The notes beneath the pieces were generated by a model, which was given only the letters and a program-made list of their open reading frames with translations, ran no database searches and was not told the origin of the DNA. From a bacterium (GTDB lineage Bacteria > CG03): a DNA stretch of 32,000 bases. This document shows, one piece after another, positions 1 through 32,000 of the stretch. Position numbers and translations under genes: made by a program. Location of the stretch: contig JBDRRS010000007.1 of the NCBI GenBank assembly GCA_043825615.1, positions 1 to 32,000 on the forward strand, given 5' to 3'. Positions within the stretch are counted from its first letter, which is position 1. Every line of letters starts with the position of its first letter.

Positions 1-3000
1 AAAGTCCCGCTGCTCAAATCAACAACATCAACTGCTGTGCCCTGTAACTTCAGGCCTTCCGAATTGAGATTGAAAAACTTGTAGTTGCTCGCGTTCATTG
101 TTCCTGACGAGGCAAAACCGTAATACCCGCCGCTCGCCGACGACGTGGATATCGTGGGCTCCGCCGGTGTTCCTTCCATAGTAATAGTCCCGCCGACTTC
201 AACATTTAGCCGTGTGCCGACGGTTGAACTGCTGAACTCAATTATCTTTTGAACGCCGGCATCATTTGACGACGAAACCGTCACAAAATAAAACGCATCT
301 CCTATTTGATAATCGCCTGTCTGAACCGTAAACGAAACGCCGCGGTCAGATGATGTATATTCTGAAAGTTCCTGCGCATTACTCGGAGTATCAAGTAACA
401 GCACATTCCCTGTTCCTCTCTTCACTGAAAATATGGACGTAGCGGAAGCGTCAGTGCATTTCACTTCCCAGAATTCTGTCAAAGTTTTTCCGTCACTGGT
501 TTGAGGACTTGAAATTGAACCCGTCCCTTTTAATGTTGAATTCGGCTGTGTCGCTGCTGAAACATAAAGCAGTCCGGCATAATTAAATGTCCCGGTGCTT
601 CCGCTTGGAATGTTGTAGTCGCCCCAAATTTTTGTTGTGCCTGTTGAACCGTCCTGATTATACGAAATAAGGTAAGAACCAGCAGTATCAATACCTGAGG
701 TTTCCACTTTTGTTGGAGAATATAAATTACAATTCTTTAAGATTAGTTTTGAAACAAAACCCGCCTCATAGCCAATATCTCCGCTTGTATTATTTCCCTC
801 TTTTCCTAATTTACAATCTACAACTAAATTGTCAGCAGAATTTCTTGTAAAAATACCATATTGAGAATTTGAGTAACAACTGTTATTAATAAAAATGTTA
901 TTGGAGCCGTTATTAAGTCGAAAGCCCGAAGAATTTGAGTAACACCTATTGTTGGACAATGTATTATTAAAACTATCGAATAGGAAAATACCGTGAAAAG
1001 TATTTAGGTAGCAACTGTTATTACTGATTGTATTACTATCGGAATTGTAATAAACCAAAATACCATATTCAGAATTCGAATAACAACTATTATTGATTAC
1101 AGTACCACTGGAACTACCGTAAAAGTAAATACCCGTTGCGCTGTTTAAATAACAACTATTCCCGTCAACAACATTAGCATTAGAAGTATTGGCGAAGTAA
1201 ATGCCAGAGGTATTTGAGTAGCAACTGTTATTATCGAAGATATTGTTGGAACTATTATCAACTCTAATACCATAGGAAGAATTTGAGTAACAACCGTTAT
1301 TACTAAGAGTATTACTGGAAGTATTAAGCAGGTGAATGCCAAACTGGGAATTTGAGTAACAACTGTTGTTATTCAGCGTGTTGTTAACACCATTGTTAAG
1401 CAAAATACCATCGTAAAAAGAATAACAGCTATTATTAGTTATGGTATTACTGGAGGTGGAATTAAAGAAAATGCCATCATATCCACCATTATAAATGCTG
1501 CAATAGTTTATTTTACCCATTGTTCCTGAACCATCAAAAGTTATTCCGTATTTTCCGGAACTATTCACTCCCAGATAACTTGCTTCTACATATTTCATAT
1601 TAAAGTTTGCCTCTGTCTGGGAGAGATTTCGGATGTATGCTTTATATGTGCTTGTGGCTGAAGTTATAACGCAGTTTCTTAAAAGGTTTACAACCTCCGC
1701 CCCTGCTGAATGATTTACACTCAAAGTGGAATTAAGTGTAATAACGTTTCCGCTGATTAAAGTTATTGTTCTTTCCTCTGTTGTATTACTTAATGAACTT
1801 GCGCCGATTGTTACAACATCTCCTAACTTCCATCCTGTTGAGTCAGTTGTTGTAAGCTGATTCTGTGCTGAATTTGCCTGAACTGATAATGTCGTCCGCC
1901 AGAAATTCATGCTGTTTCCCCGGACGTCAAAGACGCCGCCGTTCTGGACAATAATTCCATATTGACCGGCAGAGGCACATTTAATTTTTAGCGTTGAGAT
2001 GTAACCGGTATTCGGGGGCATTAGGAATTTTCCGCCGGTAACCCCACCCATTATTTTAAGATTGCCTGCTATGGTTAGAGACCTTGTGGAAACAGCCCCG
2101 TCAAACTGCAAAGTCCCGAAATCATAAACGGTAACGCTGGAACATTCTGCGTTAAACATATTGAATGTTACCGTGTGGGAAATCTCAACCACGCTCGCCG
2201 GATTAGGAGGACTCCCTTTATCCCATATCGCTCCGGCGGCCCAGTCCCCGCCCTGAATACTCTTCCAGATTCCTCCCTGCGGGACTTGCGCATGGGCCGT
2301 TGCTCCGTTTGAAAGCTCTGACCAGTTCGGCACTTCGTCGGCGTGCCAGATTTTGAAATAATATGTTGCGCCCGCATTCAATCCCGTCACGGTATATGAA
2401 ACCTGCGTCGTCGGGGAAACTCCGCTTGTGGATTTAATTACCTGGGCGCTCTGATACATCCATACGGGAGTAGAATATGTTGCATACTGTATTCTGAACT
2501 GCGAACCCGCAGGAAGAGGGTCCGTCCATCCATCATCTCCGGGCGCCGACCATGTCAAATCCACTTCCCCCTCACTTAAACCTGTATATGCTGCCAAATC
2601 ACTGACTGCTGCCGGGGGGCCCGGGTCACTGTCACCCGCCAGATAATATCTCATTGTGGCAAAGTCTGTGTCCCCCGTGGTTCCGCTGTTTGACACATAA
2701 CCTGTGACATACACTGCTGATGAAACTCCCACAGCCACACCTTTGACAGAATCATCGTAACTGCTGTCATAAGTAGCTGAAGAAAAAATTGTTGAAAGAT
2801 CGGCACTGTATTTCAGCGTAACATAATCGTTGTAAGAACCGTTCAACTGGTATCCCGCAACAATAACATTATTCTGCCCATCCACTGCAACCGCTCTTGC
2901 GGCGTCATTATTTATCGCGTTCCCATAAGTCGCTGAGGAGAGAACAGACAGAGCATTGTCATATTTTATAGTAAAAATATCTCTGTCGGCTCCGTCCCAT

Positions 3001-6000
3001 ATCCAGCCGGTAACGATAATATCGTCGGTGGAATTTACCGCGACACCCTGCGCCGAATCGTCCATGGAAGAAGGTCCCGCATGGGTTACCGAAGAAATGA
3101 GAGTATCTAAAATTGCGTTGTACTTAACCGTAAAATAATCACTGTCGGCACCGTTGGATGACTCTCCCGTGACAATAACATTACCGTTTGAATCAATAGC
3201 GACGGCATTCGCAACGTCGTCTCCGTTAGCCGCTCCATTCAATGTTTCGGAACCGAGGAAACCCAGCGAAAAATTGTATCTCCTGATAATGTAATCGTTA
3301 TTTGCCCCATTGTTCGTGGCGCCGACAACAACAATCTCGCCATACGGAGATATCGCTATTCCGTAAGCGGCATCTGCATAAGTGCTGTCGTACACCGCCG
3401 AGGAAACAAGCACCAGCGATGAATCAAACTTAATAACCCTGATATCCGTATCAGTAGCATTGCTTTCATATCCCGCAACGAATACTTCCCCCGCGGGAGT
3501 AACAGCCACGGCATAAGCGCGGTCGTGACCATGGGCATCGCCGTCATAAACCGCAGAAGCAATTTTGTTGCCGTTTGAATCATATTTTATTATTACCCAG
3601 TCAAAACCCGAAGCCCCGTTTGAAGATGCGCCTACCATATAAATGTAAGGCCCGCCTCCTGAAATCGTGTCCACTGCCACACCGTAGGCAAAATCAGTGC
3701 TGTTGCCGTCGTAGTCAGCCCCGCCCGCTGACGAGAAATTCCCGGTAAAAGACCCCGGTGCACCGCCGCCATCTTGCGCCCTTGCGCAGTTTATTGAGGC
3801 GAAGCCTGACTGATATACGCTTATGTCCGGCCATGTTCCCAAGTTGCTTGCATCATCATATGCTTTGATTGCAAAATAATAAGTTGTCCCTCCGTTTAAA
3901 CCTGAAACAACCCTTCCCGTCTCTTCCTGACCGAAAGTTCCGGGCGTCCAGCCATCGGCATCCATGTATGTCGAAACTCTTGCGTCGTAAAAATCCCAAC
4001 CGCCGGAGCCAATTACATTTGTAGCGTATTTTACAATATACCCCTGAATGTTTCCGCCGCCTGTCCCATCGTCGCCGGGCGCTGTCCATTTAAGTTTTAC
4101 CGTCCCCCCGGAGTCCCCCGTCAGCGCCGTAAGATTTGAAATCGCCGACGGTGGAGTGGCATCTCCAGTGTAAGTTACCACAACTTTTATGAAATCCGAA
4201 TACAGAACGGAAGGCGGGTCTCCAATCCCAGCGCCCCTCCCCACGGCATACGCATAGAGATAACCGCCGGAAATGTAATTTCCGAAATTTGAAGCGATGG
4301 CGCTGCTTAAAACAACTTCCGCTTCGCCGTCATATCCGTCAAGGAAAATCCAGGCGGATGAATTAAAATCCCAGATACGAATCTGCGTCGATGTGCTGTT
4401 GAACGCGGTATTATATCCATCCCATTCAACATAAATCTGGCTGATACTTGAAGTCGCCTCGCCGATAGTAAATTTACAGTTTAAAAACGACATATTCGTG
4501 CTGTAAATTGCCGAGGAGTGATACACATCGTTCGCCGAATCTATGTTTGTGTAATCCGTTATTTCTATCTGACCCGTCAGAGCCGGACCTGATGTCGGCG
4601 GGTTGGAGGTATCGACTGCATCGTAAGCCCATTTGTCTGTACCTGCGCCGGTGGTAAAAGTGTATGTGCTTGAAGCGGCGACAGCCGCAGGAGTAACATT
4701 CGTTGACACACCCGTCGCGTAATTCGTTGAAGTATCAAAAGAGTATGCCTTGAAATAATATTTTGTGCCGTTACTAAGACTCGTCACCAAAAGAGTTTCC
4801 GCCGCTTTCGCTACATTCTCGCACCAGTCTCCGCCGGGGCCGCTGGCCGCTCCGTCCGTATACGCTGTTCCGTCAGATGGCGCCGTAAAACTGTTGTTCG
4901 TATTTCTGACGATAAGTATTTTATCCAAATCCGCGTCGGCGGGATCAGTCCAGACGAGCGTTGCTTGTGTATCGCCGGGCGTTGCCGTGAAACTTGTCAC
5001 GTCCGCCGGAGGGGTGGTGTCGCCACCAACGCCAATATCATGTTTTGAGAGCCAAATATTATAAGTTGCCTCACCTACAGAACCAGTTACATAGACATTA
5101 CCACTGGTATCTACTGCAACTCCATAACCAGAATCGCTACCATTTCCAGAACCATTTATCGACATACTTGACTGCAGAACTAAATTTGAATTATACTTTG
5201 CAAGCCAGATATCGGAATTCGTGCCATTATCAATATTACCAGTTACATAGACATTCCCACTTTCATCTGTTGTAACTCCTCTACCATAATCCGTACTATT
5301 AGCAGCATTACGACCATCAAATGTTGTGCCTGTTTGATAAATTAAATTCGAGTTATATTTATATACCCAGATGATAGGATTATTTGGCTCACCAAAAACA
5401 CCAGTTACATAAACATCCCCATTATTATCTACTGTAATTCCATAGCCATAATCATTATAAGAACCCTCAATTGTTTTACTGGATTGCAGAATTAGGTTTG
5501 AATTGTATTTTGCAAGCCAGGTATTGAAATCTGATTCATAAACACTACCAGTTACATAGACATTACCATTGGTATCTACTGCGATTCCATTTCCAGAATC
5601 GTTACCATTTCCAGAACCATTTATGGTTGTGCTTGATTGTAAAATCAGTCCTGAATTGTATTTTGCAACCCAGATATTTTTGTTTGCTCCATAATAAACA
5701 GAACCAGTTACATAGACATTACCACTGGTATCTACTGCAACTCCATAGCCACTACTATTAGAACCCCCTACTGTTATGCTTGACTGCAGTATTAGGTTTG
5801 AATTATATTTTGCAACCCAGATATCTGTCTCTACTCCTCCAGAGACATTACCAGTTACATAGACATTACCACTGGTATCTACTGCAACTCCATAACCAAA
5901 GTCATCATTATTTCCATAACCATTAAATGTCGTGCTGGACTGTAGAATCAGGTTTGAATTGTATTTTGCGACCCAGATGTTATTTGTCGCCGATTCATAA

Positions 6001-6290
6001 ACGTGACCAATTATATAAACATTACCACCGTTATCTACTGTAACTCCATAACCACCATCACTGTTATTCCCAGAACCGTTAAATGTTGTGCTTGAATAAT
6101 TGAATATAGCATGTGCACGTGATATAAATATAAAAAGTAGAAAAACCAGGATGGGAAAAACTATCCTTGAGATTGCCACGCCGGCGGCTCGCAATAACAA
6201 AGAAGGGAAAATACAGCTATGCCTATCGGTAATCAGGGTTCTAATCCTTTTTCTTAATTTACCATATCCTGAAACTATTCTTTTAATCAT
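1..6290 (-). CDS. Giant secreted / cell-surface repeat protein, 5' part only (at least 2096 codons in window; the gene runs off the left edge). Domains in order: signal/anchor, 7-repeat SBBP-type beta-propeller, Fn3-like modules, second propeller-like repeat block, right-handed parallel beta-helix repeats
   Basis: Absent from the ORF track because no stop lies in the window. Hand translation of the minus strand from ATG 6290 gives MIKRIVSGYGKLRKRIRTLITDRHSCIFPSLLLRAAGVAISRIVFPILVFLLFIFISRAHA-IFNYSSTTFNGSGNNSDGGYGVTVDNGGNVYIIGHVYESATNNIWVAKYNSNLILQ... The same frame is stop-free in every stretch I checked (6290-5500, 4440-4500, 3840-3900, 3600-3720, 1980-2040, 1020-1080, 3-60). Motifs: GYGVAVDTSGNVYVTG...IWVAKYNSNL (SBBP-like blades), LKWTAPGDDG and DLTWSAPGDDG (Fn3-like), NNSCYSNSxYGI (PbH1-like beta-helix turns). 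Confidence 0.8.
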   Translation of the reverse strand, partial: MIKRIVSGYGKLRKRIRTLITDRHSCIFPSLLLRAAGVAISRIVFPILVFLLFIFISRAHAIFNYSSTTFNGSGNNSDGGYGVTVDNGGNVYIIGHVYESATNNIWVAKYNSNLILQSSTTFNGYGNNDDFGYGVAVDTSGNVYVTGNVSGGVETDIWVAKYNSNLILQSSITVGGSNSSGYGVAVDTSGNVYVTGSVYYGANKNIWVAKYNSGLILQSSTTINGSGNGNDSGNGIAVDTNGNVYVTGSVYESDFNTWLAKYNSNLILQSSKTIEGSYNDYGYGITVDNNGDVYVTGVFGEPNNPIIWVYKYNSNLIYQTGTTFDGRNAANSTDYGRGVTTDESGNVYVTGNIDNGTNSDIWLAKYNSNLVLQSSMSINGSGNGSDSGYGVAVDTSGNVYVTGSVGEATYNIWLSKHDIGVGGDTTPPADVTSFTATPGDTQATLVWTDPADADLDKILIVRNTNNSFTAPSDGTAYTDGAASGPGGDWCENVAKAAETLLVTSLSNGTKYYFKAYSFDTSTNYATGVSTNVTPAAVAASSTYTFTTGAGTDKWAYDAVDTSNPPTSGPALTGQIEITDYTNIDSANDVYHSSAIYSTNMSFLNCKFTIGEATSSISQIYVEWDGYNTAFNSTSTQIRIWDFNSSAWIFLDGYDGEAEVVLSSAIASNFGNYISGGYLYAYAVGRGAGIGDPPSVLYSDFIKVVVTYTGDATPPSAISNLTALTGDSGGTVKLKWTAPGDDGTGGGNIQGYIVKYATNVIGSGGWDFYDARVSTYMDADGWTPGTFGQEETGRVVSGLNGGTTYYFAIKAYDDASNLGTWPDISVYQSGFASINCARAQDGGGAPGSFTGNFSSAGGADYDGNSTDFAYGVAVDTISGGGPYIYMVGASSNGASGFDWVIIKYDSNGNKIASAVYDGDAHGHDRAYAVAVTPAGEVFVAGYESNATDTDIRVIKFDSSLVLVSSAVYDSTYADAAYGIAISPYGEIVVVGATNNGANNDYIIRRYNFSLGFLGSETLNGAANGDDVANAVAIDSNGNVIVTGESSNGADSDYFTVKYNAILDTLISSVTHAGPSSMDDSAQGVAVNSTDDIIVTGWIWDGADRDIFTIKYDNALSVLSSATYGNAINNDAARAVAVDGQNNVIVAGYQLNGSYNDYVTLKYSADLSTIFSSATYDSSYDDSVKGVAVGVSSAVYVTGYVSNSGTTGDTDFATMRYYLAGDSDPGPPAAVSDLAAYTGLSEGEVDLTWSAPGDDGWTDPLPAGSQFRIQYATYSTPVWMYQSAQVIKSTSGVSPTTQVSYTVTGLNAGATYYFKIWHADEVPNWSELSNGATAHAQVPQGGIWKSIQGGDWAAGAIWDKGSPPNPASVVEISHTVTFNMFNAECSSVTVYDFGTLQFDGAVSTRSLTIAGNLKIMGGVTGGKFLMPPNTGYISTLKIKCASAGQYGIIVQNGGVFDVRGNSMNFWRTTLSVQANSAQNQLTTTDSTGWKLGDVVTIGASSLSNTTEERTITLISGNVITLNSTLSVNHSAGAEVVNLLRNCVITSATSTYKAYIRNLSQTEANFNMKYVEASYLGVNSSGKYGITFDGSGTMGKINYCSIYNGGYDGIFFNSTSSNTITNNSCYSFYDGILLNNGVNNTLNNNSCYSNSQFGIHLLNTSSNTLSNNGCYSNSSYGIRVDNSSNNIFDNNSCYSNTSGIYFANTSNANVVDGNSCYLNSATGIYFYGSSSGTVINNSCYSNSEYGILVYYNSDSNTISNNSCYLNTFHGIFLFDSFNNTLSNNRCYSNSSGFRLNNGSNNIFINNSCYSNSQYGIFTRNSADNLVVDCKLGKEGNNTSGDIGYEAGFVSKLILKNCNLYSPTKVETSGIDTAGSYLISYNQDGSTGTTKIWGDYNIPSGSTGTFNYAGLLYVSAATQPNSTLKGTGSISSPQTSDGKTLTEFWEVKCTDASATSIFSVKRGTGNVLLLDTPSNAQELSEYTSSDRGVSFTVQTGDYQIGDAFYFVTVSSSNDAGVQKIIEFSSSTVGTRLNVEVGGTITMEGTPAEPTISTSSASGGYYGFASSGTMNASNYKFFNLNSEGLKLQGTAVDVVDLSSGT
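760..1500 (-). repeat. About 10 tandem 66-69 nt coding repeats (parallel beta-helix turns) inside the giant gene
   Basis: Translated units: NNSCYSNSQFGIHLLNTSSNTLS / NNGCYSNSSYGIRVDNSSNNIFD / NNSCYSNTSGIYFANTSNANVVD / GNSCYLNSATGIYFYGSSSGTVI / NNSCYSNSEYGILVYYNSDSNTIS ... The recurring 'gagtaacaac' / 'gagtagcaac' strings are visible on the plus strand. Confidence 0.8.
5050..6110 (-). repeat. Seven tandem coding repeats of about 146-163 nt (propeller blades) inside the giant gene
   Basis: The core accagttacatagacattaccactggtatctactgcaactccata recurs at about 5082, 5238, 5401, 5549, 5703, 5850 and 6005. The copies at 5082, 5703 and 5850 are identical over 45 nt. Confidence 0.85.
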
Positions 6291-6336
6291 TTAAAACCAA
6301 AATCCCATTTTTTATTTTTCCTCACCATCTGGTAAT

Positions 6337-6366
6337 ATTATATACTCAATTACTCCAGTTTGTCCA
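6337..6366 (-). promoter_or_regulatory. Sigma70-like promoter of the giant gene (TGGACA-18-TATAAT)
   Basis: On the minus strand, -35 TGGACA is at 6366-6361 and -10 TATAAT at 6342-6337. This lies about 45 nt upstream of ATG 6290. Confidence 0.45.
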
Positions 6367-6375
6367 CATGCTTTA

Positions 6376-6390
6376 TGTCACAATGTGACA
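6376..6390. promoter_or_regulatory. Perfect 7-1-7 palindrome TGTCACA-A-TGTGACA just upstream of the -35 box
   Basis: Read directly. The centre is about 17 nt upstream of the -35 hexamer. Confidence 0.4.
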
Positions 6391-6522
6391 GAAGATACAA
6401 AATCCTAAAAGATAACTTTCGCATATAATTTTTTATAAATATTCATTCAACCATGTTCTCGCGTCCTTGACCCGAAAAATCAAAAAAGCAGGGCGCCATT
6501 TTCCATTTTCTTCATTTTCCGA

Positions 6523-6738
6523 TTATACTGATACCGGCGCAAGACTAAATACGCGCGCAAACTTCGTTGCTCTCCGGAGGTCGCCTTCTCGTAAAGATTC
6601 TCTCACCTCATCCAACTTTTGGGCATCTTCGAGAGAGAGATACGGCGACCAACCATCTCCCGTGTCAAGAATTTCCACATCAACTTCTGCGGCATACTCA
6701 CCTTCGCGCACCAGTTTAACATGATGTCTCTTTGTCAT
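6523..6738 (-). CDS. Small acidic partner protein of the DUF4258-like gene (putative antitoxin-like, 71 aa)
   Basis: ATGA start/stop overlap with the upstream gene (6735-6738). The sequence ...[53 protein letters not shown] resembles the small proteins I recall encoded next to DUF4258 genes. Confidence 0.5.
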
Positions 6739-7073
6739 ACCCGCCTCCTCGTGAAATTATTCGTCCACATATTCGCATCTGGTCTATATGCTGTTACGAC
6801 TACGGCAGGAGAAGACGCACCTTTAGGAATTCCCCAAACCACATGAATCGGACGTGCATCTCTGTCTTTTTCCAAGACAAGAACACACGGACCCTTATGA
6901 TATTCAGGATAATCTTCTACCACAATCCCATTATTCACACCCGTTATTATATCTTTTACGAAAATACCGTCTTCTGCTATCTCATCGTAGCCATGATCGG
7001 AGACCTTAATCTCACGCCTTGCCACTAACTCTTTGATTCTTGCAAACATTTTCACTTTCACCGGTTTAAACAT
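6735..7073 (-). CDS. DUF4258-like protein (putative toxin component, 112 aa; alternative start ATG 7049)
   Basis: [60 protein letters not shown] matches the DUF4258 pattern (xSxHAxxxMxxRgIs..ev..vi..G.iiE.Yp.d...ps.Lvlg......piHvV). Confidence 0.55.
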
Positions 7074-7189
7074 ATCTATCGTTTGCCAAAAAGCAAATCC
7101 CGCACTTCCCCTTTTCTCCTTCTTTTCTTTCTACGTCATCCAAAACCGGAACCGTCCCCATTTTTCTACATTCCTCTCGCTGTATATAA

Positions 7190-7279
7190 CTATTTTGTGC
7201 GATACGGATGTTTTTTTATGTAAGAATTAAACCAGATGCCAAAAATTATCATTCCGATCAGCAATATTATAGCCCCCAT
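7190..7279 (-). CDS. Unannotated 29-aa single-helix membrane peptide
   Basis: Hand translation gives MGAIILLIGMIIFGIWFNSYIKKHPYRTK*. A strong SD (AAGGAGG) lies 6 nt upstream of ATG 7279. It is too short for the ORF track. Confidence 0.35.
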   Translation of the reverse strand: MGAIILLIGMIIFGIWFNSYIKKHPYRTK

Positions 7280-7366
7280 CTAATCCTCCTTCTCATACTG
7301 GTAATAGCCTATTAGTGCAAATGTTATAGCCATCACCAAACTCAAAACTCCTATAACTACTGCCAT
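7280..7366 (-). CDS. Unannotated 28-aa single-helix membrane peptide
   Basis: Hand translation gives MAVVIGVLSLVMAITFALIGYYQYEKED*. Its TAG stop directly abuts the ATG of the next mini-gene (TAGATG). No clear SD. Confidence 0.25.
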   Translation of the reverse strand: MAVVIGVLSLVMAITFALIGYYQYEKED

Positions 7367-7431
7367 AATTAGGATTTTCTAATCTTGTAACACATCCATA
7401 AAAACCCACACCGAAGCAAATTTTTGATAAG

Positions 7432-7641
7432 TCAAGATAATAATCTTTCAAACCCTGCCTCCTTTACCTCCATTCCCGTTTTCCACGTTCCCCGTTTTGC
7501 CACAAAAAAAATTTCCAATTTCATATCCTTTTCCGACATCACTCTTTCCTTCGCATAGGAGCCGAAAATATATGCCATTACTATTTCAGGTCTCGTCTGA
7601 AAATACTCTTTTAACGGCTTAATCCTATTCTTTACTATCAT
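7432..7641 (-). CDS. Short, degenerate MNT-type nucleotidyltransferase-like protein (69 aa)
   Basis: IVMAYIFGSYAKERVMSEKDMKLEIFFV keeps the GS motif of pol-beta-type nucleotidyltransferases. The expected acidic DxD strand reads KDMKLEI. No HEPN partner is present. Confidence 0.35.
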   Translation of the reverse strand: MIVKNRIKPLKEYFQTRPEIVMAYIFGSYAKERVMSEKDMKLEIFFVAKRGTWKTGMEVKEAGFERLLS

Positions 7642-7681
7642 GTTATTTCAATATTACTATATACTCTATTTAACTTCTATA

Positions 7682-7710
7682 ATTATATAATGAAAGAAAA
7701 GTTTTGTCAA
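7682..7710 (-). promoter_or_regulatory. Consensus sigma70 promoter TTGACA-17-TATAAT
   Basis: On the minus strand, -35 is at 7710-7705 and -10 at 7687-7682. This is about 40 nt upstream of the 7641 start. Confidence 0.55.
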
Positions 7711-7782
7711 TGTGCTTTTTGTCACAACTTTTAGCGTCGGGAAGCGCAATCTATCAACCGCTTATTTCCCTGAACGGCTAAA

Positions 7783-9693
7783 TCAAAAACTGTAGTACAG
7801 GCGGAAAAGGACGCCGGAAGAATCGTAATCGTCCGAATCGTCCTTCGTTTTGTTCCCTTCAAAAGTGTAGCCGCCCGTCAGAGAAAGATTTTTCTTCACC
7901 TTGTAAGTCACTTCGGCGGAGTAATTCGTCGTGTCCGTTAAAATGTCCTCTGCGGAAAGAGGCGTCGGCAGTTTTTCCCTTGTGGTGAGCGACCCGTATA
8001 TGAAAAAACCTAAGTCGCGGGTTATGCTGATGTTTGAGCCGAGCGAAAAAGACGTTATTTCGTCCTCGGAACAGTCGTTAAGATTTTTTGTATTATTTGC
8101 GGTATATCCGAGGTCAACGGAAACCGCGGCAATTATTTTACCCGAATATGTCACCGAAAACCCGTTCGTATCCAGGTCATTGCCGGTCGCGGTGGATGCA
8201 TAATTCCGGAACTGCGAGCGCGAAAAATTTGCGGCGACCACCTGGTTTTTGAAACAATAATTAATCCCGCAGCTGAGACCCGCTGTTTCGTTGTTCAGCA
8301 CCGTCAAGGAACTTCCCTCAACTTTGTTTATGCTGGATGCCGCGCTGATTCCGGGAAGGCCCGAAGGCGTAAGCTGTATGCCGCCCTGCAAAATTGTCTG
8401 GTCCGTCGTAACCACTTCGGGGTCGTTGTCAAGATTATCTTCGGTCGCCTGGTATCCGCAATTCAATCTCAAAAATGCAACAGGATAATAATTAAGAGAG
8501 GTGTCCATGCCTGCCCTGTCGGGATAAATTCCCGGGCTTGCTAAATTCAGGAAATCGGGTTCTATTCTCTGATATTTGCCGCGCACATCAAAGGTCTTGC
8601 GGTAAACCCGCATTTCAAATCTGTAGGCCGTTCCCGGCGTTGACGCGCTGTTTTCATAAGACAGCGACGACGGGTTATAGAAATTTTCCTGACGGCCGCT
8701 GCGGGCGTACTCCCCCTGCACATTCAGGAAAGAACACGACCACTGGAGTTCGGAACTCATAACGGTGTTATCCACCGCCTGATTGGAAGGGCCGGGATTG
8801 CTGACGGAACTTTCCGAATCATACGTCGTCACGCCGGATACTTTTAGACCGAAGTCGGCGGGCAATTTTACTTTTGCGCTCATGCCTCCCGTATATCTCG
8901 CATACACGCCGTTGGTTGAGGCGTCGCCCTCCGCCGCCTCCTGCGTCCTTATGTAACACCCCGAAAAATCGGTATAATCCGTCCTGTAATTCAGATTCGT
9001 CCCGCGTCCTGTAAGAGAATAAATTGACAAAGGAGAAAAATCGGGCATGACGTCTCCTGCGGACAACTTATACCTGTCTGAAAAAACCGAAAGAAAAAGC
9101 ATATCAAGATCGAAACTGTCGTCTTCCGTTGAGTACGCATTCGAGTTGAAAATCAGAGTTTTCCCGTAAATTCTTCCTAAAAGATTCGTCGCCAGAGACC
9201 CCTGATAACCGCTCCTCTGCGTATTTTTATACGATAAAGAAACATTGCCGTTCAGAAAAACGGGCCGCACCGGTTTTTTCTCCAGCGCCGACGCCTTTAC
9301 ATTAAAATCGTAAAAATCACTCGTCAGGATGTTCTGCCCTTTTTTGTAAAGCATCACGCGATACCGGTACCTCCCCGTATAGGAAGAGGGTATTCCGTAA
9401 GTTACAAGCAGGAGCGTCGAACCGCCGGGCTGCACTTCCCCGCTTATGTTTTCCGGCGGCGTTTTCTGAATGTAATTACCCTCCGAATCAAACAGTTCAA
9501 TGCGGCAGTTTACATCTGCCGGCGGCCATTTTACCGTCTCCATATTCAGAAGAATAACCTGAAAAGTAATGTTTTCGCCCGCTTTGGCGGGGTCGGGAGC
9601 GGCGACGGAGAGCTGTATCTGCGCCGGCGACTGGGCGAAAATAATACGGGCAAGAAAAAAAACGCACAAAAAAATATAAAATCTGTTCTTCAT
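7783..9693 (-). CDS. Outer-membrane beta-barrel protein with an N-terminal Ig-like domain (636 aa); last gene of the stator operon
   Basis: Signal peptide MKNRFYIFLCVFFLARIIFA-QSP. An all-beta domain of about 110 aa follows (ITFQVILLN...RYRYRVMLYKKG). The remainder is long and rich in alternating aromatic/Gly residues and ends ...GVLFRLYYSF, the aromatic C-terminal residue typical of OMPs. There is a 2-nt gap to the upstream gene. Confidence 0.7.
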   Translation of the reverse strand: MKNRFYIFLCVFFLARIIFAQSPAQIQLSVAAPDPAKAGENITFQVILLNMETVKWPPADVNCRIELFDSEGNYIQKTPPENISGEVQPGGSTLLLVTYGIPSSYTGRYRYRVMLYKKGQNILTSDFYDFNVKASALEKKPVRPVFLNGNVSLSYKNTQRSGYQGSLATNLLGRIYGKTLIFNSNAYSTEDDSFDLDMLFLSVFSDRYKLSAGDVMPDFSPLSIYSLTGRGTNLNYRTDYTDFSGCYIRTQEAAEGDASTNGVYARYTGGMSAKVKLPADFGLKVSGVTTYDSESSVSNPGPSNQAVDNTVMSSELQWSCSFLNVQGEYARSGRQENFYNPSSLSYENSASTPGTAYRFEMRVYRKTFDVRGKYQRIEPDFLNLASPGIYPDRAGMDTSLNYYPVAFLRLNCGYQATEDNLDNDPEVVTTDQTILQGGIQLTPSGLPGISAASSINKVEGSSLTVLNNETAGLSCGINYCFKNQVVAANFSRSQFRNYASTATGNDLDTNGFSVTYSGKIIAAVSVDLGYTANNTKNLNDCSEDEITSFSLGSNISITRDLGFFIYGSLTTREKLPTPLSAEDILTDTTNYSAEVTYKVKKNLSLTGGYTFEGNKTKDDSDDYDSSGVLFRLYYSF

Positions 9694-9695
9694 CT

Positions 9696-10400
9696 TTATG
9701 CGATAAAAGCAATCCCTGCAAAAATAAAAGCGGGAAACAAAACGCTTCCGAGAATCCTGTTGAACACGGGAAAATTAAAATCATATCTCTTCAGAGCTGC
9801 GGCCGAGCAGAGAAACAAAACAAGCGGGCCCGCGAACACGTTTCCCCCGCAGTCGGCCCAGATATTCCTTCTCACGAGGATAAAGAAAAAAAGAGCGCTT
9901 CCGGAAATCAGCAGCAAAATTATTCTTGAAACATTAAAACCTGCGCCGGAAAAAACATGGACCGCATGATAAAGCGCCTCGGATTTGTAAAAAAGAAAAC
10001 TGAAAACCGCTATAAAAACGCCCGCTGTGACATAGAAATAATTCAATTTGAGATGAACTTTGAGAACGCGTAAATAGAAATTGTATAAAATTTTCTTGAT
10101 GTCGCGCTTCTCCGCCTTTTGCTCGGAGGTTTTAAGAAGCCGTTTCTTAAAATTGTCGATAACCGGAGACGTAACCTCGTAAGACATCACCTCGCGGAGT
10201 TCTTTATCCGTTGACTCATCCCCCGAAGAGATGGATTCCATCGCGCGCCGGCGCTCTTCGCCGGCTTTTTTCGTGTCATCCGCCCGGCGGGCCAGCGACG
10301 ACTGCAGAACACCCGCCTTCTTTTTTATAATACCCTGAATTTTCCCGCCGAAAATGGCAATTCCGCAAAGAACAATAACAAAAACTACTCTGAATTTCAT
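9696..10400 (-). CDS. Polytopic inner-membrane protein, no recognised family (234 aa)
   Basis: N-terminal TM (FRVVFVIVLCGIAIFGG), a charged segment of about 90 aa, then about 4 C-terminal TM helices. Stop/start junctions are 2 nt on both sides. Confidence 0.6.
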   Translation of the reverse strand: MKFRVVFVIVLCGIAIFGGKIQGIIKKKAGVLQSSLARRADDTKKAGEERRRAMESISSGDESTDKELREVMSYEVTSPVIDNFKKRLLKTSEQKAEKRDIKKILYNFYLRVLKVHLKLNYFYVTAGVFIAVFSFLFYKSEALYHAVHVFSGAGFNVSRIILLLISGSALFFFILVRRNIWADCGGNVFAGPLVLFLCSAAALKRYDFNFPVFNRILGSVLFPAFIFAGIAFIA

Positions 10401-10402
10401 AA

Positions 10403-10711
10403 TTACATCAAACCCGCCGTCCTGCCCACGTCATGGATAAAAGCCAAACCGTTGCCGGGTTTATCAAGTTTCCCGACGGCAACAATCCTGTCGAAGACCT
10501 CATCAACACGCTCGCCGGGAACAACCGTCATAAAGACCTCTTTTTCCGGATTTATGAAAGCCCTCCTGAAAAAACCGAGTTTCTGCCTGACCCCCGTTCC
10601 CCGCGCGTAGAAAATCGTCGCGCCCGAAACATTCATTTTCAAAATTTCCTTCACAATTTTATTGGCTTTTCCCCTGTCCACAACGCACGTAATCAATTTC
10701 AGATTCTCCAT
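10403..10711 (-). CDS. P-II-like (GlnB-fold) small signalling protein, copy 2 (102 aa)
   Basis: It aligns by eye to GlnB topology: b1 KLITCVV, a1, b2 GATIFYARGTG, a short T-loop-like VRQKLGFFRRAFINPEK, b3 EVFMTVV, a2, b4 GLAFIHDV. It is a paralogue of the adjacent gene. Confidence 0.6.
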   Translation of the reverse strand: MENLKLITCVVDRGKANKIVKEILKMNVSGATIFYARGTGVRQKLGFFRRAFINPEKEVFMTVVPGERVDEVFDRIVAVGKLDKPGNGLAFIHDVGRTAGLM

Positions 10712-10770
10712 TCATCCTCCGTCATATTTACTCTTTTATACTGCACTGTGAAAATGACCGTTGCCTTTTA

Positions 10771-11085
10771 TTAATCCCTCTTGTAAAACCCGAACGCCTT
10801 CTCCACGTCCTGAACAAAAACAAAACCCCTCGCCGTTTCCTTCAGATTGGCAAGTTCAATAATTCTGCCGAACATATCATCCGTTTTTTCCTCCGGCACA
10901 ACCGTCATAAAGACATCTTTTTCCGGCTCTATCAACCTTCCCTTAAGCCCGATTTTCTCCCTCACTCCCGTTCCGACGCCGCGGAAACTCGTCACGCCAG
11001 AAATGCCCATTTTCAAAATTTCCTTTATTATACCGTCCGCTTTTCCCTGCTCTACAATGCACGTTATCAACTTATACTTTTCCAT
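10771..11085 (-). CDS. P-II-like (GlnB-fold) small signalling protein, copy 1 (104 aa)
   Basis: MEKYKLITCIVEQGKADGIIKEILKMGISGVTSFRGVGTGVREKIGLKGRLIEPEKDVFMTVVPEEKTDDMFGRIIELANLKETARGFVFVQDVEKAF follows the same b-a-b-b-a-b pattern as GlnB (MKKIEAII...GMTVTEVKGFGRQKG...KIEIVV...GKIFVFDV). Confidence 0.6.
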   Translation of the reverse strand: MEKYKLITCIVEQGKADGIIKEILKMGISGVTSFRGVGTGVREKIGLKGRLIEPEKDVFMTVVPEEKTDDMFGRIIELANLKETARGFVFVQDVEKAFGFYKRD

Positions 11086-11098
11086 ATCTTCCTCCTTA

Positions 11099-11140
11099 TC
11101 AGGGCGGCGGGAGGCTTGCCCCGTTGGGGGTGGCGTCCAT
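11099..11140 (-). promoter_or_regulatory. Intercistronic micro-ORF MDATPNGASLPPP* (13 codons) between the TPR gene and P-II copy 1
   Basis: Its ATG (11140-11138) shares one base with the TPR TAA stop (TAATG). It ends CCG CCG CCC TGA, followed by TAAGGAGGAAGAT and then ATG 11085. It is homologous to the element at 14202-14228. Confidence 0.35.
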
Positions 11141-12012
11141 TACCGCAGACCTCCCTTCTTTCTTTTCCTTTCCTGCTTCTCCAGCGATTTAAGGAACTTT
11201 TTTATGTCCTTATTATCAGGATTTATCTTCAGCGCATCTTCCCAGTTTTTTTTCGCCGCGGAAAAATTTTTAAGCGCGTAATAAGCCGAGCCCCTTCTCA
11301 TCAGGGCAAGCTCCTTGTTTTCGTCCAGCGCCAGAGCTCTGTCGCAGGCAATAATCGCCCCCGTATAATCCGCCTTATAAATGGAATCCAGCGAACTCTG
11401 GAGCAGCTGATGCAGCAAATCCATTCCTTCTATGAGTTTTATCTTGGACCTTTCTTCGGGATAAACGCTTTCAAAATAAGAAAGAATGCCGGTTATCTGT
11501 TCCCGCCGGCGGTCGTCCTTATTTATCTGTCCCGCGTATATCAGCGCGTCAAAAATCAAACCCGGTTTTTTCTCCAGATACGCCACGATGCCTTTTCTCA
11601 CATACTGCAAGACCTTATCCTGACCGGAAGAGTCCTTTACCAGCGAAGAAATTTTTTCAAGTTTTTCTTTTTTTTCAGCGACGCCGGGATAAGTCGGGTC
11701 AATGTCCATTATGCGTTTAGCCGTATCGGAAGCCGCAAACCACCTGCCTGCCATTATCTGTTCTTCAAACGCCCTGACTTTCGGATTGAGTTCGTCCTCT
11801 ATCTTCTGTCTGATGAACTTTATCATCTTTAACGGCGGTGTCTGCTCCGGGTCAATTTCAAGAATTCTCTGCCAGCAGCGTATTGCATCGCTGTATTTCC
11901 CCGCCGTGTAATATTTTACGGCGGAATTATACAGACCTTTTATGTCTTCTCCGGCAAAAGCAATAATGGGGACGGTTCCTAATATGCACAATCCCACCAA
12001 TTTCTTAAACAT
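11140..12012 (-). CDS. Periplasmic TPR-repeat protein (about 290 aa)
   Basis: Signal peptide MFKKLVGLCILGTVPIIAFA-GE. TPR-like helices follow (YNSAVKYYTAGKYSDAIRCWQRILEIDPEQ; MRRGSAYYALKNFSAAKKNWEDALKINPDN). The track start at 12015 is TTG, and ATG at 12012 is more likely. Confidence 0.8.
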   Translation of the reverse strand: MFKKLVGLCILGTVPIIAFAGEDIKGLYNSAVKYYTAGKYSDAIRCWQRILEIDPEQTPPLKMIKFIRQKIEDELNPKVRAFEEQIMAGRWFAASDTAKRIMDIDPTYPGVAEKKEKLEKISSLVKDSSGQDKVLQYVRKGIVAYLEKKPGLIFDALIYAGQINKDDRRREQITGILSYFESVYPEERSKIKLIEGMDLLHQLLQSSLDSIYKADYTGAIIACDRALALDENKELALMRRGSAYYALKNFSAAKKNWEDALKINPDNKDIKKFLKSLEKQERKRKKGGLR

Positions 12013-12064
12013 CAATCGCCAAACTCCATTAAAATCATCTCCTCGGATAATTAGGAACCGTCCC
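11969..12064 (-). promoter_or_regulatory. Perfect 15-bp long-range stem (GGGACGGUUCCUAAU / AUUAGGAACCGUCCC) closing a 66-nt loop that contains the TPR gene SD and start codon
   Basis: Plus-strand 12050-12064 attaggaaccgtccc is the exact reverse complement of 11969-11983 gggacggttcctaat. The 5' arm begins with the last base of the upstream TAG stop (12066-12064). The 3' arm lies in TPR codons about 10-15. Confidence 0.5.
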
Positions 12065-12726
12065 TAATTCTTACTAATTCTTAAAATGCTTATTTCAATG
12101 CGGCGGTTCTGAGCCCGTCCTGATGCGGCGGCGTTATCCGCAACGGGATAATATTCGCCGAAACCGTAAGCGGAAAATCTTCCCGGATGTATTTTTTCAA
12201 CATCAATAAAATATTTTATAACGCTGAATGCCCGGAGGGTTGAAAGTTCGAAATTGCCGCCGGGCAGCTGCCTGAACGAAATATTATCGGTGTGCCCCGC
12301 AACATTTATTTTATTATCCGTTCCTTTTAAGACCTCTGCGACTTTATGCAAAGTCAGATGACTGCTTTTTTTAAGGTCGGAAGAACCCGAATCAAAAAGA
12401 ACGGGGCTCTCCATCATTATTCTTATTTTCCGCGCATCCATTTTGATGACGCCTTCGCCGTCCCTGAATATCTCCGATATTTTTTCAGCCATTTCAACAT
12501 CCTTCATAGAACTTTTTTCCCGCGAAACACCCGCCTGGAGACGCGCGATAACACCTTCGTATCTGACCCCCGACTTCAATGAAATGACATAAAGTATCAG
12601 AAAAAAAATCATACAGAGAAGCATCATCGTGCCGTAAGGCGTTTTCCACGAAGAGGGATCAAAACCCTTCCCGTATTTTACCGCCCTGTCGGTATGCCTT
12701 CTCCCTGAGCCTGCAATCACGCTCAT
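12064..12726 (-). CDS. MotB-like OmpA-domain protein lacking the conserved channel aspartate (220 aa)
   Basis: N-terminal TM WKTPYGTMMLLCMIFFLILY aligns with the neighbour's WLTVFCDMTTNLMLFFLLLY, with Thr at the Asp position. The C-terminal OmpA/MotB fold is present: VLFDSGSSDL...VAGHTDNISF...NFELSTLRAFSVIKYF...GFGEYYPVADNAAASGRAQNRRIEI. ATGA overlap with the upstream gene. Confidence 0.8.
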   Translation of the reverse strand: MSVIAGSGRRHTDRAVKYGKGFDPSSWKTPYGTMMLLCMIFFLILYVISLKSGVRYEGVIARLQAGVSREKSSMKDVEMAEKISEIFRDGEGVIKMDARKIRIMMESPVLFDSGSSDLKKSSHLTLHKVAEVLKGTDNKINVAGHTDNISFRQLPGGNFELSTLRAFSVIKYFIDVEKIHPGRFSAYGFGEYYPVADNAAASGRAQNRRIEISILRISKN

Positions 12727-13391
12727 TCAATATCCTGCTTGAGCAGCACAATTTCAATTCGCCGGTTTTTCTGGCGCGACGTCGGGGTCTCGTTGGAAAA
12801 CCTTGGAAAATACTCTCCGTATCCGGCGGCGACAAACCTTTCCGGCGGGAAACCCCTGCCGATAAAATAATCGATAACGTTTACCGCCCGGCGGGCGGAA
12901 AGTTCCCAGTTCGAACGGAAAAGAGCGCTCTTAATCGGCACATTATCCGTGTGTCCTTCGACAATCACTTTATCGTCCGTCATAGATAAAGTTCTCGCTA
13001 TTTCATTCAGTAATTTCTTCGTTTCATCTTTTACCAGCGCGCCGCCGGAATCAAAAAGCACCGGCGTGTTCAGGACAAGCCGTATCTGGCTTTCATTAAC
13101 CTCCAGGGTGGAGTATTTTTTAAGATTGCCTTTCTGAAGCAGTTCTTCCAAATTGCTCTGCGTTTCATCCTCCGCAAACTTTTTCAGAACATTATCCGCC
13201 TTATGTCTTAAGACCACATCCTTCTTCCCGGCGCTGCTCAGCGCGGAATGCATCTGGCGCTGCTGCGATTGGGAAAGGCGCGTAAAACCGTACAGCAGGA
13301 GAAAAAAAAGCATAAGATTCGTCGTCATATCGCAGAACACGGTAAGCCAGATGGGTTCTCTTTGAACTTTCCTGAACGCCTTAAAAATCAT
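12723..13391 (-). CDS. motB: MotB-type stator subunit with conserved TM aspartate and OmpA-like peptidoglycan-binding domain (222 aa)
   Basis: The TM WLTVFCDMTTNLMLFFLLLY carries the Asp (compare the canonical MotB motif ..yADlmTlLl.FF). C-terminal VLFDSGGALV...VEGHTDNVPI...NWELSARRAVNVIDYF...GYGEYFPRFSNETPTSRQKNRRIEI. Confidence 0.85.
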   Translation of the reverse strand: MIFKAFRKVQREPIWLTVFCDMTTNLMLFFLLLYGFTRLSQSQQRQMHSALSSAGKKDVVLRHKADNVLKKFAEDETQSNLEELLQKGNLKKYSTLEVNESQIRLVLNTPVLFDSGGALVKDETKKLLNEIARTLSMTDDKVIVEGHTDNVPIKSALFRSNWELSARRAVNVIDYFIGRGFPPERFVAAGYGEYFPRFSNETPTSRQKNRRIEIVLLKQDIE

Positions 13392-13418
13392 TTACAAATA
13401 TTCTGCGCGGCCCGTCTT

Positions 13419-14186
13419 TCATTTCTTCCGCTTCTCCCTGATGCGTTTTGAGAGAAACGCCTCAAGACGGTGCAAGGTTATGGACGGGACTTCCTGATTG
13501 AGTATTGATTCTATTCCTTCGGCTATCAGTTCCTTGGCAAGAATCTCATCGTTCGAGTACTCTCCGAGTTTCAGCGAAGCGGGTAAAAAAAGAAAATTCG
13601 CGCCGAAAATACCGTAAAATGTCGTCGTAACGGCAATAGCCATGGAAGCACCCATACTCGCCGGGTCCTGCAGATTTTTCAGAACCTGAATAACCCCTAT
13701 AAGCGTGCCCAGTAAACCGAATATGGGAGAAAAAGTAGCCATTGCCTGCAAGACCCCCGATGTCCTTTCATGCCTCTGGGCGACGGAAAAAATTTCCTGC
13801 CTCATGTTTTCAAGAATTATTTCCTTTTCCACGCCGTCGGATATTTTTTTAACGTTGGCGGAGAGGAATCTGTTCTTTGCCTGAACCGGCGAATCAGACA
13901 GAACCATAAAACCGTTTCTCTTAGCCGCGGCGGACAGAACCGCAATGTCTTTTACGAGTTTGTTTATATCCGTCGGAGGAGGAGGAAAAAGTATGAGTTT
14001 AACCGCAGACGGAACCTGCTTTATGCTGCGGAAAGGAAATGCAATTAACGTCGAACCGAGAGTCCCTCCGAACACAAGAATAGCGGCATCCAAATTAAAA
14101 AGGAGATAAACGACATCCCCGTGAAGCATGACCAAATAAACGGCGCCGGTTCCGAGAGCAAAACCAAGAACAGTCATCAGGTCCAT
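13419..14186 (-). CDS. motA: MotA/PomA-type stator channel protein (255 aa, 4 TM)
   Basis: Flagellar-type architecture: two N-terminal TMs, a large cytoplasmic loop, then TM3/TM4 ATFSPIFGLLGTLIGVIQ and MAIAVTTTFYGIFGANFLFLPASLKL carrying both conserved prolines. MotA-type C-terminal tail AEGIESILNQEVPSITLHRLEAFL. Confidence 0.9.
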   Translation of the reverse strand: MDLMTVLGFALGTGAVYLVMLHGDVVYLLFNLDAAILVFGGTLGSTLIAFPFRSIKQVPSAVKLILFPPPPTDINKLVKDIAVLSAAAKRNGFMVLSDSPVQAKNRFLSANVKKISDGVEKEIILENMRQEIFSVAQRHERTSGVLQAMATFSPIFGLLGTLIGVIQVLKNLQDPASMGASMAIAVTTTFYGIFGANFLFLPASLKLGEYSNDEILAKELIAEGIESILNQEVPSITLHRLEAFLSKRIREKRKK

Positions 14187-14201
14187 ATTTTTCCTTCCTT
14201 A

Positions 14202-14228
14202 TCAGGGCGGCGGGAGGGTGGCGTCCAT
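14202..14228 (-). promoter_or_regulatory. Intercistronic micro-ORF MDATLPPP* (8 codons) between the FliG-like gene and motA
   Basis: Its ATG 14228 lies 1 nt after the upstream TAA stop (14232-14230). It ends CCG CCG CCC TGA, followed by TAAGGAAGGAAAAAT and then ATG 14186. It shares ATGGACGCCACC...CTCCCGCCGCCCTGATAAGGA with 11099-11140. Confidence 0.35.
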
Positions 14229-14229
14229 A

Positions 14230-15630
14230 TTAACCCCGCTTTCCCCGCGGCGGGGCGTCTTCGTCCGCCTGCGGCGTGGCGAGCAAACCGTCTTTTCTCA
14301 ATTTGTCCGCAACGCGGGCGAGCGCTTTTTTATCTTCTCTTAACCTCGCGGGCCCGGGAGATGCGCCAAGTTCTATTTCTTCCTTCAGACGCGTCGCAAT
14401 GCCCTCCGGAAGTTTCTCCAGAATGCCGTTTCTTACGCTTTCTTCCAGCGTCCGGAGCACGTTCGCAAACGCCACCGGCGTGAAACTCCGGCTCAGCAGA
14501 AGAATATCCCCGGAAGTCATATCCGCAAGAGACCCCGCGCGAAAAACAGCCGACCTCAACTCATCCGCAAAAAGCGAGTCGCTCTGCGCTATGAAATCGA
14601 GATAAGAATCCATTTCTTCGTCGCCCAAACCCTCCAGAATTTCTTTAACGACTTCTTTCCCGCCGACCATAAAATCCATCTTCTGCCTGAGATGCTCTTC
14701 CCATTTAAGAACCTCGTCCGGGGGCAGAGTTCTCGTCTGCGCAAGTTTTGACAATGCCTCGCGGGCCTGCGCAGGCTCCAAACCCGACAGGACTTTATTC
14801 GCCACCTGCGGAGCGTAATTGATCAAAACGGCAATGTTTTCGGGCTTTTCCTTCTTAAGAAGAAAAAGAAGTTTATCCGTATTTTCCTCGTTTACAAAAG
14901 AAAAATGCTTTTTGACGCCCTCTCTTTCTCCGCCGGCAGCGCCCATCCCTGCAGCCGGAGCGGCTGCGCTCACAGAGGAACTAAAAGCCGCCGCTGTTTC
15001 GCTTTTTTTCAAAGAACTTTCAAGCGTTTCGGATATAATCCCCGCCGCGCGGGGAAACACGCGCATTCCGAAAACAAAAAGAACCGCTATCAGAATAACG
15101 GCAAGACCTGAAAACAGCAGACCCCATAAATGCGGCGGATATATGATATCCGACCACTTGAAGGGATTTTCTCTGAAATTCATTTTCTTGATGATGAGCG
15201 CATCGCCGCGGGCGGCCTCAAGCCCGAGGACGCTCGTCGAGACCTCTCTTATTATATTAACCATGCTTTCGGGAAGGCCGTTGTCCACGATAATCTGCGC
15301 AGTGAGTTTCTTTATGTTTTTCGCCGTGTCTCCGAGGTCAAGACTCGCCAGCCCGAGGCCGAGTTTCTCCTGCAGGGGAACCCCCGGCAGGACGACCGCC
15401 TCCTCATCCTCATCTTCCGAACTGCTGCTTATCAACTGAACGTTTATAACGATTAACAGCTTGTCCGTCCCTGTTATTTCGGTCAATATCCGTCTTAACC
15501 TTTCCTCAAGATTCTTTTCTATGGCGATTTTTGTTTCTATGTCGGAACCTTGTTTTGCAAAGGCATTGCCCGGCAGCGCAGGAAGGAAAAAACAGAAGAG
15601 CGAGAAAAGAATAATGGGGACGGTTCCCAT
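14230..15630 (-). CDS. Bitopic membrane protein (466 aa): signal/TM, periplasmic domain of about 140 aa resembling a FliF/YscJ ring-building motif, TM, Ala/Ser linker, cytoplasmic FliG-like middle and C-terminal domains
   Basis: aa 1-25 MGTVPIILFSLFCFFLPALPGNAFA; aa 168-192 LWGLLFSGLAVILIAVLFVFGMRVF. aa 243-450 align by eye with FliG. LLKKEKPENIAVLINYAPQVANKVLSGLEP matches fLqnEHPQtiAliLsyLdpekAaevLseLpe. MVGGKEVVKEIL matches the Gly-Gly linker ..GGvkavaeIL. ILEKLPEGIATRLKEEIELGASPGPARLREDKKALARVADKLRKDGLL matches fLsNMSkRAaemLrEDLealGPVRlsdVeeAQqkIvei.RrLeeeGei. The periplasmic part (LEERLRRILTEITGTDKLLIVINVQL...LTAQIIVDNGLPESMVNIIREVSTSVLGLEAARGDALIIKKM) resembles FliF/YscJ RBM strings. Confidence 0.65.
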   Translation of the reverse strand: MGTVPIILFSLFCFFLPALPGNAFAKQGSDIETKIAIEKNLEERLRRILTEITGTDKLLIVINVQLISSSSEDEDEEAVVLPGVPLQEKLGLGLASLDLGDTAKNIKKLTAQIIVDNGLPESMVNIIREVSTSVLGLEAARGDALIIKKMNFRENPFKWSDIIYPPHLWGLLFSGLAVILIAVLFVFGMRVFPRAAGIISETLESSLKKSETAAAFSSSVSAAAPAAGMGAAGGEREGVKKHFSFVNEENTDKLLFLLKKEKPENIAVLINYAPQVANKVLSGLEPAQAREALSKLAQTRTLPPDEVLKWEEHLRQKMDFMVGGKEVVKEILEGLGDEEMDSYLDFIAQSDSLFADELRSAVFRAGSLADMTSGDILLLSRSFTPVAFANVLRTLEESVRNGILEKLPEGIATRLKEEIELGASPGPARLREDKKALARVADKLRKDGLLATPQADEDAPPRGKRG

Positions 15631-15635
15631 TACTT

Positions 15636-16097
15636 TTAAAACTCCTCCGCAACAACACCCGCTATCATCCTGACCGTTTCAATGTCCTGCTGGGAAAGGA
15701 CTTCCTTCGACGTGAGTTTTTTCGCGTTAATAACGCCGATTGCCCTGCCGTTTTTTATCACCGGCACGCTTAAGCCGGAAGTTATATTCTCATACTTTGC
15801 CAAATGCGCAAAACTTCTGTGCTGGGAAACTTCGCCGACGATAAGAAACGGTTTTTTTTCTGAAACGGCGCGGCCGGCGACCCTCTCGCCGACTTTGATT
15901 TTTATCCCGAGTTTCTTGTTCGCGCTCTCGGCGTCGGGTTCTGCTGCCGCCACAATTTCTATCTCATCCGACGTTTCATCCCTGAGCATAAAAGAGCATC
16001 CGTCGGCTTTTATGAAACCGGCAAGAATCTTCAGTGCGACAACAACCACTTTCCTTTTTTCCGCTCCGAGCTTTTCATCCGACACAAAAACAGGCAT
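15636..16097 (-). CDS. Stand-alone GAF-domain protein (about 153 aa); first gene of the operon
   Basis: ILAGFIKADGCSFMLRDETSDEIEIVAAAEPD...GERVAGRAVSEKKPFLIVGEVSQHRSFAHL...ITSGLSVPVIKNGRAIGVINAKK is a typical GAF pattern. The track start at 16136 is TTG. ATG 16097 (MPVFVSDEK) has GAAGGGGG upstream. Confidence 0.75.
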   Translation of the reverse strand: MPVFVSDEKLGAEKRKVVVVALKILAGFIKADGCSFMLRDETSDEIEIVAAAEPDAESANKKLGIKIKVGERVAGRAVSEKKPFLIVGEVSQHRSFAHLAKYENITSGLSVPVIKNGRAIGVINAKKLTSKEVLSQQDIETVRMIAGVVAEEF

Positions 16098-16173
16098 AAC
16101 ACCCCCTTCCCCCCGGCGATTCCGCCGGAGGAACAAGTAAGAATAATCACTTTACTCTTTCCCCGTGAAAGGC

Positions 16174-16202
16174 ATTATATAAATTATAATATGGGAAATC
16201 AA
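16174..16202 (-). promoter_or_regulatory. Sigma70-like promoter of the GAF-FliG-like-motAB operon (TTGATT-17-TATAAT)
   Basis: On the minus strand, -35 is at 16202-16197 and -10 at 16179-16174. It sits in the divergent region shared with nadE. Confidence 0.5.
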
Positions 16203-16220
16203 ATCTACTTAGGTGGTAAA

Positions 16221-17018
16221 ATGTTTTTTGATTTTGTAAAATACAAAAATATGAAATTGGAAAAACAGATTGCGAACTGGATTAAAGGACAGGTAAAAAA
16301 AGCAAAGGCAAAGGGTATTGTCGTCGGTTTGAGCGGCGGGGTGGACTCATCCCTCTGCGCGGCTCTGTGCAAAGAAGCCCTCGGTAAAAAACTTTTAGGG
16401 CTGATAATGCCCTGCCATTCGGACACCGTGGATACCGCAGACGCTCTGATGTTTTCCAAAAAATTCAACATCCGGACGAAAAAAATCGACCTGACAAAAA
16501 CTTATGACTCCCTGACCCTGCTGTATCCTTCCGGCGGCAAAACAGCGCTGGCAAACATAAAGCCGCGTCTCAGGATGATTACGCTGTACTACTTTGCCAA
16601 TTCTTTGAATTACCTGGTCTGCGGAACGGGGAATAAGAGCGAAGCAATGATGGGCTACTTCACCAAATACGGAGACGGCGGCGCCGACATTCTGCCGCTG
16701 GGCGATATTCTGAAGACGGAAGTGCGGCACCTCGCCCGTAATATGGGCATACCAAAAAAAATAATTGACAAAGCCCCTTCGGCGGGCCTCTGGAAAGGAC
16801 AAACCGACGAGGGGGAAATGAAGATTACCTACGATAACCTTGACGCTCTTTTATCAAAATTATCTCCTTATCCGGATGGCGGGAGGCTGAAAGTGCGCCG
16901 TGGCGTGGTGGCGTCCGAATTAAAAAAATGGTTGAAAACAAAAAACAAACTGGTAAAAAGAAAAATAAAACAGTCGCGGCACAAACTGTCCCCCCCCCCT
17001 GTTTTCCGGAAATCGTAA
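16221..17018 (+). CDS. nadE: NH3-dependent NAD+ synthetase
   Basis: The PP-loop VVGLSGGVDSS is present, plus KPRLRMITLYYFAN, GTGNKSEAMMGYFTKYGDGGADILPLGDILKTEVRHLA and PSAGLW..QTDE. Start moved to ATG 16221 (SD AGGTGG at 16209-16214), because a TATAAT at 16185-16190 sits directly on the track start at 16191. Confidence 0.9.
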   Translation: MFFDFVKYKNMKLEKQIANWIKGQVKKAKAKGIVVGLSGGVDSSLCAALCKEALGKKLLGLIMPCHSDTVDTADALMFSKKFNIRTKKIDLTKTYDSLTLLYPSGGKTALANIKPRLRMITLYYFANSLNYLVCGTGNKSEAMMGYFTKYGDGGADILPLGDILKTEVRHLARNMGIPKKIIDKAPSAGLWKGQTDEGEMKITYDNLDALLSKLSPYPDGGRLKVRRGVVASELKKWLKTKNKLVKRKIKQSRHKLSPPPVFRKS

Positions 17019-17049
17019 CGGGGTGGTTTTCGGATAAAAAAAACTTCTA

Positions 17050-18000
17050 TTATTTAGACGGACTTTCTCCGGGAACAAACGGCGTCGTTACCCTGTCTAT
17101 ATCCATGGGTATCAATGCTATCTCAATCCTTCTGTTTTTCGTTCTCCCCTCTACCGTGTCATTTGTATCAATGGGTTTGGTGTCGGCATATCCTGCCACC
17201 GAAATAAATATTGAGTCAATACCCACTTTGTCTATCAGATATCTGGCTATGTTCGTCGCTCTCGCTGTTGAAAGCTCCCAGTTTGTGGGGTATTTGCCCC
17301 TTAGTTTGGGTCCAATCGGCACATTATCCGTATGTCCTTCAATACGGATTTGTTTGTCTTTGATATTCTTTAAAATATTCCCGACCCTGTTGAGGACCTG
17401 TTTGCCTTCTTTCCGGACTTCAGCCTCTCCCAGCGGAAACATCAGTTTATCCACGATGTTAACCGACAACTTGTCTTTAAGCTGAGTAATTTTTATCTGT
17501 CCGTCCTGCACTTCCTTTTCCATATCCTGGACAAGATTCTCGTATGTTGACTTCAATCTGCCGACTTCGTCTTCTTTTGCTTTTGATACCGCGTCTATAC
17601 TGTCCTGCAGTTCGATATTCATGGCATTCGCAGCGGACAGCTGTTTCTTTAAATCCAATACGGTTTTTTCTTTTTCCCGTTTACTAACGGTAAGGTCCGC
17701 TATCAATTTGTCTTTTTCGCTTTTTTTGGCCTCCAGCACGGATATGAGATTACTGCTGTCTTTCTGCAAAATTGAATACTGCTCTTTGATTTCCGCCGCC
17801 TCAAGTTCGAGTTTCTGTTTCTCGTTAGAGACCGTCTGCAGGCTTTCTTCCGCCTGCTTCAACTTTGTTATAAGTTCGTCATTCCCGTTACGAAGAACTT
17901 CCGTTTCCTCTACTTTCATCCGGTACTTCCCGGTCGTAACGCATCCGACCAAAAAAACGCAAAATAAACCCATGGCTAAATTCTTAACGCTTCTTTTCAT
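17050..18000 (-). CDS. OmpA-family lipoprotein with a long coiled-coil (about 316 aa)
   Basis: Lipobox LVGC in MKRSVKNLAMGLFCVFLVGCVTTG. A heptad-like, Lys/Glu-rich region of about 170 aa follows. C-terminal IEGHTDNVPIG...NWELSTARATNIARYL...GYADTKPIDTNDTVEGRTKNRRIEI. ATG 18000 has AAGGAGAG upstream, whereas the track start at 18018 is TTG. Confidence 0.85.
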   Translation of the reverse strand: MKRSVKNLAMGLFCVFLVGCVTTGKYRMKVEETEVLRNGNDELITKLKQAEESLQTVSNEKQKLELEAAEIKEQYSILQKDSSNLISVLEAKKSEKDKLIADLTVSKREKEKTVLDLKKQLSAANAMNIELQDSIDAVSKAKEDEVGRLKSTYENLVQDMEKEVQDGQIKITQLKDKLSVNIVDKLMFPLGEAEVRKEGKQVLNRVGNILKNIKDKQIRIEGHTDNVPIGPKLRGKYPTNWELSTARATNIARYLIDKVGIDSIFISVAGYADTKPIDTNDTVEGRTKNRRIEIALIPMDIDRVTTPFVPGESPSK

Positions 18001-18286
18001 CTTCTCTCCTTTTAGCAAATTCCAATTGCCCTAAACCTATAAACACCCCTGCACTTTAAAACCGGTTCCATGTGTTTTAGCGGGTAATTGTACTAAATTT
18101 ATGACACATCCAACAAATATTTATTGCTGACATTATCAAATGCCATATACATGTCACCATCGGATAAGATATCATTAACATCAACAGCAATCTCGGTGTC
18201 CATACTACCGTCTGTGCTGACAAAACGGGCGCGTTGACAGTGTTGTTCTTTACTTTATACGATTTTTTGAGATAATATAAAGCGAT

Positions 18287-19708
18287 ATGAACACAATCCT
18301 TGCGTTTAAAAAAAGCCCCTGTCCTTTGATATTAAACTGTAAAATAATGACCGGTGATGAAGGTTATAAATGGGGCGATAAGAAATTTATTCCCGATTTA
18401 ATAGGTCTTGATAATACGGATGCAAAACCGTTTGCCGAACTTTGGATTGGCGCCCATCCAAAGGCACCCGCACGTATAAAAGTTAAAGGGACAATGATCG
18501 ATTTTGATAAAATAATCAGAGGAGCCGCTTATGAAATTCTCGGTAAGGATGTATCAGATAAATTTTCAAAAAAGCTGCCTTATTTGTTAAAAATAATAAC
18601 AGCTCAAAATTCATTATCCATTCAGGCGCATCCTGATAAAAAACATGCAGAAGCCGGATTTGAAAAGGAAAATATTTCAGGGATAGATTCGAATGCTTAT
18701 AATCGCAGTTACAAAGATACCAATCATAAACCTGAACTTATATGTGCAATTACAAAATTCTGGGTGTTAAACGGATTCATGGCTCCCATGAAAATCATTG
18801 ATTCTTTCTCTCTGATTGACATCCCCGAAATAAGAAAGGAATTCAAAATCTTTAAAGATAAAATAAAAAAGTCACAAAATAACGACACAATTCAAAAGAA
18901 AGCGTTAAAAGATTTTTACTCAATCCTGATGAAGGATGCAGGCGCTAAAGATAAAAACGGCAAAGAACGGTTAAGAATTAAGGCAATTATTTCGCACATA
19001 ACGAATTATGCCCAAAACAGAATCGGCAAAATTTTAAATATTCAGGGGAATTGCATCTTAAAAGATGCGGTTGCCCGCGCCGCGGCCGCGGGAAAAATAG
19101 ATGAATTGAAGCGTGAAATCTGGACGCTGAAAGTCAATGAGCAATATAAGGACGACTTTGGTATTTTAGCTGTTTATTTTTTGAACTTAATTCAATTACA
19201 GCCGGGCGAGGCAATGTATTTACCCGCGGGAGAATTGCACGCATATCTCGGCAAATTAAATCCCGCCTCCCCGTATGAAGGCGCAGCGGTAGAATTAATG
19301 GCAAATTCCGATAATGTCCTGCGGGGAGGTTTAACGAATAAATACATAGATGTATGCGAACTTCTGAATATACTGACCTTTACGAGTGCAGAACCAAAAA
19401 TTATTTTTCCATTACCTGCCGCATGCGCTGAAAGAATCTATAAGACACCGGCTGATGAATTTGAGTTGAGTATAATTGAACTTACCGGGAATCAGGTTTT
19501 TACAAGCGATATAAAACACAGCGCCGATATATTTATTGTAATGAAGGGTTTTGCAGAAGTAACAGACGCCAGAAATAACATGCTGGAAATTAAGAAGGGT
19601 GGAGCTTTCATGGTGCCTGCCATATCGGGAAAATATACAATCAGGTCTTTAGACGCTGATTCTGTGCTTTATAAGGCGAGTGTGCCGATTTCTCTATCGG
19701 TTTGTTAA
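18287..19708 (+). CDS. manA: Class I mannose-6-phosphate isomerase (473 aa)
   Basis: Y.WG...FAELWIGAHPKAPARI, LPYLLKIITAQNSLSIQAHPDK, YKDTNHKPELICAIT, LQPGEAMYLPAGELHAY and ELMANSDNVLRGGLT are the PMI-I signature stretches. An insert of about 90 aa lies between the conserved blocks. Confidence 0.88.
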   Translation: MNTILAFKKSPCPLILNCKIMTGDEGYKWGDKKFIPDLIGLDNTDAKPFAELWIGAHPKAPARIKVKGTMIDFDKIIRGAAYEILGKDVSDKFSKKLPYLLKIITAQNSLSIQAHPDKKHAEAGFEKENISGIDSNAYNRSYKDTNHKPELICAITKFWVLNGFMAPMKIIDSFSLIDIPEIRKEFKIFKDKIKKSQNNDTIQKKALKDFYSILMKDAGAKDKNGKERLRIKAIISHITNYAQNRIGKILNIQGNCILKDAVARAAAAGKIDELKREIWTLKVNEQYKDDFGILAVYFLNLIQLQPGEAMYLPAGELHAYLGKLNPASPYEGAAVELMANSDNVLRGGLTNKYIDVCELLNILTFTSAEPKIIFPLPAACAERIYKTPADEFELSIIELTGNQVFTSDIKHSADIFIVMKGFAEVTDARNNMLEIKKGGAFMVPAISGKYTIRSLDADSVLYKASVPISLSVC

Positions 19709-19710
19709 GA

Positions 19711-19737
19711 GGGACGCTTCGCAGTCCCGTTTATTAT
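19711..19737 (+). terminator. Candidate intrinsic terminator after manA
   Basis: GGGAC-gcttcgca-GTCCC stem followed by GTTTATTAT. The stem is short and the U tract imperfect. Confidence 0.35.
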
Positions 19738-19767
19738 AATCTGCGTTCTTCAAGCGACGGTTTTTAT

Positions 19768-20901
19768 CTAATATTTCAGGAGAGATCTATAAAGACTCAT
19801 GTGGATATTTGCTGTTTCTTCCCATGAAGTCATACGTCTGAATTGGTCAATCCTTGTAATAACGAAGTTTCTGAAAATAGGGTCTTCTAACAGTCTGAGC
19901 GCAATTTTTGCCATTCCATCCGTATTGCTCGGCAGTACCAGCAATTCCTCGCATATCGCTGTTAATTCTTCGAATTTGGGCAGTCTTGAAGCAATCACCG
20001 GTTTTTTTGCGCCAAGCGCCAGATGAAGAGCCCCCGATACTGCCCTGTTTTCTTCAAAATAAGGAAACAGCGCTATATCTGCGGCTCCCAGCAGATACTG
20101 CAAATCTTCATTCGGATAAAACATCCGGTTATACAGAACATATTTTTTTAAACCCATTCTTTTTATTTTTTCTTGGAGAGACCTTTCATATTTTATATCC
20201 GAACCACTGGCATTGGGCGCAAGACCGCCTGATATAAAAAGACGCACATCGCCTCTCTTCTTTAATATTTTTATAAGAACTTTCAGCGCTATATGTATGC
20301 ACTTGTGTTTTTTTATGAACCCGAAACAGACAAGCAGTTTTGTATTCAGCGGCAGGCCTAATTTATTTCGGGAAATGTTTTTACTCTTATTGGTAATCAA
20401 TGTACCGTGGGGAATAATATTAATTTTCGAGAGTGGCACACCGATACGATTCAGTATCAAGCTCTGTGAGGCAGAGTGCACCACGATACTATCAACGAAC
20501 TGGGATAATCTGGCGACATAAGATTCATTAATCATGCCCTTTTTTGAGAATTGCGCCGGAATCAGACAATGAAACGTGATTATCTTTCTCGTATTTTTGC
20601 CTAACCTAAACAATAATGACAATAACCGATCGTCAAATCCGTATATTTTGTATTCATGCTGAATGTGCAGTATATCTATATCGTCGGTATATTGAAGAAT
20701 CTGAGACGCATAATCCTGCTTTCGGCTCCAGCACGGAATGACTTTATATCTTTTCTTCTGACGAAAAACGGACTCGTTTTCAGAAAGTATTGTGACATCG
20801 GCTGATGAGTCAATCTTTTTTACTGCATGAGCAAGGTAATATGAATACGTTGCAATCCCGCATTCTTGCGGCACATAGGGAGAAATGTAAGCTATTTTCA
20901 T
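19768..20901 (-). CDS. GT4-family (group 1) glycosyltransferase (377 aa)
   Basis: N-terminal MKIAYISPYVPQECGIATYSYYL. C-terminal GT-B motifs: ADIALFPYFEENRAVSGALHLALGAKKPVIASRLPKFEEL. Confidence 0.8.
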   Translation of the reverse strand: MKIAYISPYVPQECGIATYSYYLAHAVKKIDSSADVTILSENESVFRQKKRYKVIPCWSRKQDYASQILQYTDDIDILHIQHEYKIYGFDDRLLSLLFRLGKNTRKIITFHCLIPAQFSKKGMINESYVARLSQFVDSIVVHSASQSLILNRIGVPLSKINIIPHGTLITNKSKNISRNKLGLPLNTKLLVCFGFIKKHKCIHIALKVLIKILKKRGDVRLFISGGLAPNASGSDIKYERSLQEKIKRMGLKKYVLYNRMFYPNEDLQYLLGAADIALFPYFEENRAVSGALHLALGAKKPVIASRLPKFEELTAICEELLVLPSNTDGMAKIALRLLEDPIFRNFVITRIDQFRRMTSWEETANIHMSLYRSLLKY

Positions 20902-20923
20902 CCGCCGCAGTGAGAACCTGTTC

Positions 20924-21850
20924 TTAAAATAATTTTAGAACATCCTTCATATCCGCATAAGCAACGCCTATCACTGTATCCGCCGCTCCGTAGTAAACAA
21001 GCAATTGGCCGTCTTTTTCGACACAGCCGCAGGTAAAAGTTACATTGGAAACATCCCCTATTTTTTCATATTCTTCACCGGGTTCAAGCACCGGTTCCGG
21101 GTGGCGGTATACGACTTTAGTCGGATCTTCAAGATCCAGGAAAGCAATACCTAACCGGTAGCACATCTTATTATCAACCGCATGATATACGATAAGCCAG
21201 CCCTTTTCTGTTTTTATGGGCGTGGCCCCGCCGCCGATCTTCCATTTTTCCCATCCGTGGCCCTGAGGATACATGACGACTGTATTATCTCTGAATTCTT
21301 TTAAATCTTCCGAAAAACCTATCCATATGTGCTGCGGGATCCTGTGCATCAGGACATATTTTCCCTTGATTTTTTCAGGGAACATCGCCGCATCTTTATT
21401 GTCCGTAAATGGAAAAGGATATATCCTTTCGCTCCAATTCCATCTCTTATTCAGAAAATCATCTACCGAAATAGTGGAAATCGCTATCTGGACCCATTTA
21501 AGCTGCTTCTCCATTCCGGGAACCATACCGTATGCCGAATAAGTCATATAAAGCCGGTCGCCGATTTGCGCAATTCTGGGATCTTCCACGCCGAAACAGT
21601 CCACATCAGAATCCATGGATACGCCAAAAATCGGCTTATCCAACCGCTCATCAATAACAAACCCGTCTTTTGAAGAAGCGTATCCGCATCTTGAAATACC
21701 GCCCTTGCAGCCTCTGGCCCTGTAAACAAGGTGCACTGTACCGTTAATATTAACTGCCGCCGTATTGAAAACGACAAGCGCCTCCCAATCATGTTCAATT
21801 ATCGGTTTCAATATCGGGTTCTTTTTGTACCTTTTTAATGTAAATGTCAT
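20924..21850 (-). CDS. GH130-family beta-mannoside phosphorylase/hydrolase-like protein (308 aa)
   Basis: YKKNPILKP....WEALVVFNTAAVNINGTVHLVYRA, GYASSKDGF, FGVEDPRIAQIGDRLYMTYSAY, DNKDAAMFPEKIKGKYVLMHR, GGGATPIKTEKGWLIVYHAV and VYYGAADTVIGVA match the family I know as GH130 (formerly DUF377). Confidence 0.8.
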   Translation of the reverse strand: MTFTLKRYKKNPILKPIIEHDWEALVVFNTAAVNINGTVHLVYRARGCKGGISRCGYASSKDGFVIDERLDKPIFGVSMDSDVDCFGVEDPRIAQIGDRLYMTYSAYGMVPGMEKQLKWVQIAISTISVDDFLNKRWNWSERIYPFPFTDNKDAAMFPEKIKGKYVLMHRIPQHIWIGFSEDLKEFRDNTVVMYPQGHGWEKWKIGGGATPIKTEKGWLIVYHAVDNKMCYRLGIAFLDLEDPTKVVYRHPEPVLEPGEEYEKIGDVSNVTFTCGCVEKDGQLLVYYGAADTVIGVAYADMKDVLKLF

Positions 21851-21874
21851 AATAACTCCTTTCTGACGATCAAC

Positions 21875-22933
21875 CTACTTAAGTTCCTTAAACAGTTCAA
21901 TGAACTTCCCGGCTACTGCAGTAGCTGAATTTTCTTTAATAAACTTTTCTCTTTCTCTGTTTATCACTTCATACCGCTTATCTTTATCAAAGACGGACTT
22001 TATCCCGGAAACAAGCTCTTCGGTATTAGTAAAACTGATAATAGCGTCACCGAACATAACCGTAAAATCAGACGCTAACGCAACGATGGGGCAGCCGGAA
22101 CCCAGGCACTGGAATATTGTGCTTGAAAGGACAACCCGTCCGACATTCGGTTTGTTAACTACTAATACGTCAACAGCCTGAAGATACTCGTAAAGCTTGT
22201 TGATATCCGGAGCTTCCACCCTTATTTCCATATCCACAATGCCGCTCTGCTTAAATGCCTTGAGCATTTCAAGCGCCCGGCCCTGGTTTGTAACCCCTAA
22301 TACATAAAGCGGATAATCATTTTTAAGCGGCGCAATAGCGGGGATAAGAAGCGACGCCGCATATGATGCCGGACCAAACGTAAGAACAATTTTTTTCTCT
22401 TTAGGCAGACCTAATTTTTTTCTGGCGGCCTGTTTATCGCCCGTCTGCATATCATGCGCCGGATACGGAATCATATGAATCTTATTCTCGTCACACGTCT
22501 TTTTTAAAAAATTTCTATAACGTTCATCAAAAGCAATAACTGCATCCCAGTCGAACTGATAAAAAGACGGGTCTTTGGCTAATTCACCGTCGTGAATCAC
22601 GCTTATTGTTTTTGCTTTCTTACTGATTCTATGAAAGATTTTACCGAGTAAGTCCTTCGGCAGCATACCAAGATCCTCGACGATGAAATAATCATACTCT
22701 GAGATAAGAAACGGCACAGGATCAAGCTGTGGGGACTTCGCATTACTTGTCGTTATACAACGCGTTACATAGGGCTCGTCTTCACCGATAATATTGGTTC
22801 CGTGAAAGCTTTCTTTTAAAAACGTGAATACTTCCAGATGATGCCCCTGACAGACAAAAGCCCGTCCTATCATTTCACTGTGATAAGAAGCTCCTGAATC
22901 AGTATTCCAACCGCCCATAATTGCTATTTTCAT
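21875..22933 (-). CDS. Glycosyltransferase, GT-B fold (about 352 aa)
   Basis: MKIAIMGGWNTDSGASYHSEMIGRAF...; the C-terminal half with VDVLVVNKP...SSTIFQCLGSGCPIVA resembles group-1 GTs. Start set at ATG 22933 (GGGGG 5 nt upstream) rather than the GTG at 22975. Confidence 0.65.
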   Translation of the reverse strand: MKIAIMGGWNTDSGASYHSEMIGRAFVCQGHHLEVFTFLKESFHGTNIIGEDEPYVTRCITTSNAKSPQLDPVPFLISEYDYFIVEDLGMLPKDLLGKIFHRISKKAKTISVIHDGELAKDPSFYQFDWDAVIAFDERYRNFLKKTCDENKIHMIPYPAHDMQTGDKQAARKKLGLPKEKKIVLTFGPASYAASLLIPAIAPLKNDYPLYVLGVTNQGRALEMLKAFKQSGIVDMEIRVEAPDINKLYEYLQAVDVLVVNKPNVGRVVLSSTIFQCLGSGCPIVALASDFTVMFGDAIISFTNTEELVSGIKSVFDKDKRYEVINREREKFIKENSATAVAGKFIELFKELK

Positions 22934-23104
22934 AACAACCCCCAAAATACCCCGAAAGGGCACGCTACACAGCACCTAAACGGCAGGCTGCGCACTTCTG
23001 CTCCTGCGGACAGGTCACAGACAAGGAGCCACGGGCAGATTTCCCTTCAGGAAGGCATTCGCGCTCGCAACCGTGGGAATTCTACTATTAATGCAGCTTA
23101 ATCT
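22934..23104 (-). promoter_or_regulatory. GC-rich, stem-rich 5' leader of about 170 nt for the GT-GH130-GT4 operon (candidate cis-regulatory RNA, class unknown)
   Basis: It lies between a consensus promoter and the first GT start. Leader stems include CCACGG...CCGUGG enclosing CCUU-CCUG-AAGG, then GCAGG-N16-CCUGC, then CCC-UUUC-GGG followed by UAUUUUGGGGG next to the start codon. It is much more GC-rich than the flanking AT-rich spacer. Confidence 0.35.
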
Positions 23105-23110
23105 TCTTTT

Positions 23111-23139
23111 ATTATAGAATTATTCTGAAGTGAAATCAA
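23111..23139 (-). promoter_or_regulatory. Near-consensus sigma70 promoter TTGATT-17-TATAAT
   Basis: On the minus strand, -35 is at 23139-23134 and -10 at 23116-23111. Confidence 0.55.
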
Positions 23140-23183
23140 GCCCCTTGCGAAGGGTATTCCAGAGATTTATATCTGATTTTTTA

Positions 23184-24575
23184 TTACGGTAAAGATTCCT
23201 CCATAATTTCATATGTAAGATTTATTTCATCCACCAGTCTTTTTTTCATCCAGCTGCCTTTGAGAAACCAGAACAATGCAAGAAGTCCGCCGGTAAGATT
23301 ACTCAGAGGAAAAGCCCACCATATTCCTTTTTCCGAAAGCGCGGAGTAATTGGAAAGCCCGTAAGCAAGACCGATTCTGATTATAAGAAAACTCGCCAGC
23401 GTAAATAACATAGCGGCAACGGTATTTCCCGAACCCCTGAAGGCGCCGCCGAGAACTATCTGAAGCCCTGCAAAACCGAAAGTCAAGGAGACGATTTTAA
23501 TAAAAAGGGAACCTGTTTCAATGACATAGGGGTCGCCCGGTATAAAAAACGAGATAAGATTGCCCGAGAAAATATAGAACATGGCCCCCGCCGCAGTCAT
23601 CAGCACAAATGTCAAACCGGCGGCAATAGCCGCTGTCCTGGCCGCCCTGTCCGGTTTACCAGCGCCGATATTCTGCCCTACAAGAGTTGTCGTCGCCATG
23701 GCAACACCGACGGCAGGTATTATTATAAAACTCAATATCCTTGTGACTATGCCGTAGGACGCGACAACGGTCGTGCCGAAAGCTCCGACGAGAAATATCA
23801 TCACCGTAAAACTGAACGCCCTGATGGAATGTTCCACCGAAGCGGGCAAACCCAGCAGGAGGAGTTTTTTCGTCAACGGCCAGTCCGGTTTGAAATACAC
23901 AAGACGAAGTTTTATCCCGTATTTGCCGCTTAGAAACATACTCAGAGCTATCGCCGCAGCGAGCCCTTCGGTAATTATTGTCGCCATTGCCGCCCCTGCA
24001 ACGCCGTATGCCGGGATTGGCCCCCACCCCATAATGAAAATCGGGTCCGCAAGAAAATTCAGAATTACCGTCCCCAGAACGATAAACATAGGAATTTTGA
24101 CGACGCCCACCCCCCTGAGAATGGACTGGAACACAAAAAATGAAAACAGGAAAATAAGCCCTACAAAAGAGACCTTAAGATATGCTACCGCCCCCGGTAT
24201 CACCGCGGGCTCCGCCCCTGTGAGATTGATAAGAAACGGCGTAAGCATATAACCTGCCGCCGATATTAAAATAGATATGACTCCCAGTATAAGAAGAGTT
24301 TGAGACGCTATGTAATCAATACCGCCGGCGCCCTTGCCTTTATACTGCGCAACAAGAATGGTGCCGGCTATCGAAATCCCTGCGCCAAACGAAATCAGCA
24401 GAAAAAGTATCGGAAAACTGAAAGATACCGCGGCGACAGCTTCCTGTCCCACACGGCCCACCCAGAAGATATCTGTAAGATTGTAAACCGTCTGGAGAAT
24501 GTTTGCCATCGCCACGGGCCATGAAATTCTGAAAATGGCCTTGAGTATGGAACCTTCCGTTAAACTATGTTGCAT
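23184..24575 (-). CDS. MATE-family efflux transporter (463 aa, about 12 TM)
   Basis: ILKAIFRISWPVAMANILQTVYNLTDIFWVGRVGQEAVAAVSFSFPI... and an internal repeat with LLLGLPASVEHSIRAFSFTVMIFLVGAFG are typical of the MATE/NorM family. Confidence 0.88.
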   Translation of the reverse strand: MQHSLTEGSILKAIFRISWPVAMANILQTVYNLTDIFWVGRVGQEAVAAVSFSFPILFLLISFGAGISIAGTILVAQYKGKGAGGIDYIASQTLLILGVISILISAAGYMLTPFLINLTGAEPAVIPGAVAYLKVSFVGLIFLFSFFVFQSILRGVGVVKIPMFIVLGTVILNFLADPIFIMGWGPIPAYGVAGAAMATIITEGLAAAIALSMFLSGKYGIKLRLVYFKPDWPLTKKLLLLGLPASVEHSIRAFSFTVMIFLVGAFGTTVVASYGIVTRILSFIIIPAVGVAMATTTLVGQNIGAGKPDRAARTAAIAAGLTFVLMTAAGAMFYIFSGNLISFFIPGDPYVIETGSLFIKIVSLTFGFAGLQIVLGGAFRGSGNTVAAMLFTLASFLIIRIGLAYGLSNYSALSEKGIWWAFPLSNLTGGLLALFWFLKGSWMKKRLVDEINLTYEIMEESLP

Positions 24576-24645
24576 TATGCAAACCCCGTTAATCCGTCAT
24601 AAAAGGGAAGAACCGCAATGTTTTAACTGTACGTTGCCGTGATTT

Positions 24646-25884
24646 TTATGAAAGTTCAATCCTATCACGCATACCGTGCACAAGATTGGTCATAACCGTA
24701 AGGTAGTCCCTCAGATGGCGCGTTATCAAAAATTGCCCCCTGACAAACTCTCTCGCTTTTTCTCCCATATTCTTTAACTTGTCTTCCCGCTGCAGAAGAT
24801 AGCGCATTCTCAACGCCGCGCCTTCAGGCGTGCTTACAAGAAATCCCGTATGGTGATTGATAACCTGGCATCTGATTCCGCCGGTATCGCCGCCTATCAC
24901 GGGTTTGGACTTCCACATCGCTTCGGTTACGGTTAAACCGAATCCTTCACGCAGGGATTTCTGCAGGATAATATCGGCTCCTCTCTGAAGCGCATTGATC
25001 GTTGTATGCGCGTCCGGCGGCAGAACGAGAACATGCACATCAGGGTCGCTGTTTGCGGCAAGTTTCACTTCGTCAAGAACCCGCGCGCCTTCAGGGTCGT
25101 CGTCCGCAAACCCTCCCGCAAGAATGAGCTGCAGAGGGATAAATTTCTTTGCCATCCGGTAAGCGTGTATCACGCCCACAGGGTCCTTGAATTCATCAAA
25201 CCTGGAAACCTGCAGAACGACGGGACGGGATTTATCTATTTTGAATTTTTTAAAAACAGCGTCAATTTCTTTTTGCGGTAAATCCTTGTTTTTATCGCTT
25301 AACGGGTCTATGCTCGGCGGAATAAGATATTGCGTATGCGGCAGGGTCTGAGCAAAATCCGCTATTGAAAAAACACTGGCATCATACCCTGCTACGTACT
25401 GCTTCAGGTATTTCCAAACTTTCCTTTGGGGATTGCTTACGTCTATATGACATCTCCATATCCATTTTGCTTTTATACCGGGACACAGGGTTTTCATCAT
25501 TGCCGGCTGAGGGTCATGCGCGAATATAATGTCTGCGTCCTTCAGTTTAGGTTTGAGTATTTCCGCGTTTTTCGCGCTGGTATCCTCATACGCTTTCAGC
25601 ATGGCTTCGGTTATTTCCATACTTTTGCCCTGTAAAGCGTTATGGAACCTCTTGGTGCATTCAAAAAAATCCGGATTACCGTTCAAAACTTCCCATGAGA
25701 CCTCAATTCCAAGTTCTTGTTTAAGCGGCACGAGTTTATTTAATATTTCGGCGACGCCGCCGCCGCTTTTTGTGGAATTTATATGCACCACCTTTATTTT
25801 CTGCATGCCTTTCGCAAGCTGCCTGAGATGATTTATTACGTCTTTCCCCGCAGAATCGCCGTATTGTTCAAGTAATGATTTCAT
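24646..25884 (-). CDS. TreT-like GT4 glycosyltransferase (trehalose glycosyl-transferring synthase-like, 412 aa)
   Basis: VVHINSTKSGGGVAEILNKLVPLKQELGIEVSWEVLNGNPDFFECTKRFHNALQG closely resembles the N-terminal signature I remember for archaeal/bacterial TreT. The C-terminal part reads SLREGFGLTVTEAMWKSKPVIGGDTGGI. The actual acceptor is not determinable. Confidence 0.7.
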   Translation of the reverse strand: MKSLLEQYGDSAGKDVINHLRQLAKGMQKIKVVHINSTKSGGGVAEILNKLVPLKQELGIEVSWEVLNGNPDFFECTKRFHNALQGKSMEITEAMLKAYEDTSAKNAEILKPKLKDADIIFAHDPQPAMMKTLCPGIKAKWIWRCHIDVSNPQRKVWKYLKQYVAGYDASVFSIADFAQTLPHTQYLIPPSIDPLSDKNKDLPQKEIDAVFKKFKIDKSRPVVLQVSRFDEFKDPVGVIHAYRMAKKFIPLQLILAGGFADDDPEGARVLDEVKLAANSDPDVHVLVLPPDAHTTINALQRGADIILQKSLREGFGLTVTEAMWKSKPVIGGDTGGIRCQVINHHTGFLVSTPEGAALRMRYLLQREDKLKNMGEKAREFVRGQFLITRHLRDYLTVMTNLVHGMRDRIELS

Positions 25885-25885
25885 T

Positions 25886-26560
25886 TTAAAGAATCTCTAA
25901 CTTTTTTTGAAAAAAATCCGCAAATACCTTTATTAAATTTTTCTTGAGTTCTTCAAGAGTGCCGAAATAAGGGTCTATCCCGCCGAGCATACCGCGCAAA
26001 TGCGAATACTCATCCCCGAAATCGCGAAGCCACGCCGTAAAATCATCCGCATTATCTTCCGTCCGCCGGCGGGCGTCGATAAAATGATAGAAAATACTGC
26101 TCGCGGTCATATCCGGCAGACAATCCGCAAGCCCTGAAGGTTTATAAATCCGTTTATCCGTATTGAAGATAACAATTTTTGACCGTATGAAATTAAACTG
26201 ATTATCCTTCTTCGCCCACGGTACAGTTTCGCATTCAGCCAGCCGTTCTTCAATAAGTTCTATCAGTTCTCTCCTTATTTCTTCCAAATCCCTGAAATCC
26301 GCGGGATTCAGTACGCTGAACCTTTCCGCCATCACATTATCGTGAAGGCCGTGTCTCGCCCACGAGGCAAAATCGTTATTATACTCGGGGTCGTCAAATC
26401 GCGGGAGAAGCAGGCCGCCCCAGAAGTGATAATAAATACTTCCCTCATCAATCACTTCCAGCCTGTCCCTGAGTTCCCTTAAATTATGCGCCTTCTTGCC
26501 TGTGGCAATCGCAAGCAGCGCGCAATCTTTCAAAGTGAAAACCGATTCTTTTCTATTCAT
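25886..26560 (-). CDS. Conserved-looking hypothetical protein coupled to the TreT-like gene (224 aa)
   Basis: Long clean ORF with a 1-nt gap to the downstream GT start. It is acidic and soluble (IYYHFWGGLLLPRFDDPEYNNDFASWA...FYHFIDARRR). I do not confidently recognise a family. Confidence 0.6.
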   Translation of the reverse strand: MNRKESVFTLKDCALLAIATGKKAHNLRELRDRLEVIDEGSIYYHFWGGLLLPRFDDPEYNNDFASWARHGLHDNVMAERFSVLNPADFRDLEEIRRELIELIEERLAECETVPWAKKDNQFNFIRSKIVIFNTDKRIYKPSGLADCLPDMTASSIFYHFIDARRRTEDNADDFTAWLRDFGDEYSHLRGMLGGIDPYFGTLEELKKNLIKVFADFFQKKLEIL

Positions 26561-26602
26561 TTTCTTAAATCAATCGTAATTAAATTCTCCAACTATTTCA
26601 CT

Positions 26603-26631
26603 TATATAAATTTTTTCACGGCAAAAGTCAA
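26603..26631 (-). promoter_or_regulatory. Sigma70-like promoter TTGACT-17-TATATA, with a GTCAA-A-TTGAC inverted repeat over the -35
   Basis: On the minus strand, -35 is at 26631-26626 and -10 at 26608-26603. Confidence 0.4.
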
Positions 26632-26716
26632 ATTGACGGGCTGCCCCATCAAAAAACTTTGATGAAATTAAACAGGTAAATTCCTTTCAAAGATTTAGCC
26701 CGCTCTAAAAAGTCCT

Positions 26717-26836
26717 CATTACTCGGATAAGTAAATCATATCCTATAATATTCCTTCAACTGTTTAAGTTCGTATCTATTCAGCGGCATATACTTATTTA
26801 TTTCTTCCTGCAGGTCAACATCTTTTACTCTGTTTC
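26717..26836 (-). pseudogene. Fragment of a Fic gene 5' end (codons about 5-44), without a start codon and with an in-frame TGA
   Basis: 120 nt align with 30091-30213 (6 mismatches plus one 3-nt indel). Translation gives NRVKDVDLQEEINKYMPLNRYELKQLKEYYRI*, versus NRVKDVDRLQEEINKYRPLNRYQLKQLKEYYRIGFTYSSN in the intact Fic. Confidence 0.75.
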
Positions 26837-26868
26837 ACCTTCTTCCCCTTGCCCGGGGGTCATCAAAA

Positions 26869-27531
26869 CTACAATGATTTTTGAGCCAAAGAATGAAGTT
26901 CATTATTTGCCAAAGCCATCAGTTTCTTTTTTACCGTTCTTGAAAAATACTCTTTCTCGGTTTTCGTCAATTTTTCGTTTTTTAATTTTTTGTAAAACAA
27001 ATCTTTTTGCTTGGGCGAAAACACCTGTGATAAGGCAAACTCTAAATTATACTCATCTTTTAATTCCAGCAACTCCTTGAGTTTTGCTTTTTCTTTAAAA
27101 GCATAATTTCTGAACGTATCCTTTAACCTCCGACTTGATATTTTACGTTTTGCTACAAATAAATCCTCGTTATTTTTCATTTTTTCAAGATAGGCGTTGT
27201 ATTTATTCTTATCGCTTAAATTAAGAGAATTATATAACTCTTTTGACTGATTATTATCAAGGTTTAAATTACGATAAAGCGCTAACGATAATGCCGTTAA
27301 CTCGTAAAATATATTTTTATCGGACTTATTTTTCAGATACTTAACCGTTTTTTGAAAATCAAAAAAACCTTTTTTCACACCGCTGGCCAGCATTACGGGG
27401 AATCCGTCCCAAAGCCGCATATCCTTGCTTTTAACAACATCGGCCAACACGGCATTTACATCCAGTTTCTCTTCTTTTTTCATAACGGGGAAGCCAAGTT
27501 GATTTAGATTTTCAGTAAGATTGTTTTTCAT
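26869..27531 (-). CDS. Hypothetical Lys-rich helical protein, partner of the nucleotidyltransferase (220 aa)
   Basis: It overlaps the upstream gene by 20 nt, and AAGGAAGG lies 9 nt upstream of ATG 27531. I recognise no family. The gene is AT-rich. Confidence 0.5.
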   Translation of the reverse strand: MKNNLTENLNQLGFPVMKKEEKLDVNAVLADVVKSKDMRLWDGFPVMLASGVKKGFFDFQKTVKYLKNKSDKNIFYELTALSLALYRNLNLDNNQSKELYNSLNLSDKNKYNAYLEKMKNNEDLFVAKRKISSRRLKDTFRNYAFKEKAKLKELLELKDEYNLEFALSQVFSPKQKDLFYKKLKNEKLTKTEKEYFSRTVKKKLMALANNELHSLAQKSL

Positions 27532-28111
27532 CGTAAATACCTTCCTTTTTCAGTTTCTCAACAAAAGATTCAAAATATTTTATCACTTTATCTTCCGATA
27601 TATCATAGGACGCAGTTTTATAATAAAGCTGTTTTAACCTTTTAAAATTGATTTCATCTTTTTTCGCTTTAATCAATGCCATACAATCTTCAGTATCTAC
27701 GCTCAACGACCGGAATATTTTACTTATAATCAAATCATAATAATTCAAAGCTCCGAGATAAATATGATTTAATTCGGCAATAAAAATATGTTTATCCTTT
27801 TTAAGCGGCGATTCCAGGAGTTCCGTAGTGTGAACGCTTTTACCTTTAAACAAATCAAATACAAAATCACCTTCCCTTGCCCATCCATTGCCGGTAACCG
27901 GTTCATATCCAAGTTGCTTTAAAATATTTATGAGGTATTCATATTGTTCGGGCTCCGGGACTAACAAATCTATATCTTTCGTTGAGTCCTTTATACCGAG
28001 CAATGTCACGGCGGTTCCGCCGCATGCAATAAGATTTACCTTTATTTTTAAGAAACCATCCCATGCGGATAATCTCTCCAGCAGTTTTTGTTTATTTATT
28101 CTGTAATTCAT
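27512..28111 (-). CDS. Pol-beta-superfamily nucleotidyltransferase (AbiEii/DUF6036-like, 199 aa)
   Basis: NLIACGGTAVTLLGIKDSTKDIDLLVPE fits the hG[GS]-x9-13-DhD nucleotidyltransferase motif. Confidence 0.6.
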   Translation of the reverse strand: MNYRINKQKLLERLSAWDGFLKIKVNLIACGGTAVTLLGIKDSTKDIDLLVPEPEQYEYLINILKQLGYEPVTGNGWAREGDFVFDLFKGKSVHTTELLESPLKKDKHIFIAELNHIYLGALNYYDLIISKIFRSLSVDTEDCMALIKAKKDEINFKRLKQLYYKTASYDISEDKVIKYFESFVEKLKKEGIYDEKQSY

Positions 28112-28148
28112 ACATATAATTGTATGTTATCATACATTACCTTGCATC

Positions 28149-28177
28149 ATTTTATACAATAATAATAAATTTGTCAA
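28149..28177 (-). promoter_or_regulatory. Sigma70 promoter TTGACA-17-TAAAAT for the nucleotidyltransferase module
   Basis: On the minus strand, -35 is at 28177-28172 and -10 at 28154-28149. Confidence 0.5.
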
Positions 28178-28318
28178 GTGTTTTTTCAACGAGCGCCCTT
28201 CCACACCTGCCTGCCGTCAGGCAGAAATCAATCCTCACAAAAGGCATATCGTGTTCTCCTTATCCGGCAAAAAAATCAAAAGCATCCCCATTTTTCTCAT
28301 TTTCCGTACCCACATTTC

Positions 28319-28828
28319 TCATGGCAGCGGCTCTTTTAGTAATGCCTGATAAATCTCTAAATCACCCGGCGAGAAACAGCAGAAAATAACTTCGCATTTA
28401 TAATTGTTGGACTCCATAAATTTTATACAAGATTGAACTGCAATTTGTGCGGCAGATTTGGATGGATACCCATAAACCCCGGTACTGATACATGGAAATG
28501 CGATACTGTGACAGTTGTATTTCTTGGCGAGAGTCAACGAATTGATGTAACACTTACATAACAATTCGGGTTCTCCGGATAAACCACCATTCCAGACAGG
28601 GCCGACAGTATGGATTACATATCGCGACGGTAACTTGTAAGCTTTCGTGATCTTAGCATCACCAGCAAGGCATCCGCCAAGCGACTTGCATTCTTCCATG
28701 AGATCCGGTCCGGCGGCGCGGTGAATTGCCCCGTCAACACCACCTCCGCCCAAAAGAGTTTTGTTTGCAGCATTGACTATGACATCAACCTGAAGTTTTG
28801 TTATATCGGATAGAATTGTTTTCATCAT
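28319..28828 (-). CDS. Macro-domain protein (YmdB-like O-acetyl-ADP-ribose deacetylase / ADP-ribosylhydrolase, 169 aa)
   Basis: DITKLQVDVIVNAANKTLLGGGGVDGAIHRAAG...GDAKITKAYKLPSRYVIHTVGPVW...HSIAFPCISTGVYGYP contains all the canonical macro-domain motifs. Confidence 0.9.
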   Translation of the reverse strand: MMKTILSDITKLQVDVIVNAANKTLLGGGGVDGAIHRAAGPDLMEECKSLGGCLAGDAKITKAYKLPSRYVIHTVGPVWNGGLSGEPELLCKCYINSLTLAKKYNCHSIAFPCISTGVYGYPSKSAAQIAVQSCIKFMESNNYKCEVIFCCFSPGDLEIYQALLKEPLP

Positions 28829-28921
28829 ATCATTTTAGTCCGAGAAACCGCCTGTTAGCACTCATGCAAAATGGGACAAGTTGGCCGGGCGGCGGGATTT
28901 TTTAATTTACTCATCTTAATC

Positions 28922-28953
28922 AAAAAAAGTTTCGGGAGACGCGGTTATTCCCG
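28922..28953 (-). terminator. Intrinsic terminator after ssrA
   Basis: Minus strand: CGGGA-auaaccgcgtc-UCCCG, then AAAC and U7. Confidence 0.5.
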
Positions 28954-28955
28954 GA

Positions 28956-29302
28956 TGGTGGAGGTGGGGGGAATCGAACCCCCGTCCGATAATGCATCCT
29001 CCGGGTATCTACAGGCTTAGATTGCGATTTAATTTCTTTTTCCGAACTCCCGCAATCAGGATTCCGGAAAAATAGTTCCCTTAAATTTCACAGACGTCCC
29101 GGAAACGCTGACGTCTGCTATTCTGTCTGCTTGACGGCGTTACTGAAACCAACAGAAGAGTTTCAGACGCCGGACGAACCTAACAGGTCGCCGTTGCTAA
29201 TGTTGAGTTAGCGTTTTTTTTCGGTCGATTTTTATGGGGCCATCGACCAACCCCAGCCTGCTGCCTGAAAGAACGCTGTCACCGTCGAAACCAATCACCC
29301 CC
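28956..29302 (-). ncRNA. ssrA: tmRNA (347 nt)
   Basis: 5' GGGGGUGAUUGGUUUCGACGG... and 3' ...GGACGGGGGUUCGAUUCCCCCCACCUCCACCA. The acceptor stem has the G3:U pair, and the T-arm is GGGGG-UUCGAUU-CCCCC. PK1 is UGGGG-UU-GGUCGAU-GG-CCCCA-UAAAA-AUCGACC. An A-rich spacer and a GCU resume codon follow. Confidence 0.9.
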
Positions 29303-29467
29303 GTCAAACTTTTATTCAGGTTTGATTGCGCAACCGCTATATTAAAATACAAACTAAACGGGCTTATTGTCAAGATTCCGTCCCTGTTTTTTCCAACACT
29401 ATTTTTTATCCGGAAACTTTTCATCTGCCGGCGCGCCGCCCAAACCCCAGTTCTCTTTTCCAACTTT

Positions 29468-30223
29468 TTATTTCTCGTTCAAAGTTTCCAACAACCGCAG
29501 GTAATCTCTTTGACTCTCGTATTCCATAGATGTAATCAAGTTTATAAATGGAGTATCATTCCCTCTGTCACATTGCCGAAGCGAGTTCAGATAATCGCTT
29601 CTCAATACAGGCGGTATAACAATAATTTCATATCCGTTTTGGAGCAAGGATAAATTCATCAAGAGCCGCGCTGTCCGTCCATTGCCGTCGACAAACGGGT
29701 GTATTCTTGCAAGTTCCTTATGAATTATTGCAGAAAATTCCACCGGATGGTATTTCTTTTTCCACTCAGGGATATTATTCATTAACTCTTCAACTAAGTT
29801 TTTTACTTTGCTTGGCGGAGGCAGTTTAACGTCCGAGCCCTGGATATAGACAGACACCTTCCTGTATTTTCCGGCATTCTTCTTGTCTATCCTATAGTAA
29901 AAAATCCTGTGTAGTGACAGTATATCCTTTTCCACGATGGCATCTTTCCTGGACAGTTTGTATATGTAGTCGTATGCTTCACTGTGCCCAATAGCTTCCA
30001 GATGGTCTTTTAATGGTTTACCGCTGATAGTTATTCCTTCCTCAATAACTATTTTCGTTTCTGTCTCGGTCAGTGAATTACCTTCCAAAGCATTACTTGA
30101 ATAAGTAAATCCTATCCTATAGTATTCCTTCAACTGTTTAAGTTGGTATCTATTCAGCGGCCTATACTTATTTATTTCTTCCTGCAGCCTGTCAACATCT
30201 TTTACTCTGTTTCTAAAATCCAC
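29468..30223 (-). CDS. Fic-family protein (251 aa) with an N-terminal inhibitory-type motif
   Basis: Active-site motif HPFVDGNGRTARLL. N-terminal SSNALEGN fits (S/T)xxxE(G/N). GTG start at 30223 with AAGGAGGG upstream. Confidence 0.9.
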   Translation of the reverse strand: MDFRNRVKDVDRLQEEINKYRPLNRYQLKQLKEYYRIGFTYSSNALEGNSLTETETKIVIEEGITISGKPLKDHLEAIGHSEAYDYIYKLSRKDAIVEKDILSLHRIFYYRIDKKNAGKYRKVSVYIQGSDVKLPPPSKVKNLVEELMNNIPEWKKKYHPVEFSAIIHKELARIHPFVDGNGRTARLLMNLSLLQNGYEIIVIPPVLRSDYLNSLRQCDRGNDTPFINLITSMEYESQRDYLRLLETLNEK

Positions 30224-30322
30224 AGACCCTCCTTTTCTCTAATAAGGTGAATGTCAATCCAATTATATTTTCAGCGCCAACGGAAAATTCCACGAGATGC
30301 CCCCAGAATTCACTATTTTCAT

Positions 30323-30351
30323 TTACTCAATACCCTGAGTAATTTTACTCA
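30323..30351. promoter_or_regulatory. Operator-like array: TTACTCA-N6-TGAGTAA inverted repeat plus a third TTACTCA half-site
   Basis: Read directly at 30323-30329, 30336-30342 and 30345-30351. TTTACTCAATAC also occurs twice as a direct repeat. It lies about 100-130 nt upstream of the Fic start and about 70 nt downstream of the tRNA 3' end. Confidence 0.35.
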
Positions 30352-30416
30352 ATACTTTGGGCAATGGCAACATGAGTTTTTAAGAAACGGCCATACCTCT
30401 CTGCATTTTTATTTTA

Positions 30417-30489
30417 CGCCCCTGGGGTGACTCGAACACCCGACACCCGGTTTAGGAAACCGGTGCTCTATCCTCTGAGCTACAGGGGC
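30417..30489 (-). tRNA. tRNA-Arg (anticodon CCU), 73 nt, CCA not encoded
   Basis: GCCCCUG-UA-GCUC-AGAGGAUA-GAGC-A-CCGGU-UUCCUAA-ACCGG-GUGUC-GGGUG-UUCGAGU-CACCC-CAGGGGC-G. All four stems pair perfectly. Confidence 0.92.
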
Positions 30490-30490
30490 T

Positions 30491-30769
30491 TTAATAAGAA
30501 TCTCCGCGAGGATCCGCCGCTATCATTGAAACAATTTTTTCATTGTCATTTACCGTATAAAAAAACCTGTGGTTGCCAATCCTGTATCTCCATGTATCCG
30601 GTTTGTATGACCTGAGTTTCTTTATGTTCTTGCCAAAATACGGATTCTGTCTTAATTGGGTATAAACGTATGTTTTTAATTTTCTTTTTATTTTTTCCCT
30701 CTGTCCGCTGAAGTCACATTCAATATCTCTTGAAAACTGGTTTGTCTCGAAAATCCTGAATCTATTCAA
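30491..30769 (-). CDS. RelE/ParE-family type II toxin (about 92 aa)
   Basis: ...YVYTQLRQNPYFGKNIKKLRSYKPDTWRYRIGNHRFFYTVNDNEKIVSMIAADPRGDSY is a typical RelE/ParE C-terminus. The likely start is TTG 30769 or 30772, just after GGGAGG and overlapping the antitoxin stop. The 126-aa track ORF over-extends. Confidence 0.72.
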   Translation of the reverse strand: MNRFRIFETNQFSRDIECDFSGQREKIKRKLKTYVYTQLRQNPYFGKNIKKLRSYKPDTWRYRIGNHRFFYTVNDNEKIVSMIAADPRGDSY

Positions 30770-31004
30770 CAAACCTCCCTTTCCGTCTTTTAGCGTCATT
30801 GTGTCCTGCTTTAAGTTTGCCTGATAAACGTTTATCCGATTTGATTTGCGCCATTTCAATCGGGTCAGCATAATAAGATTCTTCTATGTCCTTCAATACC
30901 CTGCTCGTGATAAAATTAGAAATAGGACGATGCTCAATATCAGCCGCCATTGACACCTTTTTATATTCATCCTGTGAAAGCCGCAATGTTATTACTTTAG
31001 ACAT
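30762..31004 (-). CDS. Ribbon-helix-helix (CopG/RelB-like) antitoxin (80 aa)
   Basis: MSKVITLRLSQDEYKKVSMAADIEHRPISNFITSRVL is an RHH N-terminus. AAGGAGGG SD. It overlaps the toxin start. Confidence 0.7.
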   Translation of the reverse strand: MSKVITLRLSQDEYKKVSMAADIEHRPISNFITSRVLKDIEESYYADPIEMAQIKSDKRLSGKLKAGHNDAKRRKGRFVE

Positions 31005-31026
31005 TAACCCTCCTTTCTCACTTCAA

Positions 31027-31070
31027 ATTTATTCTAATTTATTCTAATATATTCTCTCGATATTTGTCAA
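31027..31070 (-). promoter_or_regulatory. TA promoter (TTGACA-18-TAGAAT) with 10-nt tandem repeats (ATTTATTCTA x2.8) over the -10 and TSS region, probably the operator
   Basis: On the minus strand, -35 is at 31070-31065 and -10 at 31046-31041. The tandem repeats span 31027-31055. Confidence 0.45.
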
Positions 31071-31128
31071 TATTTTGTATGTATTCCCGTTTACATTGCG
31101 GGCAAACTATGATTTATCTCCGGTGAAT

Positions 31129-32000
31129 TTACAATTTAAAAATTTTTTTGCTAATTTTTTTTGCCGTTCTGTTTCTTAAATCAAAAATAAGTTTTGAATT
31201 TTTTATAATAAAATCGTAGTCAAAGTGGTCGTGGTCGGTCGCGATTATAACCATATCTGACGCCTTCAGCGCGCGGGAGGTCAGGAGCTCCGCTCTTTTC
31301 CCGGGGATGCCGTCGGGAACAAGGTCGTCGAACCATGAGACATCCGCTCCCAGATTAAGCAGGTTCAGAATTATTTCAATCACGGGCGACTCTCTCGTGT
31401 CGGAAACGTTCTTCTTGTAGGCGACGCCGAGAACCAGTATTCTGCTTCCTTTCACGGAAATTGAAAAACCGTTCAGAATTTTTACCAGTTTATCAACGAC
31501 AAAATCGGGCATCGTGCTGTTTATTTCGGCGGCGAGGTCTATAAACCTTGTGTAAAAATTAAGCGAGCGCATTTTCCAGGAAAGATAAAGAGGGTCAACG
31601 GGAATGCAGTGCCCCCCGAGTCCGGGGCCCGGATAGAACGGCATAAAACCGAACGGTTTTGTTCCCGCGAGATTAACGATTTCCCAAACATCAAGTTTTA
31701 ATTTATCCGCAATCTGCGCAATTTCGTTTATGAGACCGATATTGACCGCCCTGAATGTATTTTCAAGGAGTTTGACCATCTCTGCCGCCTCAAGAGAACT
31801 CGCGGGGACAATATCCCCTATAATTTTTCTATAATACAAACACGCCTTTTCAAGGGATTTCCTGTTTATTCCGCCGATTATCTTCGGGGTGTTTTCCGTT
31901 TTCCATTTTTTGTTCGCGGGGTCTACCCTTTCCGGCGAAAAAGCCAGATAAAAGTCCTTCCCTGCCTTGAGACCGCTTTTTTCAAGGAGCGGGGCAACGA
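31129..32000 (-). CDS. Nucleotide-sugar 6-dehydrogenase (UDP-GlcNAc/ManNAc dehydrogenase-like, WbpA/TviB/WecC family), 5' end outside the window
   Basis: GPGLGGHCIPVDPLYLSWK (catalytic Cys motif), RFIDLAAEINSTMPDFVV and ILVLGVAYKKNVSDTRESP. The frame stays open upstream of the track start to the window edge (...APLLEKSGLKAGKDFYLAFSPERVDPANKKWKTENTPKIIGG). Confidence 0.85.
   Translation of the reverse strand, partial: VAPLLEKSGLKAGKDFYLAFSPERVDPANKKWKTENTPKIIGGINRKSLEKACLYYRKIIGDIVPASSLEAAEMVKLLENTFRAVNIGLINEIAQIADKLKLDVWEIVNLAGTKPFGFMPFYPGPGLGGHCIPVDPLYLSWKMRSLNFYTRFIDLAAEINSTMPDFVVDKLVKILNGFSISVKGSRILVLGVAYKKNVSDTRESPVIEIILNLLNLGADVSWFDDLVPDGIPGKRAELLTSRALKASDMVIIATDHDHFDYDFIIKNSKLIFDLRNRTAKKISKKIFKL

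Follow-up and report, generated by a model that had tools for sequence, protein, structure and literature searches.

The Agl–Glt gliding machine of Myxococcus consists of AglR with AglQ and AglS, the TPR proteins GltC, GltD and GltE, the outer membrane barrels GltA, GltB, GltH and GltK, and the adhesin CglB. Periplasmic partners are also known for flagellar stators, in the MotX/MotY T-ring of Vibrio and in the TPR proteins PflA and PflB of Campylobacterota; in these cases the stator is encoded together with, or acted upon by, a TPR/Sel1-type protein and an additional OmpA-like protein. In the phylum Elusimicrobiota, most members lack flagella, a few have complete flagellar sets, and cultured members are reported to be non-motile. 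Homologues of motAB and fliG have been reported in free-living Elusimicrobiota that have no structural flagellar genes; these homologues were published only in passing, and their role was called unclear. Here, we describe an operon from this phylum that combines a flagellar-type stator and a rotor fusion with an outer membrane barrel, with no other flagellar genes nearby, and that thus looks like a repurposed rotary motor. We give about even chances to the reading that the operon encodes an ion-driven rotor–stator machine, which would span the envelope and act on giant surface proteins.

The operon lies in a window of 32,000 nucleotides (the whole stretch of DNA that was analysed), where ten genes on the minus strand, g1 to g10, run from position 16136 to position 7783; all features given below are on the same strand. 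Every ORF is present and intact, in the order GAF protein, 466-aa membrane protein, MotA, MotB, MotB′, TPR protein, two P-II-like proteins, 5-TM protein and 636-aa outer membrane protein. The ten co-directional genes of the preliminary description were therefore all recovered over the span it gave, and each of its homology assignments was upheld by Pfam, NCBIfam, Foldseek or an AF2 model. The intergenic gaps from g1 to g10 are 5, 43, 27, -4, 48, 54, 59, 2 and 2 nt, such that the junctions of 1-6 nt or overlap described earlier exist in some cases (5, -4, 2 and 2), whereas the lengths of the others (27-59 nt) had been understated. A sigma70-like site (TTGATT-17-TATAAT, a 10/12 match) is indeed present upstream of g1 at 16174-16202, divergent from nadE. 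However, promoter-like sites are no more common in the region than in shuffled sequence (8 found, 11±3 expected), and for this reason the site is a promoter candidate only.

The 466-aa product of g2 (14230-15630), the candidate rotor, is a natural fusion of a FliF S-ring-type periplasmic ring-building domain, one TM helix, and the FliG_M and FliG_C domains. A signal/anchor is followed by an RBM3-like domain at residues ~28-150, the TM helix at 166-191, a disordered linker, and FliG_M/FliG_C at ~241-446. The FliG portion is recognised by Pfam (FliG_M, 33.1 bits with a cutoff of 25; FliG_C, 31.0 bits with a cutoff of 23.3), by comparison with PDB sequences (the T. maritima FliG MC structure 1lkv, E=3e-12), and by Foldseek, where FliG MC is the best match (E=6e-8). 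The next Foldseek matches are to the RBM3/collar/S-ring region of FliF (E≈4e-4, TM 0.55-0.60), and the Pfam profile YscJ_FliF_C matches 25 of the 27 family members, spanning the whole profile in distant members and scoring above the Pfam cutoff in four. Relationship of this protein to both FliF and FliG, as proposed at the outset, is thus borne out. In the AF2 model, which is of moderate quality for the monomer (pLDDT 71.7, pTM 0.38), the periplasmic domain adopts an αββαβ ring-building fold, with an insertion (residues 69-101) at the position of the FliF β-collar. The insertion is disordered in the model and bears an invariant LPGVP motif; an RGD motif in g2 is likewise invariant.

The same protein bears on whether the locus belongs to an ordinary, perhaps simplified, flagellum, in which g2 would form the MS- and C-rings, g3 and g4 a normal stator, and the other genes would lie elsewhere in the genome. 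In its favour, the operon has flagellar-type versions of MotA, MotB, FliG_MC and the C-terminal domain of FliF, engineered FliF–FliG fusions are reported to assemble rings, and a few Elusimicrobiota genomes encode complete flagella. Against this, FliG_N and the RBM1 and RBM2 domains of FliF are absent from g2 by Pfam and in the AF2 model, and the g2 family shows decay of both EHPQR, the FliM-binding motif, and MFXF. Since g2 is membrane-anchored, lacks FliG_N and has a decayed FliM-binding motif, it cannot be an ordinary fliG. In addition, no flagellar genes other than the motor-type genes of the operon are found anywhere in the 32-kb window, where FliM/N, the export gate, rod, hook and flagellin are all missing, in agreement with the preliminary description. 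None of the fetched regions of 24 loci contains a structural flagellar gene, the partners instead being TPR proteins, outer membrane barrels and giant surface proteins. The published occurrence of homologues in free-living relatives without structural flagellar genes argues in the same direction and, on the strength of that literature, the source genome would presumably lack a flagellar regulon. A flagellum is accordingly an improbable explanation of the locus.

The stator subunit encoded by g3 (13419-14186; Pfam MotA_ExbB, 84.1 bits) is, by its sequence, clearly a flagellar-type MotA. It scores 145-164 bits against the NCBIfam models for MotP/MotA/PomA versus 19 bits for ExbB/TolQ, and its alignment with experimentally solved structures of flagellar MotA/PomA is full-length (PDB MotA 9lu9, E=1e-43). 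Four TM helices are present, and both TM prolines are invariant among orthologues, as expected from the earlier assignment. Both g4 (MotB, 12723-13391) and g5 (MotB′, 12064-12726), the start of which overlaps the g4 stop by 4 nt, match Pfam MotB_plug and OmpA. In the case of g4, which reaches 125-145 bits against the NCBIfam models for MotD/MotS/MotB, the channel Asp, the plug and the OmpA-like peptidoglycan-binding domain are all present, the Asp being invariant in 21 orthologue sequences. The paralogue g5 has Thr at the channel position, with N, S or D in other lineages, in keeping with the previously noted difference between the two B subunits. As MotB′ mostly lacks the Asp, the stator may work differently from the flagellar one.

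The residues expected at the rotor–stator interface show patterns that correspond on the two partners, in favour of the rotor–stator reading. In MotA, the R90-equivalent is without exception basic (Lys or Arg), and in g2 the D289-equivalent, which lies on the FliG_C torque helix, is a Glu in 132 out of 158 sequences. The other flagellar charge pair (R281/E98) has been lost on both partners together: the MotA E98-equivalent is never acidic, and the g2 R281-equivalent is Gly in 127 of the 158 sequences.

MotAB-like membrane sensors are also part of Zorya-type anti-phage defence, and PADLOC returns ZorB matches for both g4 and g5 (up to 75 bits), with toxin–antitoxin genes nearby. These ZorB matches represent generic MotB similarity and fall below the 145-bit flagellar MotB score, MotA has no ZorA match, and equivalents of ZorC, ZorD and ZorE are absent by PADLOC. 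The locus, moreover, shows synteny and vertical conservation across a phylum instead of a patchy distribution, which makes a role in defence extremely improbable.

The remaining genes can be divided into core components and accessories. The secreted TPR protein g6 (11140-12015; Pfam TPR_2, 61.8 bits, with an N-terminal hydrophobic signal) occurs in all but two of 19 clustered loci (17) and is a core component, as is the barrel gene g10 (7783-9693), which lies beside the core in at least 15 loci (12 of the 19 clustered loci, and L027 and L028, among them), on either flank of the operon depending on the locus. The g10 product has no Pfam match; its AF2 model (pLDDT 81) consists of a signal peptide, a beta-sandwich at residues 24-133 and a barrel of ~26 strands at 146-635, consistent with the Ig-like domain and outer membrane barrel described earlier, and the protein terminates in YYSF. 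Invariant positions make up 22% of its N-domain versus 9% of its barrel, and the periplasmic domains of g2 and g10 show the strongest conservation. In contrast, the GAF, P-II and 5-TM genes are accessories of one clade rather than core genes, since their distribution is limited to the closer clade. The gene for the stand-alone GAF-domain protein, g1 (15636-16136; Pfam GAF_2, 46.9 bits), more likely to start at the ATG at 16097 to give 153 aa, the length of its orthologues in L005 and L006, is present in 6 of the 19 clustered loci; the P-II-like gene g7 (10771-11085; 40.1 bits, cutoff 25) is found only in the closer clade, where it is accompanied here by a second, g8 (10403-10711; 35.6 bits, cutoff 25). 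The g9 gene (9696-10400) encodes a membrane protein of five hydrophobic segments, with no Pfam match and no known family, and is seen in 4-5 loci. Thus, the GAF and P-II proteins proposed as sensory inputs of the module are real, but they are not part of its core.

The nature of the barrel is relevant to a further possibility, namely a force transducer that does not rotate, like Tol, Ton or SiiAB. The MotA/MotB/MotB′ complex would then use ion flow to pull on g2 and the TPR–barrel complex or change their shape, and there would be no complete ring that turns; the result could be outer membrane integrity, transport gated by the barrel, or the holding and release of a giant adhesin. According to a review, 5:2 motors have repeatedly been recruited for outer membrane work, and the last gene of the operon encodes a large barrel, for which the best Foldseek match is sheath-type MtrB (6r2q_B, E=2e-12, TM 0.51), followed by ushers, TBDTs and LptD. 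The Asp-less MotB′ suggests a non-classical stator, and giant-protein genes lie alongside, as in SiiAB–SiiE. On the other hand, the partner of MotA is a FliG torque domain with a ring-building motif rather than a long B extension like that of TonB, TolA or GldM, MotA itself is not of the ExbB/TolQ type, and the g10 model has neither a plug domain nor a TonB box. Tol-Pal has also been reported separately in Elusimicrobia. We regard a force transducer as a possible but unlikely explanation.

Conservation of the locus is extensive. The core order of FliF/FliG fusion, MotA, MotB, MotB′ and TPR is the same in 22 of 24 distinct loci, answering the question of gene-order conservation raised at the outset; two variants differ, and a distant variant, L025, has no MotAB within 10 kb. 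The order persists even where g2 identity has fallen to 23-35%, and each named source of the loci is an Elusimicrobiota, with the exception of one labelled Omnitrophota. An exhaustive profile search of the family yields 415 clusters at E≤1e-30, of which the top 150 all have full-length coverage. This breadth, together with the intact ORFs, the invariance of LPGVP, RGD, the MotB Asp and the MotA prolines, and the gain of non-flagellar partners (TPR and barrel), is difficult to reconcile with a decaying relic of a lost flagellum that has no current function. Such a loss is plausible in a phylum where most members lack flagella and a few keep them, and the FliM-binding and switching motifs have decayed, but we consider a relic highly improbable.

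A gene for a giant surface protein (3-6290) lies outside the operon, encoding >2096 aa with SBBP beta-propeller repeats, fn3 and a right-handed beta-helix; the downstream gene reported previously is thereby confirmed, and the end of the contig truncates it. Its link to the operon had been called speculation. However, ORFs of ≥900 aa occur inside the fetched flanks of the operon in 16 of 24 loci, distant ones included, a linkage stronger than assumed, although giant genes may simply be common in the phylum. Several of the neighbouring giant ORFs are 40-57% identical to that of the window even where g2 is only 32-35% identical, and four loci with room in their flanks (L003, L007, L011 and L027) have no giant gene. 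The other use of the motor probably involves these giant surface proteins.

For the reading as a rotor–stator machine, the following mechanism can be proposed. The g2 protein would oligomerise by its FliF-type domain into an inner-membrane ring with a periplasmic collar, its fused FliG_MC domains forming a cytoplasmic torque ring. MotA5 complexes, anchored to peptidoglycan via MotB and/or MotB′, would conduct protons (or Na+) through the MotB Asp and push on the FliG_C torque helix by way of the single retained charge pair, the Lys or Arg of MotA against the Glu of FliG. Movement might then be relayed outward through the best-conserved surfaces, that is, the periplasmic collar of g2, the TPR protein g6 and the periplasmic Ig-like domain of the g10 barrel, to power export, anchoring or movement of the co-encoded giant surface proteins at the outer membrane. 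In this clade, the GAF and P-II proteins may add metabolic or second-messenger control. A pmf-driven, trans-envelope machine of this kind would include a ring without an export gate or rod inside it, for which we know of no precedent.

Compared with the flagellar core (FliF/FliG/MotA5B2/PomAB), the operon shares an RBM3/collar-type domain, FliG_M and FliG_C, the MotA prolines and basic R90-equivalent, the acidic D289-equivalent on FliG, and the MotB channel Asp, plug and OmpA-like peptidoglycan anchor. It differs in having FliF and FliG in one polypeptide without RBM1/2 and FliG_N, in the decay of EHPQR and MFXF and the loss of the R281/E98 pair, and in lacking linked genes for FliM/N, export gate, rod, hook and filament, as well as in its second, Asp-less MotB and its fixed TPR and barrel partners. 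The scaffolds of Vibrio and Campylobacterota resemble the operon in their TPR/Sel1-type periplasmic protein and additional OmpA-like protein. Those scaffolds, however, decorate a complete flagellar basal body, and MotB′, unlike MotY, keeps the MotB TM segment and plug.

In the case of SiiAB–SiiE of Salmonella SPI-4, a Mot/Exb-like proton channel pair is likewise encoded beside a giant adhesin and is believed to control its secretion or retention. SiiAB differs in acting with a T1SS and in lacking a FliG/FliF-like partner, a TPR protein and a dedicated large barrel.

The T9SS/gliding machinery of Bacteroidota (GldL5M2, the GldKN ring, SprA, PorV and SprB) ties an ion-driven 5:2 motor to the secretion and movement of giant surface adhesins, as the operon may do. 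Of the large secreted proteins encoded nearby, just two have a complete C-terminus, and in both it is a sorting domain of the T9SS type. One distant member of the operon family has PorV-family genes and genes for CTD proteins as neighbours. Homologues of GldK/L/M/N and SprA are absent from the operon, its motor being MotAB with a FliG-type rotor, and its barrel of ~26 strands is of MtrB/LptD size rather than 36 strands. The Elusimicrobiota lie outside the FCB group.

For the Agl–Glt machine, no Glt homologues are detected in the operon by Pfam or NCBIfam, its stator is of the MotA/MotB rather than the TolQ/R type, and its cytoplasmic partner is a FliG domain rather than AglZ/MglA/MreB. The parts list nonetheless matches, with one A and two different B subunits, periplasmic TPR proteins, outer membrane β-barrels and a surface adhesin as output, and the operon, like Agl–Glt, would specify a trans-envelope machine energised from the inner membrane.

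The ten ORFs of the motor operon all point in one direction, running from 16136 down to 7783 on the minus strand, and the gene list of the preliminary description was confirmed by Pfam and NCBIfam. In order, they encode a GAF protein (g1), a 466-aa FliF/FliG-like protein (g2), MotA (g3), MotB (g4), a second MotB here called MotB′ (g5), a secreted TPR protein (g6), two P-II-like proteins (g7 and g8), a membrane protein of five hydrophobic segments that matches no family (g9), and an outer-membrane barrel (g10). The Pfam P-II scores of g7 and g8 are 40.1 and 35.6 bits (cutoff 25), with no equivalog match for either in NCBIfam. From g1 to g10 the intergenic gaps are 5, 43, 27, -4, 48, 54, 59, 2 and 2 nucleotides, so that the operon is indeed compact, but with gaps of up to 59 nucleotides the genes are not coupled as tightly as had been described. 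A TTGATT-17-TATAAT site lies at 16202-16174, and g1 probably starts at the ATG at 16097, behind the Shine-Dalgarno-like stretch GGAAGGGGG; the g1 orthologues are 153 aa long. Promoter-like sites are no commoner in the window than in shuffled sequence, and the same holds for terminator-like sites and for terminators and promoters internal to the operon, and thus its status as an operon rests on spacing and synteny. A riboswitch or leader RNA was rejected, as an Rfam scan of the window matched only a tmRNA and a tRNA.

The g2 protein is a natural FliF–FliG fusion. Both FliG_M (33.1 bits) and FliG_C (31.0 bits) score over their Pfam cutoffs in g2, FliG_M/FliG_C matches are found in 27 of 27 members of the g2 family, and residues 241-445 align with the middle and C-terminal domains of Thermotoga maritima FliG (1lkv) at E=3e-12. 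No separate FliG_N domain, which in FliG binds the C-terminal peptide of FliF, is present, the sole match being one of 24.3 bits that is under the cutoff and overlaps the M domain. Unlike soluble FliG of about 330 aa, g2 is anchored in the membrane by a TM helix at residues 166-191, and a weak alignment links residues 118-184 to FliF 433-504 in an engineered FliF–FliG fusion. An AlphaFold model built from 27 input sequences (pLDDT 71.7) predicts a signal or anchor segment followed by a periplasmic ring-building motif, with the arrangement α(28-53) β(58-66) [disordered 69-101] β(106-116) α(121-135) β(144-150), and then the TM helix, a disordered linker and a well-modelled helical FliG_MC. In a Foldseek search of the PDB, FliG ranked first (E=6e-8) and the FliF RBM3/collar/S-ring second (E≈4e-4 to 3e-3, target TM 0.55-0.60), with weaker matches to PrgK and EscJ.

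The FliF-like half is also visible in the family at large. Pfam YscJ_FliF_C is matched at E≤0.01 by 25 of 27 members, and in the four that were examined (P0218, P0299, P0024 and P0005) it scores 26-36 bits against a cutoff of 23.8, the full profile being spanned in two distant members among them. The window's own g2 falls short of E=0.01 for this profile, and matches the FliF RBM3/collar by fold. No match to FliF RBM1–RBM2 (Pfam YscJ_FliF), the domains around the export gate, was found in g2, whose periplasmic part of only about 140 residues has no room for them. The 69-101 insertion separates β1 from β2, which we take to be the site where FliF and SpoIIIAG bear their β-collar. Within it lies a nearly invariant LPG[V/I]P motif (P in 156/158 and G in 155/158 sequences), and an RGD motif just before the last strand of the periplasmic unit is equally fixed.

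In the case of the stator, g3, which has four TM helices and a cytoplasmic domain of flagellar type, matches MotA_ExbB at 84 bits in Pfam. Because solved flagellar MotA/PomA structures can be aligned to it along its whole length (E=1e-43 to 2e-30), and it scores 145-164 bits against flagellar NCBIfam models versus 19 bits against ExbB/TolQ, it is classed with the flagellar-type stators as defined in PMC12505986, though it misses every equivalog cutoff. These scores count against the main rival explanation, that of a non-rotary force transducer in the style of Tol, Ton or SiiAB. Across 21 orthologous sets, the MotA TM3/TM4 prolines and the channel Asp of the first MotB are invariant. In g4, the channel Asp occurs together with a plug helix and an OmpA-like domain of the peptidoglycan-binding kind. 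Pfam matches MotB_plug and OmpA in g5 as well as in g4, and the plug and peptidoglycan-binding motifs are kept in both MotB and MotB′, whereas the channel Asp of MotB′ is missing in most lineages. Among the window and the orthologues of related loci L001-L022, this position is Thr in the window's clade, while six loci have Asn, one has Ser and three have Asp, a pattern which suggests that one of the paired B subunits has lost ion coupling repeatedly or by degrees. The 4-nt overlap between g4 and g5 (g5 is at 12064-12726) suggests that MotB and MotB′ are synthesized in equimolar amounts, and possibly form a heterodimer.

The residues by which a flagellar rotor and stator meet can be traced on both partners, using equivalences from E. 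coli numbering and our alignments that are moderately secure. On the stator side, the MotA residue aligned with R90 is always Lys or Arg, and that aligned with E98 is never acidic (21 orthologous sets). On g2, the D289 equivalent is Glu in 132/158 sequences, the D288 equivalent is Glu or Gln, and the R281 equivalent is Gly in 127/158. Thus, with the same moderate security, one of the two classical charge pairs appears to be kept on both partners and the other lost on both, as would be expected if MotA and g2 still contact each other as in flagella. At the position of the FliM-binding EHPQR motif g2 reads EKPEN, and at that of the switch-hinge MFXF motif it reads AVFR; of the 158 family sequences, only 89 retain E261 and only 85 retain P263. 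Judged from these alignments, both motifs are decayed in the family, which fits the absence of FliM/N.

That the genes belong to an ordinary flagellar locus, as the FliG and MotA matches alone might imply, is poorly supported. There are no flagellar genes elsewhere in the 32-kb window, and fliM/N, flhA/B, fliPQR and rod, hook or filament genes are absent from the flanks (up to ±10 kb) of all 24 loci, a small FlbD in L026 being the lone flagellar-type addition. A 2022 preprint on magnetotactic Elusimicrobiota reports that most free-living members have motAB, flbD and fliG homologues without structural flagellar genes, calls the role of these homologues unclear, and notes a few genomes of the phylum that hold complete flagella. 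A 2024 study found flagellar machinery absent from its Elusimicrobiota genomes, and states that no isolate is motile. A 2025 survey of how stators evolved makes no mention of Elusimicrobia and does not cover the system. When we searched the literature for FliF–FliG fusions that occur naturally, or for FliG/MotAB machines outside flagella, only engineered fusions and the passing remark of one preprint came up, with no account of the fusion protein, of the operon or of its partners. We read the system as a rotor–stator pair of flagellar type placed in a setting that is non-flagellar and spans the envelope, and that the literature has mentioned only in passing.

A defence system of the Zorya type, which also employs MotA- and MotB-like proteins, is another poorly supported explanation. 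PADLOC gave only generic ZorB–MotB similarity for g4 and g5 and no match for the other eight proteins, with no ZorA bearing a long cytoplasmic tail, no ZorC/D and no ZorE effector among the operon products, and Zorya or any other defence system was rejected on this basis.

Related loci were collected by word-indexed and pattern searches and by retrieval of exact-match contigs, leaving 24 distinct loci after de-duplication, the window included. The order FliF/FliG fusion, MotA, MotB, MotB′, TPR protein is kept wherever the contig permits, at g2 identities down to about 29%, and at least 14 loci have the barrel gene as an immediate neighbour, whether upstream, downstream or on the opposite strand. 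The GAF, P-II and g9 genes are confined to the closer clade. Apart from the six core genes and the giant genes discussed below, no conserved partner emerged when flank ORFs were clustered all against all; other recurrent flank families were rejected as antisense shadow ORFs. That the operon is a dead relic of a flagellum, an idea to which the decayed switch motifs might lend themselves, is poorly supported beside this retained order and the invariant stator residues. Named sources are all Elusimicrobia/Elusimicrobiota, bar one MAG labelled Omnitrophota. The g2 family is large, as an exhaustive profile search of 1.84 billion representatives returned 415 clusters at E≤1e-30, the full profile being covered in all of the best 150; the 28 proteins from the word-indexed search are an underestimate against these hundreds of clusters.

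In other cases, the arrangement is more divergent. The L026 variant (1-18827) consists of an 8833-aa gene, a TPR protein, a FliF/FliG fusion with extra C-terminal TPRs and an unknown 1091-aa protein, followed by FlbD, MotA, a single MotB and a Wzy_C/TPR protein. In L025 (1-16145), a distant fusion protein with C-terminal TPRs has no MotAB within 10 kb, and is accompanied by two PorV-family genes, CTD-bearing Por_Secre_tail/CHU_C proteins and a Roadblock/LC7 (MglB-like) gene, a setting that hints at a tie to T9SS-like handling of surface proteins. Single-domain CheY-like response-regulator genes adjoin the operon in two loci (L005, 17485-17871; L027, 9502-9894), with FliM/FliN absent as receivers.

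The barrel protein g10, of 636 aa, matches no known family in Pfam or NCBIfam. Its model (pLDDT 81) predicts a signal peptide, a β-sandwich at residues 24-133 and a barrel of ~26 strands ending in ...YYSF. The best fold match is MtrB (E=2e-12, TM 0.51), the barrel that sheathes MtrA, followed by ushers, TonB-dependent receptors and LptD, and we read g10 as a predicted large generic barrel that is not a member of any of these families. Invariant positions make up 24 of 110 in the N-domain versus 44 of 491 in the barrel, the N-domain being more than twice as conserved, and 17 of the 22 invariant positions of g2 fall in its periplasmic domain. The strongest constraint on the system thus falls on its periplasmic surfaces.

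Downstream of g10, and outside the operon, lies a giant gene (3-6290, minus strand) encoding more than 2096 aa with SBBP repeats, fn3 domains and a β-helix. The left end of the window (positions 1-3) is also the end of the public contig, so that the ORF is cut before its C-terminus; the identical NCBI protein is annotated as partial (2096 aa) and ends at the contig end too, and the exact-match contigs retrieved for the missing C-terminus were short. Between g10 and the giant gene are three small genes (6523-7073 and 7432-7641, minus strand), namely a DUF4258 gene with a 71-aa partner, which together are toxin–antitoxin-like, and a short Polbeta nucleotidyltransferase ORF, with a perfect TTGACA-17-TATAAT ahead of them at 7710-7682. 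In relatives, this place is taken by other small ORFs or by a response regulator. A homologue search with the giant protein returned a mosaic of repeat-domain proteins from many phyla.

ORFs of ≥900 aa occur in the fetched flanks of 16 of 24 loci, a raw count confined to these flanks, and many exceed 1400 aa while still being cut by the locus end. Several are 40-57% identical to parts of the window's giant protein where g2 identity is only 32-35%, and the N-terminal '…SIFNYSSTT…' start is kept in L015 and L018. No giant gene is present in four loci with roomy flanks. Given these four loci and the raw nature of the count, the link between operon and giant genes is strong but not proven. Of the large secreted proteins encoded nearby, just two are complete at the C-terminus, and both carry a T9SS-type sorting domain: the L001 neighbour matches TIGR04183 at 27.8 bits (cutoff 23), and in the L016 giant the C-terminus gives a PorU CTD match at E=1e-14. 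The operon itself has no Pfam or NCBIfam match to GldK/L/M/N, SprA or PorV, and PorV-family genes were found only beside the distant L025.

The remainder of the window holds nadE, an OmpA lipoprotein, sugar-metabolism genes, a MatE exporter, TreT with DUF5752, toxin–antitoxin, Fic and macro genes, one tmRNA and one tRNA. The OmpA-family protein (17050-18018, minus strand), a separate protein of 322 aa with a long coiled-coil region and a lipobox-like LVGC, is encoded just upstream of the operon, beyond nadE, an adjacency not kept in other loci; it may be a further peptidoglycan anchor. The genes for the TreT_GT1 trehalose synthase and DUF5752 occur as a pair close to the motor operon in the window (24646-26560, minus strand), and again in the distant L028 (4823-6713). 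The tmRNA gene (28956-29302, minus strand; Rfam 173.8 bits) has the predicted tag ANSTLATATC (ARAGORN), an unusual ending compared with the common ...LAA tags. Around it and a tRNA-Arg are a DUF6036 nucleotidyltransferase, a macro domain, Fic/DOC and a ParE toxin (27512-31000, minus strand), a mobile or defence-type cluster that may be an integration hotspot.

The observation in the preliminary description is confirmed, and its interpretation is supported with refinements. The best-supported reading is of a self-standing rotor–stator machine driven by ions, one that derives from the flagellar motor's core or is related to it, for which we infer ring formation, rotation, coupling and output. 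A ring of FliF/FliG fusion proteins would be driven by MotA/MotB(/MotB′) units, a path across the envelope would be made up of the periplasmic collar of g2, the TPR protein and the barrel's Ig-like domain, and the export, anchoring or movement of giant surface proteins would be the likely output. The full version of this model, in which a FliF(RBM3)–FliG(MC) ring in a rotary engine free of export apparatus, rod and filament is turned by MotA/MotB/MotB′, and passes torque via the TPR adaptor and the 26-strand barrel to the giant proteins, is a tentative proposal to which we would give clearly less than an even chance.

If an independent rotary engine of this kind exists, it would represent a new kind of gliding, adhesin-handling or secretion machine, and either a co-opted remnant of a flagellum or a surviving relative of a pre-flagellar motor. 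A torque core conserved phylum-wide with an outer-membrane barrel would mean that rotor and stator can be separated off as a module, which bears on how the flagellum was assembled in evolution, or on how it can be dismantled, and would allow torque generation to be studied in a minimal setting that has neither switch complex nor export gate. In addition, it would be a sign that a widespread uncultured phylum has a surface-protein or motility machine not yet described, one that might explain the enigmatic motAB/fliG genes of magnetotactic Elusimicrobiota, and the MotB/MotB′ pair with its single Asp would be a natural test of the two-site alternating model for 5:2 motors. Such a system would surprise specialists, and would make the modularity and origin of the flagellar motor directly testable. 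To our knowledge, FliG-type rotors turned by MotAB have so far been found only inside flagella, and the other recruited 5:2 motors that we know of (Tol, Ton, Agl, GldLM, Zorya and SiiAB) all have different partners. By its list of parts, the proposed machine is similar to Agl–Glt or GldLM/SprB.

Follow-up and report, generated by a model that had tools for sequence, protein, structure and literature searches.

As the same short element occupies two gene junctions of one operon, each time with a micro-ORF that ends in three prolines and a stop codon immediately before the next gene, the locus raises the question of whether this peptide is a conserved regulatory leader or a by-product of the DNA that encodes it. 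The original prediction took it for a conserved relay ORF that sets the stoichiometry of the downstream proteins or makes their translation depend on EF-P or proline status. The window is the whole 32,000-nucleotide stretch of DNA analysed, and its genome (G000; 2.05 Mb, 28 contigs, 93.5% complete assembly) was compared with a same-genus genome (G001), a same-family Elusimicrobiota genome (G002) and seven other family genomes, all of them MAGs; the host family is Elusimicrobiota. Contamination of G001 is about 4%, and one of its contigs (C45), which is probably chimeric, was left out of the comparison as a likely contaminant or chimera. This contig carries a P-II gene 100% identical to that of the window, accompanied by a minimal element and, close to the end of the contig, an unrelated flank upstream, and is a probable contaminant or chimeric join through the repeat.

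Both minus-strand copies, at the TPR to P-II and the FliG-like to motA junctions, were verified, with the neighbours assigned by Pfam (Table 1). The ATG of the micro-ORF overlaps the upstream stop as TAATG in copy 1 and begins 1 nt after the FliG-like stop in copy 2. The two frames, MDATPNGASLPPP and MDATLPPP, both end Leu-Pro-Pro-Pro-TGA, and the downstream ATG follows the T of the TGA by 16 nt in copy 1 (P-II ATG at 11085) and by 18 nt in copy 2 (motA ATG at 14186), all as first described. Two further details had to be corrected. The Shine-Dalgarno (SD) sequence of copy 1, TAAGGAGG, begins directly at the end of the TGA rather than 3-4 nt behind it. The proposed pairing of CCUCC inside the micro-ORF with the downstream SD was not obtained, since the fold predicted for copy 1 instead joins CCUCCC to the old GGGAGG lying upstream at the end of TPR; RNA folding was in any case no better than that of shuffles (z -0.78 for copy 1 and +0.58). 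Moreover, a third copy, missed at first, lies in the window and about 27 more elsewhere, giving approximately 30 in G000 by genome search.

Table 1. Features of the element copies and their host genes in the window
Feature	Position	Strand	Basis
TPR protein gene, upstream host of copy 1	11140..12015	-	Pfam TPR_1/TPR_2
P-II-like gene, downstream host of copy 1	10771..11085	-	Pfam PF00543
Left target-site repeat ATGGA: original P-II start, overlaps TPR stop (TAATG), opens micro-ORF	11136..11140	-	Single ATGGA at empty G001 site
Copy 1 element body, 50 nt: left end CGCCACC, hairpin module, C-rich core, TGA-TAA, SD, A-rich spacer	11086..11135	-	55-nt gap against G001
Hairpin module B, 15 nt (CCCC-AAC-GGGG), secondary insert in about 1/3 of copies	11114..11128	-	Presence/absence at orthologous sites
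Copy 1 micro-ORF (putatively translated), by-product of duplicated ATG and element	11099..11140 (11140->11099)	-	Sequence
Element-borne SD, 5 nt before P-II ATG	11091..11098	-	Sequence
Right target-site repeat ATGGA: present P-II start	11081..11085	-	Sequence, Pfam, empty site
Original P-II SD (GGAGG) within TPR 3' end, now facing micro-ORF ATG	11150..11154	-	Kept at empty G001 site
Copy 2, minimal form, 37-nt body; ATGGA repeats 14224-14228 and 14182-14186; supplies motA SD	14182..14228	-	Common to G001, absent in six family genomes
Copy 2 micro-ORF	14228->14202	-	Sequence
MotA-like gene, downstream host of copy 2	13419..14186	-	Pfam PF01618
Hairpin module C, forming last codons of FliG-like gene; same module interrupts other copies	14247..14280	-	Missing from this position in family genomes
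Copy 3 with module D, lacking ATG; in-frame antisense insert (60 nt) in nadE	16854..16918	-	Repeat finder, genome search
nadE, host of copy 3	16191-17018	+	Comparison with family NadE proteins

The origin of copy 1 is apparent from the TPR to P-II junction of G001, which is without the element. There the TPR stop overlaps a single ATGGA, with a GGAGG SD located 9 nt upstream, and the alignment gap against copy 1 is exactly 55 nt, equal to the 50-nt element plus one ATGGA. The single ATGGA at this empty site indicates that the ATG of the micro-ORF is the original start of the host gene, duplicated as a 5-nt target repeat. An SD-like sequence at the original P-II SD position was also found in family genomes. 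The same junction is empty in four other family genomes and the FliG to motA junction in six, so that the expected recurrence of the element at related stator-operon junctions was not borne out. Since the old SD and the TAATG overlap still face the first ATG, the 13-codon micro-ORF of copy 1 is probably translated, terminating right at the new SD. Around this locus G000 and G001 share tandem P-II-like paralogues (window 10575-10711 and 10949-11085), and the family relatives examined have one best-matching P-II gene at that place.

Comparison of G001 and metagenome copies with G000 gave eleven clean empty sites, namely copy 1 and ten others whose gap is exactly 5 nt. The targets of these ten are ATGGA (twice), ATGAA (four times), AAGGA, GCGGA (twice) and ACGGA, giving the consensus NNGRA, and four of all eleven targets are not ATG. 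One further pair has a 6-nt gap, making the gap exactly 5 nt in 10 of the 11 pairs beyond copy 1, and in one pair (L113) the right pentamer is unlike the target. The left and right pentamers are identical in 20 of 30 copies, and base 4 co-varies between the ends in 23 of 24 (p = 8e-6; this and the p-values below are overstated, as the copies share ancestry and are not fully independent). The non-ATG targets AAGGA, CCGGA and TTGGA were found on both sides of the element, which fits true target duplication. The left codon is ATG in 22 of 30 copies (about 73%), and several others lie in SD regions. Judged against a baseline of rough gene calls, the ATG copies are concentrated at coupled junctions: 10 of 22 sit at -4/-1 stop/start overlaps, compared with about 18% of ATGRA starts (p = 0.003), and 15 of 22 lie within -4..+3 (p = 1e-5).

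The distribution of the element is narrow. Core matches numbered 23 in G000, 37 in G001, 10 in G002 and 0 in the seven other family genomes, whereas a reversed control sequence gave 0 matches in G000, which places the G000 count well outside chance expectation. A GTDB-wide exact scan matched only G001 and G002, and 32 metagenome contigs carry the element, many as tandem arrays of 2-5 units. No Rfam covariance model matched at E<=1 across window 10500-17500; the single match in a viral collection was unrelated; and literature searches for Elusimicrobiota repeats and IS900-type targeting gave nothing. The order of parts is left repeat, CGCYACC, an optional hairpin module of one of three kinds, the C-rich core CTCCCRCCRCCC, TGA-TAAGG, an A-rich spacer of 7-8 nt and right repeat. 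The minimal length is 34-37 nt, rising to about 75 nt with nested hairpins, or 39-83 nt when one repeat is counted. Terminal inverted repeats (TIRs) were not found: by eye the ends are C-rich and A-rich and not complementary, and no such pair was present among the longest inverted pairs listed. The modules present vary from genome to genome at nine or more orthologous sites, indicating that modules such as the copy 1 insert are later passengers; module C is also present in partial tRNA copies beside a GIY-YIG gene. The downstream hosts, named by reading N-termini, are unrelated genome-wide and include prfA, rpmJ, nusG, ETF, Rnf and PilT. Within nadE of the window, about 17-20 extra residues form a loop relative to five family NadE proteins, and a metagenome nadE copy carries a shorter, 39-nt form of the element. 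Two other in-frame antisense copies were found in G000, on contigs C8 (about 21540) and C26 (about 55440), making three in-gene copies in total.

If the peptide were the conserved product, its codons should be conserved in preference to the nucleotides, as the original prediction anticipated. A usable start is present in 25 of 30 copies, and 22 of these 25 stop before the downstream ATG, but only 9 of 30 read start-PPP-stop. The TGA of the element is often changed to TGG, TTG or GGA, and one hairpin module shifts the frame of the micro-ORF or fuses it to the host gene. Variation at the third positions of Leu CTC and of the final Pro CCC was seen in 3 of 118 cases, as against 13 of 472 for first and second positions, meaning that these fourfold sites are as fixed as the coding ones; two other fourfold third positions do vary, nearly always G/A (two exceptions in 118). 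The constraint on the micro-ORF is thus at the nucleotide level, with no sign of peptide selection, and its prolines derive from the C-rich DNA core. Of the proposed relay, a passive form may well remain, while control of stoichiometry or sensing of EF-P or proline is unsupported in view of the empty junctions, the unrelated hosts and the small share of PPP-stop copies. A search for the efp gene (PF09285) gave no match in the G000 assembly, probably on account of an assembly gap, as each of the six family relatives searched has the gene.

These observations altogether make it very likely that the repeat is a lineage-specific, non-autonomous, MIRU-like mini insertion element, made harmless by its own stop and SD. 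It inserts in fixed orientation just after an NNGRA pentamer and duplicates those 5 nt, the pentamer usually being a start codon (ATGGA or ATGAA) that often overlaps the upstream stop, and sometimes lying in an SD region. The element end, TGA-TAAGG with the A-rich spacer, gives the duplicate ATG a new SD. Ribosomes arriving from the upstream gene or from the old SD may translate the micro-ORF and terminate at the new SD, or may initiate there afresh. As the host gene would stay expressed, the insertion should be nearly neutral and persist. Small hairpins enter the core later, and copies can amplify in tandem, as seen in the module turnover and the arrays.

For the mobilising enzyme, our leading guess is a trans-acting single-strand enzyme of HUH/Y1 type. 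No mobilising gene adjoining the element ends and no REP-type stem were found. RAYT genes number 2, 2 and 1 in G000, G001 and G002, these MAGs being incomplete, and all five loci have other repeats at their flanks; a search of five genomes gave neither IS110 nor reverse transcriptase. Three candidate partners were rejected: DUF559 endonuclease genes are flanked by true triplex motifs instead, small GIY-YIG genes by partial tRNA duplicates with other hairpins, and a short RAYT of G001, whose repeats end in CGCTAC, had no counterpart detected in G000 or G002.

Several other repeats were seen alongside. A second family with the core GGAACCGTCCCC occurs in the window at 7148, 11965-11979, 12054 and 15613-15627 and at dozens of sites genome-wide, where it lies at the starts and ends of genes and within signal peptides; RAYT genes on G000 contig C10 and G002 contig C25 have similar ends at their flanks. 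A RAYT cassette (G000 C3:161100-162100) precedes a cmk-like gene, with its repeat end forming the cmk-like start codon, and in G001 that junction carries the mini-element instead. Small GIY-YIG genes (e.g. G000 C12:1900-2400) are situated between a tRNA-Pro-like gene and incomplete duplicate copies of that gene, in which the anticodon arm is replaced by a CCGCC-NNN-GGCGG hairpin; these genes are a possible mobiliser of the hairpin modules. A repeat of about 150-190 nt starting ATGTTGGCACGG inserts right behind the element SD, duplicating the element 3' end (G000 C4:111350-111540, C18:18640, C19:38170-38320 and C19:24170-24350). DUF559 endonuclease genes (e.g. G000 C11:86900-87300) are bracketed by triplex-motif repeats, of which G000 has about 40.

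The fourth base of the target is complementary to the fourth base of the element. In G000, GGA goes with CGCC in 20 of 20 copies and GAA with CGCT in 9 of 9; the counts in G001 are 25:1 and 0:9, and the rule holds wherever the empty target is known (7 of 7 and 4 of 4, that is, 11 events). Read antisense, the left ends of the two forms are GTGG and GTAG. Target choice thus probably depends on base-pair reading or on two subfamilies distinguished by their ends. Other possible explanations of the match are that each of two subfamilies requires a matching core, or that a 6-bp quasi-dyad spans the junction. We put forward only tentatively, and as a reading considerably more apt to fail than to hold, that a mobile element of about 35 nt, without terminal inverted repeats or a hairpin, reads the +4 base of the start codon by pairing of its terminal base (GTAG to ATGAA, GTGG to ATGGA) and leaves a 5-nt duplication. 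If true, such guided reading would be an insertion chemistry outside the rules of IS200/IS605, RAYT, IS110 and DDE enzymes, and would offer a first clue to the movement of MIRU-like start-codon elements. The complementarity, together with 5-nt duplications across 11 independent events, provides a testable constraint.

Neutral persistence may not be the whole account, as the element could have been co-opted at some coupled, SD-poor junctions, where its new SD, with or without polyproline pausing, would tune or raise translation. The preference for ATG although NNGRA is common elsewhere, the 15 sites common to G000 and its close relatives (G001, metagenome copies), and an own SD in 2 of 10 coupled targets compared with a 39% baseline (not significant, p = 0.18) all point in this direction. 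At least 11 sites nevertheless differ in occupancy between congeners, modules come and go at shared sites, and neutrality with targeting gives the same pattern, leaving co-option unlikely.

Less likely again is descent from a known repeat, either a GTAG-type REP/REPIN end or a BoxC/triplex motif, that has lost a hairpin arm. The antisense left ends GTAG and GTGG do equal the guide variants by which a REP system changes its cleavage from CT to CC (PMC8266576), one G001 RAYT is flanked by CGCTAC-ended repeats, and the two C-rich tracts with CCT-N4-AGG resemble the triplex-motif layout; yet no stem follows GTRG, the target on that strand is T-Y-C and not C-Y, and the RAYT in question was, as noted above, not detected in G000 or G002. 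The purine arm of 3 nt also falls short of the 6 or more needed (PMC4666352), and no intact long-hairpin ancestor was detected above background in 26 phylum genomes, in which two matches look like chance.

Spread by microhomology-directed template switching, or by ectopic conversion between the NNGRA core of a resident copy and that of a new start region, with no dedicated transposase involved, seems to us doubtful to a slightly greater degree. It would accommodate the lack of TIRs and of a partner enzyme, the strict base 4 match, the frequent tandem arrays and a slight extra flank identity at -6 to -8 (p = 0.01-0.03, with some bias from the choice of register). It agrees poorly with the nearly invariant 5-nt gaps and untouched flanks, with the copying of non-consensus targets to both sides, and with a sudden lineage-restricted expansion, which suits an enzyme. 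The regulatory relay uORF itself, in spite of a PPP-stop adjoining the SD in both operon copies, synonymous CCG/CCA changes, regular termination before the downstream ATG and enrichment at coupled junctions, is very improbable, because the element is absent from orthologous junctions, few copies keep an intact frame and stop, third positions of two codons vary no more than first and second positions, and copies exist without ATG and antisense within genes.

The mini insertion element favoured here can be set against known systems. The proline-rich leader peptides of mgtL and mgtP are conserved at a single locus and coupled to attenuator structures. The element shares with them a short ORF with consecutive prolines before a gene, but is multi-copy, presence-polymorphic and frame-unstable, and its peptide is not kept at orthologous loci as that of an EF-P- or proline-sensing leader would be. 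Micro-ORFs ending in PPP-stop at operon junctions can thus be footprints of mobile elements, and a false regulatory lead is removed. From MITEs the element differs in having no terminal inverted repeats, while sharing the target-site duplication. Its resemblance to BoxC or intrastrand triplex motifs lies in a pair of C-rich tracts, after which come a short loop and purines; its only stem is CCT/AGG, whereas the motif needs three stems of 6-15 nt (PMC4666352). With REP/REPIN-RAYT (TnpAREP) systems it shares GTAG/GTGG at one end, and a guide base dictating the target base has precedent there (PMC8266576, PMC3479197), but it has no hairpin behind the tetranucleotide, flanks no RAYT and shows the target order YC, not CY. 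Neisseria REP2 and Borrelia IR-A are likewise dispersed, TIR-less repeats giving an RBS and ATG directly before unrelated genes (PMC3184786). REP2, however, is 120-150 bp long with a promoter and two stem-loops, and no duplicated host start is described for it (PMC3184786); the element has no evident promoter and lies inside operons.

The closest likeness is to MIRU (Supply et al. 1997), which, as summarised in two reviews, is 40-100 bp long and inserts at start codons so that its own ORF is coupled to the gene and expression is little affected (PMC12548453, PMC3184786); harmlessness through such coupling was proposed in PMC12548453, and how MIRU-like elements move is not stated in either review. 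By description, the two agree in size range, dozens of copies mostly intergenic in operons, insertion at start codons, short direct repeats seen from filled and empty sites, an internal mini-ORF, tandem arrays and presumed harmlessness. They differ in the repeat, which is a 5-nt NNGRA here and a tetranucleotide in MIRU; in the mini-ORF, which ends 13-15 nt upstream at an element-borne SD here and overlaps the next start at -4 in MIRU; and in the imperfect TIRs and GC-rich internal inverted repeats of MIRU, for which the element has only optional hairpin modules. Covariation of target and end base, antisense insertion in coding regions and an Elusimicrobiota host belong to the element only. It would thus resemble MIRU in its working, while the 5-nt repeat, the coupling through its own SD and the lack of TIRs appear, on the descriptions compared, to set it apart as an element of its own. 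At core genes (prfA, rpmJ, nusG, motA) the element resets the strength of the RBS, and proteins such as NadE gain loops from it. The MIRU strategy of start-codon insertion with repair of translation is extended by it to Elusimicrobiota through an element-borne stop and SD, in the manner of a natural bicistronic design.

Follow-up and report, generated by a model that had tools for sequence, protein, structure and literature searches.

Related Rotors, Rings and Envelope Motors

The rotor of the flagellar motor is made of two polypeptides, FliF and FliG, and is combined with the MotA5B2 stator. FliF assembles into a ring of about 33 or 34 subunits, and the presence of flagellar-type stators together with FliG is generally taken as diagnostic of flagella. 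The protein described here, which we call FliGL, brings both rotor components together in one polypeptide. It shares with the flagellar rotor RBM3, the collar and the second transmembrane helix (TM2) of FliF, the middle and C-terminal domains of FliG (FliG-MC), the Gly-Gly motif and the acidic torque helix, but lacks RBM1, RBM2, the C-terminal peptide and probably TM1 of FliF, as well as the N-terminal domain of FliG (FliG_N). The FliGL cassette likewise encodes a stator of the flagellar kind, with a flagellar-type MotA and with MotB carrying a plug and an OmpA domain. However, it differs from flagellar loci in having two MotB paralogues, one of them mostly Asp-less, and in its new partners, a TPR protein and a barrel of ~26 strands.

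Engineered full-length FliF–FliG fusions have been described in Salmonella and Vibrio (PMC6079021, PMC10941966, PMC11481574; e.g., PDB 8z4d/8z4g). These fusions assemble rings, and a covalent link is therefore compatible with ring formation. Three stretches of the 8z4d chain align with the FliGL family profile (E 6e-46). However, the engineered proteins were made in the laboratory and keep all the domains of both partners, whereas FliGL is natural, has lost the FliF-C/FliG-N interface together with the N-terminal two-thirds of FliF, and is located outside flagellar clusters.

The same alpha-beta-beta-alpha-beta RBM fold is found in SpoIIIAG and in SctJ/PrgK/EscJ. SpoIIIAG bears a ring-forming insertion, as does FliF RBM3, and the topology of SctJ, with a signal sequence and a lone C-terminal TM helix, resembles that of FliGL. 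The similarity to SpoIIIAG is weaker (E 2.4e-4), and PrgK and EscJ are related by fold only. None of these proteins has a cytoplasmic FliG domain or an associated ion motor.

The genomic context of FliGL is similar to that of the GldLM/T9SS and AglRQS–Glt systems, in which an inner-membrane motor of the 5:2 type is accompanied by TPR proteins and outer-membrane barrels, and by very large surface adhesins comparable to the giant proteins found near FliGL. The Myxococcus AglRQS motor comprises one A and two B subunits. However, the GldLM and AglRQS motors belong to the ExbB/TolQ-like ('generic') branch, in which the periplasmic arm of the B subunit is driven, and have no FliG-like rotor, whereas the stator associated with FliGL belongs to the flagellar branch and is opposite a cytoplasmic FliG torque helix. 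Furthermore, the MotAB-like pair SiiAB is reported to be encoded with, and required for, the giant non-fimbrial adhesin SiiE of Salmonella SPI-4 (10.1101/641415). SiiAB is the partner of an ABC-type type I secretion system (T1SS) and has no FliG/FliF homologue; no T1SS genes were seen at the FliGL cassette.

Organization of the FliGL Locus

The window analysed is a stretch of DNA of 32,000 nucleotides (32 kb), in which all the genes and domains considered here lie on the reverse strand (-), as follows:

14230-15630 (-): FliGL, 466 aa, ATG start (ORF, Pfam, NCBIfam, structural model, PDB sequence and fold matches)
15556-15630 (-): aa 1-25, hydrophobic segment ending in AFA-KQ (hydropathy, homologue alignment)
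15181-15549 (-): aa 28-150, RBM domain of FliF RBM3 type; helix 28-53, strand 58-66, insert 67-105 with the invariant LPGVP, strand 106-116, helix 121-135, RGD at 141-143, strand 144-150 (model, Foldseek, family profile)
15058-15135 (-): aa 166-191, the sole TM helix, counterpart of FliF TM2 (hydropathy, AlphaFold2 model)
14905-15057 (-): aa 192-242, juxtamembrane helix followed by a disordered Ala/Ser/Gly-rich linker (model, alignment)
14671-14904 (-): aa 243-320, FliG middle domain with a degenerate EHPQR motif, EKPEN (Pfam, HMM alignment)
14659-14664 (-): aa 323-324, Gly-Gly linker, G323 and G324, near-invariant in the family
14281-14658 (-): aa 325-450, FliG C-terminal domain (Pfam, HMM alignment, Foldseek)
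14368-14406 (-): aa 409-421, torque-helix equivalent, PEGIATRLKEEIE (homologue and HMM alignments)
15636-16136 (-): GAF-domain protein, 5 nt upstream of FliGL, conserved in the nearest clade
13419-14186 (-): MotA, 255 aa, flagellar (PomA/MotP-like) type, 43 nt 3' of FliGL (Pfam, NCBIfam, PDB alignment)
12723-13391 (-): MotB1, 222 aa, plug and OmpA-like domain, channel Asp kept (FCDMTT)
12064-12726 (-): MotB2, 220 aa, plug and OmpA-like domain, channel Asp replaced by Thr
11140-12015 (-): TPR protein, 291 aa, N-terminal signal-like segment, conserved cassette member
10403-11085 (-): two small P-II-like proteins (10771-11085 and 10403-10711), lineage-specific cassette members
9696-10400 (-): 234-aa membrane protein of no known family, conserved in the nearest clade only
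7783-9693 (-): OM636, signal peptide, Ig-like domain and ~26-strand outer-membrane beta-barrel, C-terminal YSF
3-6290 (-): giant protein of secreted or surface type, at least 2096 aa, running off the window; beta-helix/NosD, SBBP and fn3 domains

A GGAGG-like motif lies ~13 nt 5' of the FliGL start codon, and the MotB2 gene overlaps the MotB1 gene by 4 nt. FliGL is probably co-transcribed with MotA, MotB1, MotB2, the TPR protein and the large outer-membrane barrel.

FliGL as a Natural FliF–FliG Fusion

FliGL is a natural covalent fusion of the C-terminal third of FliF (RBM3, a short collar-type insert and TM2) to FliG-MC. Its parts follow one another in the order signal peptide, FliF-RBM3-like domain, TM helix, linker, FliG_M and FliG_C. 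Two segments, aa 1-25 and aa 165-199, stand out as hydrophobic in the hydropathy analysis. The first of them is probably a cleaved signal peptide rather than a first TM helix, the alternative being a signal anchor. This reading of the sequence is favoured because the segment ends in AFA-KQ and a small-x-small motif recurs there in all the aligned homologues. The second segment corresponds to FliF TM2, and the match of the family profile to FliF runs to residue 509 and so covers the TM2 region.

The original prediction, made from the sequence of this window, was that of a FliF-like/FliG-like fusion without a FliG N-domain, and the Pfam, NCBIfam, model and profile matches all bear it out. Its estimate of a FliF portion of about one-third of full length is also about right, with FliF residues ~240-509 represented. 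Regarding the two-TM topology that it proposed, the periplasmic part, the second TM helix (aa 166-191) and the linker stand, while the first TM gives way to the probable signal peptide.

FliF and FliG are normally joined through the FliF C-terminal peptide and FliG_N, and both are absent in FliGL, their place being occupied by a flexible linker. This region is variable in the homologue alignment, and its residues 209-239 have a pLDDT below 50 in the AlphaFold2 model. A flexible tether of 50 residues may fail to keep FliG-MC in a torque-competent array, which counts against a function as a rotor.

The Cytoplasmic Half Corresponds to the FliG Middle and C-Terminal Domains

The analysis of the cytoplasmic half identified Pfam FliG_M (PF14841) at aa 253-319 (33.1 bits against a cut-off of 25) and FliG_C (PF01706) at aa 347-448 (31.0 bits against 23.3), the latter being found in 40/40 diverse family members. 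A profile of the close family matches FliG middle/C-domain structures with E 4.8e-42, and the broad-family profile matches T. maritima FliG-MC over ~220 residues with E 2.3e-67. In Foldseek searches with the FliGL model, the top 13 PDB matches were all FliG, and the C-domain superposed on 1qc7 and 8ucs_H with TM-scores of 0.83-0.84 on target and an rmsd of 1.8-1.9 A. Unlike FliG, which is soluble and cytoplasmic, FliGL carries a signal peptide and a TM helix. The TIGR00207 (fliG) alignment spans only model positions 108-324 of 338, and this late start indicates that the FliG N-domain is absent; the score of 44.1 bits does not reach the equivalog cut-off of 226.7. The only FliG_N match in FliGL is sub-threshold, over aa 269-350, and falls inside the M domain and the M–C helix.

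The N-terminal domain of MgtE shares an ARM-like helical repeat fold with the FliG domains. However, MgtE_N scored 19.4 bits on FliGL, under its cut-off of 25.9, MgtE structures were matched by the broad profile at E 0.011-0.085 over ~50 residues only, and FliGL has neither the CBS nor the channel domains of MgtE. An MgtE identity was thus rejected, and FliG specificity is upheld by the comparison of the best E-values (2.3e-67 for FliG against 0.011 for MgtE) and by the Foldseek ranking.

The motif alignments first drawn by eye were all recovered in the HMM alignment with T. maritima FliG: EKPEN with EHPQT, MVGG with VGG, VFRAGSL with MFVFEDI, and LKEEIEL with LKDELEY. The Gly-Gly motif therein falls on the VGG of the T. 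maritima protein. The FliM-binding motif EHPQR is not kept, and across the family only its Glu and Pro recur. With this motif degenerate and FliG_N absent, the usual determinants of C-ring geometry are missing, an observation that weighs against a rotor.

To describe the torque helix we use the E. coli FliG numbering (R281, D288 and D289) as a ruler, and solely as such. E417 and E418 of FliGL are located at D288/D289, with E418 near-invariant in the close family, and no FliGL examined has lost both acidic residues of this pair. The HMM alignment also supports the earlier reading that the Arg ahead of the acidic pair is replaced by Gly, with Gly410 at the R281 position. Nearly every member carries Gly or Ala there, and P0027 carries Asp. 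Most members have an Arg or Lys 2-4 residues after it, and R414 is near-invariant in the close family.

The Periplasmic Half Is an RBM3-Type Domain

The periplasmic part of FliGL comprises only ~140 residues. In the AlphaFold2 model it adopts the order alpha-beta-[insert]-beta-alpha-beta, as in the split RBM3 of FliF, which carries a collar insert. E38, P82, G83, R141 and D143 are invariant across the family. Foldseek matches to FliF RBM3/S-ring chains have E-values from 4e-4 to 3e-3 and TM-scores of 0.55-0.60 on target. The broad-family profile matches Salmonella FliF 240-509 (E 2e-7) and Vibrio FliF (E 5e-8). The question of whether this part has an RBM fold is thus answered affirmatively by model topology, fold matches and profile alike.

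Pfam YscJ_FliF_C is matched by 33/40 diverse members at E <= 1e-3 and lies above the gathering cut-off in P0142, P0152 and P0086; the FliGL of the window by itself scores 16.7 bits, under the cut-off of 23.8. Conversely, PF01514 (YscJ_FliF), which covers RBM1 and RBM2, is matched by 0/40 family members, and TIGR00206 (FliF) gives 13.1 bits against a cut-off of 129.75. No C-terminal FliG-binding peptide of FliF is present, the low-complexity linker after the TM helix leading directly into FliG_M.

Distribution and Conservation of the Family

The same TM–FliG architecture is widespread, and the neighbours of FliGL were recorded in 28 loci. It is present in 27 close homologues, and ~135 of the 150 best cluster representatives (50% identity clusters) match the profile nearly end to end; 415 proteins reach E <= 1e-30 with the family profile. 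A single MAG encodes two paralogous FliGL systems. The dN/dS ratios of 0.10-0.37 reveal purifying selection and, together with this distribution, show that FliGL is no artefactual fusion by frameshift.

These data also bear on whether FliGL is a functionless, decaying relic of a lost flagellum. The host organisms seem to have lost flagella (10.1101/2022.07.08.499144), and degeneration of the EHPQR motif and of the MotB2 Asp would fit such decay. However, purifying selection, an architecture and gene order kept down to ~22% identity across >130 clusters, and the gain of new fixed partners (TPR protein, outer-membrane barrel and second MotB) make this explanation strongly disfavoured and highly improbable.

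A Dedicated Stator of the Flagellar Type

The original prediction placed a MotA next to FliGL, and this protein proved to be a full-length MotA of the flagellar type. It aligns end to end with solved flagellar MotA/PomA structures (E 1e-43 to 1e-29); residues 1-246 align with 1-246 of the 9lu9 MotA (E 1e-43), and PomA is matched with E 2e-30. The NCBIfam MotP/MotA/PomA models are matched with E 1e-42 to 1e-48, all under the equivalog cut-offs. Within the cassette, conservation is highest for MotA (46-80% identity, dN/dS 0.10). MotA and MotB adjoin FliGL in 25/28 loci and lie within ~3-6 kb in two more, the number of MotB genes per locus being one or two. In the distant locus L024, MotA was not found within 10 kb, which does not favour a rotor.

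The plug, the OmpA domain and the channel Asp of MotB1 are present in 16/16 loci examined. MotB2 also has the plug and the OmpA domain, with the Asp replaced by Thr, Asn or Ser in most of the loci examined; the loss of this residue in most lineages does not fit the standard two-Asp stator cycle and is a further observation against a rotor. A 'flagellar ion transporter' (FIT) clade has been defined by a large MotA loop and a MotB with plug and OmpA domain (PMC12505986), and the sequences of the stator beside FliGL display these defining features. The Zorya defence proteins ZorAB were rejected as an identity: PADLOC matches none of MotA, FliGL, the TPR protein and OM636, and the ZorB/MotB matches are generic, through the OmpA domain.

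MotA invariably has a basic residue, K or R, at the position of E. coli R90. At the E98 equivalent, Glu is confined to L022, L025 and L028, and the Elusimicrobiota-type cassettes have Ser, Gln or His. The second canonical charge pair, MotA E98/FliG R281, is absent here, which speaks against a rotor. Since E98 is lost in this lineage yet kept elsewhere, the charge covariation of the two positions across clades is not clean.

Absence of a Flagellar Context

No rod, hook, export-gate or FliM/FliN genes were annotated by Pfam in the 28 FliGL loci, with flanks of ~0.5 Mb in total, and no flagellar structural genes were found in the 32-kb window. The flagellar-linked Pfam entries in these loci are FlbD, the flagellum-associated exception, which precedes MotA in L025 and L028, and FlgD_ig, an Ig domain within a giant protein. 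According to a bioRxiv preprint, most free-living Elusimicrobiota have no flagellar structural genes but hold numerous "enigmatic" motAB, flbD and fliG homologues, and a few have complete flagellar gene sets (10.1101/2022.07.08.499144). On the basis of the locus flanks and of this phylum survey, the bacteria that carry FliGL apparently have no flagellum.

It could still be argued that FliGL is an accessory or alternative rotor part of a genuine flagellum, such as a second ring or a specialized stator scaffold. All its domains are flagellar, FlbD is encoded ahead of MotA in the two loci mentioned, and the complete gene sets of a few Elusimicrobiota would provide a host structure. Nevertheless, FlbD aside, no further flagellar genes were seen in the flanks of the 28 loci or in the window, orphan motAB/fliG genes without structural genes are the rule in free-living Elusimicrobiota (10.1101/2022.07.08.499144), two paralogous systems coexist in a single MAG, and FliGL has neither RBM1 and RBM2, the housing of the export gate, nor a FliM-binding motif. 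A flagellar accessory is therefore improbable.

Proposed Mechanism of Action

The reading that we favour, with reasonable though not high confidence, is that of a flagellum-related rotor–stator module that works in the cell envelope without type III secretion. FliGL probably marks an ion-driven envelope machine that has not been described before. Its ring formation, rotation and output are proposed from homology. The periplasmic RBM domains would oligomerise into an inner-membrane ring that tethers a cytoplasmic FliG-MC array, as proposed from the homology to ring-forming FliF RBM3 and self-stacking FliG-MC. MotA5B2-type units would be fixed to the peptidoglycan by the MotB OmpA domains, with MotB1 as the putative proton-competent member of a dedicated stator and MotB2 mostly Asp-less. 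Ion flow would rotate the MotA pentamer, and the basic residue of the MotA loop would push the acidic torque helix of FliGL; this contact is proposed because both elements are conserved. The FliGL ring would be turned or dragged without a type III export gate, rod, hook or FliM/FliN switch.

The same parts could instead be arranged as a linear track without any ring, in which MotA5B2 pinions anchored to the peptidoglycan push membrane-anchored FliGL, as single molecules or as filaments, sideways through the inner membrane. This movement would be relayed via the periplasmic domain and the TPR protein to outer-membrane or surface proteins, as in Agl–Glt or GldLM-type gliding. This arrangement is consistent with the absence of FliG_N, FliM and FliN, the setters of C-ring geometry, with the length and flexibility of the linker, and with a make-up of one MotA and two MotB that resembles Myxococcus AglRQS. 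Gliding machinery typically includes outer-membrane barrels, TPR proteins and giant surface-type proteins, and a Roadblock/LC7 (MglB-like) gene adjoins one cassette. However, the specific homologues of the periplasmic domain, namely SpoIIIAG and FliF RBM3 with its collar insert, close into rings of 30-34 subunits. A fixed oligomer interface would agree with the invariance of the LPGVP and RGD motifs, FliG-MC stacking is known from rings alone, and we regard a linear track as unlikely.

A non-mechanical role seems equally unlikely, with FliGL as a membrane-tethered docking, brake or sensor partner of MotAB. Here, the stator–FliG contact would gate ions or signal the state of the envelope or the PMF to GAF, P-II, PilZ or response-regulator proteins. 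The cassettes do include regulatory genes, namely GAF and two P-II here and PilZ (L022), GGDEF (L028) and response regulators (L005 and L027) elsewhere; the channel Asp is missing from MotB2 and the E98/R281 pair is lost. By contrast, the plug, the OmpA anchors, the R90-like charge and the acidic torque helix are features of force transmission, the conserved barrel and TPR protein suggest an envelope-spanning structure, and no gene of the cassette is under stronger conservation than MotA.

Implications for the Origin of the Flagellar Motor

Under the favoured rotor–stator reading, FliGL would be a naturally minimal rotor, a single polypeptide with only RBM3, a TM helix and FliG-MC, with which the stator–rotor interface and the needs of ring assembly could be tested directly. 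In this family, the features of FIT-clade stators and a FliG torque domain are fixed in a module without export apparatus, rod or switch. FliGL bears on whether a FliF/FliG/MotAB torque module can exist and serve a cell in the absence of type III secretion. Scenarios for both the origin and the reductive evolution of the flagellum include such a module as a key step. The cassette offers an explanation for the 'enigmatic' orphan motAB/fliG/flbD genes of Elusimicrobiota (10.1101/2022.07.08.499144). Furthermore, 'rotor proteins without filament' have been reported in 11% of non-motile species (PMC12199754), and FliGL may account for part of them.

Envelope Partners and Possible Output

A TPR gene is found in the cassette of every locus long enough to reveal one, and a fusion of the TPR homologue to a UPF0164/PorV-like barrel (E 6e-21) occurs in L022 and L024. 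Homologues of OM636 adjoin FliGL, upstream or downstream, in most loci with enough flank; the OM636 model has a pLDDT of 81, and its best PDB match is MtrB (6r2q_B, E 2e-12). Giant beta-helix/fn3 proteins are often encoded near FliGL loci, and homologous giant proteins adjoin cassettes whose FliGL share only 32-35% identity. By adjacency, the giant protein is a candidate cargo or output of the cassette.

Speculatively, the TPR protein might relay the work of the FliGL machine to the ~26-strand barrel, and the giant beta-helix/fn3 proteins could be further recipients; secretion, surface movement or gliding are possible outputs. A bolder proposal, which we hold only tentatively, is that the cassette (FliGL, MotA, MotB1/MotB2, TPR protein and ~26-strand barrel) constitutes an unrecognised, widespread, envelope-spanning rotary machine that deploys giant surface proteins. 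If so, rotation would export, tension or move these proteins, and phyla without flagella, Elusimicrobiota among them, would possess a new kind of surface motility or a new way of deploying adhesins. The machine would likewise be a living minimal FliF–FliG/MotAB torque module, with a bearing on how the flagellar motor arose or was dismantled.

Some family members bear TPR at the cytoplasmic end of FliG_C, whereas the separate TPR protein looks periplasmic, a discrepancy that counts against a rotor. Finally, the GAF-domain protein upstream of FliGL is likely a regulator, and a promoter-like site is located near its gene, at 16202-16174.

The FliGL reading frame and its family

FliGL, the fusion of FliF-like and FliG-like parts, is encoded by a single ORF:

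14230-15630, minus strand, FliGL, 466 aa with an ATG start

A GGAGG-like motif lies ~13 nt upstream of the start. The start codon is enclosed by a hairpin with a 9-bp stem (AGTAATGGGAACCGTCCCCATTATT; window 15634-15610, minus strand), which could affect translation initiation or else have arisen by chance.

A word-indexed search returned 27 full-length homologues, 429-483 aa long and alike in layout, and those with a named organism came almost all from Elusimicrobiota MAGs. When the FliGL profile was run exhaustively with HMMER against 1.84 billion cluster representatives, 415 proteins reached E <= 1e-30. Of the 150 best cluster representatives, about 135 match nearly the whole profile (from about position 5 to 450), the remainder being mostly truncated entries or two-stretch split matches. 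The representatives split into at least two dozen sub-clades; in cluster look-ups, organism names came with Elusimicrobiota members alone. In NCBI, members of the family are annotated no further than "FliG C-terminal domain-containing protein" or "hypothetical".

Compared with a relative to which it is 94% identical, FliGL has a dN/dS ratio of 0.37, with 0.23 in the periplasmic domain and 0.26 in FliG-MC; more distant pairs give 0.10-0.12. A fusion made by a frameshift, the outcome that the original prediction had named as fatal to it, or by mis-assembly is ruled out: the layout recurs in the 27 homologues and the HMMER set, the architecture is kept in hundreds of proteins, and the gene is under purifying selection. 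The same selection data effectively exclude the reading of FliGL as a decaying relic.

Some family members carry additions. A TPR domain is fused after FliG_C in P0152, P0157, P0086 and P0165, with no TM helix between, placing it in the cytoplasm. P0109 ends in a second FliG_C-like repeat, and P0123 in a low-complexity tail of 330 residues.

Domain architecture and predicted fold of FliGL

Hydropathy analysis marks aa 1-25 and aa 165-199 of FliGL as hydrophobic. Two FliG domains clear their Pfam cut-offs: FliG_M over aa 253-319 with 33.1 bits (25 required) and FliG_C over aa 347-448 with 31.0 bits (23.3 required). A weak YscJ_FliF_C match covers aa 104-152. Since the NCBIfam fliG equivalog aligns only over model positions 108 to 324 of 338, FliGL lacks the FliG N-domain, as had been proposed. 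The motif pairs first matched by eye are reproduced in an HMM alignment to T. maritima FliG (EKPEN/EHPQT, MVGG/VGG, VFRAGSL/MFVFEDI and LKEEIEL/LKDELEY), including the Gly that occupies the position of the Arg ahead of the acidic pair.

The close-family FliGL profile matches T. maritima FliG-MC with an E value of 4.8e-42. A broad profile, built from 40 diverse members, gave the following matches.

Targets of the broad FliGL profile and their E values
T. maritima FliG-MC: 2.3e-67
Vibrio FliF, residues 418-496: 4.7e-8
Salmonella FliF, residues 240-509: 2.1e-7
SpoIIIAG: 2.4e-4
MgtE, about 50 residues: 0.011

A generic MgtE_N/ARM domain as the cytoplasmic part of FliGL is ruled out on scores, both by this distance between FliG-MC and MgtE and by the Pfam MgtE_N match (19.4 bits, under the cut-off of 25.9). 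Among the diverse members, FliG_C is present in 40/40, FliG_M in 39/40 and YscJ_FliF_C in 33/40, and the YscJ_FliF domain (RBM1/2) in 0/40. In some distant members the YscJ_FliF_C score exceeds its cut-off with the full model aligned, as in P0142 (44.5 bits, positions 1-147 of 147). E38, P82, G83, R141 and D143 are invariant across the broad family, and the nearly invariant residues include P85, D116, G142, F243, F245 and the Gly-Gly pair G323/G324.

An AlphaFold2 model was obtained from a 27-sequence alignment (mean pLDDT 71.7). Its periplasmic part comprises a helix (28-53), a strand (58-66), a low-confidence insert (67-105), a strand (106-116), a helix (121-135) and a strand (144-150). As modelled, these predicted elements are the alpha-beta-beta-alpha-beta ring-building motif, split past the first strand in the way that FliF RBM3 is split by the beta-collar. 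A TM helix (166-191) and a disordered stretch (209-239) follow, and thirteen helices span 248-446 (pLDDT 77-93). In Foldseek searches, the top 13 PDB matches are FliG entries (1lkv, E 6e-8), followed by FliF RBM3/S-ring chains (E 4e-4 to 3e-3; target-normalised TM-score 0.55-0.60) and then, weakly, by PrgK and EscJ. The FliF-like nature suggested for the periplasmic part is thus recovered at the level of predicted fold.

Because the domain, profile and fold matches coincide in this way, FliGL equals a piece of FliF from about 240 to 510 fused to a piece of FliG from about 108 to 331, with both halves of the FliF-C/FliG-N interface deleted. The two-TM topology first put forward stands in part: the helix at 166-191 is retained, and the N-terminal hydrophobic stretch, which ends in AFA|KQ with a small-x-small motif there in every homologue, is probably a cleaved signal peptide rather than a TM segment. 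The mature protein would then be single-pass, nearer in topology to SctJ than to FliF.

Gene order of the cassette

The cassette genes of the window lie on one strand with short gaps or overlaps, in the order GAF, FliGL, MotA, MotB1, MotB2, TPR, two P-II-like genes, a 234-aa membrane protein and OM636, a 636-aa outer-membrane barrel protein. The order FliGL-MotA-MotB1-MotB2-TPR is kept across 21 Elusimicrobiota-type loci where the contig reaches, with two exceptions: L013 has an extra TPR-like ORF after MotA, and L017 has one long MotB-like ORF in place of the MotB pair. An OM636 homologue is located just upstream or downstream in most of the 21 loci with enough flank. Seven loci from other sub-clades (L022-L028) repeat the cassette theme.

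Composition of the loci from other sub-clades
L023 and L027: cassette as in the Elusimicrobiota-type loci
L026: MotA-MotB-MotB on the opposite strand, 538-aa TPR protein, 2329-aa giant protein
L022: 515-aa barrel and TPR protein, FliGL, MotA, one MotB, 16,931-aa neighbour, PilZ protein
L025 and L028: FliGL with C-terminal TPR, ~1000-aa unknown protein, FlbD-MotA-MotB nearby
L024: MotA absent within 10 kb

One Elusimicrobia bacterium MAG, RIFOXYA2_FULL_39_19, harbours two divergent FliGL systems (L019 and L026), both equipped with a MotA and two MotB genes of their own. The cassette of the window's clade also contains regulator-type genes:

10403-11085, minus strand, tandem pair of P-II-like genes
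15636-16136, minus strand, stand-alone GAF gene

Other clades have PilZ (L022), GGDEF (L028), response regulators (L005, L027) or Roadblock/LC7 (L024) neighbours instead.

A rival reading makes FliGL an accessory ring of a real flagellum. Families of the rod, hook, export gate, FliM/FliN and flagellin are found neither in the 32-kb window nor in the Pfam-annotated FliGL loci, an absence that covers the window and the locus flanks and so is no proof for this organism's whole genome. The sole flagellum-related entries in the loci are FlbD and FlgD_ig, an Ig domain inside giant proteins. Among 219 Elusimicrobiota genomes surveyed, complete flagellar sets were found in only a few, and orphan motAB/fliG/flbD genes had already been remarked on (bioRxiv 10.1101/2022.07.08.499144). 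In a tree-wide survey, rotor proteins without filament genes occurred in 11% of non-motile species (PMC12199754).

The gene for FlbD, a small flagellum-associated protein, lies directly before MotA in L025 (14999-15214) and L028 (19288-19488); both loci are otherwise without flagellar genes, and their MotA has Glu at the E. coli E98 position. A known defence system such as Zorya is ruled out: PADLOC was negative save for a generic MotB and detected no Zorya-like ZorA among the window cassette proteins.

Stator genes and interface residues

The alignment of MotA to solved flagellar MotA and PomA structures runs over its full length (E 1e-43 to 2e-30), and its best-scoring NCBIfam models are MotP, MotA and PomA. 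Both MotB paralogues contain the plug and the OmpA domain (Pfam). E. coli MotA and FliG served only as a numbering ruler, on which R90 and E98 land as expected.

The R90-equivalent position of MotA is Lys or Arg in 22/22 cassettes, and at least one acid of the FliG D288/D289 pair, represented by E417/E418 in FliGL of the window, is kept in all cassettes examined. At the E98 equivalent, Elusimicrobiota-type cassettes have Ser, Gln or His, and Glu occurs only in L022, L025 and L028; almost every FliGL has Gly or Ala at the R281 equivalent (P0027 has Asp), and most have an Arg or Lys 2-4 residues past this position. Since the first two positions are conserved and the last two are not, the residue pattern indicates that one classical MotA-FliG charge pair is retained and the other is missing. 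Clean covariation of the E98 and R281 positions was looked for across the cassettes and not found. The FliM-binding motif EHPQR is shrunk to E..P in the FliGL family, which fits the absence of FliM. A role for FliGL as a non-mechanical sensor or brake is a rival to torque transfer at this partly conserved interface.

The channel Asp of MotB1 is present in all loci examined. MotB2 (window 12064-12726, minus strand) has Thr at this position in the window (PYGTMMLL) and Thr, Asn or Ser in most of L001-L021, with Asp only in L014, L019 and L021. Because the Asp is constant in MotB1 and mostly replaced in MotB2, this pattern suggests that MotB1 and MotB2 pair as a heterodimer in which one Asp is protonatable. 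MotB2 also has the highest dN/dS of the cassette, 0.62 in comparison with its closest relative.

Envelope partners

In L022 and L024, proteins of 515-521 aa have a UPF0164/PorV-like barrel as their N-terminal half and a homologue of the window TPR protein (E 6e-21) as their C-terminal half. This fusion argues that the cassette TPR protein acts in the periplasm with an outer-membrane barrel. Its similarity to the TPR fused to the FliG_C end of some family members is only of the generic TPR kind (pairwise E about 1e-6).

The model of OM636 (pLDDT 81) shows a signal peptide, an Ig-like domain and a ~26-strand barrel with a YSF end; no match was found among PDB sequences. Its best structural match is MtrB (E 2e-12), the 26-strand sheath of the Mtr complex, followed by ushers, LptD and TonB-dependent transporters.

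Most cassettes have within 10 kb, and often directly after the TPR gene, giant ORFs that encode beta-helix, SBBP, G8 and fn3 domains. Between loci with FliGL proteins at only 32-35% identity, the giants have segments in common that reach 60% identity. The giant ORF of the window, with homologues beside the cassette in many other loci, lies downstream of OM636:

3-6290, minus strand, giant ORF of at least 2096 aa running off the window start, with an N-terminal signal or TM segment, SBBP beta-propeller repeats, fn3 and beta-helix/NosD domains

Proposed mechanism

With domain identities, family conservation, dedicated stator genes, conserved envelope partners and the lack of other flagellar genes nearby established here, a mechanism can be proposed. 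The RBM3-type domains of FliGL would form an inner-membrane ring bearing the FliG-MC domains, on which peptidoglycan-anchored MotA5B2 units would push. Engineered FliF-FliG fusions are reported to assemble rings (PMC6079021, PMC10941966, PMC11481574); the rival arrangement places FliGL on a linear track. From the proposed ring, work might, more speculatively, reach the large outer-membrane barrel and the giant surface proteins by way of the TPR protein, a relay for which GldLM/T9SS-SprB, AglRQS-Glt and SiiAB-SiiE offer analogues. The original prediction is supported apart from its topology detail, its ring and torque transfer being what we infer.

In the literature searched, no description was found of a natural membrane-anchored FliF-RBM3/FliG-MC protein, of a TM-anchored FliG family or of the cassette. 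All cassette parts come from known families; assembled into a machine, they have a substantial chance of being an envelope motor of a new kind.

Other features of the window

The number of promoter-like sites in the window is not in excess over shuffled sequence. Three of them are the following:

7710-7682, minus strand, perfect TTGACA-17-TATAAT consensus just downstream of OM636
6366-6337, minus strand, 11/12 match ahead of the giant ORF
16202-16174, minus strand, 10/12 match ahead of the GAF gene

Near the cassette of the window, and not beside it in other loci, a 322-aa protein is encoded:

17050-18018, minus strand, hydrophobic, signal-like N-terminus, long coiled-coil-like Lys/Glu-rich stretch and OmpA domain

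A tmRNA gene and a tRNA gene lie among mobile- or toxin-type genes:

28956-29302, minus strand, tmRNA
30417-30489, minus strand, tRNA
29468-30223, minus strand, Fic/DOC
30491-30871, minus strand, ParE-like toxin
6735-7073, minus strand, DUF4258
28319-28828, minus strand, Macro-domain protein

Finally, a gene pair encoding a TreT-type glycosyltransferase and a DUF5752 protein is found near the cassette both in the window (24646-26560, minus strand) and in the distant locus L023 (4823-6713).
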